The position numbers and the translations under genes are program-made. This document shows, piece after piece, positions 1 through 64,000 of a stretch of DNA of 64,000 bases. The DNA lies in the NCBI GenBank assembly GCA_964016885.1, contig OZ024740.1, forward strand, positions 220,596,001-220,660,000. The letters run 5' to 3'. The stretch is from Eledone cirrhosa. Its lineage: Eukaryota. Within the stretch, counting starts at the first letter, position 1, and each line of letters opens with the position of its first letter. Under the pieces are notes generated by a model. That model was not told the DNA's origin. It worked only from the letters and a program-made list of their open reading frames with translations, and searched no databases.

Positions 1-96
1 GTTTTCATGGCTGGCTGGCACCTTGTTCCAGCTACTTTGCTTGACCATAGCCTGCTGCAGATAGTCACATAGAAGTTTCCAGTTGCCCTTTCTGCC

Positions 97-2590
97 ATCA
101 TCATCATCGTTTAATGTCTATCTTCCACACTAGCATGGGTTAGATGGGAATTGTCCCACTTGAGGCAAGATTGGTCGGGTGACCGTGTCTCACTCATATA
201 GGACTATCTGGCAGGTTTTCTACGGCTGATGCCCTTCCTAACACCAACCACATTTACAGTGGGAGGTTTTTACCGTGTTACCTACACAGCCACATTACAG
301 CGTGGATTGTGTGTTTTTTTGTTGTCATACCTACACGACCTCATTAGTTTGGACTGGATGTTGTGGTACCTACATAACTTTACAGAGAAAGGGTGGTGTT
401 GGTGGGAGAATGGGTGTATATTTGGTTAAGAGGTGCCTACTGATTGTAGGTTTCGCTTTGTACATAGGCATGGCGGGTCTTCTATATTACTGTGTGGCGC
501 CAAAGATCTCGGTCCAGTGACATTGTCTTAGAGTGGTGCAAGTGTGTAAGGTCGGAATTTATCAAATCGTCCCAGGTTTTTCTGGGTCTGCCTACTCCGT
601 AACTTCCATCAATTTTGATCGCCCTGCACTTTTTTATACAGCTGTCGTCTTTTATGCGCATCGCGTGACCATACCAACGTAGTCTTCTCTCAAGTAAACA
701 GCATCTGATCCCTCTTATTCCTAATTTCTCACTTAGTTCATTTATGTTTTGCTGTTCGCGTATATTACTATTACACATCCAACGGAGCATGCATCCTTCG
801 TTCCTTTCCAGCCTGCGCAGGTACTCTGCAAGCAATGCCCATTTCTCACTGACATGTAACATTGCTGTTCGTATACAGGCATCATACAATCTGCCTTTCA
901 TTTTTAGAGAGAAACCTTTTGTGGCCAACAGCAGTATAAGCTCTCTGAACTTTTTCAATCCCGTTCTGACTCTGGCTACTGTACTTTCAGAGCACCCTCC
1001 ACCACTGCTGATCTTGTCACCCAGATAATGGAAAGTGTCCACTATTTCTATAGAACCATCTGGGCAATAGCAGGAGCTAGTATTCTGTGGGCACTTGCTA
1101 CTTATTGTACCTGAGAATCGGCCACATATAAAATCTACGTTCTTAGATAGCTTACCTGTGATCCCACTACATCTTTTATGTACCCATAGTTTGCATTTGG
1201 GACATAAAATGGAATTTCTACCTACTCCTTTCCTACACACTGAGCATGGCCATTTCCCAGAGGGAACCTGTGCCCTATTTTCCTTCCTACATACTAGAAC
1301 TTTAGTCTTAGACAAGTTAACTTTAAGGCCTTTTGATTCTAGGCCATGCTTCCATGTTTGGAATTTCTTCTCTAGTTCAGCCATAGATTCAGCTATAAGA
1401 GTTAGATCATCTGCGTATAGAAGTTCCCATGGGCAGCCGGTCTTAAACTCCTCTGTTATAGCCTGAAGGGCAATAATAAATAGGAGGAGGCTAAGGACAG
1501 AGCCCTGATGAACACCAACTTTTATGCTAATTTTTTCACTATATTCATTGTTAATTCTAACCTTGCTGACTGTTTCTTTATACATGGCTTGTGTAGCTCT
1601 CAGAAGCCATTCATCTACACCCAGTTTTCTAAGAGCCCACCAGATAATGGAGTGGGGGACTCTGTCAAAGGCTTTCTCCAAGTCAACAAAAGCTAAGTAG
1701 AGGGGTTTACTTTTAGCTAGGTACTTCTCCTGTAGTTGTCGTACAAGGAAAAGAGCGTCAATTCACTCTCTGATTAGTTGCGCTATAACTCTTTCTGTGA
1801 CCTTCAATGATCTGGTCAACTAACTTAATGCTTCTATAGTTTGCCCTATCTAGAGCATCTCCTTTACTCTTGTAGCAGTTAATGATGATGCTGCTATGCC
1901 AGTCATTTGGTATGACCCATTCTGTATTACTTGGTTTACTATCCGGGTGACCATAGTATGTCTCAACATTCCAGATGCTTTCAACATCTCAGCAACTATT
2001 TCCGAAGGTCCAGCTGCCTTACTTATTATACTACCTTTAACTTGCACCGCTGGTCCCTCTATTGGATCAATTTGGGGAAGACTATCTTTTTTCCATTTAT
2101 TCTCCTAATTTAATAGTCTCTTGTAGTGACACGTACAAGCTACCTTCTTATCAGCATCAGTGAGGGCAAGTACACCATCATCATTATGGACACACTTCTC
2201 CCCGACAATATCACAGTTTTCCTTGATACATTGTCTTGCAATCCTGAACACCTCGCGTTGTAGAACATGCTTGAACTTTCTATCCTCTGCTTCCCTTCTT
2301 GCAAAGTACACTTGTCTCCTAGCTTCTCTCCTGGCCACTTGATAGTGTTCTCTACTTCCCCCATCCTGCCATACTTTCCAAGCCTGCCTTTTGGCCTGGA
2401 TTGTCTCCACCACCTAGTTACTCTCTTCCTGCCTATAGGTCTGCTCCAGCCACAGATTTCATCTGTCGCCTTCAGCAGGTTAACTTTCAAGAATTCCCAC
2501 TGTTCCTCTATATTGTACGTCTCTAATTGCTCTTCCTTACTGTCAAAAGCATCAAGTAATATGCTTTTAAATTCGTTACTGGCTGTCATG
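97..2590 (-). mobile_element. RTE-clade LINE (family 1, PHD-in-RT), decayed and 5'-truncated; RT ORF 482-1681
   Basis: RT motifs DLEKAFDRV, GVHQGSVLS, LLYADD, FHYLG and RTE C-terminal RLRWYGH...GRPRKTW; frameshifted upstream ORF pieces; 3' UTR ends in a (GAT)n tail at about 97-108. Confidence 0.93.
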
Positions 2591-3339
2591 TATTTATCTC
2601 CTTCTCCCCCATTCTGTTGTATGCATCATGTAGAGTTTTTCTGGACTGATATTTAACAGAGGGGTCTTTTAGTTTCCGTCCTCCTCCCTCTGAATGCACT
2701 GCATTGAAATGAATTGACAATACATCATTACATCCTCCCTTTCCGTGCTGGCATGGGTTGGATGGTACTTTTTGAGGCAGTATTTTCATGGCTGGATGCC
2801 TTTCCTCACACTAACTGTAACTTTATTATTAGTATGGTATATATTGCTTATCTTCATTGAAAAGCTACACTGCAGAATATTGTTTCTGGTGGTCATAAAT
2901 ATCAATACTTGCTTTATTTATAAAATGGCATTAATAGGAAGATATTTGTGACACATACACATCATGGGCTTCCTTATAGTTTCTGGCTACAAAATTTATT
3001 CACAAGGCATTAACCAGCCCAAGGCTATAAAACCATGTGGTTTTGAGTTCAGTAGGATTAAACTCGAAACAATGTTTCAAAAGCAAACTTCTAAATCTTA
3101 GTCATGTGTATATTCAGTTAGCCTGTGTATATTCAGTTAAATTAATTATTTAAATAAATAATTTCTGTTAACTTCATTTCTGTTTCTTCTGATCTTTAGC
3201 CTGAAAGCCAGCCAACACAGGAATTTTGTGTGCATGTGATAAGAATTTTCAAATTCGGCTTCATATGTTACTATTAAGCATTTTGTTGGCCCAATTTAGC
3301 CATTAATAGGTTTTGCAAAGCAGAAACATTTTAAAATTT

Positions 3340-3850
3340 GTTTTTCTATGCTTGCATGGGTTGGACAGGTCTTCTCCAGCATAGTATCACTCCACATGTC
3401 TTTTTTTCATATCCTTTTCTAAAGTTCAGCATCTTAAAATAAGCTTTCACCACAACTTCCCAAGTCTTCTAAGGCCAACTTCTACCACATTTTCTTCCAC
3501 TCGGAACTCCTGGTTCTTTTTGATCATCTCCTTCCACTTATGCCCAGTGTTCTCTCAACTCATTTGTGTTTCATCATTCATACTCACTAACATAACACAT
3601 TCAATTTTTACTAGCCTTTGTCCTTTTTATTCAACTCTTATACCTCACTACCATACATCACACTTCATAGACAGGCATCATATAATTTATCCTTCACTTG
3701 GAGAAAGAATCCCTTTGTGGTCAGCAGAAGTAGCTTCTTGAACTTTTTCCTTCCTGTTCTTATTCTAGCAACTATGCTTTCAGAACATCTTCCTCCACTA
3801 CTAATTATGTAACCTAGATGATAAAAGCTATCAACTATTCTATAGATTGA
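3340..3850 (-). mobile_element. Old RTE family 1 3' fragment
   Basis: Degenerate similarity to the RT C-terminal part (YLG..SSGG, ARIR.G.KKF) and tail of the element at 97-2590. Confidence 0.65.
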
Positions 3851-4989
3851 AAAGATGTTATTTCACTAGTGTTCCTACTGCTAACTACACACAAGAATCT
3901 TTTGTCTCTGTTTGCTTGCTTTAACTTTACTAAAAATTAGTTTTATGTTTGGAATAATGCTAAAAATGTTCACATTATTTAATTATTAACCTATATATAG
4001 CTGCCACTCACTATTCTTTCAATTACTCCCTCTCTTACCAATAACCAATACAAAGCTGTCACTAACTATTCCATAATTACTCACCATCTTATCACTGTTT
4101 CTCCTCATTTCACTCACATTCATACATCTCTTTCTCCTGCTTGATCATCATTCTCCTATCTTTCTCCGGATCATGTTGCCTTGAAAGAACCGAGAGTACA
4201 TGGAGTTGATTTAACGATAAAATGCACTTAGTACAAGTACATTGTGCAAAGAGATTGGTGATTGATTAGTCATAAGTAGGGCAATTCTTTTTTTTAGACC
4301 TTAAAATTTTTAGTTTTTAGACATTATTTAGACCCTTTTTTTATTATTCATAAAAAACAACAAATGACAAAATCCAAACTATTTACATATACATTGCTGC
4401 AATATAAAATTTCACATTCTCAAGAGAAAAACTGTCTTTAGTTAGTAATTTACCGAGTATTGAAAAACTATGCTCAACTCTAGCTGATGTAGGATGACAC
4501 TTAAACAAGAGACTAATCCATGGGAGATATTGATGAGTTTTTCATTCGGCAAATCCACCCTACATTGTTTTCCTGTAATCTAGAGTGCAGATATTTTTTT
4601 ATTTGGCACGGATCTTGTATATATACATGTATCTATGTGTGTGTGTGTGCGTGTGTGTATATATATATAAAATAAAAAAAAAAACGGAGTTAAAAACTCA
4701 CATTAATCCCCTATAATTTAATGAGCTCAAAGAATAGATTCCGGGCTCTTTATAAATCAACATGTAGAGAGAAGTACACATAGAGATATGTGTTTAATCA
4801 TAGGGGATCAAAAACCACCAGAGTGACGAACATATTACCTACGGAAGGACTGGTGAATACAAATCAATAAAAAGAATATATTGAAGTGTATTAACCATCC
4901 GATGTAGTTTTCAACCTATACTAGATTTCTGTCTCCATTTCGTTTCCCCTCAGGACTTTGGCTGTAGAACGACCACTATTTTCTCATCA

Positions 4990-5490
4990 ACATCATTATA
5001 TCTTTTACTCTTTTACCTGTTCCAGCCATCTGGCTGAGGCCATGCTGGGACACTGCCCTTGTTGCTACATGTTCTATCTCCAGCCTGTTGGCTGGCCATT
5101 GGTGTAAGAGGGAGTTTGTTGCTGCTGTCGTTAGGTTACCTTTGTACTGTGTTGTTTGCTCATCCGGGATCCTGGATAGCAGAGTGTCAAGATGTTTCTT
5201 GAAAACATCAACGTCCACACTATGCAGATCTCTTAAATTTCTTGGAAGTTTGTTGAAGAGTTGAGGGCCTTTGAACCTTAGGCTATTGCAATATCTGCTC
5301 CTTATTTTAGATGTGAAAGACAGGACCTTGGGCTCTACACAGTGATGTCCTGTTCAGGGGTTGCTCCAGCTCTCAATGCCAAAGTTTGGTGCTAGTCCCT
5401 CCAGGATTTTCCATATCTATATCACTGCATATCTCTCCCGTCTTCATTCCAAAGAGTAGAGTTTCAGTTCTTTTAGCCTCTCCCAGTAGC
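4990..5490 (-). mobile_element. CR1/L2-type LINE 3' coding fragment
   Basis: Minus-strand translation LKELKLYSLE..RERY..IYIWKIL..GPQLFNKLPRNLRD..VDVFKKHLD..L..IPD, typical of the CR1-type RT C-terminus. Confidence 0.7.
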
Positions 5491-6912
5491 TCATCTCCTT
5501 CATCATGGCAATCCTCTTGTAGCTTCGTTGGATTGCCTCAAGCGCCGTGTTCCAGTTCTTTTAGTCTCTCCCCCGTAGCTCATCTTCTTCATCATGGCAA
5601 TCCTCTTGATGTAGTTTTGTTGGATCACCTCATACATACATCATCATCATCACCGTTTAACGTCCATTTTTTTATGCTAGTGTGGGTTAGATGAGTTGTC
5701 CTGTTGTGAGAAATGCCAGGTCAGGTGACCATGTCTTGCTCATTCAGAACTGATTTTGGTTAGGTTTCTACAGCTGGATGCTCTTCCTAACGCGAACCAC
5801 ATTTACTGTGAGTACTGGGTGCTTTTTGTCATGTCACCTATACAACTTTACAGGCTTCACTAGATGTATGCTTCAGCTTGTCCTCATGGGAGATGTATGG
5901 AAAAGTGGGGTGGAGTGGAGGTGGGGGTTGCATACTATATGTATGCTTCAGCTTGTGCCATCAACTTTGAGCACTCTGCACCTTTTTATACAGCTGTCAT
6001 CATTCATACTCATCACATGTCCATATGAATGCTATCTCCTTTACTGCACACACACACCACACACACACCACACACACACGCACTGCTTGTAGATTCTGCC
6101 CAATACCAACCAAAGTTCCCTGGGAAGCTGGTAACAGTATTCATGAGTGTGTGTGTGATATATATGTAAATTTAGTTACACTCTGTCACCACTGATTCTG
6201 TTTTTCACCATTATCATTTCTTTAATTCCTTAGGGAATTGTTTGACCAATTGTTGTTTAAATTTGTTTTTTCTTTCCCTAAGACTTAATTAAGTTTTGAC
6301 AATTATCAATTAAATTTTATTCAATATTTTATATTTAATACTTTTTAGACTTTATTTTGACTTTAAATAATTTTTAGACATTTAGACCTAAAAAGAATTT
6401 TAATTTGCTATTTTTGGTCAAAATAAGTTTTTTTCTGCCATTTCTCGGTCATTTTAAACTTTCAGACTTTTTAGCCAAAAATTACCCTAATAATACCATA
6501 GAGTGGAGAGTATATGGAGCCATGATAAAATTTACTCAGTACACTCTTTAAAATGGTTGGTGTTAGGAAGAGAATCTAGCTGTAGAAATCATACCAGAAT
6601 GGAATATATAAGAAAGACGAGATCCTTTTAGCTGTCCAGGACAACATTAAGCTCTGAATAAGTGCTGACCCAGGCTGTAATAATTTTGTCCAACCCACAC
6701 CAGCATGGAAAACATAAAATAATGATATGTTATACATATTTTGTCCATACAAAGCATAAACAAAATATATTAAAAACATAAAACAATGGATGAATGATGA
6801 CAATGATCACCTAGGTAGATTTGAATAATGCACATCACTTGTTCTAATTTTGATGTATTTGTGCAAAGATAAAATTATCCTTTTATTTTTATAATTTTTT
6901 TTTTCATCAGGT

Positions 6913-7649
6913 ATGCGTTCCAGTTACCGAATTCATCCTAGAGATGATATGGACAGACCCCTTGATTCCAGAATGATACAATCTACTTATAATATGTCAG
7001 AAAGTAAATATTTAGAAAAAGAGCGACCTAAACCATTATTTCAAAGGGATCACATGAAAGAAAAGTATACGTATCCTGTTAAATATCCACCAATGACAGT
7101 TAAAATCGTCAGGGACCCTGCTGAAGTGAGCTCCAACCTAGAAAAGGTATCTTTGAAAGTAGCTCTGAGAAAGATACAGAATTACTTATGTGATAAAGAA
7201 TTTACATTCAATACAGCCATTATGTGTCTTGATCAATCACTTCATGTTACACATTGCCCTTTCTTCTTGGATTACAGTGTGAGAAAAGGCTACGTTAAAG
7301 AGGGTGTCCTGAAATTTGGGAATTTAATCATTGGTTATGGAAAATCTCCTGATGAAGAAGAAACTCAAAAGCTGGCATACATTGATGCTTTGAGAGCCTT
7401 AAAATTTAAGTCAGTTGAAGAAATCCTGAATAGAAATGAAATCAATGAACCAACATCACCACCACCAAGAACACCACCACCACTTGCATTACCAGTGAGA
7501 GAAAAAACTTTGTCCGAACTTATTATCATAGAAAAAGATGAGTTTGCAGTAGATCGTTTCAAATATTCAGTTTCTATACTTCACAACAGTGTGTTAGCTA
7601 ATAAGATGCACATAAAGTGGGATTATAATCCTGGACCAACTGGATGCAA
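6913..7649 (+). CDS. NKRF-like: Exon 1 (first visible coding exon) of divergent NKRF-like dsRBD/R3H protein
   Basis: Polypyrimidine tract and AG at 6909-6910, ATG 6913, GT donor at 7650 (phase 2). Encodes one dsRBD-like fold (AIMCLDQS...GNLIIGYGKS...QKLAYIDALRAL) and the start of a second (LIIIE...SVSILHNSVLANKMHIKWDY), resembling NKRF NAIGILNNSASFNKMSIEY. An upstream coding exon cannot be excluded. Confidence 0.8.
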
Positions 7650-8380
7650 GTAAGACATATTTATAAAAATATCAATTTGTATATGCAAGGGAAATGACTG
7701 CATGTGTGTGTGAAAATATGCTGCATGATGTTGTTATATAACAGTGGAAGACACCTAAAGCAGGCAGATATTGGAAAAATGTGATGAGGACATATCTCAG
7801 GATGATGTTCTCATGGATATGATAACATTTCCCCCAAAATCTTTCAACAATTGCATTACTCATACATATATTTTACAATCACCATCACCCTAACTTTAAT
7901 AAGACATTACTGCTTTCATTATAGGAGAGTGACAAGACGCTAGTAGAAGGAGGAGGAATGTGAGAGTGTATGTATGTGTGTAGCAATAAAAATGATGCAA
8001 ATTTAAATTTAACTAAATTTGCATTGTTAAACTGGAAGGAAACATTCATATCGAAATTGAACAGTAGATGATGGTTGGAAAATTAGAGAAAATATAGGGC
8101 TATTCAGGTAGTCCATTTTTAAATGTGTGTAGTTTCTTAGTTGAAATAGCAGCCATTGTTCTTTGGTATCCACTTTTCTATGCTGGCATGGGTTGGATGA
8201 GATTTTTTTGCATCTATTTGACTGAAGCAATGTGAAATGAAGTGTTTTACTCAAGAACATGTGTCACCCAGTCCAAAAATAGAACCAGTGACACTAGTGT
8301 CATCCCAACACACTATCCGGTGGACTGCAAACCTTCACACACACACACACACGCACGCACACACACTCTCTCTCTCTCTC

Positions 8381-8444
8381 TAGTGATGCTTCAGTAATGA
8401 CTTGGTCTATGTACATAGACCAAGTCATTACTGAAGCGTCACTA
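8381..8444. repeat. 64-bp spacerless palindrome
   Basis: tagtgatgcttcagtaatgacttggtctatgt-acatagaccaagtcattactgaagcgtcacta, one mismatch. Confidence 0.95.
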
Positions 8445-9009
8445 CTAATCTTCCAGAGAGGCCAGCGGGCCTGTGTTTCACTTACATACAGTCTCCTATT
8501 CTATTAAGTGCACAGGAAGGGTTGTCATGTCTTTGACACATTTGAAGGGTCCCCCCAACTCTTTGTTTGGCAAGTTTCCTATGGCTTGATACCCTTCTTA
8601 TCACCAACCACTTTAGAACACATACTGGGTGCTTTTATTGTGTAGATCACTAACACTAGGGAGGTTGTCATATACTTGGCACAACGCTTTGCTTAGCTAT
8701 CTTTCAATGGCCACTTTACCATGTGTACAGGGTGTGTTTTTCATGTAGATCACCAACATTACAGCGGTTGTTGGGACATTGACACAACTGAAGAGTCCTC
8801 GCAGCCCTTTTAGGCATGGTTTCTACAGCGAGTTGCCCTTGTCGCCAACCACCTTATTGACTTTCTTCCATTAATCCCTCTTGTATCACCCAATTTCTCT
8901 CATCTTTCTCTGCCACTCTCTAGTCATACTTTGTCATGTTTACTTTCAATGGACAACAACAGCATAGAGGACTACTATTTTAACACGTTCTAATATATAC
9001 ATATGTTTA

Positions 9010-9042
<33 letters not shown>

Positions 9043-9445
9043 AGAGTAAAGACCCCATTTGGTCACATGTGACCATGGGATTTACACCTAGAAAGGTGCC
9101 CTCTGAGGCACAAGTCCGTATATATATTATATATATATATATATATATAGTAAAGAGTTGAAAATGCAATTGGAGTCTTTAAGAAGACTTATTTATAATA
9201 ACTTTACCAGTGTCACAGTTTTGTGATTTTCAAAAGTTAAATGAGATGGAGAGATGTGTGGCTATGCCTGTGTCTCACATGTGAGACACATCACAGTGTA
9301 GCTATATATATATATACACACACACACCATGTTCATGATGGGTTTTGTAGTTTCCATTTACCAATTTTACTTTTAAGATTTATTGATTATATTACCTAAA
9401 TAATATAAAATTTATTTCAAGTTGTATAATTTATACCATTTTCAG

Positions 9446-9572
9446 GGTGAATGTATATATACAAGATAAACGTGTTGGAACTGGAGAAGGAACTGGAAGA
9501 CCGGAAGCTAAGAAAAATGCTGCTTGTGATGCACTTTTCAACTTTTTTTATAAGAATTGTGTCATCCTTCAG
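9446..9572 (+). CDS. NKRF-like: Exon 2 of NKRF-like gene (completes second dsRBD-like fold)
   Basis: AG 9444-9445, GT 9573-9574; phase matches exon 1 (AA+G = Lys); encodes VNVYIQDKRVGTGEGTGRPEAKKNAACDAL, the dsRBD GxG..KxxAxxxAAxxAL pattern. Confidence 0.85.
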
Positions 9573-10949
9573 GTAATACATTATTTATTACTAGTTTATC
9601 CTTTTTGTTACTATATTACTAATGAAAGACAAATGCCTATCATTTTGAAATCATATTTTGAAAATAATCAAAGAATTTTGAGGGATTTAGTGAAAAGATC
9701 TCTTTATTTATCTGGTGTTTGTAACATAACTTAACCCATTAGCATTTATATTGCTCTATATATACTATTGTATTTTTATGGTAAATACTTTATCTTACAT
9801 AATTATCTCACATAATTTTGAATCTACGAGATTTTGATGTTATTTATTTTGGGAGCAGTACCTTAACATCAGTATGAACAACCGATTTGAACAGAACGAG
9901 GTGTGAGAATTCTGGCCAGATATGACTGGTTTAAACCATTGTTAAGTTATGTTTCAAACACTGGATAAATAAGAAAGTTAATTATATTACTATATCCTTT
10001 CAAACTTATTCGAAAATCTTATTAGAAATATGGTAATGTTGTTTGTCATAAATACTGTGTAACTTCACATTTAATTAGAATAATCACAATCATTGCCAGG
10101 GCAGTCTAGCAAATTCCCAGAACCACAGATATCATAGCAATGTGTTTTTATACCTGAAATAAACAGATTGACTTGTGCTTTTAAAACACCATGTCCCGCC
10201 GTGGTCAACTTTGCATTTCACCTTACGGGGTCAATAAAATGAAGCACCAGTAATTCACTGGGATAATTGTTGGCCTTGTGCCAAAAGTAGAAACAATTAA
10301 ATGTAGCAGCTAATGGGGTTAGGATTACAACTGGCTTATAGAACACTATGTACTTGTGGAAGACATTTTTATTATTGTATGAGATATCATCAACATAGAT
10401 TTGTTTACAACACTTATTTTCATATAGAGTGAATATTGATATGACCAACTTGTTCTATATACTTGTTTGTGTGTATATGTGCATTAAAGCCCAAAGCAAG
10501 GTTTTGTATATAAGTTGGATGCTGCTTTTCATACCCACTTTTTTTAGTAAAATACTGCAATTTATTTATGATTATAAACAGTACATTTCACATCTGATCT
10601 TTGGTCTATTTCTGCATGAGCTGACAGCTTGTCTGTCGTGTATTTTCATCAATGCCAAAATTAGTGCTACTATCTATATTGCTTACACGAACTAGTGTAT
10701 TAGAATGAGCATAGGATTTTTTTCGTGCTTTGTAGGGATTTCATAACTATCATAATCTCTATTTTAAAATCTTGCTATGCTAGCATTATTAGTTACACAA
10801 ATTCAGAGCATTGTTTTCTAGCTACTGCACTTAAACTTGATTTACCACCAGCATATATTTATTTCACTTGGGTATTAACTTATTTTCTGTTGTAACTAGT
10901 GTTTTGAATAGACTTTGATTTTCAGATCATAGTGTGAAAAAGAAAAAAT

Positions 10950-11260
10950 GCTGCATGGCTGAATAGTTAAGAAGTTTGCTCAACAATTATGAGTTTTGGG
11001 GTTTGGTCCCACTGTATGGTATCTTGGGCAAGTGTCCTCTACCTGAGCTTTGTGAATAAAATTTGTTAGGCAGAAACTGTTTGGACTGTACCTGTAGTTC
11101 AAAGGGCCAACCATGTCACATATTGAGTTATGCAGAATCTCCTTGTGAATTACGTTAAAAATACACATATCTTTGGAATACTCAGCCAAATACATGTTAA
11201 TTTAACAGCAGGCCATTTTCTTGACAGAACAACTAGAGCACTCATTGCTGAAACTAATAT
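10950..11260 (+). mobile_element. Decayed tRNA/CORE-type SINE (related copies near 2960-3110, 13000-13160, 13405-13710, 41700-41970)
   Basis: A-box-like tggctgaatagttaag, B-box-like ggtttggtccc, CORE-like cttgggcaagtgtc. Confidence 0.6.
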
Positions 11261-11353
11261 AGGTCCATTTATCTTGTCTTGTATATTTTGAATCAGAATT
11301 TTGTAGGTCCATCAGATAAGTGACATAGTGGTTTTTCACATATACACAAATAT

Positions 11354-11386
<33 letters not shown>

Positions 11387-13186
11387 ATTGCCGTGGTTTG
11401 ATTGGTCTATGCGGGTAAGGTGGTTTGTGGCGATGGCGGGGAGGGAGATAGTGAGGTAACTGAATTAGAGTCTTAACTGAACTTATAACAGGGGACACGA
11501 AGTAGGGTAAATATAATGTCTATCTACCTATGCTCTCTTCCTATCTTATAAGACATTAGTTTAGTTCAAGCCAACATTTCATTTCAATCCGTTTCTCTCA
11601 CACATGAATTCAAGTATTTAAAGATCTTTTATCTCCTCCATCATTCGATGACTGTTTGTATTAACAAGCTTTGAAATTTTTTTGCCATGTTGTTACATGT
11701 CTCCTGTTATAGGTTCGGTTACCTCACTCAATACATATATACCTTGGCTCATTGTTCGTAACAATAACACTGCTATTATTGTGGAGGTGGGTGCTCGCTA
11801 ACTCTATCTGAAATAAAGAAGGTTCGCATGTTCGCCTGGTTACATGTGGACTCATATTCATATTTTGGGTTGCTCCATCATAGCACCCCTCCCCCCCAAA
11901 AAATCACCTCCAGTTCTGTATGAGCAAGATACAATCACCTGATCTGATTTGTCACATAATGGGTCAACTAGTCTAACCCATGCTAGTGTGGGAAAATGGA
12001 TGTTAAACGGTGGTGACGATGATATAACACACACAGAGACCATATGTTCTCATGTATAAGTTAAACTGGTAGATAAATCAAACCTTTATTTTACATACAG
12101 CAGTTACAATGTACTTGATATTTTGAATTGAGGTTTTGTATATCCAACAGATAAGTCACATGTTCGTTTTTCATGTATTTTCATGAGAAAAGCTGTGACT
12201 TATACATGAGTATTTATTGTAATCATTATAATGTTATTTCCCTTTCATCGTTTTGAGTTTGATAAAGTACCAATCCAAGGCAGTGAATTGGAAGAATTGT
12301 GGAAGTGTTCAGGTGTCTTATGGTATTTATTCTGGCTCTGTGCATTTCTGAGTTCAATCCTGCCTCCTGTCATCAGAAAAAACTTGACATGACATGACTG
12401 GGGCCCCATCTCATTAAAACACCCAAAATAATTCCTATGAGATGCAAACCCATAAGTTGCCAGCTAAAGCCATGCAGGTTATAAGCCATAATGAGAAATC
12501 ATTATACAGCTGATTAGTGCAGTTATTGTTGCTATAGGGAACTTAATTTTATATTATATTAGATTTATGTGCAATTTGTAAACTTTTTTAAATGCACGAT
12601 TTATGAACATTGTGTTAAAAGGAGTTCAGAAATGTTTTGTCTTATGGGGATGGTTCCAGGAAGGGCATTTGGCTGTAAAACATTGCTTCTAAAAGGACTC
12701 CATGATGTGTGTGAAGTCTGTCGTGAGGCTTTAATTGGGTAAATAGTCTTAAAATACTTGTTATTTTAACATGAGGTTTATAAAGTATATATCATCATCA
12801 TCATCATCATCATCATCATCGTTTTTACGTTCACTTTTCCTGCTAGCATGGCTTTGATGAAACTTTTGGGGTTAGTTTTGTTAATATTACTTGTTCTTTG
12901 TCCAATCACTATGCTGCAGGACATATTGTTTACATCGACATGAACAAACAACAATGCTTGCTTTAAACATCAATATGAAGAGGTATGTAATAAACTGACA
13001 TACAATGGGCTTCTTTACATTTTCTGCCCTTCAGATTCATTTACAAGGCATTGGTTGGTCCAAAGGTATAGTAGATGACACTTGCTCAAGTTGTGCAATG
13101 AAATTGAATCAGAACCATGTGGTTGCAAAGTGAACTTCTTAATCACACAGCCGTGTCGGCACCTGTTATTTGGTTTATAAAGTATA

Positions 13187-13393
13187 TTAACCCTTTTCAT
13201 ACGAACCCATTTGAAACCATCCCTAGTTCTATGATACTTAACTGTTATATAGTGTTTATATTTATCTAAAAATCATTCATCATAACGAGAAAGTTTATAT
13301 TACAAAGTTTTTCCAAATTCTTGATTATTTTCAAAATCATTTGAAAATCATAGGCAGTGTTTTACATTAGAAATATGATAATGAAAGAGCTAA
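13187..13393. mobile_element. MITE with TTAA-CCCTT termini, piggyBac-like (related copies about 24535-24776, 24821-25080)
   Basis: ttaacccttt...aaagagctaa ends; internal sequence matches 24821-24900 in inverted orientation. Confidence 0.55.
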
Positions 13394-15129
13394 CCCTTCT
13401 GTTAAGATGCGTGGCTTGGTGATTAGAGAGTTGGATTCACAATTATTAGGTTGTAAGTTTGATTCTTGAACCAGGTGATGCATTGTGTCCTTGAGCAAGA
13501 CATCTTACCTTATTTCACGTTACTCAACTATAGAAATGAGTTGTGATGTCACTGGTGCCAAGTTGTATTGGCCTTCACCTTTCTTTTCAACAACATAAGT
13601 GGCATGGAGACGGAAGGCGGATATGCATGGGCGATTTGCCAGGGCTTATACCTTGGGGGGGAACTTTCTAGGTACAAAACCTTTGGTCATTTGTGACTGA
13701 AGGGAGTCTTCTGCAACACTTCTGTTACTAACCACGTCATAACTGGCTCTAGTTCTATGAAACAAAGTCACACATTTTAAAGCCTTTAAAATGTGTGACT
13801 TTGGGTAAATAGTCTTTATATTAAAATGCCCCTACATAAATTTATATAAGAACCATATGCCAAGTTATCTTAGTAATGAAATAATCGTTTTAATAAATCC
13901 ATTAATTGAAATTGTGTATTTCATTAGAAATATGGATAATTCATTGTATATTGAATATTCTGTCTTGATGCATATATGAAAGAACACAATTTTTGGTGTG
14001 TCCCCTGACATGGTTGTTGTGGATATGTATAGCTGAAGTGGACATAATTTTCGAAAAAAAAAAAAACAAATAAAACTTTACATTGGCTAGCAGTAGATGT
14101 TTCCTGGGAATCTTTTAATTGATGAATCTTTATTGGTTTAAGTTCTATTTCTGCCAAGGTCAGCTGCGTCTTTTGGGGTCGGTGGAATCATTTGAATACT
14201 GGATAAGCTGCCATGAGGTACTTGTTCCAGCTCTTTGCATTCTGAGTTCATATTTTGTTGCAGGCTACTTGGCTGGAAGACTTAATCCATCACTGGCTTA
14301 ATGCAACCACCTGGCACCTTGGATGTTTTTAGCAGTACACACTCTGTCCAAAAGCATTTGGACCAAGTCTCTAGTTTGAGATACTTACCCCCCTTCCTCT
14401 TATCAGTTAAAGGCCCCAAGGATCAGTGGTACTACCCTTCCTTTCTTGACTAAACACTAAAAAACAAACAGAAATCAAATAATATATAATTCTTGTATTT
14501 TTCTCCAGTGAAATATTGACTACCATTTCTTAATGAAATCTTTGCTGTGTGTATTAGGTTCAGTATAGGTATACCATATTTCTACATGTCATAAGAAGCA
14601 GTTAAAGGGTTTGGCATCAGGAAGGGTATTCTGTTACAAAATATTACCTGAAAAAGTACCCCATGATGAGCATAAAACTTTTCATGGGATCCGCAAGGCT
14701 ATAGCCTGCTTTAGCAAGGAAAGAAGGCCTTAAAACATTGCATTTCTTAATGAGTGTTTCAAGAAATGCCATATCAACATTTTAGTGCTTTCTTGATACA
14801 GGTATGTCTTTTGTCTTATTTTTTTCCACAAGAATGTATTTAATATTTCAGTTACAGAAATATTGTATAGCTGAGCTCTTGCCAAAACTAAGGCAATTGT
14901 GAATGAGACTATGTAAGTCCTTGAACTCTTGTGTTTTCTTATGTAAAACTCATAAAATTAACTATTCTATCTATAATGTTTAAAATGGTTGGGCAGATCA
15001 TGAAGAAACTGTTATTTATCTTAATTGAAACAGCCACAATATAAAGGAATGATGTGTGTATGTAAGTGTCTACTGATTTGCCTATCCATAGCAACATTCC
15101 TCCACATGTAGTGCTACCCTCTATCACTT

Positions 15130-16185
15130 CCATGTGATGCACTTGTATTTAGAGGGTTTTGAGGCCTCTCCTAAACGTGCAATTGATACTCGACCAGGTG
15201 CAGGTCATCCTTAAGGCAGATGCTCTTATCCTTGGGTCACTGATCTTCCCCCCCAGCCATCCGAATGGCCCTTGCATCCAAGCTTCATCAGCTTGAAATT
15301 CTCACGAACAGACTGCATCTGATTAATGCTCTCTTCCTTTTGAGGAACTGCCTTCACATCCCAAAGATTTTGTATACCTTTCGCAGTGCCCTTTGTTACA
15401 GCAGCCATGCAACATCTGGTTTGATGGCACTTGATAGCAACAAGCCATCTTTATCATTAGATACAATGGCTTTGGTCTTCAGTTCTCGGTTTCATTCACA
15501 TTGGCATATCTTATGTACTGGTTTCCTGTTGTGCCCTTATGAACAAGGTTCTCCACAACAGATCAAAGCCTACTATAATACTTGGGGCAGCTTACTTGGC
15601 CAGAATTCTGTGGATATTGAATTTCCCAGCTGGACAGTGACTTGCCTTTGTATTGGTGTTTCCCTGAAGTTCTGTCTCTGGATCAGTGAGCTAATGCTGT
15701 TGAGGGTCCACGGTCTTTCCTCATTTTCATACTGCGTCAGTGCTGGTCACTTAAGACACACCACTGTCGATGAGTCTGTTAAACATGGTTTAGACATAGC
15801 TGGCTTCTCATTACAGTTTGAACAAGTGTGGTTAGACTGAGTGGACAGCAAAAGACAATCTTCCTGGTCTGCAGTGATAAGCTCCTAATCTGGGATGTGA
15901 CATGCAGTGATTCGTTCTTCTGCAGCAAAGTTGTGAATTCAGCGGGATACTCAGGTTTTGTTGTCTGGCAAGCTGGGTATTGCAAGTTGTTGAAGTATTG
16001 TCTTTCCAATAGCTGGAAACGTCTGGCATCCTGGGCACCCAAACAAAGTTCCTACTTACTGTGATCCGGACAAAGTTGGCCACCTGCAAGAATGAGCCAC
16101 TCAAACTGGACTGGCTGTTTTAGAGGATCTAATCTTTCTTGCTATCCTCCGGGTAATGCCTTAACAATTCTGTCAGCTGTGACAG
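15130..16185 (+). mobile_element. CRE-like non-LTR retrotransposon fragment (RT end plus restriction-like endonuclease), decayed
   Basis: ALFLLRNCL.IPK.LY, HGLS..C.SAG..RH, LIWDVTC.D, LET.G.LG and GNA..IL motifs across frames. Confidence 0.7.
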
Positions 16186-16515
16186 CATCCAGCTGCAGAA
16201 ACCATGCCAAATATGAAATGCATGAGCAAGATGAGGTCTCTTACCCATTTAGTCTCAGACTTCGACAGCCTGTCCAACCCTTACCAGCATGGAAATCAGA
16301 CATAAAATGATGGTGAGAAATCATCACACTAAATTTTCCTTTTGGAGCATGTGGAGAATTGTTTCCATAGATAGTCAACTTGATAGGCACACAAAAAATT
16401 TCTCTAATCAATATTGGAGAAAGTGCCAACCCCCTCCTGAAAAACCTCTTGATTCATGCCTACTTATGTGTGCGTGTATTACATATATATTTTATATATT
16501 TTTTTTATACATCAG

Positions 16516-17508
16516 ATTGCTTCAGATGTTGAAAGTAATATCATGATTCCTTACACGAATGTGATGTATTTTGTTAATGAAGTTAAAAGAAGAAAAATAT
16601 CTTATCCCAAGGATATTCCTGCCCGTAATGGTCCTTTTGCTATTGTAATAGAAAACCTGCTCGACTCCTACACATGGACTGCGGTGAATAACCAACTTGT
16701 ATTTGGCCCTGGGATAGTTGATGACGAGGCTGAAACTCTTAGAATTATTGGTGAGAGAAGAAACTTAATTGTTCGGAAAAAGAAATACAATGATGGCTTT
16801 ATCTACTGTTTACGTAGTGTGAAAGATTTTAGTGAAATCATAAAATATCTTCATGAGAATGGTGGAGCTAGTGGTAGATATCGCCTTGTTCCAAAATCAG
16901 AGATACCTGAGTTAAAAGCTATAAGACAGCAATATTATCAACAATATAGAATGTCTAGTCAAATAAAGGTAGATGAGAATGAAAGGCCAGGTTCTTATGG
17001 AAATATTGGTGATTCCAGCACAAACATGAATCAAGATTCTTATGATTTTCAAGGAGGTTATAACTATTCTGACAATAATAGAGAATATGACTCCAACTTT
17101 GTCAATCCTCCAAATTTTCCCCAGTCAAACATTAATTTGGAAGAACCTCAACAGATTCCAAATGTTGATAATACTCAATACATGAATTCAAATTCTAGTT
17201 ATTACGATAGGAACTATGCTTCAAATCCTTATGAAAGAGAAACAAATGTTCATAATCAGATGAACTCTGATGTAAATATGAATCGTAATGAAGGACCAAT
17301 GTATTCTTATAATCAAAGACCTGCACTAGGGGAAGAAGATAGATATAATTCTATGAATAACCAAGGTAATTCTTATCCGGCACAAAGTGGTTTTAATCAG
17401 AGGTCTTATGATTCAGATTATAACCCAACAGGAGACACAAATACTTATTCGGGATATTACGGAAACAATTTTGATTCAACAACTGGTAACAATAATGAAG
17501 GTTTTTCT

Positions 17509-17539
<31 letters not shown>

Positions 17540-18792
17540 GCAATAATAATAATAGAGCTTCGTGTTCTACTGGGTCTTATGAGAATTATCATTCAAGAGC
17601 TGTTTATGAATATGATAATGTTCATAAAACTGACTTTAATTCGTCGTCAATGTATAATTCTCGTGATACCACTGCTGCACCAAAAGAGCAAACTGGTTAT
17701 AATCAGGATTATTGTGCAAGAAACCCAGTTCAGAATTATGGCCAGGAATATCCCTATTCAACTGGTCAACACAACACACCTTATATGTATGAACAAGGAA
17801 ATCAAATGAACAAAAGAGAAGAAATGTTTGATAATAGAAATTCTCATCCAATGTCTGGAAGAGAATTCAACGACAACTCTGGCTTTCAAAATAAACTGAT
17901 GGGACAAAACCAACGTCCTGATTCATCTTTTAACCAAATTGGTAATCAAAATAGTAGTAGTTTTAAGGTAAAAAGGCCCGGTTTAGGACGTATGTTTGGT
18001 AATGCCAAAGCAAAAGCTTACGAAAAAGAATTGAAAATCAGAAAAGTTGCAATAAATATTGGTAACAATAGATCTAGAGGGAAATCTTCAAAACGTTGGA
18101 CAACATCAACTAATAGCAAAGTCTCTGGAAATGCATCTACATCTGCAGCACAATATCGCAGCATGCGAAGTTTGGCAGCCAAAGTAAATGCTAGAGCTTC
18201 ATCAAAGAATTTGACCCCTCTTATGAGTATGGAACAAACAACAAACAACAACCAAGTAATGCTTCTAAAATTGCTTACCAAGAAAATTGCTCAGAGAGCT
18301 TTACAAAGCAATGTCAAAAACATAATTGCAAATGCAACACGGTTATCGAATATTGCTAAGTCACGTCAACTAATGGAACGGTCTACAGCTCAGCTGCTTT
18401 CTGTTCCTAAGAAAAGAACCAGAAGGTCAAAACGCAAACCTGATGTAGCTAAAACTCCAAACAGTGGAACAGCCAAGCAAACTCCAAGAAGCGGTACAGC
18501 TAAGCAAACTCCAAGAAGCGGTACAGCCCAACAAACTCCAAGAAGCGGTACAGCCCAGCAAACTCCAAGAAGCGGTACAGCCAAGCAAACTCCCAAAAGC
18601 GGTACAGCCAAGCAAACTCCCAAAAACGGAACAGCCAAGCAAACTCCAAAAACTGGTACAGCCAAGCAAACTCCAAAAATTGGTATAGCCAAACAAACTC
18701 CAAAAAGCGGAACAGTCAAGCAAACTCCAAACACAACAAAAAACACAAAAGTCAAGGGAGCATATTTACCCCTACAAAAATTGAAGAAATAA
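16516..18792 (+). CDS. NKRF-like: Terminal exon A of NKRF-like gene: R3H-like domain, N/Y-rich low-complexity region, basic tail with TP repeats
   Basis: AG 16514-16515, phase 0 matching exon 2; 758-aa open frame; IENLLDSY..LVFGPGI.DDE..L..IG and IIKYLHENGGASGRYRLVP resemble the NKRF R3H domain and C-terminus. Confidence 0.8.
18454..18729 (+). repeat. Coding 27-bp minisatellite, 10 units encoding TP(R/K)SGTA(K/Q)Q
   Basis: Direct reading: actccaagaagcggtacagccaagcaa and variants, in frame in exon A. Confidence 0.97.
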
Positions 18793-18831
18793 TTTAATTC
18801 CTCTTTCAAATGTTCCTGTATTCAATATTTC

Positions 18832-18837
18832 AATAAA
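18832..18837 (+). terminator. Candidate polyadenylation signal AATAAA of terminal exon A
   Basis: AATAAA about 40 nt after the stop, T-rich downstream, conserved in copy B. Confidence 0.6.
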
Positions 18838-19226
18838 TGTTCATGTCTTAAAAAGTATCTCATTTTTGTCAACTTCTTAACACTTCGAACCTGCTGGCCC
18901 AGTACTCAGTTCTGCTGCACACTTCTGTTAATTAGTTGACACCACTTTCTGCATGAGTCAGTGACCATAATACATCATTTCTTTAGACTGTGTTCTTAGG
19001 AATACATTGTCGTGATGTTTTTCAAGTTTCTACATTTATCCTTGTTACAATTGAATTATCAAATAGCAGTTTATGTTGATTTTCGTGTGGACAGCCAGTG
19101 TTGAGGACTGCAAACACAGCAAGGAGTCTGGGTTTAAGGGGTTTAAGTTTATTGTTTGGCTGTTCTATTTTCCTTTACAAGGGAGAAACTGATACTGCAA
19201 TATTTTTACTCTCTCCTCACAGTAAA

Positions 19227-19264
<38 letters not shown>

Positions 19265-19275
19265 AATTATTTTTC

Positions 19276-21555
19276 TTTGCCCACTTATTCCAGAGTGGAT
19301 TGTGGGGGCTGTATCATCAAAGTCTCCTTCCAGCAGGTACTGTCAGAAACAACTGATCTGGCTGGATTCCCAGGCAAGACAAGCTGCATTAATGGATGTT
19401 ATCCAACCATCTTGCTCGGGATCCACCACTGGGTCTCTTGCTGGTTGATTCTTTCCTGATACATTCTAAGCACATGCCCATAGTATCTCTCAATTCAGAG
19501 AAGTAGCGGCACTATCCGGAGCGGTTCTAATCTCCAAGCTATGCACTCTATTGAGTAACGTTACTCCAAAGACCCTTCGGAGGAACCCCGTTTCGGTCGC
19601 TTATATTCGCGATCGTATTCTTTCAGTCATTACCCAATTGAAGAAAGCGAGTTTGGCTTTTTCATCTACCTCCCTTCTTCTGATCACCAAATGCTGAAGC
19701 TGGTGCATTACTGCACCAGCTGCTGCAATTCTTGCACTTAATTCAGCCTCCTGCCTTCCGTCACTTGTGATATTTGAATTTCTCCACCTGCTTCACAGGA
19801 ACTCCATTCACATGTAGATGCTGTTGTGATTGAGTTTAGGAGATAAGCAAAGTATTTCCTCCACCTGGGAGGATGCACCTCTCTGAAGAGAGGAGACCCC
19901 AATTCCTGATGGCAGGTTTGGAGGAGGACTTATTACAAAGTCGGCGGATTATCTGCCAGAACATTTTATTTGCTTAATCCCAAAGTTCTCCCATGTGTTA
20001 ACTTTGGATGCCTTTACTGTCTCTGCTGCAATTCTTCGTGTCTGCCTGTACCACAAGTGCTAGGAGACTTATTTTCAAGCCAAGTTTTGTGGGCTTCCTT
20101 CTTTGTTTGGATGGCATCTTTGACCTCTTGATTGAACTAAGGGGTACTCCTGCCATCTGGAGCCACACCAAGCCTCTTTCGCTCACAGCATTTAATAGCT
20201 GAAGCAGAAACTGAACAATATTCTCAGTTTGCTCAGGGAGTTCTCTGAATTTGGATGCAATAGTATCTGCATACCTGGTCCTGACTTCCTTATCCACCAA
20301 AGCTTCCCTCTTTATCCAATAGTCTGCCCTGGACCTGCCAGATTTGTGGGTTTCTTTGTGGGCTGTGGGCTTTAGGTGGTCTCAAGTTACAGATAACTAG
20401 ATGGTGATCAGTTGACAGCTCAGCCCCTCTCTTAACATGAACATTCAGCACAGAATCGAAGAGATCAGAGACAATAACCAAATCAATTATTGATTTCTGT
20501 CCCTGATTCCCCTTATACCATATATATTTATGGATGTCTCTGTGCTCTGTCCATAATAGAGTCCATTGCTAGAAGAGAAGTCTAATAAGGCCCCTCCATT
20601 CATATTTTGATTGGGATTGCCATTCCTTCCAATAACTCTTTTCCATGTCATTTAGTCGGTGTCAACATGTGCATTGAAGTCTCCCATTAAGATATATGAC
20701 TCTGTCTTAACTACATCTAACGCTGCAATGACTTCATCCTCCACTCATTACTGCTCCTTACCTGTAAGGATTGTGGTGTTCCAAGTTTCAATTGTTATAG
20801 TTTTCTCCTTCCGAACCCTCTTTGTGCATCCATCCCATGCCTTCTGGGACATGTTGCAGGCCCTTCCCCAGTTTTTACTGCATGAAATGGAGATAGCAAT
20901 ATATTTTTTAAACAGGCTCTTCTAATCTAAGGCCTGAACATAACCCTTGTTAACCTGCGTGAAAGACAATGTGGTATGGTTCTTTTTTGTTCCTCTCACT
21001 ATATTGCAATTTTGGTGGTCTTATTTTGAACCAGTCACTAATCTGGTACTTTCTCAAACCCATGAAGTCTAGGCTATTTTAGAGGCGGCCTTTACTTGCC
21101 TCATAACTACATCACTGGGTTGTGAGAACTTTCTTGAAAGCTACAGATGTCACCCATTGTTCCATCTCCCCAAATAGTTTTACTGCTATTGGTTCGGGAT
21201 TGCTTATTCATCCAGCAGCTGCCTCGTTATATTGCGAGTAACCATTATATCTGGTGGCCGTATCGCTATCCGCCACCTGCAACCCGTTTTCTAGCAGAAC
21301 AGCTTGCAGGTTTGAGATAGTACCAGATTGGTTACTGGTGCGAATAAGACCACCAAAACTGCAATATGGTGAGAGGTAAGAAAAAGTACCATACTGCATC
21401 GTCCTTCACACAGGTTTTACAAGGGACACATTAGGTAGAAGGGCCTGTTCGAAAAATATTGCACTCTCCATTTCATGACGTAAAAACTGGTGAAGGACCT
21501 GCGACCTGTCTTGGGAGGCATGGGATAGATGCACCAAGATTGCATATCCTGAGAA
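19276..21555 (-). mobile_element. RTE LINE (family 2), internally deleted, with 5' region and 12-bp TSD
   Basis: APE motif VKRGAELSTDHHLV; TAATTATTTTTC repeated at 19264-19275 and 21556-21567; the site is empty in duplication copy B (about 33175-33190). Confidence 0.88.
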
Positions 21556-22574
21556 TAATTATTTTTCAATATTTAATTTCATTTCAAATTCAGCATTTAA
21601 TGCCTCTATATTTGCAGAGAGACAAAATCTGGCCTTAAAGTGAAGTTAATAAACACTAAAGACCTAGTAAATGGAAAAGATGGCAGGATTCCGTCAGAAA
21701 AATGGCCGTGCTTAATATGTAAAAAAGGAGCGGGTAAAAATTCCATATAGTGTACAAAATGTAAGCTATGGATACACGAGATATAGAAGAATCTCTGGGA
21801 GGTTAGCAAATAATGTAGACTTTGTATGTGGCCGAGCTTACATAAAACTGGTTCTATCAAAGGTTCAGATAGTTCCGTAGAAATGTGTTGACAATATACA
21901 ACCAGAAGCAACTAACTTTCTTCAAGACTGCCTTCAGACTCAACACTTCCTCTCTTACAGTGGGATGACCCCCACACTGTCCCTGACAAGCAGCATGTAG
22001 ATAGTCCTCTCTTATCTTGCAGCTCACTCCCATCACTGCCTAGCCAATGACACAATGAGCACCCTAGTGTTGGAATGAGGTAGTGCCATGATAAAAAGCA
22101 CCCAGTCCACTCTGTAAAGTGGTAGTGCTGGTGCCACTATGAAAAGCATTCAGTACGTGCTATAAAGTGTTTGGTGTTTGGGAAGGACATCCAGCTATAG
22201 AGATTAAGCAAAAAACAGAACCTACATGTAAGACATGGTTACCTGACTAGTCTAGCCCTATTAGGTAACAACCCGTCTAATCCATGGAAGGATGGGAAAT
22301 AGACATTAAATGTGAAGGTGTATGGCTTAGTGATTAGGGTGTTTGGCTTATTAGCATAAAGTTGTGAATTTAGGCCCCAAATTGAACGATGCATTTTGTC
22401 CTTGAGTGGGATGCTTTACTTCCCATTGTTCCAGTCCAGCCAGATGGCAAAAACGAGTTTTACCTGGAACAAATACTATGAAGCATTTGAGGATCTGAGT
22501 CTTTTCATTTGCTGCCCCTGTGTGTGTGTGTTTGTGTGTGATATCGTTTAAGGTAATCCATGTTCTTTACTCTT

Positions 22575-22910
22575 TTCATTTTTCATTTTACGTCCGCTTT
22601 TTCCCTGCTTGCAAGGGTGGGACGGGAACTGATTCTGGCTTGATTTCTACAGCTGGATGCCCTTCCTAAACACCAACCTCATTTACAGTGAGTGCTGGGT
22701 GCTTTTTTGCCGTGGCACCTCCACGACCACTTTGCAGTGGAATGATAGGGACCGCAGTCCCTATCATCTCATTTCTACAGCTGAGTAAACTGGAGCAATG
22801 TGAAATAAAGTGTCTTGCTCAAGGAAACAACACATCACCCAGTCTGAGAATTGAACTCACAACCTTTCGATTGCAAGGCCAATGCTCTAACCACTAAGCC
22901 ATGTGCCTCC
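22575..22910 (-). mobile_element. tRNA-headed SINE with RTE-derived tail
   Basis: Head with A box TGGCTTAGTGG and B box GAGTTCAATTC, CORE-like ccttgagcaagacacttt, tail matching the RTE 3' UTR at about 62470-62630; near-identical inverted copy at 49979-50313. Confidence 0.85.
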
Positions 22911-22970
22911 ATTTTTTCACTATATATATATATTTTATGGAAAAGTGGACATAAAAATGATGATATATAT

Positions 22971-23009
<39 letters not shown>

Positions 23010-25337
23010 ATTGTATATTGAACAATATACAGGTTATTTATGAAAAACGTCCCATATATTATTCAATATACAATGCGTACATATATGTCTATAATGCTAT
23101 GTTGGAGCACCAATATACATTTTATGTGTGTGTATTAATGCATGTATTATGCAATGTGTTTCTGCTTGGTTGTCTTTCAAGTCCTCCACAAGCCATTGGT
23201 CAATGATAAACTAAGGACTTTTGCTCATGGCAATACAATAGAATTGAACCTAGAAACATGACTGTAGAAGGATTTCTTAACAACACAGCCATGTTTGCAT
23301 TTGTGTATAGTATTTTATTTTCACAATTTGTTTGTTAGCTGTTGAGGGCAGTGGCTATAGATATAGTTGCTGTTTAATTCAAACATCTATAGGTCCATGT
23401 GCAGGAAAAATTTGGTTGGGGAATTAAAAGAATTGTGAATATTATTTGAGCTTTTTTTAGAGGGCCTGTAACTGATGAGGGCTAAAGTTTTTTTTATATC
23501 CAGTTTTTAGAAGAGGTATACCATATTCCTGCATGTCATAAGAGGTACTTAAATGGGTTGGCACCAGGAAGGATATGCAGCTGAAAAACAATGTCTCAAA
23601 CCATCTTGTCATAACTCACGCCAGCATGAAAAAGTGGACATAAATACAACAATGATGACGAAGAAAGAGGAATGTTAGATTTTAAGATGTAATTTTTGCC
23701 ATATCATGAATTAGAGATTGCCAAGAAGGATCATGAGGAGAGAAATTTCAGTTGATTGTTGATATGTCTTAGATTAGTGTAGATTTTGCTGGCTTTCTAT
23801 GAAGTTGCATCTCAATAGGTTTCTTGTGTGTTTGAACGACAGGGACCCCCATCCCTATCAGATCAGTTTTTTTTTTACTCCCAATAAACTCTGAATGCAC
23901 TCAGCTGGAACAGATATCACTTTAACAATTCCGCCAATCCACCCTTCTGGACTGGTACGTTATTTATTCGCCCTGCAAAGTTGACTCCAGTGTAATTTGA
24001 GTTTGGAGTTAAGAGAGCAGGAACAAATACCACAAGGCATTTAATTTGATGCTCTAATGGATCAGCCAGATCATTACCTTAAAAGAAGGGGATGGTTTGT
24101 GTGATAGGTCAGTTGTTGGTAGAGTCAGGGAGAGAAGTAGCCCATCTTTGGCTTGTTCATGTATGTAATCATGAGACTTGTGGAATGGAAGAAATATTTT
24201 GGAGCTATCTTGTTTTGTGTGTATATTGTAGAGTTGGAAACAAAACAGTAAATATGGAAGTCTTCTCCACAGGAGTACTGCTTATTGAACCATCTTGATT
24301 AAGGAGTGGATGGTTAGGAGAGGTGGAATCTGTAAAGTTGGTACAGATCTTGGCAGGGAACTAGAAGTGTTGGCGGCAATTTGCGAGTCAGTAGGACTTA
24401 CTGTGTAATATGCAAAGACATCTTGGGTTGCGGCAGTTAAAAAAGTTGCCTAGTTTGTGGAAGATGAGGGTGTTTTGCTTTTGTTGTAGTACAGCTGCAT
24501 ATATTATCCAAGTGTCTTAATCTCTAGTTGGCATTTAACCCTTTTTATCCCTATGTCTCATCATCATCATCATCAGCATTATTTAAAGTCTGTTTTCTCT
24601 GCTCTCTTCCATCATAATTTTCTGTAAGACCTTTTTTTAAATTAGGTTCCAAACATTTAATAATAAGAAAGCTAGTTATATTACTAAATTCCTTCAAGTT
24701 TTTTTTTCATTATTTTCACAATTAATTGAAATATAGGCAGTGTATTTCATTAGAAAGATGGCAACAAAAGGGATAATGAAAGAAGACATACAAAATATTT
24801 TAGATAGATGTCCTGCAACTCTAACCCTTTTGTTAACCATATTTCTAATGAAAAACAGTGCCTATGATTTTCAAATAATTTCTGAAATAATCTAGAATTG
24901 AGTGGGATTTATAACTGACTTTCTCATTATTAAGCTGGTGTTTGAAGCATAACTTAACAAAAGTTCTTATATAAATTTATGATGGAACGTTTTCAGTTAA
25001 ATATAAACACTTTAAAACAAACAGTTTTGTATTTTAGAAGCTGAGGCAGTTTCAGGTGGGTTGGTATTAAAACAACTTAAAAATAAGTACTGATACTGTA
25101 CAGCAATATACAAATGATAAAGTTGTCTCTGCAAACCAGATATGATAACTGAATAAAGTATTTGTAAAAAAATGTACTGTTTTGTTAAATATCTTATTCA
25201 TGAAATGCTAACTTTGTGTTAAAATATATATTTGCTTAATTCTACATAGAAGTTGTAATATGAATGAATGATAAAAAGATTTTACCAGTTTATCTTTAGT
25301 GATTTATTAGAAATTACCATTACCAGTACCTGTGCTG

Positions 25338-25712
25338 GTGACACAAGAAAAAGAGTACCCAGTCCACCCTGTAAGGTGGTCATGTTGGTGATACAACAAA
25401 AAGTGGCCAGTTCACCATATAAGGTGGTTGTGCCAGTGACACAACAAAAAGCACCTAGACCACTCTGTAAGGTGGTTGTGCTGATGACACGACAAAAAGC
25501 ACCCAGTCCACTCTGTAAGGCAATCACGTTTGTGACAACAAAAAGCAGCCAGTGCACCATATAAGGTGGTCGTGTTGGTGACAACAAAAAGCACCCAGTC
25601 TACCTTGTAAGGTGATCGTGCTGGTGACAACAAAAAGTGCACAGTCCACCCTGTAAGGTGATCATACTGGTGACAAAATAAAAAAAATCACCCAGTCCAC
25701 TCTGTAATGTGG
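25338..25712 (+). repeat. About 47-bp minisatellite (about 8 units) in an RTE-type 3' UTR
   Basis: Unit like gtgacaacaaaaagcacccagtccaccctgtaaggtggtcgtgttg, followed by the conserved tail ggttggtgttaggaagggcatccag and (GAT)n. Confidence 0.9.
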
Positions 25713-27109
25713 TTGGTGTTAGGAAGGGCATCCAGCCGTAGAAACCAAGCCAAAATATATGTCCATATGAGCAAGACGTCACCTAACCTGACGTGTCTCA
25801 TATTGTGACAATCCGTCTAACCCATGCAGATGTGGAAAAATTGACATTAAACGATGATGATGATGATGATGTGGAAATTCAACTATTGTTTTGAAAACTA
25901 TATGGTTGTTTGAAGTATATAGAGAACCATGAAATATATAAATTCTTTTGAAATTGTATTTTTACTAAAGCATTTGATTCTTGTGTAAGATACATCATGT
26001 CTAGTTGTACCTGTGGAAATTCCGCTATTATTTTGAAGTTTTTAAAGAACCATGAAATACATAATTTCTTTCCCTCTTTGTATATTCAAGGTGCAGTCTT
26101 AGGAAAGGTCATTGAAAACTATATACTTTGTTATATATCAGCTTATCCATAATTCTTACTATTTATTTGCCATCTTACTCACTATTCTTCCTACCATCGT
26201 ACCTATCATATGATTTTAGCTACCACCCACAGTCATATTCACCATCTTTCACAGAATGTACACCCCATCCTATCTCTTTACTTGCCACTCTACTCAGTAT
26301 AAATCCTTCTTCAACCCATAATTTTTAATTCTTCAACCAGTTCAGTTCTCTCTCTCTCTTTCCAACTTTTATGTGACAACTGGACCAATTAAGCATATAA
26401 TACAATTATTATATGCATTATTACATATGTTCATTTAATATCCTTAACTGTTGCTGATTTTTTTCTTTTCATTACTGAATGGTCTTCTTGCAAAATTTAT
26501 CTTTTGTGAATCATCAGATGAAAGATTTTAAACTATTTTGTACTATATGAAACTGCATTATCAAAGATATTCTTGAAAAAGTGTAAAACCGAACTAGGCC
26601 TGCATTACATGAAAAATGAAAGGTCTTACTCTAATTTTACAAATTTTCTCCAGTAGTAAAGATACTACAAACATTTGAATTAAACCTATTTTTAGATATT
26701 TTCTTCTAAATTTTTTAAATTGTGATTATAATTTTGAAAATGTATACCAAATATACATGTTTATTACAGGATGTTAAGAATTAACAAATGGTTGAATTTC
26801 TATTTAATTACAATATCAATAGATGAATGTTTAAGATATGTTGTATTTAATGTTGCAGTATAAATTTATTGAAAAGAAAAAGTGGAAATTTTATCAATAT
26901 TATCTAATTCTTATAAATTTATTTTAAATTAGGCTTTAGATAAACAATCCTTTCAATACACTTTTAAAAGTCTTGATAGGATAGCAATAGTATTTTAACA
27001 AATATTCTTTTTAATTCTTTGAGTGCCTAAAATACCTCTTTGACTTCTTACTTCTTGAGTGCCAAAGATCTACTGGTACATTATTATTTAGTTTGTGAAG
27101 CTCAAAGCC

Positions 27110-27965
27110 AAGCTCTGTAAGCATCTGATATACATGAGGTGTATCTAGGGGCGAAAATTAACCTCACAGAGGCTGGTACCAGAACAATTAAAGTGTTCAA
27201 ATGTGGCAAAGTCTCTGGTGAGGATGAAATTCATCTCGACATATTAAAACTCGTGAATTGAGAATATATGTTGTGGCTGTTTCATGTATGCCAGGTGGTC
27301 TGGATCTCTGGAAGGGCGCCAAGGCAATGGCAATTGGGAGTAATTATCCCAATTTTTAAAAGTGGAAACAAGAGATTCCTCTAATTATAGAAGAATCTCT
27401 TTGTCAAACCTCCTCCATAAAGTTTATGCTAAATGTCTTTCACCACTAACATAGCATAGCTGACCAAATATTCACTCTGCGGTAGGTCTTGGAAATATTG
27501 TCAAGCAGTATATGCTTGTTTTGTGGACATTGAAAAAACATACACCTACATGCCACAGGATTCGTTGTGGAAGGTTCTGCAGGAGTATGGGATAGATGGA
27601 CAGCTTCTCATTGCCTTGAAGTTCTTGTATGAATGCCTAGTATTTGCATTCGATAAATGGTTCTACATCAAAGCCATTCAATGTGGATACCTGCCAAGGT
27701 ACCCACTTCTGTTCATAATCTTTATGAATAGGATTGACATGTGCAACCAGACTTGTGGTGATATTAAAACCAGTAGGTGTAAGATCAGTCAACTGGCTTC
27801 TTTAGATGATGTGGTGCTATTGAACTTGTCAGATGATCTCCAACATGCACTGGATAGGTTTGTTGCATGACGAATGAAAATCAGTGGTGCGAAGGCCGAG
27901 ATATTCATCTTCTTGGGAATGCCTGTGCAGTGCACCTTGCATGTGAGTGGAGTTCAAGTATTTTA
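27110..27965 (+). mobile_element. RTE family 2 RT fragment
   Basis: FVDIEK.Y, LWKVLQEYGIDGQLL, PLLFIIFM, LAS.DD motifs with stops. Confidence 0.8.
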
Positions 27966-28729
27966 GCGGGAAGGCTTAATCCATCACTTGGTTTAACGCA
28001 ACCACCTGGCATTCGGATGTTTTTAGGAGAACACACATTGTTAAAATGCATTTGGACCAAGTTTCTAGTTTGAGGATACTTGCTTCCCTTCTTGACTAAA
28101 CACTAAAAAACAAACAGAAATCAAATAATATATAATTCCTGTACTTTTCTCCATTTAAATATTGACTACCATTTCTTAATGTCATGTCAAAAGAGGCAGC
28201 TAAAGAATTTGGTGCCAGAAAGGGCATTCTGCTGTAAAATAGCTGAAAAAGTACCCCATGATAAGCATGAAACTTTTCATGGGGTCCGCAAGGCTAAAGC
28301 TTGCTTTAGCAAGGAAAGAAGGCCTTAAAACATTGCATTTCTTAATGAGTGTCTCAAGAAATGTCATATCAACATTTTAGTGCATTCTTGATACAGGTAT
28401 GTTTTTTGTCTTATTTTTCTCCACAAGAATGTATTTGATATTTCAGTTACAGAAATACAGCTGAGCTCTTGCCAAAACTAAGGCAATTGGGAATGCTGTG
28501 TTTTCTTATGTAAGACTCATAAAATTAACTATTCTATCTATAATGTTTAAAATGGTTGGGCAGATCTTGAAGAAACTGTTATTTATCTTAATTGAAACAG
28601 CCACAATATATAGGAATGATGTGTGTATGTAAGTGTCTACTGATTTGCCTATCCATAGCAACATTCCTCCACATGTAGTGCTACCCTCTATCACTTCCAT
28701 GTGATGCACTTGTATTTAGAGGGTTTTGA

Positions 28730-29790
28730 GGCCTCTCCTAAACGTGCAATTGATACTGAACCAGGTGCAGGTCATCCTGAAGGCAGATGCTCTTATCCTT
28801 GTGTCACTGATCTTCCATCCGAATGGCCCTTGCATCCAAGCTTCATCAGCTTAAAACTCATGAACAGACTGCATCTGATTAATGCTCTCTTCCTTTTGAG
28901 GAACTGCCTCGCCATCCCAAAGTTTTTGTATACCTTTCACAGTGCCCTTTGTTACAGCAGCCATACACCTTGCCTCATTGATCTTGATATTTGCAACCAG
29001 TGTGGTGCAGAGGAAATATGCACATCTGGTTTGATGGCACTTGATAGCAACAAGCCATCTTTATCATTAGATACAATGGCTTTGGTCTTCAGTTCTCGGT
29101 TTCATTCACATTGGCATATCTTATGTCACTGGTTGTGCCCTTATGAACAAGGTTTTCCACAACACATCAGAGCCTACTATAATACTTGGGGCAGCTTACT
29201 TGGCCAGAATTCTGTGGATGTTGAATTTCCCAGCTGGAGAGTGACTTGCCTTTGTATTGGTGTTTCCCTGAAGTTCTGTCTCTGGATCAGTGAGCTAATA
29301 CTGTTGAGGGTCCATGGTCTTTCCTCATTTTCATACTGCGTCAGTGCTGGTCACTTATGACACACCACTGTCGATGAGTCTGTTAAACATGGTTTAGACA
29401 TAGCTGGCTTCTCATTACAGTTTGAACAAGTGTGGTTAGACTGAGTGGACAGCAAAAGACAATCTTCCTGGTCTGCAGTGATAAGCCCCTAATCTGGGAT
29501 GTGACATGCAGTGATTCGTTCTTCTGCAGCAAAGTTGTGAATTCAGTGGGAGACTCAGGTTTTGTTGTCTGGCAAGCTGGGTATTGCAAGTTGTTGAAGT
29601 ATCGTCTTTCCAATGGCTGGAAACTTCTGGCATCCTGGGCACCCAAACAAAGTTCCTACTTACTGTGATCAGGACAGTTGGCCACCTGCAAGAATGAGCC
29701 ACACAAACTGGACTGGCTGTTTTAGTGGATCTAATCTTTCTTGCTATCCTCCAGGTAATGCCTTTACAATTCTGTCTGCTGTGACTATGT
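28730..29790 (+). mobile_element. CRE-like non-LTR fragment, duplicate of 15130-16185
   Basis: Near-identical to the copy A fragment. Confidence 0.7.
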
Positions 29791-30457
29791 GGTAACAGCC
29801 TGTGGTTTTGCACTTTCAAGAGATAGAATGAGCAAACAAATGAGTATAACATCCTTTCATTGGTTGTTTTGTGCTGTTACCATTAGTCACTATATACATT
29901 CATACATACACTTGACAAACACAGGGTTATTAACTGTAACATGTTTATTAAAGTATAAACAACTCAATGTTACTGATGTTATATATCTTGTATTGAGTAA
30001 GATAAATAAAGCTGTATTGTTTGCCACACACAATAAAATGTACTTGGTACACTCTCTAAAGTGTTAGTGCTTGTGGCATAATAAAATACATCCAGAACAC
30101 TCTGTAAGGTTGTTGGCATTAAGAAGGGCATCCAACTACAGAAACCATGCCAAATATGGAATGTATGAGCAAGATGAGGTCTCTTACTCATTTAGTCTCA
30201 GACTTCGACAGCCTGTCCAATCCTTACCAGCATGGAAATCAGACATAAAATGATGGTGAGAAATCATCACACTAAATTTTCCTTTTGGAGCATGTGGAGA
30301 ATTGTTTCCATAGATAGTCAACTTGATAGGCACACAAAAAATTTCTCTAATCAATATTGGAGAAAGTGCCATCCCCCTCCTGAAAAACCTCTTGATTCAT
30401 GCCTACTTATGTGTGCGTGTATTATATATATATTTTATATATTTTTTTATACATCAG

Positions 30458-31864
30458 ATTGCTTCAGAAGTTGCAAGTGATATCATGATTCCTTACTCGA
30501 ATGTGATGTATCTTGTTGATGAAGTTAAAAGAAGAAAATTATCTTATCCGAAGGATGTTCCTGCTGGTAACGGTCCTTTTGTTACTGTAATAGAAAACTT
30601 GCTTGACAACTACTCATGGAGTGCTGTGAATAACGAACTTGTATTTGGGCCTGGAATAACTGTTGATCAGGCTGCAATCCTTAGAGTTATTGGTGAGAAG
30701 AGATACTTAGTTCTTCGGAAAAAGAAATACAAAAATGGATTTGTCTACTGTTTACGTACTGGTGAAATTTTTAGTGACATCGTAAAATATCTTCAAGAGA
30801 ATGGTGGAGCTAGTGGTAAATATCGCCTTGTTCCAAAATCAGAGGTACTTGAATTAAATGTTATGGAACAGAAATTATTTCAGGAGAATATCCAATTTTC
30901 TGGCCGTATAAAGGCAGATGTGAATGAAAGGCCAAGTTATGGAAATATTGGTGATTCTAGCACTAACAGGAATCAAGATTCTTATGAATTTCAAGGTTAC
31001 AACTATTCTGACAATAATAGAGAATATGACTCCAACTTTGTCAATCCTCCAAATTTTCCCAAGTCAAACATTAATTTGCAAGAACCTCAACAGATTCCAA
31101 ATGTTGATAATACTCAATACAAGAATTCAAATTCTAGTTATTACGATAGGAACTATGCTTCAAATCCTTATGAAAGAGAAACAAATGTTCGTAATCAGAT
31201 GAGCTCTGATGTAAATATGAATCGTAATGAAGGACCAATGTATTCTTATAATCAAAGACCTGCACTAGGTGAAGAAGGTAGATATAATTCTATGAATAAC
31301 CAAGGTAATTCTTATCCGGCACAAAGTGGTTTTAATCAGAGGTCTTATGATTCAGATTATAACCCAAAAGGAGACACAAATACTTATTCGGGGCATTACA
31401 GAAACAATTTTGATTCAACAACTGGTAAAAATATGGAAGGTTTTTCTCATAATAATAATAATAACAATAATAATAATAATAGAGCTTCGTGTTCTACTGG
31501 GTCTTATGAGAATTATCATTCAAGAGCTGTTTATGAATATGATAATGTTCATAAAACTGACTTTAATTCGTCGTCAATGTATAATTCTCGTGATACCACT
31601 GCTGCACCAAAAGAGCAAACTGGTTATAATCAGGATTATTGTGCAAGAAACCCAGTTCAGAATTATGGCCAGGAATATCCCTATTCAACTGGTCAACACA
31701 ACACACCTTATATGTATGAACAAGGAAATCAAATGAACAAAAGAGAAGAAATGTTTGATAATAGAAATTCTCATCCAATGTCTGGAAGAGAATTCAACGA
31801 CAACCCTGTCTTTCAAAATAAACTGATGGGACAAAACCAACGTCCTAATACATATTTTAACTAA
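30458..31864 (+). CDS. NKRF-like: Duplicated terminal exon B (candidate alternative last exon or partial paralog), 468 aa, truncated before the basic tail
   Basis: Same phase-0 acceptor context (AG 30456-30457); open frame with only in-frame indels versus exon A until a CAA>TAA stop at 31862-31864. Confidence 0.6.
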   Translation: MASEVASDIMIPYSNVMYLVDEVKRRKLSYPKDVPAGNGPFVTVIENLLDNYSWSAVNNELVFGPGITVDQAAILRVIGEKRYLVLRKKKYKNGFVYCLRTGEIFSDIVKYLQENGGASGKYRLVPKSEVLELNVMEQKLFQENIQFSGRIKADVNERPSYGNIGDSSTNRNQDSYEFQGYNYSDNNREYDSNFVNPPNFPKSNINLQEPQQIPNVDNTQYKNSNSSYYDRNYASNPYERETNVRNQMSSDVNMNRNEGPMYSYNQRPALGEEGRYNSMNNQGNSYPAQSGFNQRSYDSDYNPKGDTNTYSGHYRNNFDSTTGKNMEGFSHNNNNNNNNNNRASCSTGSYENYHSRAVYEYDNVHKTDFNSSSMYNSRDTTAAPKEQTGYNQDYCARNPVQNYGQEYPYSTGQHNTPYMYEQGNQMNKREEMFDNRNSHPMSGREFNDNPVFQNKLMGQNQRPNTYFN

Positions 31865-32480
31865 ATTGATAATAAAAATGTTAGTAGTAGTTTTAAGGTA
31901 AAAATACCTGATTTAGTACATATGTTTCGTAATGCCAAAAACAAGGAAAGCTTATGAAAAGGAATTGAAAATCAGAAACACTGCAATAAATATTGGTAAC
32001 AATAGATCTAGAGGGAAAACTTCTTTAAAAGTTGGACACCATCAACACTCTCTGGAAATGCATCTACATCTGCAGCACAATATCGCAGCATGCGAAGTTG
32101 ACAGCCAAAGTAAACGTTGGAGCTTCATCAAAGAATTTGACGCCTCTTATGAGTATCGATCAAGCAACAAACAACAACAAAGTAATGCTTCTAAACTTGC
32201 TTACCAAGAACATTGCTCAGAGAGCTTTACAAAGCAATGTCAAAAACATAATTGCAAATGCAACACAGTTATCGAATATTGCTAAGTCACGTCAACTAAT
32301 GGAATGGTTAACAGCTCAGCTGCTTTCTGTTCCTAGGAAAGGAACCAGAAGGTCAAAACACATCAGAAGTAGCTAAAACTGAAAAAGCTCCAAACAATGG
32401 AACAGCCAAGCAAATTCCAAACAACAAAAAACACCAAAATCTAGGGAGCAAATTTACTCCTACAAAAATTGAAGAAATAA
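31865..32480 (+). pseudogene. Decayed remnant of the basic C-terminal coding region of exon B
   Basis: Aligns by eye to 17938-18792 but with several frameshifts; holds only about one unit of the 27-bp repeat (about 32388-32422). Confidence 0.85.
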
Positions 32481-32519
32481 TTTAATTCCTCTTTCAAATG
32501 TTCCTGTATTCAATATTTC

Positions 32520-32525
32520 AATAAA
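32520..32525 (+). terminator. Candidate polyadenylation signal AATAAA of exon B
   Basis: Same context as 18832-18837. Confidence 0.5.
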
Positions 32526-32937
32526 TGTTCATGTCTTAAAAAGTATCTCATTTTTGTCAACTTCTTAACACTTCGAACCTGCTGGCCCAGTACTCAGTTC
32601 TGCTGCACACTTCTGTTAATAAGTTGACACCACTTTCTGCATGAGTCAGTGACCATAATACATCATTTCTTTAGACTGTGTTCCTCAGGAATACATTGTC
32701 GTGATGTTTTTCAAGTTTCTACATTTATCTTTGTTACAATTGAATTACGAAATACCATTTTATGTTGAGATTCTCGTGTGGACAGCCAGTGTTGAGGACT
32801 GCAAACATGGCAAGGATCTGGGTTTAAGGGGTTATAAGTTCATTGTTTGGCTGTTCTATTTTCCTTTACAAAGGAGAGAACTGATACAGCAATATTTTTT
32901 ACTCTCTTCTCACAGTAAACTAATATATATATATATA

Positions 32938-33126
32938 TAATAGGAAAAAGTATGACCTCGACGGCAGAGCTCAAGCCGTTTCAACGGGTAGTCCAGAAAT
33001 AGCCGTTGAAACGGCTTGAGCTCTGCCGTCGGGGTCATACTTTTTCCTATTACCCACTCTACTACCCTAAGTATTGAGTACTCTGATGTGTTATGGTCCA
33101 TCTGGTTCCTTACCACAACTCCTTCG

Positions 33127-33130
<4 letters not shown>
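32938..33130. repeat. Fold-back insertion with 50-bp inverted arms in a (TA)n tract
   Basis: Arms 32938-32987 and 33003-33052 with one mismatch; absent from duplication copy A. Confidence 0.85.
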
Positions 33131-33174
<44 letters not shown>

Positions 33175-34025
33175 TTGTAATTTATTTTTATTATTTCATT
33201 TCCAATTCTGCATTTAATGTCTCTATATTTGCAGAGAGACAAAATATGTCCTCAAAGTGAAGTTAACAAACACTGAAGTCCTAGTGAATAGAAAAGAATG
33301 CATGACACTGATTCTTTCAGGAAAATGTCGGTGCTTAATATGCAAAAAAGGAGTGGGTAAAAATTCCATATAGTGTACGAGATATAGTAGGATCTCTGGG
33401 AGGTTAGCAAATAATGTAGACTTTGTATGTGGCCAAGCTTACATGAAACTGGTTCTATCAAAGGTTTGGATAGTTCTGTAGAAATAGTTGACAATGTCTG
33501 TTACATTAATCAGTAGTGGGGGTGGATGCACTGGAAGTGCGATAGCTACAGTGCAAACCAAGGGGAACAAGTCCGAATGTTCCAATGGATGTGTAATAGC
33601 AATGTGCTTAAATTACGAAACAAGAGAAAAGCTATGTATGAGAGGAATTAGATGCAGCATACAAGAGAAGAATTTGCTGGTATGGACATGCAATGTACAT
33701 GGAGGTTGACAGCTGCATAAAGCAGTGCAGGTCATTCGAAGTCAAAAGAATGTGTAAAAGAGGAAAGCCTAGGAAAATTTGGGACGATGTGGTAAAGGCT
33801 GATAATAAGCAGCTGAATTTCACGAAAGAGATGACATAAGATCAAGTTGAACATATGGGCAAGATGTGGTCAACTGACCAGTCTAGCCCCATTATGTTAC
33901 AACCCATCTAAGATATGCAAGGATGGAAAATAGAAGTTAAACTGTGATGATTCAATATGTGTATATTTATAGATATAAAGGAAGTATGTTTGGAACACGG
34001 CAAGTGAAGTTTAGAATTGAAATAG

Positions 34026-34062
<37 letters not shown>

Positions 34063-34193
34063 TTAAAAACAACAGGAACCTAGGGGCTGGAAATATTCTT
34101 TCTTTGCCACAAAAATAACACTGAATTGGCAGGCCATTTCCAAACCCAAACCATTCTTTAATCTCTGTTTTGGTTTGCCGTAACCCTGTTATC

Positions 34194-36698
34194 TTCTTCT
34201 TTGTCCACTTATTCCTGAGAGCGTCATGGGGGAAGAGTTCTCAAACACTCCCTCCACCCGATCTGGTTGGATCCCCAAGCATGACCAGCCAAGATCATGG
34301 ATGTTATCCAAGCATCTCGGTCTGGGTCTCTTGCCAGTTGGCTTAGCCCATAAAATCTGTCCAACGTTTCTTTCCTGAGACATTCTAACCACATGCCCAT
34401 AGTATTGGAGCTGTGGTCTTTCAATTCGGAGAAGTAGCAGCTCAACCTGAATTGTCTCTCTGATGTCTGAGCTATGCACTCTATCAAGTAACGTTACTCC
34501 AAAGACCCTTCAGAGGTATCCGATGTCGTCTGCTGGTATTTGCAATTGTATTTTTTCGGTCATTACGCAAGATTCGTGACCATAGGTAAGGGTTGGCATG
34601 AAAACTGGTTTGAAGATAGTGAGTTTGGCTTTTACGCTATATACTTCTGATTATTGAATGCTGAAGCTGGCACATTACTGCACCAGCTTTTGCATTTCTT
34701 GCACTTAATTCAGCCTCCTGCCTTCCATCACTTGTGAACACGGCCCCGAGAAACTTGAACTTCTCTACCTGCTTCAGTGGAACTCCATTCAAATGTAAAG
34801 TGCACTGTGCAGGCTTCTTTGAGAGGACGAATGTCTCAGTTTTTGTAGCACTGATTTTCATTCCAGTCATGTATTACTTGGCATCAAACATATCAAGTGC
34901 AAGTCGAAGATCATCTTCTGTTGAGTTAAGTAGTACAATGTCGTCTTCAAATTCCAGCCGACTGATTTTAAACCTGCCAGTCATACCACTTCCAACCTGA
35001 CTGCGAATGTCAATCCTGTTCATGTAAATAATGAACAGAAGTGACAGTATGCACCTTTGGCGGAGTCCGACTCACATTGAATGGTTTTGATTTAGCACTG
35101 TTTATCTGAACACAAATACTTGGGCATTCATATAGAGACATCAGAGCAACAAGAAGCTGACCATCAATCCCATACTCCTGCACGGCTTTCCACAGCAGGT
35201 CTTGAGGAATGCAGCCATATGCCTTCTCAAGGTTGACAAAACAAGAATATACTTCTTGGCAATACTCCCACGATTTCTCGAATACCTGCTGCAGTGTGAA
35301 TATTTGGTTGGCTATACTGCGTCTGGGGATAAAACCACACTGTTCATCAGCTAGCTTGGAGTCAACAATCTCCCTACATCTCTTTGCCAGGCACTTAGCA
35401 TAGACTTTACCGGGGAAGCTTAACAAGGAGATCCCTCTGTAATTGGAACAATCTCTCTTGTCTCCCTTTTTGAAAATTGGGATTATCACTCCCGATTGCC
35501 ATTGCTTAGGTGCCTTCCAGAGATCCAGGCCACCTGGCACACACAAGTTAGCCAGAGAATACCTTCTCTATTTAAGGCTTTTACCATCTCGGACCAGATT
35601 TCATCTTTCCCAGCGGCTTTGCCACATTTGAGATCTTTAACTGTTCTTGCGTTCTCAGCCTCTGAGAGATTAGTCACCGTTCCCAGATGCACCTCGTGTA
35701 CATCCAAATATGCTGTTGTGATCGGGTTTAGGAGATCAGCAAAATATTCTCTCCACCTCGCGAAGATGCATCTCTCTGAAGAGAGGAGAACCCCAGATGC
35801 ATTCTTGATAGCAGGTGTGGAGAAGAGCTTCTTATTACAAAGTTGGCGGATGGTCTGCCAGAACAGTTTATTTGCTGATCTGAAGTCGGATTCCAGCTTA
35901 ACGCCAAAGTCCTCCCATGTCTTAACTTTGGATGCTTTTATGTCTCTACTGCGGTTTTTCGTGCCTCCTTGTACGGCAGGTGCAAGAAGAATGAATTATT
36001 TCCAAGCCAAGCATTGTAAGCCTCCTCCTTTGCTCAGATGGATTTTTTGACCGCTTGATTGAACCAAGGAGTCTTCCTGCCATTTGGCACCACACCAAGC
36101 CTCTTTTGCCCACAGCATTTAACAGCTGAAGCAGAATCTGCTACGCTGAACAATCTCCACTCCATCTCAACATCCTCAGTTTGCTCAGGGAGTTCTCTGA
36201 ATTTGGATGTAATAGTATTTGCATACCTGGTTCTGACTTCTCTATTCACCAATGCTTCCCACTTTATCCTGTAGGTCGCTCTGGACCTGCCAGTTTTGTG
36301 GGCTTCATTAGCTTTAGGTAGTCTCAAGCTGCAGATGACTAGATGGTGATCAGTTGACAGCTCAGCCCCTCTCTTAACATGAACATCCAGTACAGAATCA
36401 AAGATATGAGAGAGAATTACAAAATCAATTATTGATATCTGTCCCTGATTTCCCTTATACCATGTATATTTATGGATCTCTCTGTGCTGGAAAGTGTTCA
36501 TAATAAAGAGTCCATTGCTAGAACAGTGGCGGTGCAATTTTATGCACCAAACAAGAAATCCGAATACAGTCCTTGATGAAGTCACTGCAGTGTTAGATGT
36601 AGTTGGGAGAGTCATATATCCTGATGGGAGACTTCAATACACTGACCACATGACATGGAAAGGAGTGATTGGAAGGAATGGCGACCCTGATCTAAAAT
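34194..36698 (-). mobile_element. RTE LINE (family 2), APE plus RT, with 5' inversion and TSD
   Basis: APE (NTF.H..IHKYTW, STDHHLV) and RT (NYRGISLLS, EQCGF, F.FLG) motifs; inverted APE piece about 36530-36698; CCTGTTATC at 34185-34193 and 36699-36707. Confidence 0.9.
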
Positions 36699-37185
36699 CC
36701 TGTTATCAATTAACTAATTTTGCAATCCACACCTGATGAAATCGCCAAAGTATTATGTTATGATTGGATGATGGCCATTGATATATGTATAGTGTTTTTG
36801 CAACATTAAAACTTTTAAAGAATATTTCCAGTCTGGTTTTCTCTTGTTTTTAAATGGATACTTAACTATGTTCCTGCACCTACCACAGGATACCACATCT
36901 ATGATGGAAGATTTGCATAACATCAAGTAATTTAATTTATTACATCATGGTATATATATTGTAAATAGTTAGTGCCCGACGACTGAGCTCATGATGAAGT
37001 GGTGAGAGGTCAGCTGTCAGGCACTAACTATTTAAAATAGTTACACTCCACTTTCCCATGTGTCAACTACTTAGCTGAACATGGTCTTGCTAGTCTAAAC
37101 TGGTAACTCCCAATATATATATATTGGGAATTACCAGTTGACGGGAGAGTCCATCACACACACACACACAAACACACACACACAT

Positions 37186-37224
<39 letters not shown>

Positions 37225-37225
<1 letters not shown>

Positions 37226-38725
37226 GTGATGAACTCTCCCATCAATTTTGACGTATAAGGATCCAATCTATTCAGTTCATTCAGTCTGGATGTTTATATT
37301 GGGTGTGGCATTTTAGACTTGCCAAGGATTTGCAAGCAAGTCCACAGATTATACAAGTATGAGGTTTACTGGATAATGTTGCTGGTATGTTTGATAATGC
37401 TTTTCTCCTCCCTCCAACTGGATTCGAAGTTCTTGATCCCTTTGTGACACATAGATCTCCAGTTCTTCCATTGCAAGGCCACTTGCTCAGATGTCTCATA
37501 AAGTATATTGGTTGCAGAAAGATTACTCTTCAGCTTGACTTTGTACCTGAGCCATGGCCATCCAACATTTCTATATCCACCATCAAGCTGGCTGTACATG
37601 AGGACGTTTGGTATTCTTTTGTCACTCATTCTGATGATATGACCAGTTGACCATAGTTGTGATTTCATAAGAAAGGTTTCAATGCTTCCAATCTGACACT
37701 TAGTGAAGAGGTCAGCATTAGATATTTTGTCTTCAAGTGTGTAGTCACAGATTGTGCAAAGACAACCGTTATGAAAGACGTCCAGTTGGTTGATGTATGA
37801 CCTATATGGAGTCCAAAATTACGATCCATATAAGATATGGTCAGTACAACAGCTTTATAAACCTGTATCTTGGTGTCCAGTTTTAAGCCCATCTCATGGC
37901 GATGACGAAGCTTGCTAAATGCATTCATTGTTTTCCCTATGTGATTAATTATCTTATCATCGAGAGATGTATTTGAGTTCACCTTACTGCCAAGATATGT
38001 GAATGATTTCACATACTTAAGATTCTTCCCATTGACCTTTATAGGAGTATCTGGGAATTGGTTTCTGTTTGACACCTTGTATTTGTTTGGGCATAAAGCA
38101 TGGCTAGTAGATCACTTCTGTTTTCTTTATGCTGGTGTATTCCTGAAGACTTTACTTGCAACAGAAAAACGGTTTACGTGTTCCTGAGCTTCCTCTAAAG
38201 ATGTTGCTACAAGAGCAGCATCATCTGCAAAAAGGCAATCGTGAATGATGTTGGTTTGCAGATGCATCAGCTTTGAATCGTTGATGGTTGAAGAGTCCGC
38301 CACTCATTTGAAATGGAAAACTAACATGTTTCTTTTTCAGCAAAGCATATTTCAGCATCACTGAGAAGAATAGTGCAAAAATAACTGGAGCCATGACACA
38401 GCCTTGTTTTGTGCCTTTTGTCACATCAGAGGAATCTGACAACTCCCCATCAGATAAAACAGCAGCTTTTATCCCTTAATAGAAGGAAACAATAATAAAC
38501 ATGTTGTCAGGTATCCCAAGCTTCGTTAGAACTTTCCAGAGCACTTGTCGATTTACATTGTCAAAGGCTTTGGTTAGATCTATGAACACCATATATAGCT
38601 CCTGATTTCTCTCACAGACCTTCTCAGTAACTGACAAAGAGTAAAGATTGTGTCGATTGTGCCACAGCCTGAACAGAAGTCACTCTGCGATTCAGGGTAA
38701 ATGTCATCAGTGATATATTTGATGA
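37225..38725 (-). mobile_element. RTE/BovB-like LINE 3' part with terminal C2H2 finger
   Basis: GTKQGCVMAP..F, FADD region, FTYLGS, QL.W.GH..RM, CIICGLACKSLASLKCHTQYKH. Confidence 0.85.
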
Positions 38726-38844
38726 TTTTATATATATATATATATAATAATATATATATATATAATAATAAATTTGAAGGGTGAAAGCAGCGATTCTTTG
38801 CTTAAACTTTAATCTGTTATTTTAATATATATATATATATATAT

Positions 38845-39325
38845 ATATGTAAAAGGTAAACAGAAATAACAACACAATCGGTACAGTATATGGAAGGAAT
38901 ATATTAGGTTAACGCTTGAAATAGCAGGCAGAGGGTCTTAACGTTTCGGACGCTAATCCTTCATCAGAAGAAAGAATGAGAAATTAGAAAGATTGAAGGG
39001 ACGGGCAGGCAGAATAGGAAAAAATGTTTTGAGAGAAAAATAACAAGTCCATTCATGTTGACATCTCTTGGTTGAGAGTGGAAAGGAGCTGACAGAAAAG
39101 ATTTGAGATTGGGCATGATGAAGGTACTGGGGTGAGAGAAATAGACGAGTGAGAAGAAGAGTATAGTGGAGGAAAAGTGATAGAGTTATGGTATATTTAA
39201 ATAATGCAAGCAAAGAAAATATCAGTGATACGAAAAGATTTCCTGGTGGAAGTTCAGGTAAACTCTGGGTGTAGATCCAGTTTCTGAGTGAAAATCCAAC
39301 GAATTTGATATGTCCACGTAAGTGT
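38845..39325 (-). mobile_element. Penelope-like element 3'/pLTR remnant
   Basis: Contains the CTGATGAAG...CCGAAACGTT motif typical of Penelope termini and sits between (TA)n tracts; no clear protein match. Confidence 0.55.
38936..38971 (-). ncRNA. Minimal type I hammerhead ribozyme motif
   Basis: Minus strand: UCUU-CUGAUGA-A-GGA uuagcg UCC-GAAA-CG-U-U-AAGA; 4-bp stem I, 3-bp stem II, palindromic ACGU stem III. Confidence 0.65.
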
Positions 39326-39386
39326 TTATATATATATATATATATATATACGATATTAAACAAATGGAAACTATATTTATAAAACC

Positions 39387-39463
39387 ATATTTATTTCATT
39401 ATACATATTTCAGGGATACCATATTAGAAATATGGCATGCCTTCTTCAGATAAAATACAATAT
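39387..39463 (-). ncRNA. Type I hammerhead ribozyme motif (exact mirror copy)
   Basis: Reverse complement of 39535-39611, in the left arm of the inverted repeat. Confidence 0.75.
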
Positions 39464-39534
39464 ATAAGCAACTTTTTTAAATGGAAGTTGAACAATATTT
39501 ATGCTACGTCAAATTTATTTATAAAACTGCTTAT

Positions 39535-39611
39535 ATATTGTATTTTATCTGAAGAAGGCATGCCATATTTCTAATATGGTATCCCTGAAATATGTATAAT
39601 GAAATAAATAT
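39535..39611 (+). ncRNA. Type I hammerhead ribozyme motif
   Basis: CUGAAGA 39549-39555; stem II 39556-39586 (13 of 14 pairs); GAAA 39587-39590; 3-bp stem III; AUA triplet 39596-39598; stem I 39541-39548 with 39599-39606, extending past a bulge. Confidence 0.75.
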
Positions 39612-39777
39612 GGTTTTATAAATATAGTTTCCATTTGTTTTATATCGTATATCTACTCCAAAACTTGTTGAGTGCTTTATATCAGTTATAAAATATTTAT
39701 TCGTTGTAACCCAACAATTTTAAATAAAACTTTTGTATATATATATATATATATATATATATGTTAAAGGTAAACAG

Positions 39778-39871
<94 letters not shown>

Positions 39872-39873
<2 letters not shown>

Positions 39874-40110
39874 TTGTCAGGTCAAGAGTGCTTAAACTGT
39901 ACAGTCATATCAAAAGATCAACTCATTATGCCTAGAAGGAAAGTTGGTTGGTAAGAGAAGCAGAGGCCAGCAGCCAAAACGATGGCTTGATAATGTCAAC
40001 TTATGGATTGGACTTGACCTTTGCTCTGTAAACTCTGCTGTTGGTGATCAAACTTTGTTGAGAAAAATATCTCATGTTGATGCGCAGTCTGCAACTGGTG
40101 GAGTTTAGCA
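39872..40110 (+). mobile_element. RTE-type LINE extreme 3' fragment
   Basis: [22 protein letters not shown], resembling the RTE GRP..RW terminus. Confidence 0.55.
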
Positions 40111-40373
40111 CCTGGAGATAGAGATATTTCTATTTACTGTTTACACACAGACATATATATATATATATATATATATATCGAGAGAGAGAGAATCTGCAGT
40201 GCTGAGGCCGGGGAGACCACTAATTGTGGAAGTACTCAATGCATGGAGAGATGCTTGTGTGTTGAGCAAGCCTTTTCAAGAGTACTCCCTTGCAAGGGCT
40301 TGCCAAATACAAGCTGAAACCGCTTGGTGATGCGCTCAATATTTTACCTATCTCTCTCTCTCACTCTCTCTCA

Positions 40374-40407
<34 letters not shown>

Positions 40408-40413
40408 TATAAG

Positions 40414-40547
40414 TACAGAAGCAGTTGTTTGCAATATGACAAGAGCCAACTTGAAATATTCTATTCAGTTTATGAATTATTTGGCTTTGATATTATCTTA
40501 GATGAGTTTTTGAAGCCATGGCCGTTGGAAATGAACATTTCACCGAG
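40414..40547 (+). pseudogene. TTLL4: Orphan TTLL4-like (tubulin polyglutamylase) exon with a 1-nt frameshift
   Basis: AG 40412-40413, GT 40548-40549; reads (S)TEAVVCNMTRANLK-fs-FYSVYELFGFDIILDEFLKPWPLEMNISP, matching the TTLL ELFGFD.LD..LKPW.LEVN.SPS catalytic motif; 134 nt instead of 135; paralog assignment tentative. Confidence 0.75.
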
Positions 40548-40904
40548 GTAATTTTTCATTTTCATTTAGATATATTTTAAACTAACTAATTTTTTTATTA
40601 AAGCATCTTGTGCAAGGATAAAAATCACCCAGTTTTCACCCTCTAAAAGGATGGATGTCCACCCTGTAGGTGCTTGTGCTGTTGCCAGGATGAAATGCTC
40701 CAAGTACACATTGTAAAATAGTTGGCATTAGAAGGTCATTCAGCTGTAGAAATCATGCCAAACAAGAAATATATGGGCTAAACTTGGTCACCTGGCTAGT
40801 CAAGTCTCAAAACGTAAAACAGAAGAAGAGTCATGCAGTGTGCAGGTGAGGAGAATGTGCTGGTATGGACATGTGATGCATATGAAGGCACCCTGCCCCA
40901 AGTC

Positions 40905-41340
40905 CCCAGCCCAGACTGTGAAATAGTTGGGATGGTGACAGTACCTAGCTCACACTGTAAAGTGGTTGTGTAGGTGTCACGACAAAAAGCACCAAGCCCA
41001 CACTGGACAGTGGTTGTGTAGGTGACACAACAAAAAACACCCAGCCCATACTTTAAAGTGTTATGTAGGTGACATATCAGTAAATGGCCAGCCCACACTG
41101 TAATGTGGTTGTGTAGGTGACACAACAAAAAACACCCAGCCCACTGTAAAGTGGCCGTGTAGGTGTCACGATAAAAAGGGCCCTGCCCACACTAATGTGG
41201 TCATGTAGGTGACATGACAAAAAACACTTGGCCCACACTGTAAAGTTGTCATGTAAGTGTAACGAGAAAAAGCGCCCAGCCCACAATGTAAAGTGGTCAT
41301 GTAGGCGTCACAACAAAAGGCACCCAGTACACACTGTAAA
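40905..41340 (+). repeat. About 47-bp minisatellite (about 10 units) in an RTE-type 3' UTR
   Basis: Unit like taggtgacacaacaaaaaacacccagcccacactgtaaagtggttgtg, followed by the same tail. Confidence 0.9.
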
Positions 41341-43449
41341 TGTGGTTGGTGTTAGGAAGGGCATCCAGCCATAGAAACCAAACCCAAACCAGTCCTGTGT
41401 GAGCAAGTCATGGTCATAGGACCTGGCTTTTCTCACAATGGGGTAACCCATGCTAGCATGGAAAATGGACATTAAATGATGATAATGATGATATATATAA
41501 TAACTATGCACATATGACAGGCTTCATACAGCTTCTATCTACCAAACTTAGAAGGCATCGATTTGTTTGAGGCTATAGTAAAAGGCATGTTTCAGTTGTC
41601 ACCCCAAAGCATATAGCTATGCCTGCAAAAATATAAACTACATTTTATTTGCCTTCAGTTCTCCATAATATGATTCTATTTATTTATACTTATTATATTG
41701 CAGCATGACTGAATGGTTAAAAAGTTCACTTCATAAAATCTTTGGCAAGTGTCATTTACCATAGCCTCAGATTGATCCAAACCATAGAAATAAATTTGGG
41801 TGGATGGAAACTGTTTGGAAGCCCATCAAATAGACTGTACTTATAATTTAAAGGGACTGCCTTATCACATACTTTATCATGCTGAATCTCCCTGAGAATT
41901 ATGTTAAAAGTATGCGTCTGGAAGTCTCAGTCACTTGCATATTAATTTCACATGCAGGCTATTCCGTTCTACTGATTTTAAATAATGCTGATATGGTAAA
42001 TTATATAACTAATTGTGAGTATCTTATACATGTGTCTGTGGAAGTCTCAGTCACTTACTAGAAGAAAAATTGTCATAATACTCAAATTGGTTACATATAT
42101 TTGAGAATAGCTCATAACCACAGGCAATGAATTGGCAGAATTGTTAGAGCATAGGACAAAATACGTTGTGGTATTTGTTCTGGCTTTCTGCATTCTGAGT
42201 TCAAATCTCACTGTTGACAACTTTACCTTTCATTCTTTTGGGGTTGATAAAATGAAAAGTACCAGTCCATAGTTGTAGATTGGTGGAATTATTAGTGCAT
42301 TCCATCAGATGCTTTGCAGCATTTGTTCGAGCTCTTTGTGTTCTGAGTTCAGATTCCACTGCGACTTAATCTGTCACCCAATTAACACCACTACCACCAC
42401 ATGGATCTTCTTTGCTTTTAGCAGAGTCCTCTCTACTGCAAGCATTCAAGCCAGGTTTCTAGTTGTGTGCCCCCACCCCTGTCTCAATGTCCCTAAAAAG
42501 GGTCATGGGTAAATAAAGTCACCCAATTTAACACCACCACCACTTTTCTTGCTTTTAGCAGAATCCTCTCTGCTGCAAGCATTGAAGCCAGGTTTCTGGC
42601 TGTGCCTGGAAAGGGTCATGGGTAAATAAAATCCTCAATATTATCAATAAAAGTAAAGTAAATATATATTGATTGGTGAAAATATGTATGGAAAAAAAAT
42701 TGATGTATTTTGAATATAAACCACCAATTCTCTGGCTGGTACATCAACACCCTATGGACTTTGTCAGCTGTGATATTCTGCTCCTAATTGAAACAGCTCA
42801 ACAGCTATTACAGCAGAACAAGGTCTTCAGTTTTTAATTGCTTGAATTCAATTCTCTGTTGTAAATGTATTCTTAATCTATACAAGACCTTGCTACATTC
42901 AGTAGTTCTACAGATTACACTATTATCTGTATTCTGTTATTCTATTATTTCTTTCAGTCACTGGAAACTGTGATCATGCTAAAGCACCATATTGAAGGGT
43001 TTGTGGTCAATCATATTCCGATATTTATTTCAATTATCTTTTTTCTTTTTTGTCCCATAACTCCTGAATGAGTCGTAGGAGCGCTGTATTGACATATGGC
43101 GTTTCTATGGCATTTTTTGTTAAACATGGCAGAAACCATCTCCTCTCCAGGTCTGAATACAGCAGATTTCTTCCAGAGAAGGATAGAGAGTGAGAAAGAG
43201 ATATGGAGGAAGAATCAACCCTAGTACTAGACTGGTACCTTTTTTATGGACCTTGAATGGACGAAAGGCAAAGTTGACCTCGGTAAGATTTGAATTCAGT
43301 GAGCAGAGAGTCGAAATGAATACTGCAAAGCAGTATATCCGACATTCTAATGACTGCCAATTCACTACCATTATTTCACTTAGTCTCAACCAATATTAGA
43401 TAGTGACACTACTGTCATTGGTATGGAGGTTATACATCATTAGAACATG

Positions 43450-43980
43450 TGGCAGTTTGTAAGTAATCGCTTACAGAGTATGCTTGCTAATCCAATATAG
43501 CAATAATGCAGCAGCATAAATGCAAGAAAATTCAATGCAAGTTTGCACAATGTTGTCTTCTGCAGAGAGGGTGAGAAAGGATAATGCAGGAAGGTAAACA
43601 AAAGAAAGCTAATCCCCTGACTTTTGGAAGATTTGAAGAATGCACTTGTATTCCTGAGTCATATTGCTATAACAATGCAACATCCTGACCTTATAGCATG
43701 GTCAGATTTGATAAAGAAATCCTGATTGTTGAGCTAACAGTGCCTTGGGAAGGTAATATGGAGTATGTGCCTGAAAGAAAGAAACTAAAATTTGAAGGAC
43801 TTAAAGAATCATAAGAGAGTCAAAGATGGCAGTGTACCTTGCTTCCAGTATAGGGAGGATGTTGTAAATACATAGTTTGACCTATTATGTTCTACCTGGT
43901 TGGTATTGAATTTAGAAAGGGCTGGAGAGAGAAGCTGGAAATTGTGAATAAGGCAGAAGTATTTGAAAGAAGGATCAATG
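43450..43980 (+). mobile_element. Hero/R2-like non-LTR fragment (restriction-like endonuclease)
   Basis: PDL..W....LIVELTVPWE......ERK..K motif at about 43680-43800. Confidence 0.6.
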
Positions 43981-43999
43981 ATCATTTGAGAAAAAAATC

Positions 44000-44840
44000 A
44001 ATGCTGAGAGCATAGAATAGAACTTTAGCGAGGCGTAAGCATAATTCCAAAATGATTAGAGTGGTTACAGCAGCACTATAAGTTGATGTAGAGGCTGCGT
44101 GGATAACAAAAGGAGAAAGTGTGCTACAAAGTGGGCCACAACAACTTGTACATTCCATGGTAGTGTCAGTGTTGCTTGGTACCACTGGAGAGAATGTTGA
44201 TAGGAGGAGGTGGTGATATTAAGATCTCCAGCCAACATCTGATGAAAGAGATGTCCTACAGTGCAAGCTGGATGTAGAATATTGAATAATATATAGCACT
44301 GAGTGGTTAAGATACGTTTTTGTGCAGCACTGATTTTAACTGGTAGCACTGCCAAACACATAAATATTGGCATACACACTAATGTGCATGATGGCTGCAA
44401 CTCGATTTCAAGTAATGGCATCCTATACTTAAGCATGAGCATCACGGACGTGGCCTTTTAGTCCTGTTGGGGACTTGCTTATGGCCAGCAATACCATGCA
44501 TCGCAAATAATGTCACAAATCAAGCAATGCCTGTGCTTGAAGCTTTTTTAAAGTGAAGAATGGCTTTGCACAGAGCCAATCCCACTCTCTGGACATCGAA
44601 TGCATTTGTCCAAAAAGAAGATCTGGTCTACATCATTGGATGCAAACGATGTCGCAGGTTTTATATCAGAGTGACCTAGAGAGATGTCTTAATGAAGGCA
44701 AAGAGTCTCTTGCTCCACGAAAAAAAATTTTATTGGAAGGCCTTTGACATTACAACCTGTGCATGGTCTGGTTGTCGGCGACTAAACTGGCAACCCGACT
44801 AAGCTTGCTTGGTGAGAAGGGTGAATTTGGACACCCTGCG
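44000..44840 (-). mobile_element. Decayed RTE-type 5' UTR/endonuclease fragment
   Basis: GC-richer UTR-like end and weak APE-like translation; low certainty. Confidence 0.35.
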
Positions 44841-45239
44841 AGATGTGTGTATATATGTGTGTGTGTATATACATTGATCATCATCGTCACCATTGTTTAA
44901 TGTCCATGTTTCCATGGGTTAGATGGATCAACCATGTCTTGAGACAAGTCAGGCCAGTTGGCTACGCCGTGCCTTGCTGTATTTTGGCTGCGATTTATGC
45001 CCTTCCTAACATCAACCATGTTTACAGTGTGGAACTGGATGGCACTGTTATGCATGCATAAATACATAAAATACACACATATACATAGGACAGGAACTTA
45101 TGGGTGTTAACAGCCATTTAATTGTATGTATTTCTATATATGTATGTACATGTTTATGTAAATACACTCGAGAGAATGATACTTTTACTTGAAACCTACT
45201 TACTGCTACATTATAATTTAGTGCATGAAACATAAGTCC

Positions 45240-48200
45240 AAGTCAAGCTCTTAAGCACCTTCTGATGTACATGAAGTGTATATAGGGGTGAAGATTAACC
45301 TCACAGAGGCTGGTCACCAGAACAATTAAAGTGCTCAAATGTGGCAAAGTCTCTGGGGAGGATGAAATTCATCTTGAGATATTAAAACTCATGAATTGTG
45401 GCTGTTTCATGTATGCCAGGTGGTCTGGATCTCTGGAAGGGCACTAAGCAATGGCAATTGGGAGTAATTATCCCAATTTTCAAAAGTGGGAACAAGAAAT
45501 TCCTCTAATTATAGAAGAATCTCCTTGTCTTTGGCAGGTCTTCTGGAAATTTTGGAAATATTGCAAAGTGGTGTATGTTTTGTGGACAAAAAGCATGTGC
45601 TCACATTCCACAGATCTTGTTGTGGAAGGTTTTGTAGGAATACAGGGTCAACGGATAGCTTTTCATTGCTTTGAAATCCTTGTATGAATGCCCTAGTATT
45701 TGCATTTGGATAAATGGTGCTAAGTCAAAGCCATTCAATGTGGGTATCTGCCAAGAGCATTTATTGTTACTTCTGTTCATAATCTTTTTGAATAGGATTA
45801 ACATATGCAGCCAGACTAGTGGTGATATTAAAACAAGTAGGTGTAAGATCAGTCAACTGACTTCTTCAGACGATGTCGTGTTATTCAATTTGTTGGAAGC
45901 TGATCTACAACATGCACCAGATAGATTTACTTCATGACAGGAATGAAAATCAGTGCTTCGAAGACTGAGACACTCATCCTCTTGAGAAAGCTTGTGCAAT
46001 GCACCTTGCGTGTGAGTGGAGTTCCATTGAAGCAAGTGGAGAAGTTCAGGTATCTCAGGGCCATTTTCATGATTGATGGAAAGCAGGAGGCTGAATTAAA
46101 AGCAAGAATATTGGACGAGTTTCGGCACTCAGTTATCAGAAGCAGGGAGGTAAATGTAAAAGCCAAACTTGCTATCTTCAATTCAGTATTCGTGCCTACC
46201 TTTACTCAAGGTAATAAACCTTGAGTAATCACTGAAAGAATATCATCTTCCACGCTAGCATGGGTTAGATGGGAGTTGTGCTACTTGAGGCAAGGTTGGT
46301 CGGGTGACCGTGTCTCGCTCGTATAGGAATATCTGGCAGGCTTTCTACGGCTGGATGCCCTTCCTAACACCAACCACATTTACAGTGTGGAAGTGGGAAC
46401 TTTTTACCATGTTACCTACACGACCACATTACAGCGTGGACTGTGAGTATTTTTTTTTTTTTTTTTTTTTGTCGTGACACCTACACAATCTCGATCTCAT
46501 TATCTCATTTATTTGGACTGGATGTTGTGTTACCAACTTTACAGAGAGAAGTGGTGCTGGTGGGAGTGGGAGGATAGGGTAGGGGTAGTAGATTGGGGTG
46601 TATATTTGGATAGGAGGTGCCTACTGACTAGGTTTCGCTTTGTACATAGGCAAGGCGGGTCTTCTGTATTACTACGTAGTGCCAAAGATCTCGGTCCAGT
46701 GACATTGTCTTAGAGAAGTGCAAGTGTGTAAGGTCGGAATTTATCAGATCGTCCCAGGTTTTTCTGGGTCTACCTACTCCGTAACTACCATCAATTTTGA
46801 TCGCCCTGCACTTTTTTATGCAGCTGTCGTCTTTCATGCGCATCACATGACCATACCAATGTAGTCTTCTCTCAAGTAAACAGCATCTGATCCCTCTTAT
46901 TCCTAATTTCTCACTTAGTTCATTTATGCTTTGCCGTTCACGTATATTACTACTACACATCCAACGGAGCATTCATGCTTCGTTCCTTTCCAGTCTGCAT
47001 AGGTCCTCTGCACGCAATGCCCATGTCTCACTGACATGTAGCATTGCTGTTCGTATGCAGGCATCATACAATCTGCCTTTCATTTTTAGAGAGAAACCTT
47101 TTGTGGCCAACAGCGGTATAAGCTCTCTGAACTTTTTCCATCCCGTTCTGACTCTAGCTACTGTACTTTCAGAACACCCTCCACCACTGCTGATATCGTC
47201 ACCCAGGTAACGGAAAGTGTCTACTATTTCTATAGAACCATCTGGGCAATAGAAGGAGCTAGTATCCTGTGGACACTTGCTACTTATTGCACCTAAGCAT
47301 TGACCACATATAAAGTCTACGTTCTTAGATAGTTTACCTGTGATCCCACTACATCTTTTATGTACCCATATTTTGCATTTGGGACTTAAAATAGAATTTC
47401 TGCCTACTCCTTTCCTACACACTGAGCATGGCCATTTCCCTGAAGGCACCTGTGCTCTATTTTCCTTTCTACAAACTAGAACTTTAGTCTTAGACAAGTT
47501 AACTTTAAGGCCTTTTGATTCTAGGCTATGTTTCCATGTTTGGAATTTCTTCTCTAGTTCAGCCATTGATTCAGCTATGAGCGTTAGATCATCTGCGTAT
47601 AGGAGTTCCCACGGGCAGCTGGTCTTGAACTCCTCTGTTATAGCCTGAAGGGTAATAATAAATAGGAGGGGGCTAAGGACTGAGCCTTGATGAACGCCAA
47701 CTTTTACACTAAATTCTTCACAATATTCATTGTTAATTCTAACCTTACTGACTGTTTCATTATACATAGCTTGTATCGCTCTCACAAGCCATTCACCTAC
47801 ACCTAGTTTTCTAAGAGCCCACCAGATAATGGAGCGGGGGACTCTGTCAAAGGCTTTCTCCAAGTCAACAAAAGCTAAGTAGAGGGGTTTACTTTTAGCT
47901 AGGTACTTCTCCTGTAGTTGTCGTACAAGGAAAAGAGTGTCTGTGGTACTTTTACCTGACACAAACCCAAACTGCATTTAATCTAGATCAATTCGCTCTC
48001 TGATTAGTTGCGCTATAACTCTTTCTGTCACCTTCATGACCTGGTCAACTAACTTAATGCCTCTATAGTTTCCCCTATCTAGAGCATCCCCTTTACCCTT
48101 GTAGCAGTTAATGATGATTGTGAATATAACCAGCTTAAATAGGGTTCCTCTGAAGGGTCTCTGGAGTAAAGTTACTTGATAGGGTATGTAGCTCGGAAAT

Positions 48201-48510
48201 CAAAGAGTCATTCAGGTAGAGCTGCTACTTCTCCGCATCAATAAATCACACCTCTGGTATTATGGACATTTGGTTAGAATGTCTAAGGACAAAATTGCAG
48301 GCAAGGCTAACTGGCAGGAGACCCAGGGGTAGACCACAAAGAATGTGGTTGGATAACATTCATAAGCTTGGCTGGTCTTGTTTGGGAATCCAGCAGGATC
48401 ATTTGGAGATGGTTCTTTCTCATAGAACCCTCTAGAAAGTTTGTCTGCCTCCACAATCCTTTCAAGAATAAGTAGGTGAAGAAGATGATGAAGATGAAGA
48501 AGAAGAGATC
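45240..48510 (+). mobile_element. RTE family 2 element interrupted by a family 1 insertion (46243-48118)
   Basis: RT motifs 45300-46240 continue collinearly at about 48115-48480; (GAA/GAT)n tail at 48478-48508. Confidence 0.8.
46243..48118 (-). mobile_element. RTE family 1 LINE, 5'-truncated; RT ORFs 46973-47977 and 46628-46972
   Basis: QFGF..GKSTTD, AFVDLEKAFDRV, LLYADD, FRYLG; very similar to 97-1900. Confidence 0.93.
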
Positions 48511-48660
48511 TAGACAAAGTAAATAAGGCAAATGTGATCAAAATATCTTTTATTTTATTTATAATAATTTTCGGATTGCAATCTCAACCAAGGACAGTAA
48601 AATACTAAAAACAGCACTGAACCTCAGAGAGTTAAGAGATATGGTTAAAACTAGAAAATA

Positions 48661-48843
48661 ATTGTTTCCACTTTAGGCACAAGGCCAGTAAATACCCAGT
48701 ACATTACTGGTACTTTATTTTATCGACCCTGTAAGGATGAAAGGCAAAGTTAACCTCGGCGGGATTTGAACTCAGACTGTAAAGGGACGTAATTATGCTA
48801 AAAAGCATGGCGTCCAACCCTCTACCGATACTGCCAATTCACC
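48661..48843 (-). mobile_element. tRNA-headed SINE in the UROC1 3' UTR with 13-bp TSD
   Basis: A box tggcagtatcgg, B box gagttcaaatcc, ctttgcctttcatcct...gtcgataaaataaagtacc body; AAACTAGAAAATA at 48648-48660 and 48844-48856. Confidence 0.85.
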
Positions 48844-48861
48844 AAACTAGAAAATATTGGT

Positions 48862-49008
48862 TTATGCTATGGCTTTTAGTACATTTTCAATCATAAAATC
48901 ATTTTCAATGCTGTATGGTATTGTTACTTGAAGATTTGTGTTGTCCTTCATGGTCAGTTTAATTGTCTCTTGAGCCTTCAGATTACCAGCCCAACTGCGC
49001 CGAGCAAC
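48862..49008 (-). CDS. UROC1: Urocanate hydratase, terminal coding exon
   Basis: Acceptor at 49009-49010; VARRSWAGNLKAQETIKLTMKDNTNLQVTIPYSIENDFMIENVLKAIA-stop, matching the UROC1 C-terminal VARR.W.GN..A...VTLP pattern. Confidence 0.92.
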   Translation of the reverse strand, partial: VARRSWAGNLKAQETIKLTMKDNTNLQVTIPYSIENDFMIENVLKAIA

Positions 49009-49840
49009 CTATAAGATAAAAAAAATGTTTCTATCTTAGACTATATTTATTAAAAGATATATATAAAAAATTTCATTTGAAACTCTTTCATATTCTAGAC
49101 TAATGTTTCCCAAAATGGATTTGGTAAAAATAAATCTCTTATTCAGTGAGTTAAGGTGCTTTTTAACCATTTTGTGAACACATTTCTAACGGTATCCAGC
49201 TGAAGAAAATTTGCCAAACAAAGAATCAGGAGGACCCTCCAGTCATGTCAATACATGGCAGCCTCTCTAGTGTTTGGTGATCTACATGATAAATGCACTC
49301 AGTACATGCTGTAAAGTTGTTGGTGATAGGAAGGGCACCCAACCATAGAAAGCTTGCCAAACAGTGTTGGGAGAACCCTCAGTTGTGTCAAAGACATGAC
49401 AACCTCCACTGCGCACTAAGGAAAATGTGAGATTGTACATAAGTGAGGCAACAGTTCTCTGATCTATCTGGGAGATCAGTAGTCACCGTTTCAGTACTGA
49501 CTTGGTCTATGTATACCTGTCCAACCCTTGTTAGCTGGGAAAGTGGACGTTAAAACGACTATGATGATGATGATGATGATGATATATATTAAAGCAGTAT
49601 TTTTTAAAACTCACTATCATTTTTACATCCACTTTCCATGTTGACATGGGTTGGATGGGTTATTATGGACAAGCTAATCATGGTTCAAGTCAGTTTTTAT
49701 TCAAAGTTACTGGTCATCATAGATGTGTCAGACGACCATATCTTACTTTTTATGTTCCATTTATTGGCATGGTTCCTATGGTTGGATGGCTCTACTACCT
49801 CCAATCACTTTACAGAGTGCATTGAAACAGAAAAAAATAA

Positions 49841-51600
49841 CACTGCTTGACAAAATGAAGGAAAGTTTCTTTAGCAAGAGATATTTAGGATGATTTTAGC
49901 TAATTTTAGGGTATTCTTTCTGAATATGAAATCAGTTTTTCTCCATCACATTTAGATTTTGATCTACAAGACATCCTCTGCACATGGCTTAGTGGTTAGA
50001 GCATTGGCCTTGCAATCGAAAGGTTGTGAGTTCAATTCTCAGACTGGGTGATGTGTTGTTTCCTTGAGCAAGACACTTTATTTCACATTGCTCCAGTTTA
50101 CTCAGCTGTAGAAATGAGATGATAGGGACTGGGGTCCTTATCATTCCACTGCAAAGTGGTCGTGGAGGTGCCACGGAAAATAAGCACCCAGCACTCACTG
50201 TAAATGAGGTTGGTGTTAGGAAGGGCATCCAGCTGTAGAAATCAAGCCAGAATCGGTTCCCGTCCGACCCTTGCAAGCAGGGAAAAGTGGACGTAAAATG
50301 AAATGAAATGATGATTATACAAAATTTACAGAAATGTAATGTAGCATGCAGTATGTCAAGTGTTCCTATTTGTCTTTTAAGAATGCCTTTGATTGTTCTT
50401 TTTGTGACAGCCTTTAATGAGAGAACTGTAAAAGTAGATATAAAACATATTAGATCATGTTAATGTTTAGAACACTTTGATTTAAATGCGTGTTATTGTG
50501 ACTTGTATCAAATTGGTAATTGCTCTGTTCACTGTGGACTGCTGTTGTTTAGTTCTCCACTTCAATTTGCACAACTTCAAGTTGTGTATGTTGTAATTAC
50601 CCAGATCACTTTTGTGACATCTGTGGGAAATATGCCTTCAAGGATTGTAGAGGAAACAGCACAACACTAATACAAGCAAGATACAAGGATTACTTCAAAA
50701 TGAAACTTGGAGACGAAGATAAATATTTTGCTCCACATATTGTATGCAAAGACTGCAGTGATCAGCTTTCCTTGTGGTCCAGTGGCAAGCTGAATCAAAT
50801 GACATGGCGAGAACAAAGCAACCAATCTACCGATTGCTACTTTTGCATTACTAATGTTCAATAAGAAAACTGCAAATTATATCAAGTATCCTAATTTACC
50901 ATCTGTCATGACCACAGCTATACGGAGATGAAATTCCTCCTGTGCCAAGCAATCAACCATTAAGTGAAATGATTCCAATGACGAAACTGGATGTGAAAAC
51001 CAAATGGACGACAAAGATTTAGAAATTCCTCATGCATGCTTTAAAATAAGTCAAAAACAACTGGATCATTTTGTTCAAAAGTTGGGACTTTCTAAGAATG
51101 ATTCTTATCTGGCTAGAACAATGCTCAGAGAAATTGGTGTCTTAGCCCCAACAGCATACAAGCATCAAGAGAAGATATTTATTGGATTTATTGACACACA
51201 TAATGAGTTTGGTTTATTACAAGAACATTACTGGTTTGATAATGGCACTAAGAATTTCCTCTGATGTCTAGACAGATTAGTGGTTATTCATTGATGGCAG
51301 TGTTTACAGCTTAAAGACAGTCCTTCTGCATGTTGGGAATGAGTACTCAGTGATTCCAGTGGGTTATTCAAGGAGGGCAAAAGAGTCATATGACACTATC
51401 AAGATGTTACTTTCTTTGATTAGGTATGATGATTTCAAGTGGAAAGCTGGAGGTGACGAAGATCATAAGTTTTTTAACTGGAATGATATGAAGTTTTGCT
51501 GCTTCTTGTGCCTGTGGGACAACTGGGCTCAAAATGAGCACTACAGTCAACAGAATTGGCCAGCACGTCACTTCAGACCTATTGGAAGGAGTGTTTGAGG
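49841..51600 (+). mobile_element. Chapaev3-like (CMC) DNA transposon, decayed, in the last UROC1 intron
   Basis: CACTG terminus at 49841; FCDICG, YF.MKLGDEDK.FAPHIVC..C, WRE....DCYFC, LFIDGS..SLKTVLLH.GN, CFLCLWD motifs with stops and frameshifts. Confidence 0.75.
49979..50313 (+). mobile_element. tRNA-headed SINE with RTE-derived tail, nested in Chapaev3-like element
   Basis: Near-identical to 22575-22910; ends in (GAAAT)n. Confidence 0.85.
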
Positions 51601-51744
51601 ACTCTTCCCCCACAACCCTCTCAGGAATGTGTAGGTGAAGAAGAAGAGACTCACAAACTGATGAAGACAATATCTTCACAACTAATCTTTGAGAAAAATA
51701 TGTTACAAACATATATCAGTATTTTATACATAAAATAAACTTAC

Positions 51745-51795
51745 TCCATTTGAAACATCCCAGCTTAACATTGACCTTGCCTGGTTTTCAGCTTG
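51745..51795 (-). CDS. UROC1: Urocanate hydratase, penultimate exon (51 nt)
   Basis: AG/GTAAGT boundaries, phase 0; QAENQARSMLSWDVSNG. Confidence 0.93.
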
Positions 51796-52805
51796 CTGTC
51801 AATAGAGGAAAAATTATAATTATACTTGCAGTTATAAGATATAAGAACAAAAAAGTATGTGTTGTATATATTCATGTAAAAGTCAAATTTTTAAAAAGCT
51901 ATATTTGGAGTTTTATTGTGTCCACTATTATTTGTGTAGAGTTTCTGCCTACTCCTTTTCTGCATATGGAACAGAACCACAGCCCTGATGGGATCAGGGC
52001 CCTGTCTTCTTTTATACATTAGTTTTCGTAAAGTTCATTCTCAACCTTTTTGATTTTAAGTTCTGTTTTCAGTCGGAACTTATTCTCTAGTTCTTCCACA
52101 GATTCAACTATAAGAACCAGGTCATCAGCATGAAGAAGTTCTCATCGGATGAGAAGCCTTGTGGTATTTATTCTACCTTTTTGCATTCTGGGTTCAAAAC
52201 ACACTGGCCTACTGAGGTGGTAAACTTAATCCCTTGGTTCAGTTTAACATCACACCTGGCCCTTGCAAGCATTTGGACAAGGTCTCTGTTATATGGACAC
52301 CTTCCTCCCTCCCTGACTAAATTGTAGAAAACAAATTTTCTCTCTTTGAGCAGGGCTGACAGGAGCTATAAAATAACAACAACCACCTCTGCCTTGTTTA
52401 TAATACAATAACCATAGTAGGTTGGTCAGTAGATCAGCTTTTTTAATTTAGATCCATCATTCTACTTAAGATATATTTGTATGGACCTGTAATTCCTAAT
52501 AGAGTCATAGGGGCGCTGTCTTGAGCAGTTTAAACCTGGCGGAGCCCATCCCATCTCCTCTCCAGGTCTGAACACAGCCAATTTCTTCTAGAGAAGGAGT
52601 GATAGAATAAGTGAGAAAGGGGTATAGCAGAAGAATTGACTCCAGTACTTGACTGGTACATTTTTTATCAACCTCGAAAGGATGGAAGGCAAAGTTGACC
52701 GTAGCCAGATTTGAAGTCAGAGAGTGCAGACAGCTGGAACAGTAATCACAAAGCATTCTCTCTGATGTTCTAATGATTCTGCCAATTCACCACCTTATAC
52801 TTAAG

Positions 52806-53998
52806 TATTCTTCTTCTCCTCCTCCTCCCCCTCCTCCTTGAGAGGGTCGTTGGGGAAAAGTCCTCAAACACTCCTTCCAGTGGGTCCTGGTTTTGCCCAT
52901 AAAATCTGTCCAGTGATTCTTTCCTGAGACATTCTAACCACATGCCCATAGTATTGGAGCTGTGATCTCTCAATTCAGAGAAGTAGCGGCTCAACCTGGA
53001 GTGTCTCGCTGATCTCCGAGCTATGCACTCTATTGAGTAATGTTACTCCAAAGACCCTTCAGAGGAACGCCATTTCGGCCACTTGTATTCGTCATTGTAT
53101 AGTTTCAGTCACTACCCAAGGTTCATGACTATAGGTAAATGTTGGCACGAATACAGAATTAAAGATAGCGAGTTTGGTTTTTATGCCTACCTCTCTTCTG
53201 ATTACTGAATGCAGAAGCTGGCGCATTACTGTATCAGCTCCTGCAATTGTTGGTCTTAATTCAGCCTCCTACCTTCCATCACTTGTGAACATGGCCCTGG
53301 GATACTTCAACTCCTCCACCTACTTCAGTGGAACTCCATTCACATGTAGGATGCACTGTGCAGGCTTCTTTGCGAGGATGAGCGTCTGTTTTTGCAGCAC
53401 TGATTTTCATTCCAGCCATGCAGCACTTGGCATCAAACCTATCGAGTGCAAGTTGGAGATCACCTTCTGTTGAGTTAAGTAATACCCTGTCGTCTGCAAA
53501 TTCCAGCTGATTGATTTTATGCCCGCCAGTCATGACACCACTTCAAACCTCGCTGCAAATGTCAATCCTGTTCATGTAAATAATGAACAAAAGAGGTGAC
53601 AATATGCACCCTTGGTGGAGTCTGACTCCCACATTGAATGGTTTCGATTTAGCACCATATATCTGAACACAAATACTTGGGCATTCGTATAGAGACATCA
53701 GGGCAGCAAGGAGCTAGCCATCGATCCCATATTTCTGCAGAACCTTCCACAGCAGGTCATGTGTCTTTTCAAAGTCGACAAAACAAGAATATACCTCTTG
53801 GCAATACTCTGGCGATTTCTCGAAGACTGCTGCAGTGTGAATATTTGGTCTGCTGTACCGAGTCTGAGGCAAAAACAACACTGTTCATCAGCTAGCTTAG
53901 ACTCGACAATCTCCCTACATCTCTTTGCCAGGCACTTAGCATAGACTTTACCTGGGAGGCTTAACAAGGAGATCCCTCTGTAATTGGAACAATCTCTC
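52806..53998 (-). mobile_element. RTE family 2 LINE, 5'-truncated
   Basis: NYRGISLLSLPGKVYAK, FADD motifs; (GAG/GAA)n tail. Confidence 0.88.
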
Positions 53999-54021
53999 AT
54001 ATATATATATGGTATATATGG

Positions 54022-54247
54022 TATATATGGTAATCTGTTCAGATAGATCTATCTAACTTGTCCTTTCCTTAGTATTTTCCTCCCCACTCCTCAGCTGTAT
54101 TTATTGTCACTTAAGTATAATTATATTAAATAAAAGAGATCAATAATTATTCTTAAGTAACGACAAATATAGTTGAGTAGTGAAGAGAAAAAAATACTAA
54201 GAAAAGGACAAGTTAGATAGATCTATCTGAACAGATTACCATATATA
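54022..54247. repeat. About 100-bp imperfect inverted repeat
   Basis: Outer about 45 bp almost perfect (ggtaatctgttcagatagatctatctaacttgtcc), inner part diverged. Confidence 0.85.
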
Positions 54248-55014
54248 CTCCTGTATAAGCCACACTGGAAAATAAATTGAACCTCTATTTTACATACAAC
54301 ATTTATTATTCAGAATAAAGGATTATGTGAACCCATATATGACATGTTTCATCATTATCATCATCATTTAATGTCCGCTTTCCCTGATAGCAAGGGTTGG
54401 ATGGGTCTACATAGACCAAGTCAGTACTGAAGCGAGACCACTGACATCCCAGACAGGCCAAGGAGGTCTGTATCCCACTTATGTATGGTCATTATTGAGT
54501 GTAGAGGAGAGGTAGTTGTGTCTTTTGACAAACTAAAGGGTCCTCCTAACCCCTTGTTTGGCATGCTTTCTACGACTGGATGCCCTTCCTAACACCAACC
54601 ACTTTAAAGTGTGTACTGGGTACTTTTATCGTGTAGATCACCAGTACTAGGGAGGCTGTTATGTCTATATATAAACAGCCCTGTTTAAATATAATAAACA
54701 TATATTTAAATCTCACAAAGGAGATGCCACAAGATTGAGATCTCTGGCGTCATGTTGTACTGCAGAAGACCCACCTTCCCCTGTGCACAAAATGAAATGA
54801 AATAAACATGTAGAGGACACATTAGTCTGCACTAATCCTCTCTCCACCCCTCCCCAATCACTCTCCCCAGTTTTAATATCCCACTTATCTAGTTGATATC
54901 GACCCCCCCCCCCCTCCATCAAACCTTCACTCCTGATGCATCTCGCCTGCTCAACCCATGCATAAAAGCATGAAAGCTGGACATGCTTGATATCTGATCT
55001 TCTACAATGCTATT

Positions 55015-55335
55015 ACCACAACAAAAAGCACAAAGTCCACCCTGTATGCTGATCTGATGCCACAACAATAAAAGCACCCAGTACATCCTGTAAGATAGTT
55101 GCGTTGGTGCCATAACAAAAAGCGCTCAGTCCACTCTATAAGGTGGTCATGCTGGTGACATGACAAAAAGCATCCAGTCCACCCTGTAAGGTGGTCGTGT
55201 TGGTGACATGACAAAAAGCACTCAGTCTACCTTGTAAGATATTCATGTTGGTGACATGACAAAAAGGGCCCAGTACACCCTGTAAGGTGGTCATTTTGGT
55301 GCATGCCATGTTAAAAAGCACCCAGTCAACACTGT
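55015..55335 (+). repeat. About 48-bp minisatellite (about 7 units) in an RTE-type 3' UTR
   Basis: Same unit family and tail as 25338-25712. Confidence 0.88.
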
Positions 55336-55702
55336 AACGGGGTTGGCATTAGCAAGAGCATCCAGCCATAGAACCAAACCAAAATACAGATCTGTATGAG
55401 CAAGACATGGTCTCTGGACCTGACTTGTTTCATATGACAACCCATGTAACCCATGCAAGTGTGGAAAATGGACGTTAAATGATGATGAGGATGTTGATAT
55501 TTAGTCTCATTGAGAGTATATTTTGAATTGAGGTTTTCCTGATAGATATGTTGCCTGCTGCCTTTTCATGTCATATTCTCATGAAAAAAATGTATGGCTT
55601 ATACATGAGTATATACAGTAATAATCATGTTTTTTTGTTTATTGTTTGGCTTCTTTTTAGACTGTTATAAGGATATAGACAAAAAAAAAAGAGTGTATTT
55701 AC

Positions 55703-55751
55703 ATCAGAACCATCCAGCACAAGGCCAAAACCACCATTAGTAACTTCTCCC
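55703..55751 (-). CDS. UROC1: Urocanate hydratase, third-last exon (49 nt)
   Basis: AG/GTAAAT boundaries; (W)GEVTNGGFGLVLDGSD, following the urocanase HNGGGVGW signature; upstream exons not found in the window. Confidence 0.93.
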
Positions 55752-57478
55752 CTATTAAATACAAAAGTAAAAGACAATTTCATGAGTCAAATATATAATT
55801 CATGTAGAAATTTTTTCATGTAACAATATATTACATGAAAAAAATTAATATATTAAAAAAGAAAAGTATTGCTGAGTGACTTATTGAAGGACAGAGGAGA
55901 GACAGGAGTGAAAGAGGTTGTTGTTGAGTGGCTTATGATAAGATAAACATCTAACCAATTCTAAATCTTCAGATTACATGCAAATTCTATTCTGATAGTT
56001 TCTTCCTTAGCAGATCTCACCTATAGAATACTCTTCTAGCATCTTGCATTCCTGACCACTACAATTCACAAAAATCCAAATCTTTGTCATCTTCTCTCTC
56101 TCCTTCAATTACTGTATGTACCAAGAAATATGTGACAGAAAAATATATTCAAGGTCAATATTTTGTCAATTTTCATTAACTTTAAATTCAACATAAATAA
56201 GGTGCTAAAATATCTTGAGTGATTTGAATTCATAGAAAAATGAGAAAACTCATTCCTAGATCAGCTGTTAAAACAGTCAAATTCTCTTTCTCAACCGCAG
56301 GAACACGGTTGAGAAAGAGAAGGAAGTAGAAAGTGTAGAGTAGAATAGAGAGAGGGACAGAAAAAGAAAGAGACAAAGAAAAAAGGGGAAGAAAAAGAGA
56401 GAAGGGACTGGCAAAAAGAGAGGGAAAGAAGAGGCTGTGTGAGAGGGGAAAGAAAGAGAGTGAGACAGTAAGTAACCACATGTGAGAAGAGAAGCAGACG
56501 ACAATATAAAATATTAAACACGATATTAGAAAAATATTTTTGTAAATATGACAATATTTTATATATGCATGCATGCATAGATAAATACATACATATGTTT
56601 ACAGGTCTTCAGTTATACCATAACTTATATATATGTATGAGATGAAAGAATGGTATTTAACTAATGTAATGGTACGCGATGGGGCCCACCCACAGCCCCG
56701 GCGGACAGAATGGAGAAGGCATTTCCCTGGAGAATGGCAAGGGAGACGCGCTGGAAAAGCCACTCCAACTCGCGGGGCTCACACCTACGGCTGGCCAGCT
56801 CAGCACCTATGGTGGTGAGTATATTTTATATATACATACATGCATAGGTAAATACATACATATGTTTACAGGTATATTTATATATATATCGCCATTTTTC
56901 TAATCCTTATGGGACTTTGCATTCAAAATCTTCATTATAAGTCCTATAAACAGCAACCAGGTAAATTTCTTTGATTTGATTTGTTTCAGATTTATTCAAT
57001 TACAGATTTTCGATGAGATCGAGTCCCATACTGTCTGTGTGTAAAGTATTATAACTTGCGTATTATTCACCCTATCTCTTAAAATTTTACACATTGCTAA
57101 AGGAGGATGCAAGATGTTTTTATAAAAGAAACATAACCACTTTAGATGACTCTGTATATTGTGTTACAAGGCTCTTTTATTAATTAGCACTGATGAACTG
57201 TAATACTTCTAGAACCTACAAGGTAAACAAGTATTGTACTCAGTAATTTGATTGCCGATGTCACGGAATATAGTTGCTGTAAGTGACAATTCCTTAACGA
57301 CATATACATAACATTTACAGCATTGTGTTTCACAATTTCTTCTCAGTGGTCAGTCAGTTTGTAATGATATTTTCTTTATAGCTCATTGAACATTTGCAGT
57401 AGGTTCTGAAGTATATCAGTCTCTGGTTGACAGTTAATGATTTGTTTCAGATTTATTCAATTACAGATTTTCCATAGA

Positions 57479-60400
57479 ATGCCTCGAAAAAGCAAGAGTC
57501 ACATTGGAAGAAAAACAAGAAATGCCTTAGCTTTGCGTTCTTTGCGCGCAAGCAAAACAGAAGACCAATGTATGCTACAGCGTGCTCGCAATGCTGCTTC
57601 TACTTCGATTGCCAGAGCATTACAGACAACTGAACAAGCAGAAGTCCGGCTCGCTTGCAATGCTACTTCTACTTTGAAGGCCAGAGCATTACAGACTGCT
57701 AAACAAGTAGAACGCCGGCTTGCTTGCAATGCTGCTTCTACTTCAAGTAGCCGTGCTTTAGAGACTGTTGACCAAAGAGCAACAAGGCTTGCGGCTGATT
57801 CTCAACGGAAAATGCGTTCTCATGTCTTTCCGAGGGTTTCTTACTGGTCTAAGAAGGCTTTTCATTACAGCCTCCAAGAGGACTACGCATCCCACCCACA
57901 TATCATCATTGGTAGCATGTCAACTGTTTGTGTCCATTGTAACGCAAATTAAGGTGGCCAGCAGAATCTACCAGTATATGCTGCTCCAATGAACGGTTTG
58001 ATTGCCTCATTCACAAGTCTGTGCCGAACCTTTGAATTCTCTGCTGCTTGGAGACCACCCTGATTCTAAACACTTTCTTAGAAATATAAGAGCCTACAAT
58101 TCGGCTTTCCAAATGACAAGCTTCGGTCATACACTAATAAAACATGGAAATTATATGCCCACATTCAAAGTGCAAGGCCAAATTTACCATCAAATTGGCT
58201 CCCTTATTCCACAAGATGGCAATGAACACAGTTTTCTCCAGATTTACTTTATGGGGAACGGACCTGAAGAAACTGCACGAAGAGCTTCAGTTGCTAAAGG
58301 AACAATACCTTTTCTTCTGCAGCCCCTTCAATATATGCTTCATACCATAAACCCCTACGTCACCATTTTCAAAACTGCTTTTCAGCGTAGAGATGCTAAC
58401 ACTAATCAATTCAAGGTTGTCATTCGAGGTGACCGCGTTCCACCAGAGCAGCATCAGAGTTGCTTTAACAGACCCCAAACCGATGAAGTTGCGGTGCTTA
58501 TAACAAGTCCTGATGAGAGTGCTTCAAACCGTGATATTGTTCTTGAATGGCAGGACTCGCGTCTTCAAAAAATAAATGAACTTCATCCTGCATATGATGC
58601 CCTCCAATATCCATTACTGTTCTCCTTTGGTGACGATGGCTACCGCATTGACTTGCCAAAGTGTAATCTGGTAACTTTAATGCATCTTCAACCATGGAAA
58701 ACCATTTCACAAATGGAAATTTATGCATTTAGGCTTATGGTTCGCAAAAACGACATCAACATTCTACATAGAACACGGATGCTCCTCAATCAATACTGTG
58801 TAGACGTATTTGCTAAGGTAACTATTTCTTATTTTATGATTTCGTTCAGAAAATTTCCGTAACCAGTTCACTCAATATTTACCACAACAATTTCAATTTT
58901 CCAGATTGACACTGAATGCCTCCATTGGATAAGACACCATTAAAAGGAACTGCGTTCAGAAGAATACGGCAATCTACGTGACAAAGTCAACCGAAATGAT
59001 CAGGTTATTGCTTCGGATGTTGGGCTTTCTGTCATTCTCCCATCGTCATACACTGGAGGCCACCGTTACATGCATGAAAAAATGCAGGATGCTCCCACCT
59101 ATGTCTGCCATTGTGGCCGTCCTGATCTTTTCATCACCTTCACATGCAATCCAAAATGGTTTGACATCCAGTCTCACTTACTTCATGGCCAAAATCCTTC
59201 ACACAGGCATGATATCACATCTAGAGTGTTTCACCTAAAATTTATGAAAATGACGGATGACGGATGTTATAAAATGTGGACAACTTTTTGGACCAGTAAA
59301 GTGTTTCATGTACACCGTAGAATGGCAGAAGAGAGGACTCCCACATGCCCATATTCTCCTTTGGCTTATAAAAAAACTCATGTCAACTGATGTTGATTCC
59401 ATTATAAGTGCTGAATTGCCAAATCCCCAAGAAGACCCTGTCCTTTTTCAAATTATAAAAGCCAACATGATACATGGACCGTGTGGCCACCTAAATCCAA
59501 AATCTGCATGTATGGATAATGGGAAATGTACAAAGCATTACCCACGTAAACTTATCCATGAAACCAAAACTGGTGATGATGGCTAACCTTTATACCGTCG
59601 CAGGGCACCGCAGGAGGGTGGACATACGGCAACTATAACAATGGTTGGTGGTCAAGATTTCAATATCGACAACCGATGGGTTGTACCACATAACAAGGTG
59701 CTTTGTAAAATGTTTTCAGCCTACATTAATGTTGAATTCTGCAACTCCGCAAAATCAATCCAATACATCTGCAAGTATGTTCATAAGGGAGCCGATTGAG
59801 CAGTTATTGAGTTGGCTAAGACCGATAACCCTGATGCCGCCACAGATGAAGTCACGTTTTTCCAAACTGGATGCTACATCTCTTCTAACGAGACATTTTG
59901 GCGCATATTCGGTTTTCCGATCCATGAACGTGAACCTGCAGTTATTCACCTCAGCGTTCATTTGGAGAATGGTCAACAGGTGTATTTTAACCAAGAAAAT
60001 ATGCTTGACTGTGCAAGACAACCTCGAAGAACGACCCTTACTGGATTCTTTGAACTTTGTACTTTTGACTCTCTTGCCAGAACACTTCTTTATGCGGAGT
60101 TGTCTACATTCTATGCATGGAATAAATCTTCCCGCTGTTGGCAAAGAAGAAAGCGAGGACGCATTTCACAAAGGGATGCTTCGATGCGTGAGTCTGATGC
60201 CCTCTGAAGAGTGTACACAGTTCACCCGCTCAATTCAGAATGCTTTCACCTTCGTTTTCTATTGCACGTTGTCAAAGGTCCAACTTCCTTTGAAGACCTT
60301 CGTACCGTCAATGGTCATATTTGTTCAACATTTAAAGAGGCCTGCTCCAAATTAGGTCTTCTCGACAATGATGACCACGCCCTCCATGATGGTGACTGCA

Positions 60401-62042
60401 TCAATGTTGCAGTCACCAATTGTTCTTTGTAAGCTTTTCGCCGTTATGCTGGTATACTGCAGTCTTGGGAATCGACAGTCTTTCTGGGAGAAATATCACG
60501 ACAGCATGTGCTTGGACTTCCTAATGCAATCTCGCTTCGCGTCTACACACATGAATTTACAGTTTACACCTGAAATGTACAACTGCGGTCTCATATTTCT
60601 AGAAGATATAGTTTTGGAAATGGGTGGCCGTCCCTTGAAGAACTACTGTATGGAATCCCCTAAAAGAGAAAATGAGGCTGTTTGTAACTGCCCCCCTACT
60701 AAGTGAGACATGCTACGATGCTGCCAGGCTTCTGTCCTACGTTCAAGAAAGAGAAAAACTTTTGAATCTTGAACAAGCTGATGTCTATACTTTTGTTTTG
60801 ACTATGCTTGAAGACACCAATGGTGGCATCCACTTCCTTGATGCGCCAGGTGGCACAGGAAAGACTCCTCAACCTCCTTGCCAAAGTTTGCCAACGTGGA
60901 CAGATTGCCATTGCAATGGCGTCTTCAGGAATAGCAGCAACACTGCTAGATGGCGGCAGAACAGTCCATTCAACATTTAAGCTTCCCCTTAACATCGGTC
61001 ATGTTGAAAATCCGACCACCAATATAAAGAAGAATTCAGATGAGGCTGCTGTCTTTCAAAAATGCAAATTGATTGTCTGGGATGAGGCAACAATGTCCCA
61101 CAAGAATGCACTTGATGCAATCAATACACCGCTACAAGACCTGCGCTACAACTATAAACCGTTCGGTGGCATCGTTCTGCTTCTTGCTGGGGATTTTTGT
61201 CAAACTCTTCCCATTGTCCCAAAAGGCCAACCAGTTGATGAAATAGATGCTTGCATTAAACATTCTCATCTTTGGCGCATTACTTTGCTTCAAAGTTATT
61301 GGATGTTGGTAATGGGAACTTACCAATCGACATAAACGGTTTAGTTGATATAAGTACCATTGGTAACTACGTCTCCAGCCCTGAGGACATTTGCACAAGA
61401 GTTTACCCCGACCTTTCAACAAATTACATCAGTCATCAATGGATGTGTGAAAGGGCCATCTTAGCTCCTACAAATTCCACCGTCCAAGCTCTTAACACAT
61501 GTCTGCTTCGTCAACTTCCTTCCCAAGAGCGATGTTATGCTTCGATTGATTCGATTACGGATCCAATGCAAGTAACGTTTTATCCAACAGAGTTTTTAAA
61601 CTCACAAGAGCCATCGAGAATGCCACTGCATAAACTCTGCCTAAGACTTGGAAGACCCATCATACTCTTGAGAAACTTGGAACCTCCTTTGCAATAGCAC
61701 ATGCTTGGTTATAACGCAAATGTTGGATGACGTTCTCGAGGCTACAATCATTACGGGAAAAGGCGCTGGCGACTCTTTTTATTTCCCGAGTTCCACTTAT
61801 TCCAACTGACTGCGTCTTTCCAATGAAAAGAGTCCAATTCCCCATTCGATTAAGTTTTGCAATGATCATTAACAAAGCCCAGTCACTAAAAGTGGTTGGG
61901 CTGGACCTCAGTACTCACTCCATGCTTTTCACACGGACAACTGTATGTGGGATGTTCAAGAGTTGGAAACTCGGTCAATCTCTTTTACTACGCTCCCGGA
62001 AGATTGACAAAAAATGTGGTTTACAAGGCAAACCTCCAATAG
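57479..62042 (+). mobile_element. Helitron Rep/Helicase pseudogene with an 87-bp intron
   Basis: RAYNSAFQMTSFG, YDALQYPLLF; Rep motifs PDLFITFTCNPKW, VEWQKRGLPHAH, YICKY; PIF1 motifs DAPGGTGKT, IVWDEA, GDFCQTLP, ILAPTN, QFPIRL.FAM.INKAQ, FSHGQLYV; many stops and frameshifts; termini not identified. Confidence 0.95.
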
Positions 62043-62354
62043 TTTTTCCGTGGAGTTGAAAGCCCCTTCAGGTTGGTCCTTATTGCGATTACTTACTTTT
62101 CACAATAGGTAATGTTACTCTTCCAACAAATGCCCATTGATGAATTCAACCATTTTTTCATTTCAATGGACAGCCTTCCACATGCCCCAGGTTATTTCAT
62201 AATTCAATTAAACATGTAGTTTCTTACAGATTGCCTTCATGTCAACCGAACTGTCGTCTATGCTTTTTGTACCGATTCTTCAGCCATTCAGTCAATTAAA
62301 CAACATTCCAAACGATATTTCTATTTTTCTCTATTTTCACATTTTAATGACAGA

Positions 62355-64000
62355 TCATCATCATCATCATCATCACCGTTTTACGTCCGTTCTTCCATGC
62401 TAGCATGGGTTAGACGGGTTGTCCTGTTGTGGGCAGTGTCTGGTTGGCTGACCATGCCTTGCTCATACAGGAACTGATTTGGCTTGATTTCTACAGCTGG
62501 ATGCCCTTTCTAACACCAACCTCATTTACAGTGAGTGCTGGGTGCTTTTTCGTGGCACCTACACGTCCACTTTACAGTGTGGGCTGGGTGCTTTTTTGCC
62601 GTGGCACCTCCACGACCACCTTGCAGTGGGAGGGTGTGGGGGCATATTGTCTATATGCTTCAGCTTGTACCCATGGGAGGTCGGGTACTCTGTATTACTG
62701 CGTGATGCCAGAGGTCACGGTCGTGTGTCATCGCCTTGGAGAGGTGTAATTGGGTAAGGTCGGTTTTTATCACCTCATCCCAAGTCATCTTGGGTCTCCC
62801 CACTCCGCGGTTTCCATCGACTTCTAGTGCTCTGCACCTTTTTATGCAGCTGTCATCCTTCATACGCATCACATGTCCATACCAGCGCAACCGCCTCTCC
62901 TGCACACAGCATTTGATTCCTCTTATGCTCAGTCTCTCTCTCAATTCATTTATGCTTTGTCAGTCGCGTATATTACTATTACACATCCATCGGAGCATGC
63001 AGGCTTCGTTTCTCTCTAATCTACGTAAATCTTCCACCTTCAGTGCCCAGGTCTCACTACCATGTAACATTGCTGTTCGGATACACGCATCATACAGTCT
63101 GCCTTTCATTTTGAGGGAGAAGCCTTTTGCAGCTAGCAGTGGCAGTAGTTCCCTGAACTTCTTCCATCCCGTTCTTACCCTAGTTATTGTACTTTCTGAA
63201 CACCCACCTCCGTTGCTAATTCGGTCACCTAGGTAGCAGAAGCTGACTACTGTCTCTACAGAGCCCTCCCAGAGATTGGTGGTACTTGTTACTTGTGGCT
63301 GTTTGCTGCTTGCTGTCCCAGTACAGCTGGTGCATGTGAAGCCTACATTCTTAATTAAGCTTCCTGAGATCCCGCTACATCTCTTGTGTACCCATTGTTT
63401 GCATTTGGGGCAGAGAATGGAGTTCCTACCTACACCTTTCCTGCATACTGAGCAAGGCCATTTCCCTGAGGGGATCTGGGTTCTGTTTTCTCGTCTACTT
63501 ACAAGGACCTTAGTCTTTGTCATGTTGACTTTGAGACCCTTTCTTTCTAGTCCCTGCTTCCATGTTTGGAATTTCTTCTCTAGTTCTACCATAGATTCAG
63601 CTATAAGTGCGAGGTCATCAGCATACAGGAGTTCCCATGGGCATCCGGTCTTAAACTCCTCCGTTATTGCCTGCAGGACTATGATGAACAGGAGAGGGCT
63701 AAGAACAGAGCCCTGGTGGACACCAACCTGTACGCTAAATTCCTCGCTATACTCATTGCTAATCCTAACTTTGCTGACTGCTCCCCTATACATGGCTTGT
63801 ACAGCTTTCACATCTACTCCTAGTTTTCTAAGAGCCCACCAGATTACAGCACGTTGAACTCTGTCAAAGGCTTTCTCGAGATCGACGAATGCCAGGTAGA
63901 GTGGCTTACTTTTAGCTAGGTACTTTTCCTGTAACTGCCTCACAAGGAAGAGCGCATCAGTGGTGCCTCTTCCTGGGACAAACCCAAATTACATCTCATG
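62355..64000 (-). mobile_element. RTE family 1 LINE (distinct subfamily), running off the window; RT ORF 62960-63943
   Basis: RT motifs, intact C4HC3 insertion, 3' UTR and (GAT)n tail at 62355-62374. Confidence 0.93.

Follow-up and report, generated by a model that had tools for sequence, protein, structure and literature searches.

A cephalopod paralog of NKRF with dsRBD folds and an R3H homolog, and its probable nature as an RNA-binding scaffold

In published accounts, NKRF is described as an adaptor whose XTBD holds XRN2 and whose G-patch switches on DHX15 (PMC5435916, PMC7054742, PMC7132122). NKRF is reported to recruit XRN2 (PMC5435916, PMC7054742), and its G-patch to bind DHX15, with stimulation requiring both a brace-helix (L559) and a brace-loop (L591) (PMC7132122). 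A 64,000-nucleotide stretch of Eledone cirrhosa DNA (hereafter the window) raises the question of what becomes of such an adaptor when its domains are only partly retained. We propose that the locus is a three-exon cephalopod NKRF paralog of 1046 residues, in which two dsRBD folds and an R3H homolog are kept and XTBD and G-patch are absent, and that its product is likely a non-enzymatic RNA-binding scaffold that would no longer recruit XRN2 or activate DHX15. We consider this combined reading reasonably probable.

Exon model and orthologs

The gene has three coding exons of 737, 127 and 2277 nt, and their in-phase sum of 3141 nt gives 1046 codons and a stop:

6913..7649, forward strand: exon 1, residues 1-245 plus 2 nt, comprising an N-terminal region with a conserved YPxxYPPM motif, a dsRBD1-like fold, a proline-rich linker and the first half of dsRBD2
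9446..9572, forward strand: exon 2, the remainder of dsRBD2 (strands 2-3 and helix 2), with an AG border before it and GTAAT after it
16516..18792, forward strand: exon 3, residues 289-1046 and the stop, in a 779-codon open frame behind a CATCAG acceptor

The splice borders are canonical AG/GT, with acceptors ending in CAG and donors reading GTAAG or GTAAT; exon 1 is an open frame closed by a GTAAGA donor. When placed on the window by tblastn and alignment, ortholog proteins from Argonauta (P0001) and O. vulgaris (P0004), together with RefSeq models from O. sinensis and O. bimaculoides, fall collinearly on precisely these three exons, with no residue left over between exons 2 and 3. The preliminary description had read the locus as three phase-compatible exons encoding 1046 aa, and this model is borne out by the in-phase join, the canonical borders and the ortholog mapping. 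The orthologs are 907-1074 aa long in Argonauta and three Octopus species, and the ILQ-(I/V)AS junction is identical in them. A further exon carrying a G-patch between 9572 and 16516 is not indicated, as the annotated Octopus and Argonauta orthologs share the same exon-2/exon-3 junction with no exon added.

Exon 1 is a single copy in the genome and is 52-60% identical to its Argonauta and Octopus counterparts, and exon 2 is 68% identical to that of O. vulgaris (tblastn). When exon 1 was searched against 1.84 billion representative proteins, three matches were obtained at E values up to 0.001: one named Argonauta, one further record and one to the proline-rich linker only. Such a restricted range agrees with the earlier suggestion of a lineage-specific paralog. 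In the libraries searched, no paper was found that connects NKRF to cephalopods or mentions the two LOC identifiers.

Directly 5′ of the ATG at 6913 lies a good acceptor (T10CATCAG), and Octopus isoform X1 has an N-terminus 61 residues longer; an upstream exon is therefore possible. A tblastn search for it returned no such exon (best E 0.2). In run X2, depth increases from 10.3 to 56.8 across 16506-16532, at the start of exon 3, and two contigs match exon 3 exactly, at 16513-17091 and 18349-18800. No read or contig linking exons 1, 2 and 3 was seen in E. cirrhosa; positions 16479-16512 are masked, which makes the partner of the exon-3 acceptor unreadable.

Alignment with NKRF and domain folds

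The region shared with NKRF comprises the following segments:

7138..7422, forward strand: dsRBD1-like fold, residues about 76-170, reading P-D-E-E-E without a basic residue at the KKxAK position in the alignment
7504..7649, forward strand: first part of the intron-split dsRBD2 (helix 1 and strand 1); dsRBD2 as a domain aligns by hhalign to NKRF 439-498 at E 1.6e-6
16516..16635, forward strand: 40-residue linker at the site of the NKRF G-patch, sharing only IPxxNV with the start of that G-patch
16636..16896, forward strand: R3H homolog and C-terminal GGxxxKYxLxP block, aligned by hhalign to NKRF 590-679 at E 1.7e-8

That the protein is NKRF-like, as had been claimed, is supported by profile-profile comparison. 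A family profile including a second paralog, here called paralog B, aligned to cephalopod NKRF with an hhalign score of 103.3 (E 4.7e-13, probability 97.9%), compared with 12.7-23.1 for 30 shuffles. The alignment spans 305 columns, from window residues 102-417 to NKRF 293-679, and covers both dsRBDs and the R3H/C-terminal block in order. When paralog B was omitted, residues 1-430 of the spliced family aligned to five cephalopod NKRFs with a score of 74.1 (E 5e-9; 12-25 for 40 column shuffles and 15.5 for the reversed alignment). Taken singly, dsRBD2 and the R3H/C-terminal region each matched their own NKRF counterparts (E 1.6e-6 and 1.7e-8, respectively), and dsRBD1 did so weakly (E 0.011). 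From the unspliced pieces, the R3H block alone was found, with a probability of 34% and E 4.3e-4. Identity to NKRF within the dsRBD/R3H scaffold is about 18-19%, and the GGxxxKYxLxP block following R3H is common to the two proteins.

A separate canonical NKRF, for which a search of the same genome had been suggested, is present on another contig (G000:C19:5412887-5414938) as an uninterrupted 684-aa open frame, unlike the three coding exons of the window gene. Its Pfam matches, all above the cut-offs, are XTBD (E 7e-21), G-patch (1.2e-9), dsrm (1e-8) and R3H (1.1e-8), with two dsRBDs. Human NKRF, this cephalopod ortholog and the window protein are alike in the succession of two dsRBD folds, an R3H-homologous domain and the GGxxxKYxLxP block. 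The window protein differs in having no XTBD or G-patch, in reading A-x3-R instead of R-x3-H, and in carrying 624 additional C-terminal residues. It also evolves much faster, sharing 55.6% identity with its O. vulgaris ortholog compared with 82% for NKRF.

RNA contact by dsRBDs has been ascribed to the KKxAK and GPxH motifs (PMC11309768). In alignments, dsRBD2 reads R-P-E-A-K at the KKxAK position and N-P-G-P-T-G in the β1-β2 loop. Matches to Pfam dsrm (PF00035) remain under the 23-bit gathering cut-off in exon 2 (18.4 bits, E 0.0032), P0013 (18.4), P0001 (20.0) and P0002 (19.2). For the Argonauta ortholog, used as a stand-in for the window protein, AF2 predicts two α-β-β-β-α domains with pLDDT of 75-91, the first being predicted as α-α-β-β-β-α with pLDDT of 81-88. 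Foldseek with this two-dsRBD block returned 15 matches at E values up to 0.001, and those listed are dsRBD-containing chains. The top matches are the tandem-dsRBD proteins TARBP2 (2.1e-6), R2D2, DGCR8 and TRBP, with rmsd of 1.5-1.9 Å to single dsRBDs. The dsRBD folds, kept according to the preliminary description, can be recognised both in the NKRF profile alignment, dsRBD1 being the weaker there, and in the model of the ortholog. The block has its best structural counterparts in tandem-dsRBD cofactors (TRBP/TARBP2, R2D2, Loquacious, DGCR8, Staufen; Foldseek E 2e-6 to 1e-3), which, like the window protein, have no catalytic domain. No sequence-level relationship between them and the window protein was detected, and the cofactors have neither an R3H-like domain nor a low-complexity tail.

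The R3H hallmark is a conserved Arg-x3-His pair, located in the helix that joins strand 1 to strand 2 (PMC7708074). The NKRF stretch that aligns with 16636..16896 is itself a Pfam R3H match (35.3 bits), and its ...QERAIMHKEA... lies over ...DEAETLRIIG... in the window protein, placing A360 and R364 at the motif positions, as had been read from the sequence earlier. The corresponding residues are V and K in the orthologs and R and T in paralog B. Pfam R3H (PF01424) gave no match at E values up to 10 in exon 3, its first 195 residues, the second exon-3 copy, P0001, P0013 or the last exon of paralog B. An AF2 model of exon 3, of low confidence at a mean pLDDT of 57, has an α-β-α-β-β-α topology (H40-56, E60-63, H69-81, E84-91, E94-101) with a core pLDDT of 70-87, an arrangement that fits the R3H layout of three strands in one sheet, a helix at the N-terminus and another following strand 1. 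In a VIA search with this model, R3H domains scored Z of 5.4-6.0, and four of the top ten rows carried R3H titles (Z 5.4-5.9); they tied with unrelated α/β folds, and no chain reached Z 8; Foldseek returned no match at E values up to 0.001. Of the statement that R3H was kept, the homologous domain stands; its motif residues are changed, and structure searches lend weak support to the fold.

Absent modules and paralog B

The loss of the G-patch, noted earlier, was confirmed by several searches. The gap in the hhalign alignment sits exactly over the glycine-rich core of the NKRF G-patch, and the 40-residue linker alone gave no match (E 0.3). No Pfam G-patch match was obtained in the exon translations at E values up to 10. 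In a six-frame search of the genome with PF01585, 13 of 29 candidates were matches and none fell within the window, and an HMM of the cephalopod NKRF G-patch reached a best E of 4.6 against the 3318 stop-to-stop frames of the window. XTBD is likewise absent: a six-frame genome search with PF11952 gave two matches among eight candidates, both outside the window on contigs C19 and C13, and exon 1 has no Pfam match at E values up to 10, XTBD included. This second absence had been overlooked in the preliminary description.

Paralog B, also missed there, is found on the same contig 178 Mb from the window gene (G000:C1:398866958-398876482; 398.87 Mb). Both 3′ introns of the two genes are at identical positions and phases, and paralog B similarly has a split last dsRBD, a small exon and an R3H-like terminal exon. 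By blastp it matches the window protein at 6e-17 and NKRF at both R3H (1.75e-5) and a dsRBD (2.5e-5), and so it links the two. On these sequence comparisons, the window gene is a member of a small family that includes paralog B as its sister. No recognisable G-patch and no XTBD are found in paralog B. It differs from the window gene in having three additional dsRBDs that Pfam does recognise (E 1.5e-14), in a degenerate 55-residue segment at the site of NKRF's 53-residue G-patch stretch, in reading R-x3-T, and in ending 60 residues after the R3H-like domain. Paralog B carries its low-complexity region on the N-terminal side, in an upstream open frame rich in N/S/G/Y and RGG, whereas that of the window gene is downstream. 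The series shows a stepwise decay of the G-patch, which is complete in NKRF, degenerate at unreduced length in paralog B and shorter by 24 residues in the window gene.

An origin outside NKRF would make the locus an independent tandem-dsRBD protein, for instance of the CDKN2AIP/CARF lineage or another dsRBP, with a C-terminal domain that merely resembles R3H. The limitation of Pfam matches to weak dsrm and the failure of Foldseek to confirm R3H are consistent with this, as is the protein atlas, in which the cluster closest to the Argonauta ortholog is from molluscs, 56% of its members carrying dsrm and 24% DSRM_CARF (score 0.85; a lead only). However, the three domains align in order, each to its own NKRF counterpart, and the GGxxxKYxLxP block follows R3H in NKRF as well. 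Paralog B directly matches NKRF at two separate domains, and its last exon is nearest three R3H clusters in the atlas (scores 0.84-0.86). Among XTBD proteins (CDKN2AIP/CARF, CDKN2AIPNL and PAXT-1), CARF has a dsRBD alongside an XRN2-binding domain, and DSRM_CARF is named in the atlas lead for the Argonauta ortholog; the window gene differs from proteins of this type in having no XTBD. CARF is not known to have an R3H-type C-terminal domain. We regard an origin outside NKRF as very improbable, and descent from NKRF is the reading followed below.

C-terminal tail, proposed function and exon duplication

The C-terminal end of NKRF falls opposite window residue 422 or thereabouts. The approximately 630 extra residues reported earlier, N/Y/S/Q-rich and then K/R-rich, amount to 624 when counted, with the composition as stated:

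16918..18051, forward strand: N/S/Y/Q/G-rich low-complexity region, residues 423-800 (N 18.5%, S 10.8%, Y 9.5%, Q 7.4%, G 6.9%)
18052..18789, forward strand: basic tail, residues 801-1046 (K+R 21%, D+E 1%)
18253..18366, forward strand: best conserved tail motif, MLLKLLTKKIAQRALQSNVKNIIANATRLSNIAK, 84% conserved in the 876-900 block (alignment, 25-residue blocks)
18452..18731, forward strand: 27-nt tandem repeat in 10.4 copies, coding for GTAKQTP(K/R)S units

N, Q, S, Y and G together make up 53% of residues 423-800, which include a poly-N run at an (ATA)15 microsatellite (17510-17554). Disorder is predicted from exon-3 residue 143 onward (pLDDT < 50). The basic tail contains K/R clusters such as KKRTRRSKRK, and its conserved motif belongs to no Pfam family, with DUF3860 at E 0.051 in P0001.

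The RNA-binding folds are kept, XTBD and G-patch are absent and a long low-complexity tail is present; the protein is therefore likely to be an RNA-binding scaffold and not an enzyme cofactor. RNA contact would be made mainly through dsRBD2, with its R-P-E-A-K, and through the basic tail, while the P-D-E-E-E of dsRBD1 may mark a protein-contact module, and the 380 N/S/Y/Q-rich residues could promote self-association. We infer that the protein may be uncoupled from DHX15 and may form condensates, as proposed in the preliminary description. In a more extended form, the NKRF-derived cephalopod family would have shed XTBD, G-patch and R3H signature while acquiring low-complexity domains of prion-like or RGG type, becoming lineage-specific dsRNA-binding condensate scaffolds. 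These could sequester or present structured nuclear RNA, such as duplexes feeding the heavy A-to-I editing of cephalopod transcripts, or antagonise NKRF in pre-rRNA processing. In E. cirrhosa, two isoforms would arise from the duplicated last exon; their R3H-like domains would have diverged, and only one would have the basic tail. We consider this extension rather unlikely.

The protein could instead be a natural competitor of NKRF, occupying the same structured pre-rRNA sites through its dsRBD/R3H scaffold without bringing XRN2 or DHX15, and thereby damping or timing NKRF-dependent nucleolar processing. The retained part is precisely the RNA-binding scaffold, aligned in order with NKRF, both enzyme-recruiting modules are gone, and the K/R clusters of the tail would fit. 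The identity of the scaffold to NKRF is low, however, and changes affect both the R3H signature and dsRBD1's basic residues, so that RNA targets shared with NKRF are not expected. Competition with NKRF thus appears unlikely. As an RNA-binding scaffold, the protein would represent a natural dissection of the NKRF adaptor, in a conserved and expressed paralog family that has the nucleic-acid-binding scaffold alone plus low-complexity tails, and would offer a chance to test the function of the dsRBD-R3H scaffold by itself. Unnamed cephalopod 'DRBM domain-containing' proteins would also gain a family. The interest of the locus is moderate and specialist, which a demonstrated role in RNA editing or nucleolar control would change.

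Self-blastn of the window revealed a tandem duplicate that includes exon 3:

27963..32939, forward strand: tandem duplicate of 14269-19246, with 85-94% nucleotide identity
30458..31867, forward strand: second exon-3 copy, 91% identical, with an intact acceptor and 469 open codons

In copy 2, a stop stands in place of the Q of copy 1 and is followed by frame-shifting indels, and the duplicate has neither an exon 1 nor an exon 2 of its own. Between the copies, dN/dS is 0.79 overall and 0.95 for the first 140 (structured) codons. For the structured block, the window gene has a branch length of 0.58, compared with 0.006-0.07 among the remaining orthologs and 0 for the NKRF of the same genome, and at 40 differing structured positions the ortholog state is kept by copy 1 at nine and by copy 2 at 16. 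The dN/dS and branch-length values are signs of relaxed constraint on the gene in E. cirrhosa. They would be expected, together with the ortholog-state counts and the disrupted frame of copy 2, if both copies had evolved near-neutrally after duplication of the last exon, with the gene drifting to loss and the 1046-codon frame a survivor and not a working product. Yet 758 codons remain open in copy 1, the first 1.4 kb differ between the copies by five indels that are all multiples of three, and the 870-900 motif is as conserved as stated above. Coverage in run X2 is also 57-277x on both copies compared with about 10x in the adjoining intron. Drift to loss is given a low probability, and a working RNA-binding scaffold is preferred.

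The exon-3 tandem copy was missed in the preliminary description. It is without 234 nt of the 27-nt tandem repeat, and contigs of run X2 with depths of 125-277 agree with the sequence of copy 2 at 24 of 25 variant positions.

Exon structure and orthologs of the window gene

The window spans C1:220596001–220660000 of a 3.0-Gb genome and, judging from the Argonauta and Octopus relatives of its proteins, is of cephalopod origin. The window gene has canonical splice borders, its acceptors reading CAG/ and its donors /GTAAG or /GTAAT, and comprises three exons that join in phase to give 1046 codons and a stop:

6913–7649, exon 1 (737 nt), open frame with a GT donor
9446–9572, exon 2 (127 nt), AG/GT borders
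16516–18792, exon 3 (2277 nt), CAG acceptor, ending in a stop

A search with exon 1 among 1.84 billion representative proteins returned three matches at E ≤0.001:

P0001, 907 aa, 55% identity to the exon 1 query, the Argonauta hians ortholog LOC115217295
P0002, a 262-aa fragment resembling exon 1, 28% identity
A repeat protein that matches the proline-rich linker only

When P0001 was used as the query in a word-index search, three proteins were recovered from 3964 candidates, namely P0001 itself, the Octopus vulgaris ortholog P0004, and P0005. RefSeq isoforms of O. sinensis and O. bimaculoides fall within the 90% cluster of P0004. In the ortholog proteins, the exon-2 peptide runs directly into the exon-3 peptide (ILQ/IAS or ILQ/VAS), and alignment of the orthologs to the three window blocks leaves no residues over. 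Borders, phase, and ortholog mapping thus bear out the preliminary description, in which three phase-compatible exons encode 1046 aa. The word-index search with residues 1–200 of exon 3 found no protein at E ≤0.01 (388 candidates), a sensitivity miss, since later searches recovered the orthologs.

An acceptor-like site lies immediately 5′ of the ATG at 6913, and isoform X1 of Octopus has 61 extra N-terminal residues; an upstream exon may therefore precede 6913. A coding exon resembling these 61 residues was sought by tblastn and dropped as a candidate, the best match having an E-value of 0.2.

Relationship to NKRF and to paralog B

A separate, canonical NKRF is encoded in the same genome as an uninterrupted 684-aa open frame (C19:5412887–5414938), in which Pfam detects XTBD, two dsrm, G-patch, and R3H domains, each above cut-off. 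It shares 82% identity with O. vulgaris NKRF, and its profile finds 6sh6_B, a human NKRF G-patch chain (1.7e-13). The window was not returned when the full NKRF was searched against its own genome with a stricter first look, a result that carries no evidential weight.

A non-NKRF origin of the window protein is an unlikely alternative, and single-sequence comparisons give little information. Pfam scans with single sequences of the window family detected dsrm alone, at 18.4–20 bits where the cut-off is 23 bits; R3H, G-patch, and XTBD were not detected. Phmmer searches of PDB sequences with exon 1, the first 195 aa of exon 3, and P0001 yielded chance-level rows only, while the family profile matched a single dsRBD in PDB (E 0.18). 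Against canonical NKRF, BLASTP aligned the spliced window protein over the R3H/C-terminal block only (E 0.004), as did the weaker hhalign comparison based on an alignment of unspliced pieces (probability 34%, E 4.3e-4).

Profile comparison argues for descent from NKRF. The family alignment (window residues 1–430) scored 74.1 against five cephalopod NKRFs (E 5e-9); column shuffling, repeated 40 times, gave 12–25, and reversing the alignment gave 15.5. With paralog B added, the hhalign score against NKRF rose to 103.3 (E 4.7e-13, 305 columns, window 102–417 to NKRF 293–679; maximum of 30 shuffles 23.1), which upholds the earlier designation of an NKRF-like protein. Taken singly, each domain matched its own counterpart in NKRF, weakly for dsRBD1 (0.011) and clearly for dsRBD2 (1.6e-6) and the R3H/C-terminus (1.7e-8). 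The structural part of the earlier interpretation is likewise supported, as is the conclusion that the window gene represents a new architecture within the NKRF family. Our literature search returned nothing linking NKRF with cephalopods and nothing on the two LOC identifiers.

Paralog B (C1:398866958–398876482) is related to NKRF and has no recognisable G-patch. It first appeared as a weak match at C1:398.88 Mb when the genome was searched with the structured portion of exon 3. Three dsRBDs that pass the Pfam cut-off (E 1.5e-14) are encoded in its large exon, together with the first part of a split fourth; a 124-nt exon follows, and the terminal exon contains an R3H-like domain (R-x3-T). Both 3′ introns are identical in position and phase to those of the window gene. 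E-values are 6e-17 for paralog B against the window protein and, for its direct matches to NKRF at two domains, 1.75e-5 and 2.5e-5; because B matches both and has introns in common with the window gene, it strengthens the link of the latter to NKRF. Immediately upstream of B is a 336-codon open frame that is rich in N/S/G/Y and RGG.

Two other loci were observed. The sole other XTBD exon in the genome (C13:543031–543225) probably belongs to a CDKN2AIP or CDKN2AIPNL ortholog. At C1:266757859–266758197, a 528-codon open frame (frame 1036–2622, minus strand) has further dsRBD-like units besides a single Pfam dsrm (E 2.9e-8), and weakly matches P0002 (E 1.8e-5).

Retained folds, missing modules and the extended tail

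An AF2 model was obtained for 378 structured residues of the Argonauta ortholog rather than for the window protein (mean pLDDT 67.8). It contains two alpha-beta-beta-beta-alpha domains (pLDDT 75–91), and Foldseek gave 15 matches at E ≤0.001 with tandem-dsRBD proteins on top, so that the proposed retention of dsRBD folds is confirmed through the ortholog. The first 195 residues of window exon 3 were modelled with a mean pLDDT of 57 (core 70–87) and an R3H topology. A structure search of this model among 48,161 chains reached a Z of at most 6.0, and R3H-titled domains made up four of the ten best rows, level with other small alpha/beta folds; the rank-1 chain presumably carries an R3H domain. 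Foldseek found no match for the exon-3 model at E ≤0.001. In a protein atlas, the last exon of B lay nearest three R3H clusters (0.84–0.86), which serves as a lead only. As the fold search is indecisive, the claim that R3H was kept rests on homology to the NKRF R3H stretch (1.7e-8); it stands in that respect, and does not extend to a Foldseek match or to the signature residues, which have changed. At the name-giving positions of R3H, as defined in PMC7708074, the window protein has A360 and R364, in agreement with the A-x3-R described earlier, the orthologs have V and K, and B has R and T.

The gap in the hhalign alignment coincides exactly with the glycine-rich G-patch core of NKRF. A degenerate 55-residue segment is kept at this position in B, and the window family is 24 residues shorter. 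None of the genome's 13 G-patch matches and neither of its two XTBD matches falls in the window. A cephalopod NKRF G-patch HMM found nothing in 3318 window frames; there is therefore no hidden G-patch exon within the 64 kb, and the reported lack of a G-patch holds. Since IPxxNV is common to NKRF and the family, we considered whether the 40-residue linker could be a remnant of the brace-helix of the G-patch, but rejected this because the linker alone aligns to NKRF at no better than E 0.3, and there in the wrong place.

The RNA-contact motifs of the dsRBDs (PMC11309768) were read from alignments. The KKxAK position is R-P-E-A-K in dsRBD2, which may still bind dsRNA, and P-D-E-E-E in dsRBD1, where NKRF has K-R-A-A-K; judged from these residues, dsRBD1 probably does not bind dsRNA.

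According to published work, the G-patch of NKRF acts as a tether between two domains of DHX15, with brace-helix and brace-loop both required for stimulation (PMC7132122), and XRN2 is recruited by NKRF (PMC5435916, PMC7054742). Without XTBD and G-patch, the window protein would be unable to recruit XRN2 or stimulate DHX15. Less probably, it might be a competitor of NKRF, having retained dsRBD folds and one dsRBD that may bind dsRNA, although dsRBD1 has lost the motif that NKRF carries. We favour an RNA-binding scaffold, which would probably be self-associating.

The end of NKRF lies opposite window residue ~422, and 624 residues follow, close to the ~630 extra residues described earlier as N/Y/S/Q-rich and then K/R-rich. 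N/Q/S/Y/G account for 53% of residues 423–800, and residues 801–1046 contain 21% K+R and 1% D+E. A 27-nt repeat is present in 10.4 copies within the tail, the best conserved stretch of which is a motif at residues 870–900.

Duplicated last exon and read support

A tandem duplication covers the final 5 kb of the gene, and exon 1 is present once in the genome:

27963–32939, tandem duplicate of source segment 14269–19246
30458–31867, copy 2 of exon 3, intact acceptor and 469 open codons

Copy 2 has a stop where copy 1 (16516–18792) reads Q, and frame-shifting indels further on. A less probable alternative is that the window gene is drifting to loss in this species. Its branch in a small tree of the structured block is 0.58, against 0.006–0.07 for other orthologs, and dN/dS between the copies is 0.79 (0.95 over the first 140 codons). 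The family as a whole also evolves faster than NKRF (55.6% vs. 82% identity to O. vulgaris). Over the first 1.4 kb, however, the copies differ by five indels, each a multiple of three in length.

Of the sequencing runs mapped onto the window (X1–X4), none, X2 included, is recorded as RNA; in X1, X3, and X4, cover is even across introns and exons, which suggests DNA. At the acceptor of exon 3, X2 depth rises abruptly from 10.3 to 56.8. It is 1.0–1.8 over exon 1 and 4.3 in the bin containing exon 2, low cover that carries no weight against inclusion of exon 1. X2 contigs that agree with copy 2 at 24 of the 25 variant sites have depths of 125–277, and exact copy-1 contigs have depths of 57 and 135. 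Since there are contigs specific to either copy, both exon-3 copies appear to be expressed in X2, copy 2 at a depth at least that of copy 1. No contig was seen joining exons, and 16479–16512 is masked, so that the partner of exon 3 is unreadable. A 595-nt X2 contig aligns to 16513–17091 from its 17th letter and, with the ambiguous CAG, begins 19 nt before the exon, which would be the fork distance of a 31-mer graph if one shared upstream exon precedes both copies. RNA support for the window gene is thus partial.

Very high-copy repeats occupy 9687–10720 and 13306–13822 in intron 2, with summed contig depth up to 300,000 in DNA runs and many repeat-to-repeat joints in reads. Elsewhere, the window contains the following transposon remnants:

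482–1762 (−), non-LTR retrotransposon fragment
35010–35567 (−), non-LTR retrotransposon fragment
46973–47977 (−), non-LTR retrotransposon fragment
62960–63988 (−), non-LTR retrotransposon fragment
57431–61697 (+), broken Helitron

The non-LTR copies are 76–87% alike. Their reverse transcriptase matches at E 1e-10 to 6e-27, and in two of the four fragments scanned a PHD finger comes after it. The Helitron retains Helitron_like_N (E 7e-27), a PIF1 helicase (E 1e-40), and a Pif1 2B domain in different frames.

Follow-up and report, generated by a model that had tools for sequence, protein, structure and literature searches.

The window (the whole 64-kb stretch of DNA that was analysed) contains a gene in which two shared coding exons are followed by two tandem copies, A and B, of the last exon (Table 1). 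Spliced from the ATG at 6913, isoform A has 1046 aa and isoform B 756 aa. The initial annotation took the window's first exon for the first coding exon of the gene, but a homologous coding exon is predicted upstream of the window; if used, it adds 58 aa, giving 1104 aa (A) and 814 aa (B), so that the 756 aa first proposed for isoform B holds as counted from the ATG at 6913. As had been noted, exon B keeps a phase-0 AG acceptor (at 30458) and an AATAAA (at 32520, within a 162-nt stretch identical to A). Its frame is open for 468 codons up to a CAA>TAA change at 31862-31864, 290 codons short of A; the TAA precedes the tail and the tail copy is frameshifted, which agrees with the earlier view of isoform B as a protein without the basic/TP tail.

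Table 1. Features of the locus; positions are those of the window unless stated otherwise.
Feature	Position	Strand	Remarks
Upstream coding exon (homology)	G000:C1:220593722-220593893, ~2.3 kb before the window		58 codons with phase-1 join; predicted, homologous
Shared coding exon	6911..7649	+	Acceptor at 6910, ATG at 6913; codes for first dsRBD and the beginning of the second; fold from orthologue model; splicing predicted
Shared penultimate exon	9446..9572	+	End of second dsRBD; phase-0 donor serving both last exons; one genomic copy
Duplicated intron part, copy A	14269..16515	+	9-15% from B at 5' end; 2.8% over 14961-16515
Last exon A	16516..18792	+	758 codons, coding for an R3H-like domain (codons ~40-127), an N/S/Y/G/Q-rich region and a basic tail
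Divergence island, A side	16516..16989	+	70/473 aligned sites differ from B; dS 0.22, dN 0.18
Identical tract core A/B	17551..17875	+	0/325 differences; longest run 339 columns; probable recent gene conversion
Conserved basic helix motif of tail	18244..18381	+	Shared by 5/5 outside homologues compared; absent from isoform B
AATAAA of exon A	18832..18837	+	Proximal poly(A) signal, predicted from sequence
LINE-like insertion	~19262-21555		Between exon A and outer 3' flank of copy A
Outer 3' flank, copy A	21556..22315	+	Matches B in two blocks, which differ by 9.9% and 21%
Duplicated intron part, copy B	27963..30457	+	Holds 341-nt B-only insertion
Last exon B, coding part	30458..31864	+	468 codons and TAA; spliced to 9572
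Putative 3' UTR of isoform B	31865..32545 (3' end approximate)	+	Decayed frameshifted tail copy; covered by B-specific X3 contigs
Outer 3' flank, copy B	33178..33947	+	After palindromic MITE-like insertion near 32940-33050

By sequence comparison, the product is a divergent NKRF-derived RNA-binding protein. In the cited portions of the literature, NKRF combines an XTBD, dsRBDs, a G-patch and an R3H domain and acts as a nucleolar cofactor of XRN2 and DHX15 (PMC10511037, PMC5435916); the canonical NKRF of the same genome, with its XTBD, is encoded on C19. Unlike NKRF, the octopod protein has neither an XTBD (no Pfam match) nor a recognisable G-patch in the window exons or in three full Octopus orthologues, both R and H of the R-x3-H motif are replaced (in A, B, Octopus and Argonauta, with no Pfam R3H match), and it has gained a long N/S/Y-rich region and a basic tail. 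The case for homology is made domain by domain: the last dsRBD and the R3H-plus-C-terminal block are colinear with NKRF, and full-length BLASTP of the orthologue against NKRF is not significant (E 0.30). Pfam dsrm appears only below the cut-off and Atlas leads stay under 0.9; two dsRBDs are present according to the orthologue's structure model, whose two predicted folds match TRBP, R2D2, DGCR8 and ADAR2 with E down to 1e-6. The label "R3H-like" given initially is backed by alignment with the NKRF encoded in the same genome and by the predicted fold of the B domain (pLDDT 67, pTM 0.48), with the R3H domain of Smubp-2 as best match (prob 1.00, E 0.015), a match that is not independent since the input alignment had NKRF rows. 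Atlas gave no usable match for the A domain, a PDB sequence search gave only two chance-level matches, and a homologue search with exon A residues 1-175 kept 0 of 330 candidates, a miss in sensitivity, as orthologues were found by other searches. Exon codons 101-109 of the domain are among those with changes found only in A. The tail of A (net +56, pI 12) comprises a conserved helix, a KR cluster and about 9-10 nine-residue TP[KR] repeats; the helix is conserved in all five homologues checked and lost from B.

The duplication is real. Self-BLAST and alignments in the window pair 14269-19246 with 27963-32939 and, beyond this main block, 21556-21895 with 33178-33495 and 22218-22315 with 33849-33947 in the 3' flank. 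The shared exons (6913-7649 and 9446-9572) have one match each in the genome and no second in the window, and the last exon has exactly two matches in the genome search, in line with the initial annotation, in which only part of the last intron, the terminal exon and the 3' flank had been copied and exons 1 and 2 had not. The locus thus has homologous tandem 3' exons and no duplicated upstream exons, as in alternative last exons derived from tandem duplication. The upstream exons being single copy in window and genome, a paralogous gene that has a set of its own is rejected. Mis-assembled haplotypes, raised at the outset as a possible undoing of the duplication, are disfavoured because DNA depth per copy equals that of the unique flank and doubles where the copies merge (X1: unique 10.2-10.4, copy A 10-11.7, copy B 13-14.6, merged parts 18-23). 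The B breakpoint at 27963 is spanned by a contig in four of four runs (DNA and X3). The DNA depths thus fit A and B as two loci rather than as haplotypes.

RNA is spliced to either last exon, and the switch is used. The junction evidence consists of contigs, not reads, from one run of one study (X3), whose library type is not on record and which was judged RNA-like because its contigs are spliced and its depth is confined to exons (80-340 in bins of exon B vs. 0-18 in most intron bins); contig depth is no measure of expression. The joint from 9572 to 30458, over 20.9 kb, was read from loose contig ends: two of 16 X3 contig records start at 30454, both with an identical overhang of 15 loose letters that equals window 9554-9568. 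One A-specific and one B-specific X3 contig open with the last bases of the shared upstream exon (9554-9572), and X1 DNA contigs run into the intron instead at the same place. The B-specific junction contig matches B at every position of 30454-31030 (depth 80.2), and the one with A letters has 51 differences (depth 56.8). With 31-mers, an A/B fork is bound to open 19 nt ahead of the exon, which is exactly where the B contig begins; the 31-mers over the junction carry up to three B-diagnostic bases and are absent from the DNA of the window. The same donor is hence joined to either copy in this run, and with the geometry checked the contigs bear out the splicing of 9572 to 30458 that was the central proposal of the initial annotation. 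Among the X3 matches listed, exon B has no 5' loose end besides this one, and the upstream intron has little cover, so that a template switch would have no other B transcript as its origin. The stop region of B lies inside an X3 contig with 0 differences; X3 depth drops after ~32490, and with A and B UTRs identical, contigs cannot show the ends. Two proteins would result, to judge from the reading frames, a long one that carries the basic tail and a short, acidic one that lacks it. Among the Octopus and Argonauta records found, none is of the B type and only the long-tail form is listed.

What is new is that divergence between the copies is not uniform but a mosaic in which the unconverted domain resembles the outer flanks. 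The R3H-like codons differ at 14.8% of sites (70/473) and the outer flanks at 12.2% (93/761; p = 0.20, not different), vs. 2.8% in the adjacent intron (43/1534; p = 3e-19); the domain is also more diverged than the post-stop tail (41/503; p = 0.001). In permutations that treat sites as independent, the identical run of 339 columns compares with at most 215 (5000 permutations) and the densest 450-column stretch, with 70 differences, with at most 51 (2000 permutations). Non-random identical tracts thus accompany a local divergence peak, a pattern that likely reflects gene conversion around a protected island. With few conversion tracts, 470 nt may escape conversion by chance, and divergence above ~10% itself blocks conversion. 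Among the papers listed by searches of open PMC and bioRxiv, none concerns gene conversion between alternative last exons or the gene itself.

Compared with five octopod homologues, A and B cluster together with 100/100 support. When changes are polarised, in the domain 16 changes are A-derived and 7 B-derived, an asymmetry that is not significant alone (p = 0.09; 0.06-0.17 depending on the outgroup), and codons 131-160 reverse it (0 vs. 6, p = 0.03). In the dead tail, 4 are A-derived and 11 B-derived, so that domain and tail contrast (p = 0.019). The tail of B is dead, and its domain looks more ancestral than that of A. Alignment confirms that indels of exon B are in frame before the CAA>TAA stop (net +3, -3, -3 and -12, plus a compensated +1/-1 pair that aligns equally well as substitutions) and that frameshifts all follow it (net +4 at 31937-31944, +2 at 32024, -1 at 32097 and -2 at 32358). 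The initial annotation had proposed that exon B is or recently was under selection as an alternative last exon; its use in splicing is supported, but the in-frame indels argue little for selection, as only one of the four pre-stop indels polarises to B (two fall on A and one in an AAT microsatellite) and the neutral chance of no stop over 468 codons is 0.16 (0.03 if all changes fell on B). Domain dN/dS between the copies is 0.84, compatible with relaxed evolution and no proof of selection; no value above 1, as under positive selection, was seen in the A/B domain comparison. Selection for two domain versions likely keeps the domain difference against conversion, to judge from the divergence pattern.

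The account we lean towards is that tandem duplication gave two spliced last exons, encoding a long and a short protein, and that their R3H-like domains are probably held apart by selection in the face of conversion. Isoform A would use the proximal acceptor at 16516 and the poly(A) signal at 18832; for isoform B, polymerase would read on for 11.7 kb and 9572 would be joined to 30458 across an intron that holds all of exon A. As the two copies differ little or not at all in acceptor and poly(A) signal, competition would be the simplest way to set the split, A being used part-time and the rest going to B, and the diverged first 470 nt would be the sole local place for copy-specific enhancers. 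A search for competing RNA duplexes between unique and duplicated intron gave none above chance (best matches 13 nt, E ~0.4). A stop in a last exon escapes junction-dependent NMD, which should not see isoform B. Conversion would have repeatedly homogenised the intron, low-complexity region and 3' UTR, sparing codons 1-158 and leaving B with the more ancestral domain and no tail, and A with the tail and the more changed domain.

Rather unlikely, though the most serious competitor, is the reading that B is spliced and stable but a neutral by-product, its copied acceptor and poly(A) signal catching read-through transcripts and its protein being dispensable, the island being a chance gap between conversion tracts that now maintains itself. 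The domain dN/dS, the equal divergence of domain and outer flank, the neutral chance of an open frame, the single pre-stop indel on B and the loss of the conserved helix would all suit it; a decaying B should, however, hold most derived changes, which is true in the tail and not in the domain, frameshifts all follow the stop, the dead tail, open to A-to-B conversion, has diverged less than the domain, and B contig depth is of the same order as that of A. It is improbable that B is an RNA-level attenuator, which would control how much full-length A is made by sending transcripts into a protein that is tail-less, unstable or inactive: each B transcript is indeed one A transcript fewer and B stops before the conserved tail, but a sink needs neither 468 open codons nor an ancestral-like domain, and B RNA is not scarce in X3. 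An artefact (mis-assembled haplotypes, or a library chimera at the B junction), to which the long identical tracts, the single RNA-like run and the 19 nt of upstream exon, below the 31-letter bridging rule, could point, is very improbable given the DNA depths, the contigs across 27963, the 15% by which the domains differ and the lack of a further B transcript among the X3 matches listed.

Alternative last exons that arose by duplication are a known kind, of which the octopod case is unusually young and large. In the cited parts of the respective studies, 77 of 236 human tandem exon duplication events are C-terminal substitutions (PMC9741552, PMC8373072), duplicated terminal exon events in human are mostly ancient, with >90% shared with teleosts (PMC9741552), and Drosophila pipe and PGRP-LC have terminal exon clusters (PMC9013439). 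As far as these sources describe them, the octopod locus has in common with them the alternative use of duplicated 3' coding exons downstream of one donor, a poly(A) signal for each and homologous C-termini; unlike them, it is young (~12% outer-flank divergence), involves about two thirds of the protein, is still homogenising and has one copy 290 codons short. Exon 5 of the human red and green opsins shows a divergence peak under gene conversion between tandem copies (PMC3924837), and the part of that report cited resembles our case in its diverged coding stretch, low-divergence flanking intron and copies 14-24 kb apart; here, in contrast, the copies are alternative exons of one gene, and conversion is inferred from the copies of one genome. 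For the Dscam exon arrays, the cited portion of the study reports that no conversion was found (PMC3236188).

The tail most likely gives A nuclear or nucleolar retention and phosphorylation control, as its composition suggests, and B would bind dsRNA via the same two dsRBDs elsewhere in the cell or with less retention. An extension that we think unlikely is that the young duplication partitions the protein into two selected isoforms, B retaining the ancestral domain without the localisation tail and A retaining the tail and evolving a new domain surface (as at exon codons 101-109), conversion wiping out every other difference, with the A:B ratio as a regulated switch between nucleolar and non-nucleolar forms of a dsRNA-binding protein. 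As a class of gene structure the locus is ordinary. Known duplicated terminal exons are mostly ancient, so that their early history cannot be watched; the octopod pair is young and spliced in both copies, with internal controls in a converted intron, a dead tail and unconverted flanks. It offers a testable case of how alternative exons escape homogenisation and of whether selection acts on a new isoform from the start, and it points to an unstudied family of NKRF-derived dsRBD proteins.

Self-comparison of the window, taken from a 3.0 Gb assembly, revealed a single large non-transposon duplication (14269-19246 versus 27963-32939), which extends via two more matching blocks to 22315 and 33947, past copy-specific insertions. 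The last exon has two matches in the genome and exons 6913-7649 and 9446-9572 have one each, in agreement with the initial annotation, which had seen no copy of the upstream exons between the duplicates. It had also described the distal last exon (exon B) as retaining its acceptor, reading frame and poly(A) signal, all of which are present (see table), and every frameshift relative to the proximal last exon (exon A) indeed falls 3' of the exon B stop. Among named homologues in protein searches, the closest belong to Octopus vulgaris, O. sinensis, O. bimaculoides and Argonauta hians, which points to an octopod source. At 2.3 kb 5' of the window there is a further coding exon with homology to the Octopus N-terminus (E 4e-19), which would contribute 58 codons, giving 1104 aa (A) and 814 aa (B); the lengths proposed previously, 1046 and 756 aa, may also occur, since Octopus records include forms with and without this extension. 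Residues 1-16 of the octopod record P0007 resemble the 3' end of the last intron (16453-16515), so that both the location of this intron and its acceptor seem to be conserved between the record and the window. The window also contains a MITE-like palindrome inserted into a TA repeat (32940-33050; depth very high in all runs), three LINE reverse transcriptase copies (120-1889, 46245-48118, 62682-63994; RVT_1 E 6e-27) with a PHD-like cysteine motif behind the RT domain (PHD E 1e-4, below cut-off), and a broken Helitron-like element (57400-62100) with several frames, one matching PIF1 helicase (Pfam E 1e-40) and the upstream ones presumably Rep-like.

Features of exon B and A/B divergence along the duplicated unit (window positions)
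Feature	Position	State	A/B divergence
Exon B acceptor	30458	intact, phase-0	
Exon B reading frame and stop	TAA at 31862	468 codons	
Exon B poly(A) signal	32520	AATAAA, inside 162 nt identical to copy A	
5' end of unit			11.7%
Intron	14961-16515		2.8%
Codons 1-158		dS 0.22, dN 0.18	14.8%
Codons 159-345			4%
Identical stretch		325 nt	0 differences
Dead tail (post-stop)			8.2%
3' end and UTR			3.7%
Outer 3' blocks			9.9% and 21%

Mis-assembled haplotypes would give half depth, unlike the contig depths in the DNA run X1 (unique flank 10.2-10.4, A-specific 10-11.7, B-specific 13-14.6, merged 18-23), and the copies thus fit two loci; the runs belong to a single study and the assembly's source may be among them, so depth checks the assembly, not independent occurrence. 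The B breakpoint at 27963 is spanned by one contig in 4/4 runs compared.

Exon B is present in four runs, none on record as RNA. Run X3 behaves like RNA, with depth 80-340 in exon B bins versus 0-18 in most intron bins. When X3 contigs were compared with 30432-32800 at 80% likeness (16 records fit), two among the matches listed started at 30454 with the same 15 extra letters, identical to window 9554-9568 and followed by TCAG, which is common to the upstream exon end and the intron end; X1 contigs at this site, unlike the X3 pair, continue into the intron. The B contig (592 nt, depth 80.2) has 0 differences and the A contig (595 nt, depth 56.8) has 51 over the part aligned. The first A/B difference is exon base 12, so any 31-mer graph has to branch 19 nt 5' of the exon, and both contigs start there. 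Fifteen junction 31-mers, with 1-3 B-diagnostic bases each, were all absent from the window DNA (0/15). The proposed 9572-30458 join is thus found in a B-specific contig, with an overlap of 19 nt that is below the 31-letter bridging rule and seen on contigs, not raw reads. The B stop region lies within a 0-difference X3 contig of depth 199 (A counterpart 107.6), and toward the 3' end depths are 128 (B) and 135 (A), values that cannot rank isoforms. We conclude only that both forms are present, at depths of comparable magnitude that clearly exceed those of the intron, and it is very probable that both last exons are used in RNA. Competition between near-identical signals would be the simplest reading of exon choice; a sequence match search for a competing RNA duplex between unique and duplicated intron found none.

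The two products differ at the C-terminus. The last 290 residues of A have net charge +56, pI 12, nine TP[KR] motifs and a helix with 23-27/33 identities in five homologues, which probably represent localisation and kinase signals; the exon B product (pI 5.8) lacks the basic tail and TP[KR], as had been predicted, and the helix as well. The TP[KR] tail is encoded by a 27-nt tandem repeat (10.4 copies, 18452-18731); Octopus has related but shorter tail repeats, with copy number differing between species.

The coding sequence through 9572 contains two dsRBD folds, with Pfam dsrm matches below cut-off and Atlas leads <0.9; in structure searches the O. vulgaris orthologue model (pLDDT 69) matched TRBP, R2D2, DGCR8 and ADAR2. 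The canonical NKRF of this genome, on contig C19, has XTBD, dsrm, G-patch and R3H (for NKRF biology, see PMC10511037 and PMC5435916). In pairwise alignment, codons 1-130 of A (E 1e-4) and of B (E 3e-8) match its C-terminus, and an eight-protein NKRF profile gave colinear matches of 16.6 and 7.5 bits to the Argonauta orthologue (<=4.2 bits on 200 shuffles); exon A by itself fell below that profile's threshold. As to the R3H-like domain of the initial annotation, an R3H domain is the top PDB match to the B-domain model (probability 1.00, E 0.015; not independent, as the alignment included NKRF rows). In the sequence alignment both motif residues, R and H, are replaced. The product is accordingly NKRF-derived and not itself an NKRF. 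An unbiased search with the orthologue retrieved 13 proteins. One of them is a full NKRF and several carry multiple dsRBDs but neither XTBD nor G-patch, so the family, as yet unnamed, extends beyond octopods. Records P0017-P0019, P0021-P0023, P0026 and P0027 are multi-dsRBD proteins that match the dsRBD and/or R3H-like core and lack both XTBD and G-patch. About 30 short frames (45-86 aa; loci L008-L024) over the Pfam R3H cut-off cluster on a few contigs (C15, C22, C23, C25), often as near inverted pairs 8-10 kb apart, and are probably repeat-borne.

Aligned by segment, A/B divergence is mosaic (see table), and the identical run and the divergence peak each lie beyond all permutations. The domain is as diverged as the outer flanks (93/761; p=0.20), which date the duplication, whereas its immediate neighbours are far younger; this pattern, within one genome, suggests gene conversion around a protected domain. 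Conversion around a protected stretch produces such an island among young neighbours (PMC3924837). Dscam exon arrays showed no conversion (PMC3236188). In a tree of seven rows, none left out, A and B cluster together (100/100), with domain distances of 0.24 (A branch) and 0.13 (B branch) versus 0.015-0.07 among Octopus-like rows. Polarised on O. vulgaris, A-derived versus B-derived changes number 16 to 7 in the domain (p=0.09; 14 unpolarisable), 0 to 6 in codons 131-160 (p=0.03; 10) and 4 to 11 in the post-stop tail (16), the domain and tail differing in polarity (p=0.019). Evidence against selection comprises dN/dS of 0.84, the small number of conversion tracts and the 0.16 probability that no stop would arise under neutrality. 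The earlier argument from in-frame indels is thin (pre-stop, 2/4 polarise to A, 1/4 to B and 1/4 lies in an AAT repeat). On balance, a selected B protein with a protected domain is modestly favoured.

Duplication of 3' coding exons together with alternative poly(A) use is an established arrangement, accounting for 77/236 human events (PMC9741552, PMC8373072) and also known from pipe and PGRP-LC in Drosophila (PMC9013439); a search of open PMC and bioRxiv found no paper that deals with the present gene or with conversion acting between alternative last exons. The switch is real and expressed, of this established type, and its youth, size and divergence island make the case distinctive.

Follow-up and report, generated by a model that had tools for sequence, protein, structure and literature searches.

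Duplicated terminal exons of an octopod gene in Eledone cirrhosa form a divergence mosaic probably left by gene conversion around a predicted R3H-like block

Introduction

Why should the part of a duplicated exon that is predicted to fold into a domain be more diverged between the two copies than the adjacent intron and the low-complexity coding sequence beside it? The question is raised by a stretch of 64,000 nucleotides of the Eledone cirrhosa genome (NCBI GenBank assembly GCA_964016885.1, contig OZ024740.1, positions 220,596,001 to 220,660,000 of the forward strand), hereafter the window, within which all coordinates below are counted. A preliminary description of this sequence proposed an old duplication with patchy gene conversion from which an R3H-like domain was excluded, as expected if selection keeps two distinct RNA-binding variants. 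A coding block that has diverged further than its own intron is recognised as a mark of exchange between copies while something resists homogenisation, as in the primate opsins (PMC3213168, PMC3924837). The present locus adds a compact example from an invertebrate, the duplicated unit being one terminal exon rather than a gene.

Results and Discussion

A three-exon gene with a duplicated terminal exon

The gene that carries the duplicated exon is a three-exon octopod gene encoding dsRBD-like regions and a predicted R3H-like fold; all features described lie on the forward strand. Exon 1 (6913–7649) begins with an ATG at 6913 and ends before a donor at 7650 that was read from the sequence (AA/gtaaga); residues 1–235 of the Argonauta ortholog, P0004, align to 6913–7626 with 52.5% identity (tblastn, E 9e-67). 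Its product, the N-terminal part of the protein with a putative first dsRBD-like region, returned zero Pfam matches at E up to 0.1. Exon 2 (9446–9572; 127 nt, acceptor ttttcag/G, donor CAG/gtaata) is matched by residues 241–285 of P0004 (tblastn, E 1e-11) and codes for the C-terminal half of a dsRBD-like region, the last residues being VILQ. The Pfam dsrm model reaches the homologous residues 241–273 of P0004 with E 0.0011 and 20 bits, below the cut-off of 23; a sequence profile search of the PDB gave an RNase III dsRBD as its sole result, a weak one (E 0.089), and in UniRef the Octopus orthologs carry the name 'DRBM domain-containing protein'.

The coding part of terminal exon A (16516–18792) is an open frame of 758 codons followed by TAA. 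It comprises, in order, the predicted R3H-like domain, a linker, an N/Y-rich low-complexity region, a conserved C-terminal motif and TPxxGTAKQ repeats, and it is collinear with the Octopus and Argonauta proteins along its entire length; the C-terminal motif, NQxMLLKxLTKKIAQxALQxNVKNIxANA, is common to A and to all four outgroup proteins. The gene occurs in octopods, with weak relatives in eukaryotic records. Pfam searches of A, B, the exon-1 frame and intron ORFs gave no usable match. Word-indexed homolog searches with exon A residues 1–160 and with a two-sequence alignment of the domain (88–280 aa) produced 291 and 170 candidates, respectively, with zero scored in either case, and the top ESM Atlas score for exon A residues 1–150 was 0.80, below the level that counts as more than a lead. 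The match to P0005, a 2667-aa repeat protein (E 6.5e-6), was treated as spurious because it runs through a short repeated 'KLVFGAGI'-type stretch found in 8 places. A literature search by identifier found no papers on the octopod orthologs LOC115217295, LOC106878930, XP_014783779 and A0A0L8G6B2. The octopod lineage is known for its RNA biology, and the combination of dsRBD-like regions with the predicted R3H-like fold makes the gene product a candidate RNA-binding protein.

The duplicated unit comprises only the 3'-terminal exon and about 2.2 kb of intron 2. Self-BLAST and a MAFFT alignment delimit copy A at 14300–19239 (part of intron 2, the terminal exon and the 3' UTR) and copy B at 27995–32932, 13.9 kb downstream on the same strand. 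Self-BLAST and tblastn found no second copy of exons 1 and 2, and matches to the domain occur at two places only in the 3.0-Gb genome. Outside 14300–19280 the A and B regions do not align (32–47% identity). The outer flanks had been described as clearly diverged on both sides; this applies to the non-coding segment edge at 14300–14710, which is 11.9% diverged. The matches near 21576–21895, 83% identical, look like dispersed repeat copies rather than flanks because they are not collinear with the duplication, and two candidate pairs of outer flanks (19818–20574 with 35710–36523, 79%; 21576–21895 with 33193–33495, 83%) were dropped on the same ground.

The copies form a mosaic of divergence

Divergence between A and B is far from uniform along the alignment. 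The copies differ at 9 of 331 sites in the adjacent intron (16184–16515; 2.7%), at 52 of 381 in the domain (16516–16896; 13.6%), at 26 of 96 in the linker (16897–16995; 27%), at 23 of 892 in the low-complexity region (16996–17902; 2.6%) and at 2 of 205 in the 3' UTR (18796–19000; 1.0%). The contrast of the domain with the intron (Fisher p 7e-8) and with the low-complexity region (Fisher p 4e-13) is strong, and the sequence after B's stop is 8.4% diverged. The counts from which the question arose, about 36 residue and about 10 synonymous differences over the first 127 codons, prove to be exact (36 and 10; A from 16516, B from 30458), and the near-identity reported for the upstream intron and the 3' UTR is borne out by the values above.

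A maximum-likelihood fit with two change points places a block of about 17% nucleotide divergence at 16527–17027 in A (2*dlnL = 117), matching approximately 30469–30969 in B. Its right edge is supported within 16970–17072 and its left edge within 16513–16623, an interval that includes the exon start at 16516. Penalised change-point analysis divided the alignment into 5 segments at a penalty of 1.5 ln n, as against 1 segment in 100/100 permutations, and thus describes a significant mosaic; a run at 3 ln n found no internal segment. The five-segment solution, coarser than the likelihood fit, places the block at 16569–17031, with 77 of 460 sites different.

Three tracts of low divergence accompany the block. 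The first (14711–16526; about 3%) extends from the intron through the splice acceptor; 61 of 1810 sites differ across 14711–16568, and identical runs reach 150, 146 and 128 nt. The second (17032–17876) lies in the low-complexity coding region, where 18 of 830 sites differ (2.2%). The identity noted earlier between 17555–17875 and 31480–31800 is real and slightly longer, at 339 nt with zero differences (A 17527–17877, B 31466–31804); a run of this length was reached in 0/5000 permutations, of which the longest gave 186 (p 2e-4). The third tract (18796–19000; 1%) is the 3' UTR, with AATAAA at 18832–18837.

Near-identical tracts of this kind might be artefacts of assembly or polishing in which the reads of one copy corrected the other, and it is in stretches like these, identical over 128–339 bases and separated by 13.9 kb, that such errors arise. 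That pointer is indirect, and we judge an artefact highly improbable given the contigs from sequencing runs that match the locus. There are four such runs, all from one study and of a kind not on record, one of them RNA-like (X1) and three DNA-like (X2–X4). The contigs of X2–X4 reproduce both versions of the domain with 0 other letters (16452–17091 and 30455–31030), and those of X2 agree with the assembly on B's stop, indels and deletion junction; independence is incomplete, because the assembly itself possibly stems from the study that produced the runs. Inside the tracts the contigs likewise hold no other letters, though this is not proof of sameness, and scattered differences of 2–3% persist in the low-divergence tracts, unlike what a collapse would leave.

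Synonymous divergence and the age of the block

The mosaic could also have arisen if the duplication were recent, about 2–3% old, and the block had diverged later under positive selection or at a mutational hot spot. Most of the segment is indeed just 2–3% diverged, the left edge of the block equals the exon start within resolution, and A's domain has an excess of derived amino acids (rough omega 1.3, discussed below). Synonymous sites argue otherwise. Across codons 1–127 dS is 0.18, compared with 0.036 downstream (13 synonymous differences on about 83 sites vs 6 on about 170; Fisher p 0.0014), and across codons 1–160 it is 0.22 (Fisher p 4e-5 vs downstream). This roughly fivefold synonymous divergence in the block is unexplained by selection on the protein, and it fits an old duplication with gene conversion better than rapid change of the protein. 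At the segment edges, too, non-coding sequence matches the block in divergence, the edge and post-stop stretches together spanning 8–12%, and nothing observed suggests a mutational hot spot; a recent origin thus appears improbable. The old duplication patched by gene conversion that had been proposed is supported by the raised synonymous divergence together with the diverged non-coding edges. On balance, then, we consider it probable, by a modest measure, that the significant mosaic between the terminal-exon copies reflects an old duplication patched by gene-conversion tracts, with the predicted R3H-like block left unconverted.

The predicted fold of the divergent block

The core of the predicted fold corresponds to 16615–16824 (exon residues 34–103), where the AlphaFold2 model has a strand, a helix and two strands; its mean pLDDT is 73.6, with values of 77–91 over residues 41–100. 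Among the six best chains in VIA-align, five are R3H domains (Z 6.2–6.8, 64–79 residues aligned), these Z values lying in a range that is common for models without a clear match. Foldseek aligned the model to 1msz with probability 0.97 and a target TM-score of 0.67, while its best E-value for an R3H domain was 0.11. The predicted strand–helix–strand–strand order of residues 34–103 is like that of the R3H domains of Smubp-2, SPAG7, PARN and yeast Fap1; compared with an R3H domain, the model adds an N-terminal strand and two helices (residues 9–51) and a C-terminal helix.

The R3H motif consists of a conserved Arg and His in the first helix with three residues between them. Arg-x-x-x-His is absent here, the helix at residues 69–81 being without His in A, in B and in the four outgroup proteins, and Pfam R3H (PF01424) does not match A, B, P0003, P0004 or P0006 at E up to 1. 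The label 'R3H-like' in the preliminary description therefore stands at the level of predicted fold, but not at that of a Pfam match or of the R-x-x-x-H motif.

Copy B: alternative last exon or pseudo-exon

The open part of terminal exon B (30458–31864) consists of 468 codons and then TAA (31862–31864), where A has CAA (17935–17937). Its acceptor is intact, in phase with A's and identical to it except that the T-run has 7 rather than 8 letters, and an AATAAA at 32520–32525 lies within a 162-nt run identical to A. The sequence at 31865–32480 is a decayed remainder, homologous to A's C-terminal 285 codons and out of frame, with five frame-shifting indels (+4, +2, -1, -236 and -2) and two more that keep the frame; if B were used, this stretch would be 3' UTR. 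B is without the C-terminal motif kept in A and in the four outgroup proteins, and could therefore be becoming a pseudo-exon. Neither this truncation, nor the decay beyond it, nor the restriction of the duplication to a terminal exon figures in the preliminary description.

This raises the alternative that B is a dead partial duplicate, that conversion tracts were placed by chance and that the block was merely left uncovered by any recent tract. The premature stop, the loss of the C-terminal motif and the five indels that shift the frame in the last third of B all fit such a history, as does the presence of equally unconverted blocks in non-coding sequence; additionally, among the matching runs none is on record as RNA. 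The pattern of indels speaks against it. Upstream of B's stop there are 4 indels, all multiples of 3 (0/4 frame-shifting), compared with 18/25 frame-shifting indels in the intron, post-stop region and UTR (Fisher p 0.014), and the unconverted block contains 0 frameshifts where 7.5 would be expected at the non-coding indel-to-substitution ratio (Poisson 5e-4).

Contigs of the RNA-like run likewise disagree with a dead copy. X1, which amounts to 88 Mb of contigs, includes B-specific contigs with exon-like borders and 0 other letters at 30455–31030, 31817–32011 (containing the TAA), 32070–32241 and 32275–32488 (spanning the deletion junction); the first two intervals are also covered by X2 contigs with 0 other letters. 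Contig depth in X1 is 80–253 on the exon vs 10 on an intron contig, and in X2 it is flat at 13–30, though the parts of a gene cannot be ranked by contig depth. In X1, the contigs of A (595 nt) and of B (592 nt) start at the same offset, exactly 19 nt upstream of the exon; with the first A/B difference lying at exon nt 12, a k=31 graph would have to branch at this point if the two exons shared the sequence in front of them. Contigs from the DNA-like runs start instead at 16452 and 30395, 30 nt upstream of where the copies first differ in the intron. One of these, with 60 unaligned letters before 30455, was considered as a spliced form and dropped, since its length of 636 equals 30395–31030, the unitig expected from the first intronic difference.

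B may accordingly be spliced to exon 2 as the distal one of two alternative last exons, through a junction that we infer from contig offsets rather than read directly, 16479–16512 and 30408–30454 being masked as repeat. The resulting isoform would have 756 aa, as against 1046 aa for the form with A, and would carry its own variant of the domain but lack the conserved C-terminal module. Nonsense-mediated decay is not expected for a stop in the last exon. If both versions of the domain are translated, selection would act against any conversion that overwrites the block, and the intron, low-complexity region and 3' UTR could be freely homogenised. With only about three conversion tracts, their placement may be due to chance, and unconverted blocks also lie where nothing is selected in B (post-stop 8.4%, edge 11.9%).

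Polarity of changes and selection

Within the domain, pairwise dN/dS is 0.81 and the differences are spread 22/14/16 over the three codon positions, without a third-position excess; together these give no overall signal of purifying selection, as a pseudo-exon would lead one to expect. Differences were polarised with four outgroup proteins (two Octopus species, one Octopus-like Logan record and Argonauta; 47–57% identical). In the domain 19 residues are derived in A, 6 in B and 11 are ambiguous (binomial p 0.015); were B neutral and A constrained, the reverse should be seen. All other regions pooled have 9 A-derived and 26 B-derived residues (Fisher p 1.9e-4 for heterogeneity against the domain), and the post-stop region has 5 vs 11. 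Under a stricter rule, which accepted a residue only if Argonauta shared it with one or more of the three Octopus-type sequences, the domain counts are 13 vs 5 (p 0.096). Taking the indels, the polarity and the contigs of the RNA-like run together, we regard a dead copy B as rather unlikely.

If synonymous changes are split equally between the copies, as is assumed for both values, the polarised differences point to an ancestral domain kept in B (rough omega 0.4) and to a domain in A whose rate of change is roughly neutral or higher (rough omega 1.3). Selection that keeps two variants of the domain, as the preliminary description expected, is plausible: B's frame is kept, its domain is the more ancestral and its contigs are present in an RNA-like run, while the pairwise dN/dS, the even spread over codon positions and the unconverted blocks where B is non-coding do not favour it. 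A further proposal, possible but tentative, is that the two last exons share work: B would conserve the ancestral R3H-like domain without the C-terminal module, and A would keep the module, its own domain diverging as fast as neutral sequence or faster, possibly adaptively. Conversion would homogenise the rest, so that complementary sub- or neofunctionalisation would be held against ongoing conversion.

Comparison with known systems

Dscam exon arrays and the duplicated sodium-channel exons of Taricha newts, which show gene conversion (PMC3236188, bioRxiv 10.1101/2021.03.25.437018), resemble this locus in the duplication of an exon with its acceptor inside one transcription unit and in conversion between copies. 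Those exons are internal, mutually exclusive and of equal length, whereas here they would be alternative last exons with their own poly(A) signals, the use of B being inferred. If the exon 2–B junction is true, the locus would provide one transcription unit in which to test the interplay of exon duplication, alternative last-exon use and gene conversion.

In GOT1 paralogs of Tigriopus californicus, islands of divergence persist under gene conversion (PMC3728101); an island within homogenised duplicates is reported there as a possible target of selection, as here, but between whole-gene paralogs rather than exon copies. The closest pattern is found in the primate L/M opsins, where conversion homogenises introns while central exons stay diverged in a 'peak of divergence' (PMC3213168, PMC3924837). 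There, as at this locus, the copies lie in tandem on the same strand, the coding block is less similar between them than the introns are, its synonymous divergence is higher than the divergence of the intron, and conversion tracts (putative ones in the present case) fall mostly outside the diverged block. On present evidence the locus is a tidy but ordinary example of this known opsin-type pattern, and not a surprising one. Unlike in the opsins, the terminal exon alone is duplicated rather than the whole gene, one copy is truncated, and the intact copy has more derived residues; this last polarity was unexpected, the intact copy being the one that has changed within the domain.

Duplication and gene structure

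Comparison of the window with itself reveals one collinear, same-strand duplication, with copy A at about 14300-19239, copy B at about 27995-32932, and a spacing of 13.9 kb. No A/B alignment extends beyond these limits (32-47% identity outside); further-out matches at 79-83% (19818-20574 with 35710-36523, and 21576-21895 with 33193-33495) are not collinear in order and are therefore read as dispersed repeat copies. In each copy a polypyrimidine tract and CAG precede a long open frame, of 758 codons in A (16516-18792) and 468 codons in B (30458-31864). Querying with the Argonauta ortholog (P0004; tblastn) located exon 1 at 6913-7626 (E 9e-67) and exon 2 from 9438 (E 1e-11). Ends read from the sequence place exon 1 at 6913-7649 (donor gtaaga after AA), exon 2 at 9446-9572 (acceptor ttttcag before G; donor gtaata after CAG), and the start of exon 3A, in phase 0, at 16516; these boundaries make the A isoform 1046 aa long. 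Exons 1 and 2 are single within the window, and the whole eukaryotic host genome (3.0 Gb) contains only two matches to the domain encoded by the first 127 codons of the terminal exon; the copied unit therefore consists of the terminal exon, the 3′ UTR, and roughly 2.2 kb of the preceding intron.

Divergence between the copies

The preliminary description had counted about 36 amino-acid differences and about 10 synonymous codons over about 127 codons of the domain, and codon alignment returned exactly 36, 10, and 127. Divergence between A and B is 11.9% at the left edge (14300-14710), 3.4% in the intron (14711-16568), 16.7% in a block over the 5′ coding part of the exon (16569-17031), 2.2% in the low-complexity region (17032-17876), and 8.1% in the last stretch (17877-19239), within which the 3′ UTR (18796-19000) differs by 1.0%. 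Change-point analysis recovers five segments, whereas each of 100 permutations gave a single one, and the longest identical run (339 nt, 17527-17877) was matched in 0 of 5000 permutations. A fine two-change-point fit limits the block to 16527-17027 (2 × dlnL 117), with support for its left edge spanning 16513-16623, compatible with the exon start. The excess divergence of the domain over its neighboring intron and low-complexity region, as first described, is real and far beyond chance by both permutations and change-point fits.

Two length differences lie inside the similar tracts. The (AAT)n run encoding poly-Asn (17503-17556 in A, 31439-31487 in B) differs by 12 nt within near-identical sequence, and a 341-nt stretch found only in B (29785-30128) lies midway in the low-divergence intron tract, where it either was inserted after the last conversion or marks the boundary of two tracts.

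Fast protein change alone would leave silent sites resembling the flanks. However, dS is 0.18 over codons 1-127 and 0.22 over codons 1-160, versus 0.036 in the remaining 303 codons (Fisher on synonymous counts, p 0.0014 and 4e-5, respectively), which does not fit this reading. The intron next to the domain is 2.7% diverged; the non-coding left edge of the segment and the stretch past the stop of B are 8-12% diverged. Raised dS in the block, diverged non-coding stretches, and near-identical tracts are most simply read, as originally proposed, as an old duplication with patchy gene conversion, and we consider such a conversion mosaic very probable. The duplication would be at least 0.12-0.2 substitutions per site old, with later overwriting by gene conversion in at least three tracts: the intron and acceptor, the low-complexity region, and the 3′ UTR with its poly(A) signal.

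State of copy B and polarity of change

The TAA that closes B (31862-31864) corresponds to CAA in A (17935-17937). Past this stop, B carries indels of +4, +2, -1, -236, and -2, plus two in-frame, and its lost part includes the motif NQxMLLKxLTKKIAQxALQxNVKNIxANA, common to A and all four outgroup proteins. Upstream of the stop, all four indels are multiples of three, compared with 7 of the 25 indels that fall in the intron, the post-stop region, or the UTR (Fisher p 0.014), and the unconverted block (77 substitutions) shows 0 frame-shifting indels versus 7.5 expected from the non-coding ratio of 18 per 184 substitutions (Poisson 5e-4). These frame-keeping indels, together with an intact acceptor and AATAAA, indicate that the first 468 codons of B were kept open throughout the independent history of the block.

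At the end of exon A (18452-18731), about ten tandem 27-nt units encode TP(R/K)SGTAKQ; B lacks 236 nt of this array (at 32362), and the number of units in the Octopus and Argonauta proteins ranges from zero to about six, so the array is either expanded in A or unstable.

Amino-acid changes were polarized with four outgroup proteins (O. vulgaris, O. bimaculoides, the Octopus-like Logan record P0003, and Argonauta). The domain has 19 A-derived, 6 B-derived, and 11 ambiguous differences (19 vs. 6, binomial p 0.015); under a stricter rule, which requires Argonauta and one or more of the three Octopus-type sequences to have the residue, the asymmetry is 13 versus 5 (p 0.096). Counts of A-derived, B-derived, and ambiguous differences are 1, 7, and 9 in the linker (codons 128-160; 0, 7, and 10 by protein alignment), 3, 8, and 8 in the low-complexity region, and 5, 11, and 14 in the post-stop part (B in the frame of A, X at gaps). 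Taken over all regions outside the domain, 9 A-derived versus 26 B-derived, the excess in B is the expectation for a less constrained copy; the domain reverses this polarity (heterogeneity Fisher p 1.9e-4). A constrained parent A beside a dead copy B does not fit a domain with more derived residues in the intact copy. The derived domain changes of A are mostly conservative (mean BLOSUM62 +0.8, vs. -0.7 for the six of B), and rough lineage omega for the domain is 1.3 for A and 0.4 for B, assuming that synonymous changes, which are unpolarized, split equally.

The preliminary description also proposed that selection keeps two domain variants. The retained frame of B and the reversed polarity favor this part of the proposal; pairwise dN/dS of 0.81 in the domain and 0.72 in the rest, and the distribution of the 52 domain differences over codon positions (22/14/16), count against it. 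It is plausible, at somewhat less than an even chance, that selection left the block unconverted, and the combined explanation is, overall, slightly favored.

Probable transcription of copy B

Searching sequencing runs with the domain of B identified four matching runs from a single study, none recorded as RNA, whose contigs were aligned to 14000-33500. Three (X2-X4) are DNA-like, with exon-start contigs at 16452-17091 (A) and 30395-31030 (B; 636 nt, 60 masked letters ahead of 30455) whose starts precede the first intronic A/B difference by 30 nt, as expected of k=31 genomic unitigs. In the fourth (X1; 88 Mb of contigs), the A contig (595 nt) and B contig (592 nt) both start 19 nt ahead of the exon; 16 letters (masked as repeat) precede 16513 and 30455, and the three still-aligned letters, CAG, are common to the intron end and the exon 2 end. 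Because the first A/B difference in the exon is at nt 12, a k=31 graph must branch at the X1 contig starts if the same sequence precedes both exons. X1 contigs cover the domain, the TAA, the 1-nt frame-shifting deletion (within 32070-32241), and the 236-nt deletion junction with 0 other letters over B. Contig depth in X1 is 80-253 over the exon and 10 for the intron contig, and in X2 a flat 13-30, though the tool warns that depth cannot rank gene parts. From this we infer an RNA origin for X1 and, for B, transcription with splicing to exon 2, which would make B a distal alternative last exon; the exon 2-B junction is deduced from contig offsets. That B serves as an alternative exon, expressed and with its frame preserved, is likely. 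Between exons A and B, X1 contigs at depth 5-8 (23201-24181, 26996-28118, and 29641-30153) would fit read-through past the poly(A) site of A; repeats or DNA carry-over are the alternatives.

Comparison with known systems

Tandem paralogs whose coding block has diverged more than their introns are known classically from the opsins. In gibbon L/M opsins, exon divergence is above intron divergence, GENECONV tracts are mainly intronic, and exon and intron trees date the duplication differently, which is interpreted as purifying selection against homogenization (PMC3213168). Other sources report a “peak of divergence” as a mark of selection on particular sites of duplicates exposed to conversion (review, PMC3924837), similar “islands” in copepod GOT1 paralogs (PMC3728101), and conversion between duplicated alternatively spliced exons of Dscam and newt sodium channels (PMC3236188; bioRxiv 10.1101/2021.03.25.437018). 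Like the opsins, the Eledone locus has a coding block more diverged than its intron; its own features are a terminal exon as the unit, a truncated second copy, and derived domain residues mostly in the intact copy. It exemplifies a known process cleanly, in an uncharacterized octopod gene and with one unexpected asymmetry.

Relatives and predicted fold of the domain

A HMMER search with a two-sequence domain alignment against 1.84 billion representative proteins returned four matches at E <= 0.001: P0004 (907 aa), an uncharacterized protein of Argonauta hians in the source's own naming; P0003 (722 aa); P0006 (185 aa, E 7e-4), a weak relative; and P0005, a bacterial-type repeat protein whose match was treated as spurious. 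Profile search adds a cluster of six proteins (996-1074 aa) from Octopus vulgaris, O. sinensis, and O. bimaculoides, named “DRBM domain-containing protein” in UniRef. A search of the available paper library found no mention of the orthologs' identifiers. The ENA records P0006-P0011 (125-187 aa; E 7e-4, 21-22% identity) have the domain core FGPG...GKYxLVPK in common, and by this likeness the domain seems to be present beyond octopods. Three of them (P0006, P0008, and P0009; 185-187 aa) start with ILQIS, resembling the exon 2/exon 3 junction.

The only Pfam signal among A, B, and P0003 was a sub-threshold p25-alpha match in the low-complexity region of B, and no R3H match was obtained on A, B, P0003, P0004, or P0006. 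The AlphaFold2 model (9-sequence alignment) has a mean pLDDT of 73.6 and pTM of 0.62, with residues 41-100 at 77-91. Foldseek against PDB gave no match at E <= 0.001; rank four is the Smubp-2 R3H domain (E 0.11, probability 0.97, target TM-score 0.67, 62 columns). Independently of Foldseek, VIA-align against 48,161 chains places R3H domains as five of the best six chains: 2cpm, 1whr, 1ug8, 2lrr, and 7zw0 chain sh, the relevant region of which we take to be an R3H domain. These align 64-79 residues (model residues 25-114) at Z 6.2-6.8, where the tool gives Z 7-8 as typical even without a clear relative; TusA/SirA, Smr, and Alba-type two-layer folds rank below them. The R3H signature is Arg-x-x-x-His, and by alignment and model the first helix lacks a His in all six octopod sequences, so this signature is absent. 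With fold matches and neither a Pfam match nor the signature, the earlier term “R3H-like” is a fair description of the predicted fold, with putative nucleic-acid binding, and does not extend to family membership.

Other elements in the window

One retroelement family contributes three reverse-transcriptase-like open frames on the minus strand (482-1762, 46973-47977, and 62960-63988); identity is 93% between the first two, across 1.35 kb, and about 76% for the third. A series of one-strand open frames of 145-286 aa at 57431-61697 (plus strand) is probably a decayed mobile element; of two frames searched with Pfam, the one at 58002-58862 had no match and the one at 57431-57952 nothing beyond a sub-threshold STPR match. 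A short element at 22463-23113, of which 22581-22906 has a 97% inverted second copy at 50303-49980, reaches a contig depth of 10^5-10^6 in all four runs and is a very high-copy repeat.

Follow-up and report, generated by a model that had tools for sequence, protein, structure and literature searches.

A head-to-head, 5'-truncated insertion of a Hydra-clade Penelope-like element in Eledone cirrhosa, and twin RNA hairpins that may set where its reverse transcription starts

The sequence analysed here (the window) is a 64,000-nt stretch of the Eledone cirrhosa genome (contig OZ024740.1). It contains two 125-bp arms in inverted orientation (39346-39470 and 39528-39652) with a single mismatch between them (39357/39641), which a repeat search lengthened to 138 nt at 96% identity. 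The initial annotation, made from the letters of the sequence, had described a near-perfect inverted repeat carrying one type I hammerhead motif per arm, and the arm comparison together with a descriptor scan confirmed this description (Table 1). Each motif combines the CUGANGA and GAAA core of type I hammerheads (here CUGAAGA/GAAA), an NUH triplet (here AUA) and three stems. In the plus-strand motif, stem I (39541-39548 with 39599-39606) has 8 bp and can be extended beyond a bulge, stem II has 13 pairs and one C.C, the GAAA lies at 39587-39590, and stem III, of 3 bp with a 2-nt loop, is followed by the AUA triplet. Run over both strands of the whole 64 kb, the descriptor returned three matches, the mirror pair and the minimal motif of a neighbouring repeat (38967, minus strand).

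The Rfam search that had been proposed as a check was negative: no hammerhead model matched the locus at the gathering score, nor at E<=10, and the Rfam matches obtained there were weak miRNA ones that trace to the AT repeats and the hairpin. The isolated hammerhead fold was slightly more stable than shuffled sequences (z -1.47), 19 of the 200 shuffles being equally good. Stem covariation among genomic copies, which had also been put forward as a test, did not appear either in the family of the window copy (family 1), whose stems showed one-sided changes and some breaks, with no clean compensation. Position 7 varies among subfamilies, and the remaining core is kept in the common variants. Related loci from metagenomes carry a sense hammerhead motif in 48 of 77 cases and an antisense one in 2; their stems are unlike in sequence yet paired, and helix III is self-complementary or nearly so. 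Since Rfam is silent and the fold only modestly more stable than shuffles, we base the hammerhead call on the descriptor and the relatives, and by these both are judged to be genuine type I hammerhead motifs with predicted cleavage sites.

Table 1. Features of the inverted insertion and its surroundings (positions in the window)
Feature	Position	Strand	Source
Neighbouring repeat of another family, with minimal hammerhead core at 38967	38846-39325	-	
Left (TA)n target	39326-39350		
Left arm, "short end": 5'-truncated element 3' end without tail; outer side enters (TA)n	39351-39470	-	L114
Left-arm type I hammerhead motif; core start 39449, predicted cut after 39400	39392-39457	-	Descriptor scan
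Head-to-head junction; 2-bp microhomology, single occurrence in the genome	39469-39470		
Right arm, "tailed end": 5'-truncated element 3' end plus tail	39469-39735	+	
Right-arm type I hammerhead motif; core 39549-39555, stem II 39556-39586, predicted cut after 39598	39541-39606	+	
First end site TATAT, where the family's tail-less arms stop; putative first RT start	39648-39652	+	58 short ends
Tail, about 82 nt, between both end sites, on one arm only	39653-39735	+	
Hairpin 1: 4-bp RCUC/GAGY stem, 2-nt 3' bulge, upper stem	39655-39677	+	
Right (TA)n target	39736-39761		

We identify the locus as one insertion of a 3.8-kb Hydra-clade Penelope-like retrotransposon in (TA)n, with two 5'-truncated arms joined head to head. 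The arm limits first given for it stood, except that the 82-nt tail of the right arm, which runs to 39735, had been overlooked, as had about 60 nt of further element sequence in what had been taken for a spacer between the arms. The right arm starts about 10 nt downstream of an initiator-like boundary known from other copies. A second hairpin (hairpin 2), which in full-length copies adjoins the tailed end, is missing from the window locus. The insertion is nested in (TA)n between the neighbouring repeat and a short duplicate (about 39762-39782) of that repeat's 3' end. Over its 3' 225 nt the neighbouring repeat matches other loci at 85-91%. The nearest copies of the insertion are 99.5% identical over 218 nt and its arms differ at 1 of 125 positions, in agreement with the earlier view that the insertion is young.

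In the inverted repeat we recognise the pLTR end of a Penelope-like element, as its ribozymes had led the initial annotation to suspect: the same pLTR is found at both ends of a frame with reverse transcriptase (RT) and GIY-YIG motifs. The 218-nt element end gave 1,208 first-look candidates in the 3.0-Gb genome, many of them 99% matches, and the hammerhead 23-mer that we used to sample family 1 has 1,413 exact matches genome-wide. The parent copy (L031, on C2) has the structure pLTR-ORF-pLTR, with its repeats 3,814 bp apart; its frame, with RT and C-terminal GIY-YIG motifs, is broken by one stop and one frameshift. Open frames of 737-742 aa occurred in 4 of the 25 matching loci listed (the same or other loci). 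Within the subfamily to which the window copy itself belongs no open frame was found, and a sister subfamily has many, at 99% identity (737 aa), as well as a three-unit tandem. This tandem consists of three full units in direct orientation, 4,011 bp apart (L130-L132; G000:C7:78452867-78463066). Sequence searches of Pfam and PDB with the ORF returned no match, and the fold search alone recognised it as an RT: the protein model (pLDDT 90.7) had telomerase RT as its best fold match (E 6e-10).

The element carries the marks described for Hydra-clade Penelope-like elements by Craig et al. 2021 (PMC8557442; for example Penelope-13_HM and Hydra-1_Obim), namely RT with a C-terminal GIY-YIG domain, RW[K/R], DKT, a CxCx5C linker, CxxC-E and CxH, a (TA)n target and a canonical type I hammerhead near the 3' end. 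Its single ORF, open over 737-742 aa, has YRDD and, near the C-terminus, IIY..YVG. The RWK/DKT mark is present as RWR and DKT in the family, and among 91 aligned proteins RW[KR] occurs in 82 and DK[TS] in all 91. The CxCx5C linker is found in 3 of the 4 open copies and 77/91 aligned proteins, CxxC..E in 89/91 and C[RK]H in 78/91. There is no conserved CCHH in the endonuclease core, where the lone core cysteine is A in 82/91. The flanks of 58 short and 53 tailed ends are TA-rich, except for 4 tandem continuations, and those of a second family are alike; the hammerhead lies in the pLTR. By the motif set given in PMC8557442 we assign the element to the Hydra clade. The published size, "generally" under 3 kb, is exceeded by the unit of 3,816 bp, although the word "generally" makes this mark non-exclusive. 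Our elements differ from those published in this 3.8-kb unit with its long 3' UTR, in a tail of 82 nt (88 nt in family 2) versus 30-40 bp, and in a hammerhead sequence unlike that listed for Hydra-1_oBim. In File S2 of the same paper, Penelope-13_HM is entered with a sense and an antisense hammerhead that come from a 5'-truncated copy in inverted orientation, so the mirror pair is a known layout of a known clade; the supplement also lists an octopus Hydra family. Taken by itself, the window locus is an unremarkable relic of a known transposon clade.

A second Hydra family (family 2) is present in the genome, with 48.5% protein identity to family 1 and 10,022 pattern matches; its pLTR gave no blastn match to the window copy. 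Family 2 (L151-L180, L258-L317) is very young, with an 821-aa open frame, tandem copies, a helix III that forms a GCGC palindrome, and a pronounced hotspot of 5' truncation.

The outer ends of the arms were surveyed in both families. For family 1, the first 100 of the 1,413 pattern matches formed 63 clusters, and sequence was taken for 60 of these; since the sample was picked by a pattern inside the hammerhead, arms stopping short of the hammerhead are under-counted. Among these first 100 matches listed, a divergent pair within 6 kb occurred in 34 of the 63 clusters and a convergent pair in none. The 46 head-to-head junctions comprised 41 that joined a short to a tailed end and 5 that were unclassifiable; none joined two short or two tailed ends. 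Loci L066 and L068 among these seem to be a single insertion that was duplicated, which leaves 40 independent short-plus-tailed junctions. For family 2, the script classed 34 of the 38 picked pairs as mixed, 3 as short+short and 1 as tailed+tailed, and two of the short+short assignments became mixed on inspection (a 2-nt insertion), giving 36/38. The exceptions are one true tailed+tailed pair (L293) and one short+short pair that lies inside a 966-bp inverted duplication (L276). When both families are pooled, 76 of the 78 classifiable independent insertions consist of one short and one tailed end.

The two arms of an insertion belonged to the same haplotype class in 18/19 and 29/30 cases (47/49 together), where about 35% would be expected. 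The tail-less arm was the one reaching further towards the 5' end in 20 of 40 insertions; in 11 of 40 it was the tailed arm. The differences ran up to kilobases. At the window locus and the other short pairs, junctions and arm lengths differ from locus to locus, and some junctions are palindromic. None of 80 arms, a sample weighted towards arms that contain the hammerhead, ended at its cut. The arms share a source haplotype, and neither is nested in the other; the haplotype data fit two RNAs from one source equally well as one RNA.

At the inner (5') ends, a TC|A initiator-like point 70 nt upstream of the core is where 23 of the 50 family-2 arms that reach it terminate. Genome-wide, 4,231 family-2 copies have a non-genomic base before this point, which in the first 100 listed was G in 45, T in 45 and A in 10. 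The partner arm cannot supply some of the extra G's and can supply others, and G occurs in 7 of 14 filler junctions, one of these being explained by microhomology. These observations suggest that the extra G may be a copied cap. In family 1, 26 of 80 ends fall within a 36-nt zone that begins at a similar initiator-like point. A sharp capped start was considered for this family and found no support: 9 genome copies stop exactly at the boundary, 3 of them with G. Because the Penelope promoter sits in the pLTR (PMC2377424), run-off at the transcript start is favoured, and we regard it as the likely origin of the inner hotspot. Two family-2 junctions (L305 and L306) contain several short copies of the first bases past the hotspot, as if the RT had jumped back repeatedly at the RNA 5' end.

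In full-length copies each of the two end sites is followed by one copy of a bulged hairpin, with a 4-bp RCUC/GAGY stem and a 2-nt 3' bulge, and both copies are kept in family 2. The end boundary lies 6-7 nt 5' of the stem at all four end sites of the two families, allowing for AT common with the target. We then looked at the leaders of Hydra-type elements from metagenomes, of which 41 were available from 77 loci after exclusion of 20 without a recognisable N-terminus and 16 with a leader of <200 nt. Two hairpin copies were present in 30/41, one in 7/41 and none in 4/41; the search pattern had been composed after the leaders were inspected, and the 4-bp stem is nearly invariant. None of 41 ORF windows contained a copy, and 3 of 4,100 shuffles contained two. 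Two matches were also found in 3/41 reverse complements, a control that lacks independence for a nearly palindromic motif such as this one. In a reading by eye, metagenome ends with (AT) flanks lay 0-6 nt before a hairpin in about ten cases, several contig-end overlaps having been set aside.

The pairing above the 2-nt bulge, which was not built into the search pattern, gave a further comparison. The first pair above the bulge was formed in 72/75 hairpins (50 C-G, 20 U-A), the next in 49/72 and the one after in 34/44, values that 0 of 10,000 shuffles attained; in slid registers, the first pair was formed in 1/76, 4/76, 10/75 and 16/72. Because the cells that covary belong to related elements and to two paralogous positions, the independent events are far fewer than 75. 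The loop is variable (6-20 nt) and the bulge fixed. Folded alone, lone hairpins have z near 0, so the support for them is comparative, folding energy giving none. From this comparison of sequences, the twin hairpins are likely to tell a telomerase-like enzyme where copying starts. An essential role for a UAUAU match to the target was also considered, and it was weakened by the sister subfamily and family 2, which show 2-3 nt of AT homology at some sites.

We propose that the insertion was made by both ends of the cut target priming reverse transcription, each at a different hairpin of the element RNA, and from the sequence evidence we give this reading a probability of about 0.68. Transcription would start in the pLTR, 70-90 nt upstream of the hammerhead, to give an RNA with the order leader, hammerhead, site 1, hairpin 1, site 2, hairpin 2, ORF. 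Two RT-endonuclease subunits would sit on the two hairpins, (TA)n would be cut on both strands, and each target 3' end would prime at the site beside one hairpin, aided by a few A-U pairs. Synthesis of both cDNAs would continue across the hammerhead, uncleaved or religated, as far as the 5' end of the RNA, or halt sooner, and the two cDNA ends would be joined by microhomology or a short filler. The mirror ribozymes would follow from two-ended priming as a by-product. Copying one RNA twice requires strand displacement, and long tailed arms could alternatively come from the 3' pLTR followed by (UA)n, without hairpin 2. For the wider proposal, that throughout the clade the hairpin pair provides two ruler-like RT start signals, with a protein dimer on one capped uncleaved transcript and one break end per hairpin, we see slightly better than even chances. 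If true, such a ruler-like arrangement of two hairpins would account for tails on one side only, for inverted repeats joined head to head and for the abundance of short hairpin insertions that carry ribozymes.

This proposal extends a scheme shown in a different clade. For Poseidon_Ac of the green anole, Frangieh et al. 2024 (PMC11167929) describe two internal RT starts that bracket the tail, cutting and extension of both DNA strands, use of uncleaved RNA (hammerhead cleavage being dispensable) and an AT-rich target, and predict a dimer. In Poseidon_Ac a single AC-rich stem-loop within the ORF holds both sites, which are reported to have no target homology and no strand preference, a point against our proposal, whereas the putative sites here lie upstream of the ORF, each by its own copy of the bulged hairpin, with short AT homology and one site per arm.

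The main rival is a single priming event followed by fold-back: one cDNA would be copied back (or an antisense RNA would self-prime) and the endonuclease would trim one side and leave the tail on the other, the hairpins being endonuclease or DNA-level signals and not RT start signals. Identical arms and one-sided tails would arise naturally in this way, and palindromic junctions do occur at some loci. Its parts have also been published as hypotheses. The Penelope elements of Adineta vaga share with ours the inverted pLTR, the optional one-sided tail, palindromic or microhomology junctions and an initiator-like TCACT in the pLTR, and the authors proposed antisense-template self-priming (PMC3846280); a tail left by endonuclease resolution was suggested in PMC8557442, and PMC11167929 cites a requirement for the tail in endonuclease recognition in D. 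virilis. However, a copied-back arm must lie inside the first arm, and simple copy-back cannot yield the arm lengths of our insertions because the tail-less arm often reaches further 5'. The variable loop with its fixed bulge suits a single-stranded fold and not a double-stranded dyad site, and run-off at the initiator-like point fits a sense template. We therefore consider fold-back unlikely.

The initial annotation had instead favoured a non-autonomous, ribozyme-bearing retroelement whose RNA could alternate between a self-cleaving and a duplex form; such an element would be a cassette mobilised as one piece. Both motifs are indeed intact and the locus is young, the 23-mer is abundant, and animal retrozymes have been argued to derive from the pLTRs of Penelope-like elements (10.64898/2026.07.22.740005); they share with the window locus a type I hammerhead and a short palindromic helix III. 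Such non-LTR retrozymes have at least two tandem sense hammerhead units and no ORF, whereas the window locus has its hammerheads on opposite strands and a coding parent of autonomous type, in which the same pLTR brackets the RT-GIY-YIG frame. A constant internal junction, as in fold-back or MITE-like elements, is not found either. Since the junctions of other short pairs differ and that of the window is unique in the genome, the cassette was created at insertion and not copied as a unit; arm lengths also vary among loci. The proposed switch fares no better, as the antisense arm comes first in read-through RNA from either strand and the long duplex is predicted to be favoured by about 94 kcal/mol (-196 kcal/mol versus -103 with the hammerhead stems enforced). 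Motifs of such type are reported to need an intramolecular dimer (PMC4209133), which is impossible at the window locus because the two hammerheads lie on opposite strands. Read-through RNA of the locus is predicted to form a duplex of about 125 bp, not an active ribozyme, and a mobile cassette is very improbable. Two separate insertions with later gene conversion, or a mis-assembly, might also have made the mirror. Conversion between inverted arms could equalise haplotypes, the inverted duplication at L276 indicates that larger events of this kind occur, and the contigs compared were short repeat fragments, none spanning the entire locus. Strict pairing of short with tailed ends, always divergent, with unlike flanks on each side and distinct junctions in dozens of loci, is not expected from such events, which we rate as more improbable still.

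Two-ended priming remains our preferred reading. Penelope-like elements are the closest relatives of telomerase RT, and the data of the two families bear on a question raised in the literature, namely by what route these elements acquire their tails and inverted ends. A defined RNA signal with fixed spacing, young open frames and clear mutational predictions bring this question within direct reach of experiment. If true, two-ended priming guided by a small portable RNA signal would be a mechanism distinct from the target-primed reverse transcription of L1 and R2. From the 1,413 and 10,022 exact pattern matches of the two families, the genome appears to hold thousands of such inverted pairs, which are a predicted source of long double-stranded RNA. 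In the literature searched, mainly the texts, without figures, of papers outside subscription journals, we found no report of the twin hairpin, the strict end pairing, the shared-source arms or the family-2 truncation point, and a word search of the Hydra paper supplement (PMC8557442) gave no mention of twin hairpins, strict end pairing or shared-source arms.

The window also contains several other repeats and frames. Two related long stop-free frames, of 779 aa (16453-18789, plus strand) and 516 aa (30314-31861, plus strand), match no Pfam family above the cut-off, and the longer one includes a 27-bp tandem array at 18452-18731. Similar LINE-type RT fragments lie on the minus strand at 485-1762, 46976-47977 and 62963-63988, the first with RVT_1 and PHD-finger matches. 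At 57431-61694 (plus strand) a 69-bp tandem repeat accompanies fragments that match a PIF1-like helicase (E 1e-40); these are presumably what is left of a Helitron, which they resemble. Two identical tRNA-like 64-mers, at 22840-22903 (minus strand) and 49983-50046 (plus strand), score at the Rfam cut-off and are probably SINE heads. Finally, related tandem arrays with units of 46-49 bp occur at four places (25332-25713, 40943-41348, 55021-55337 and 62525-62628).
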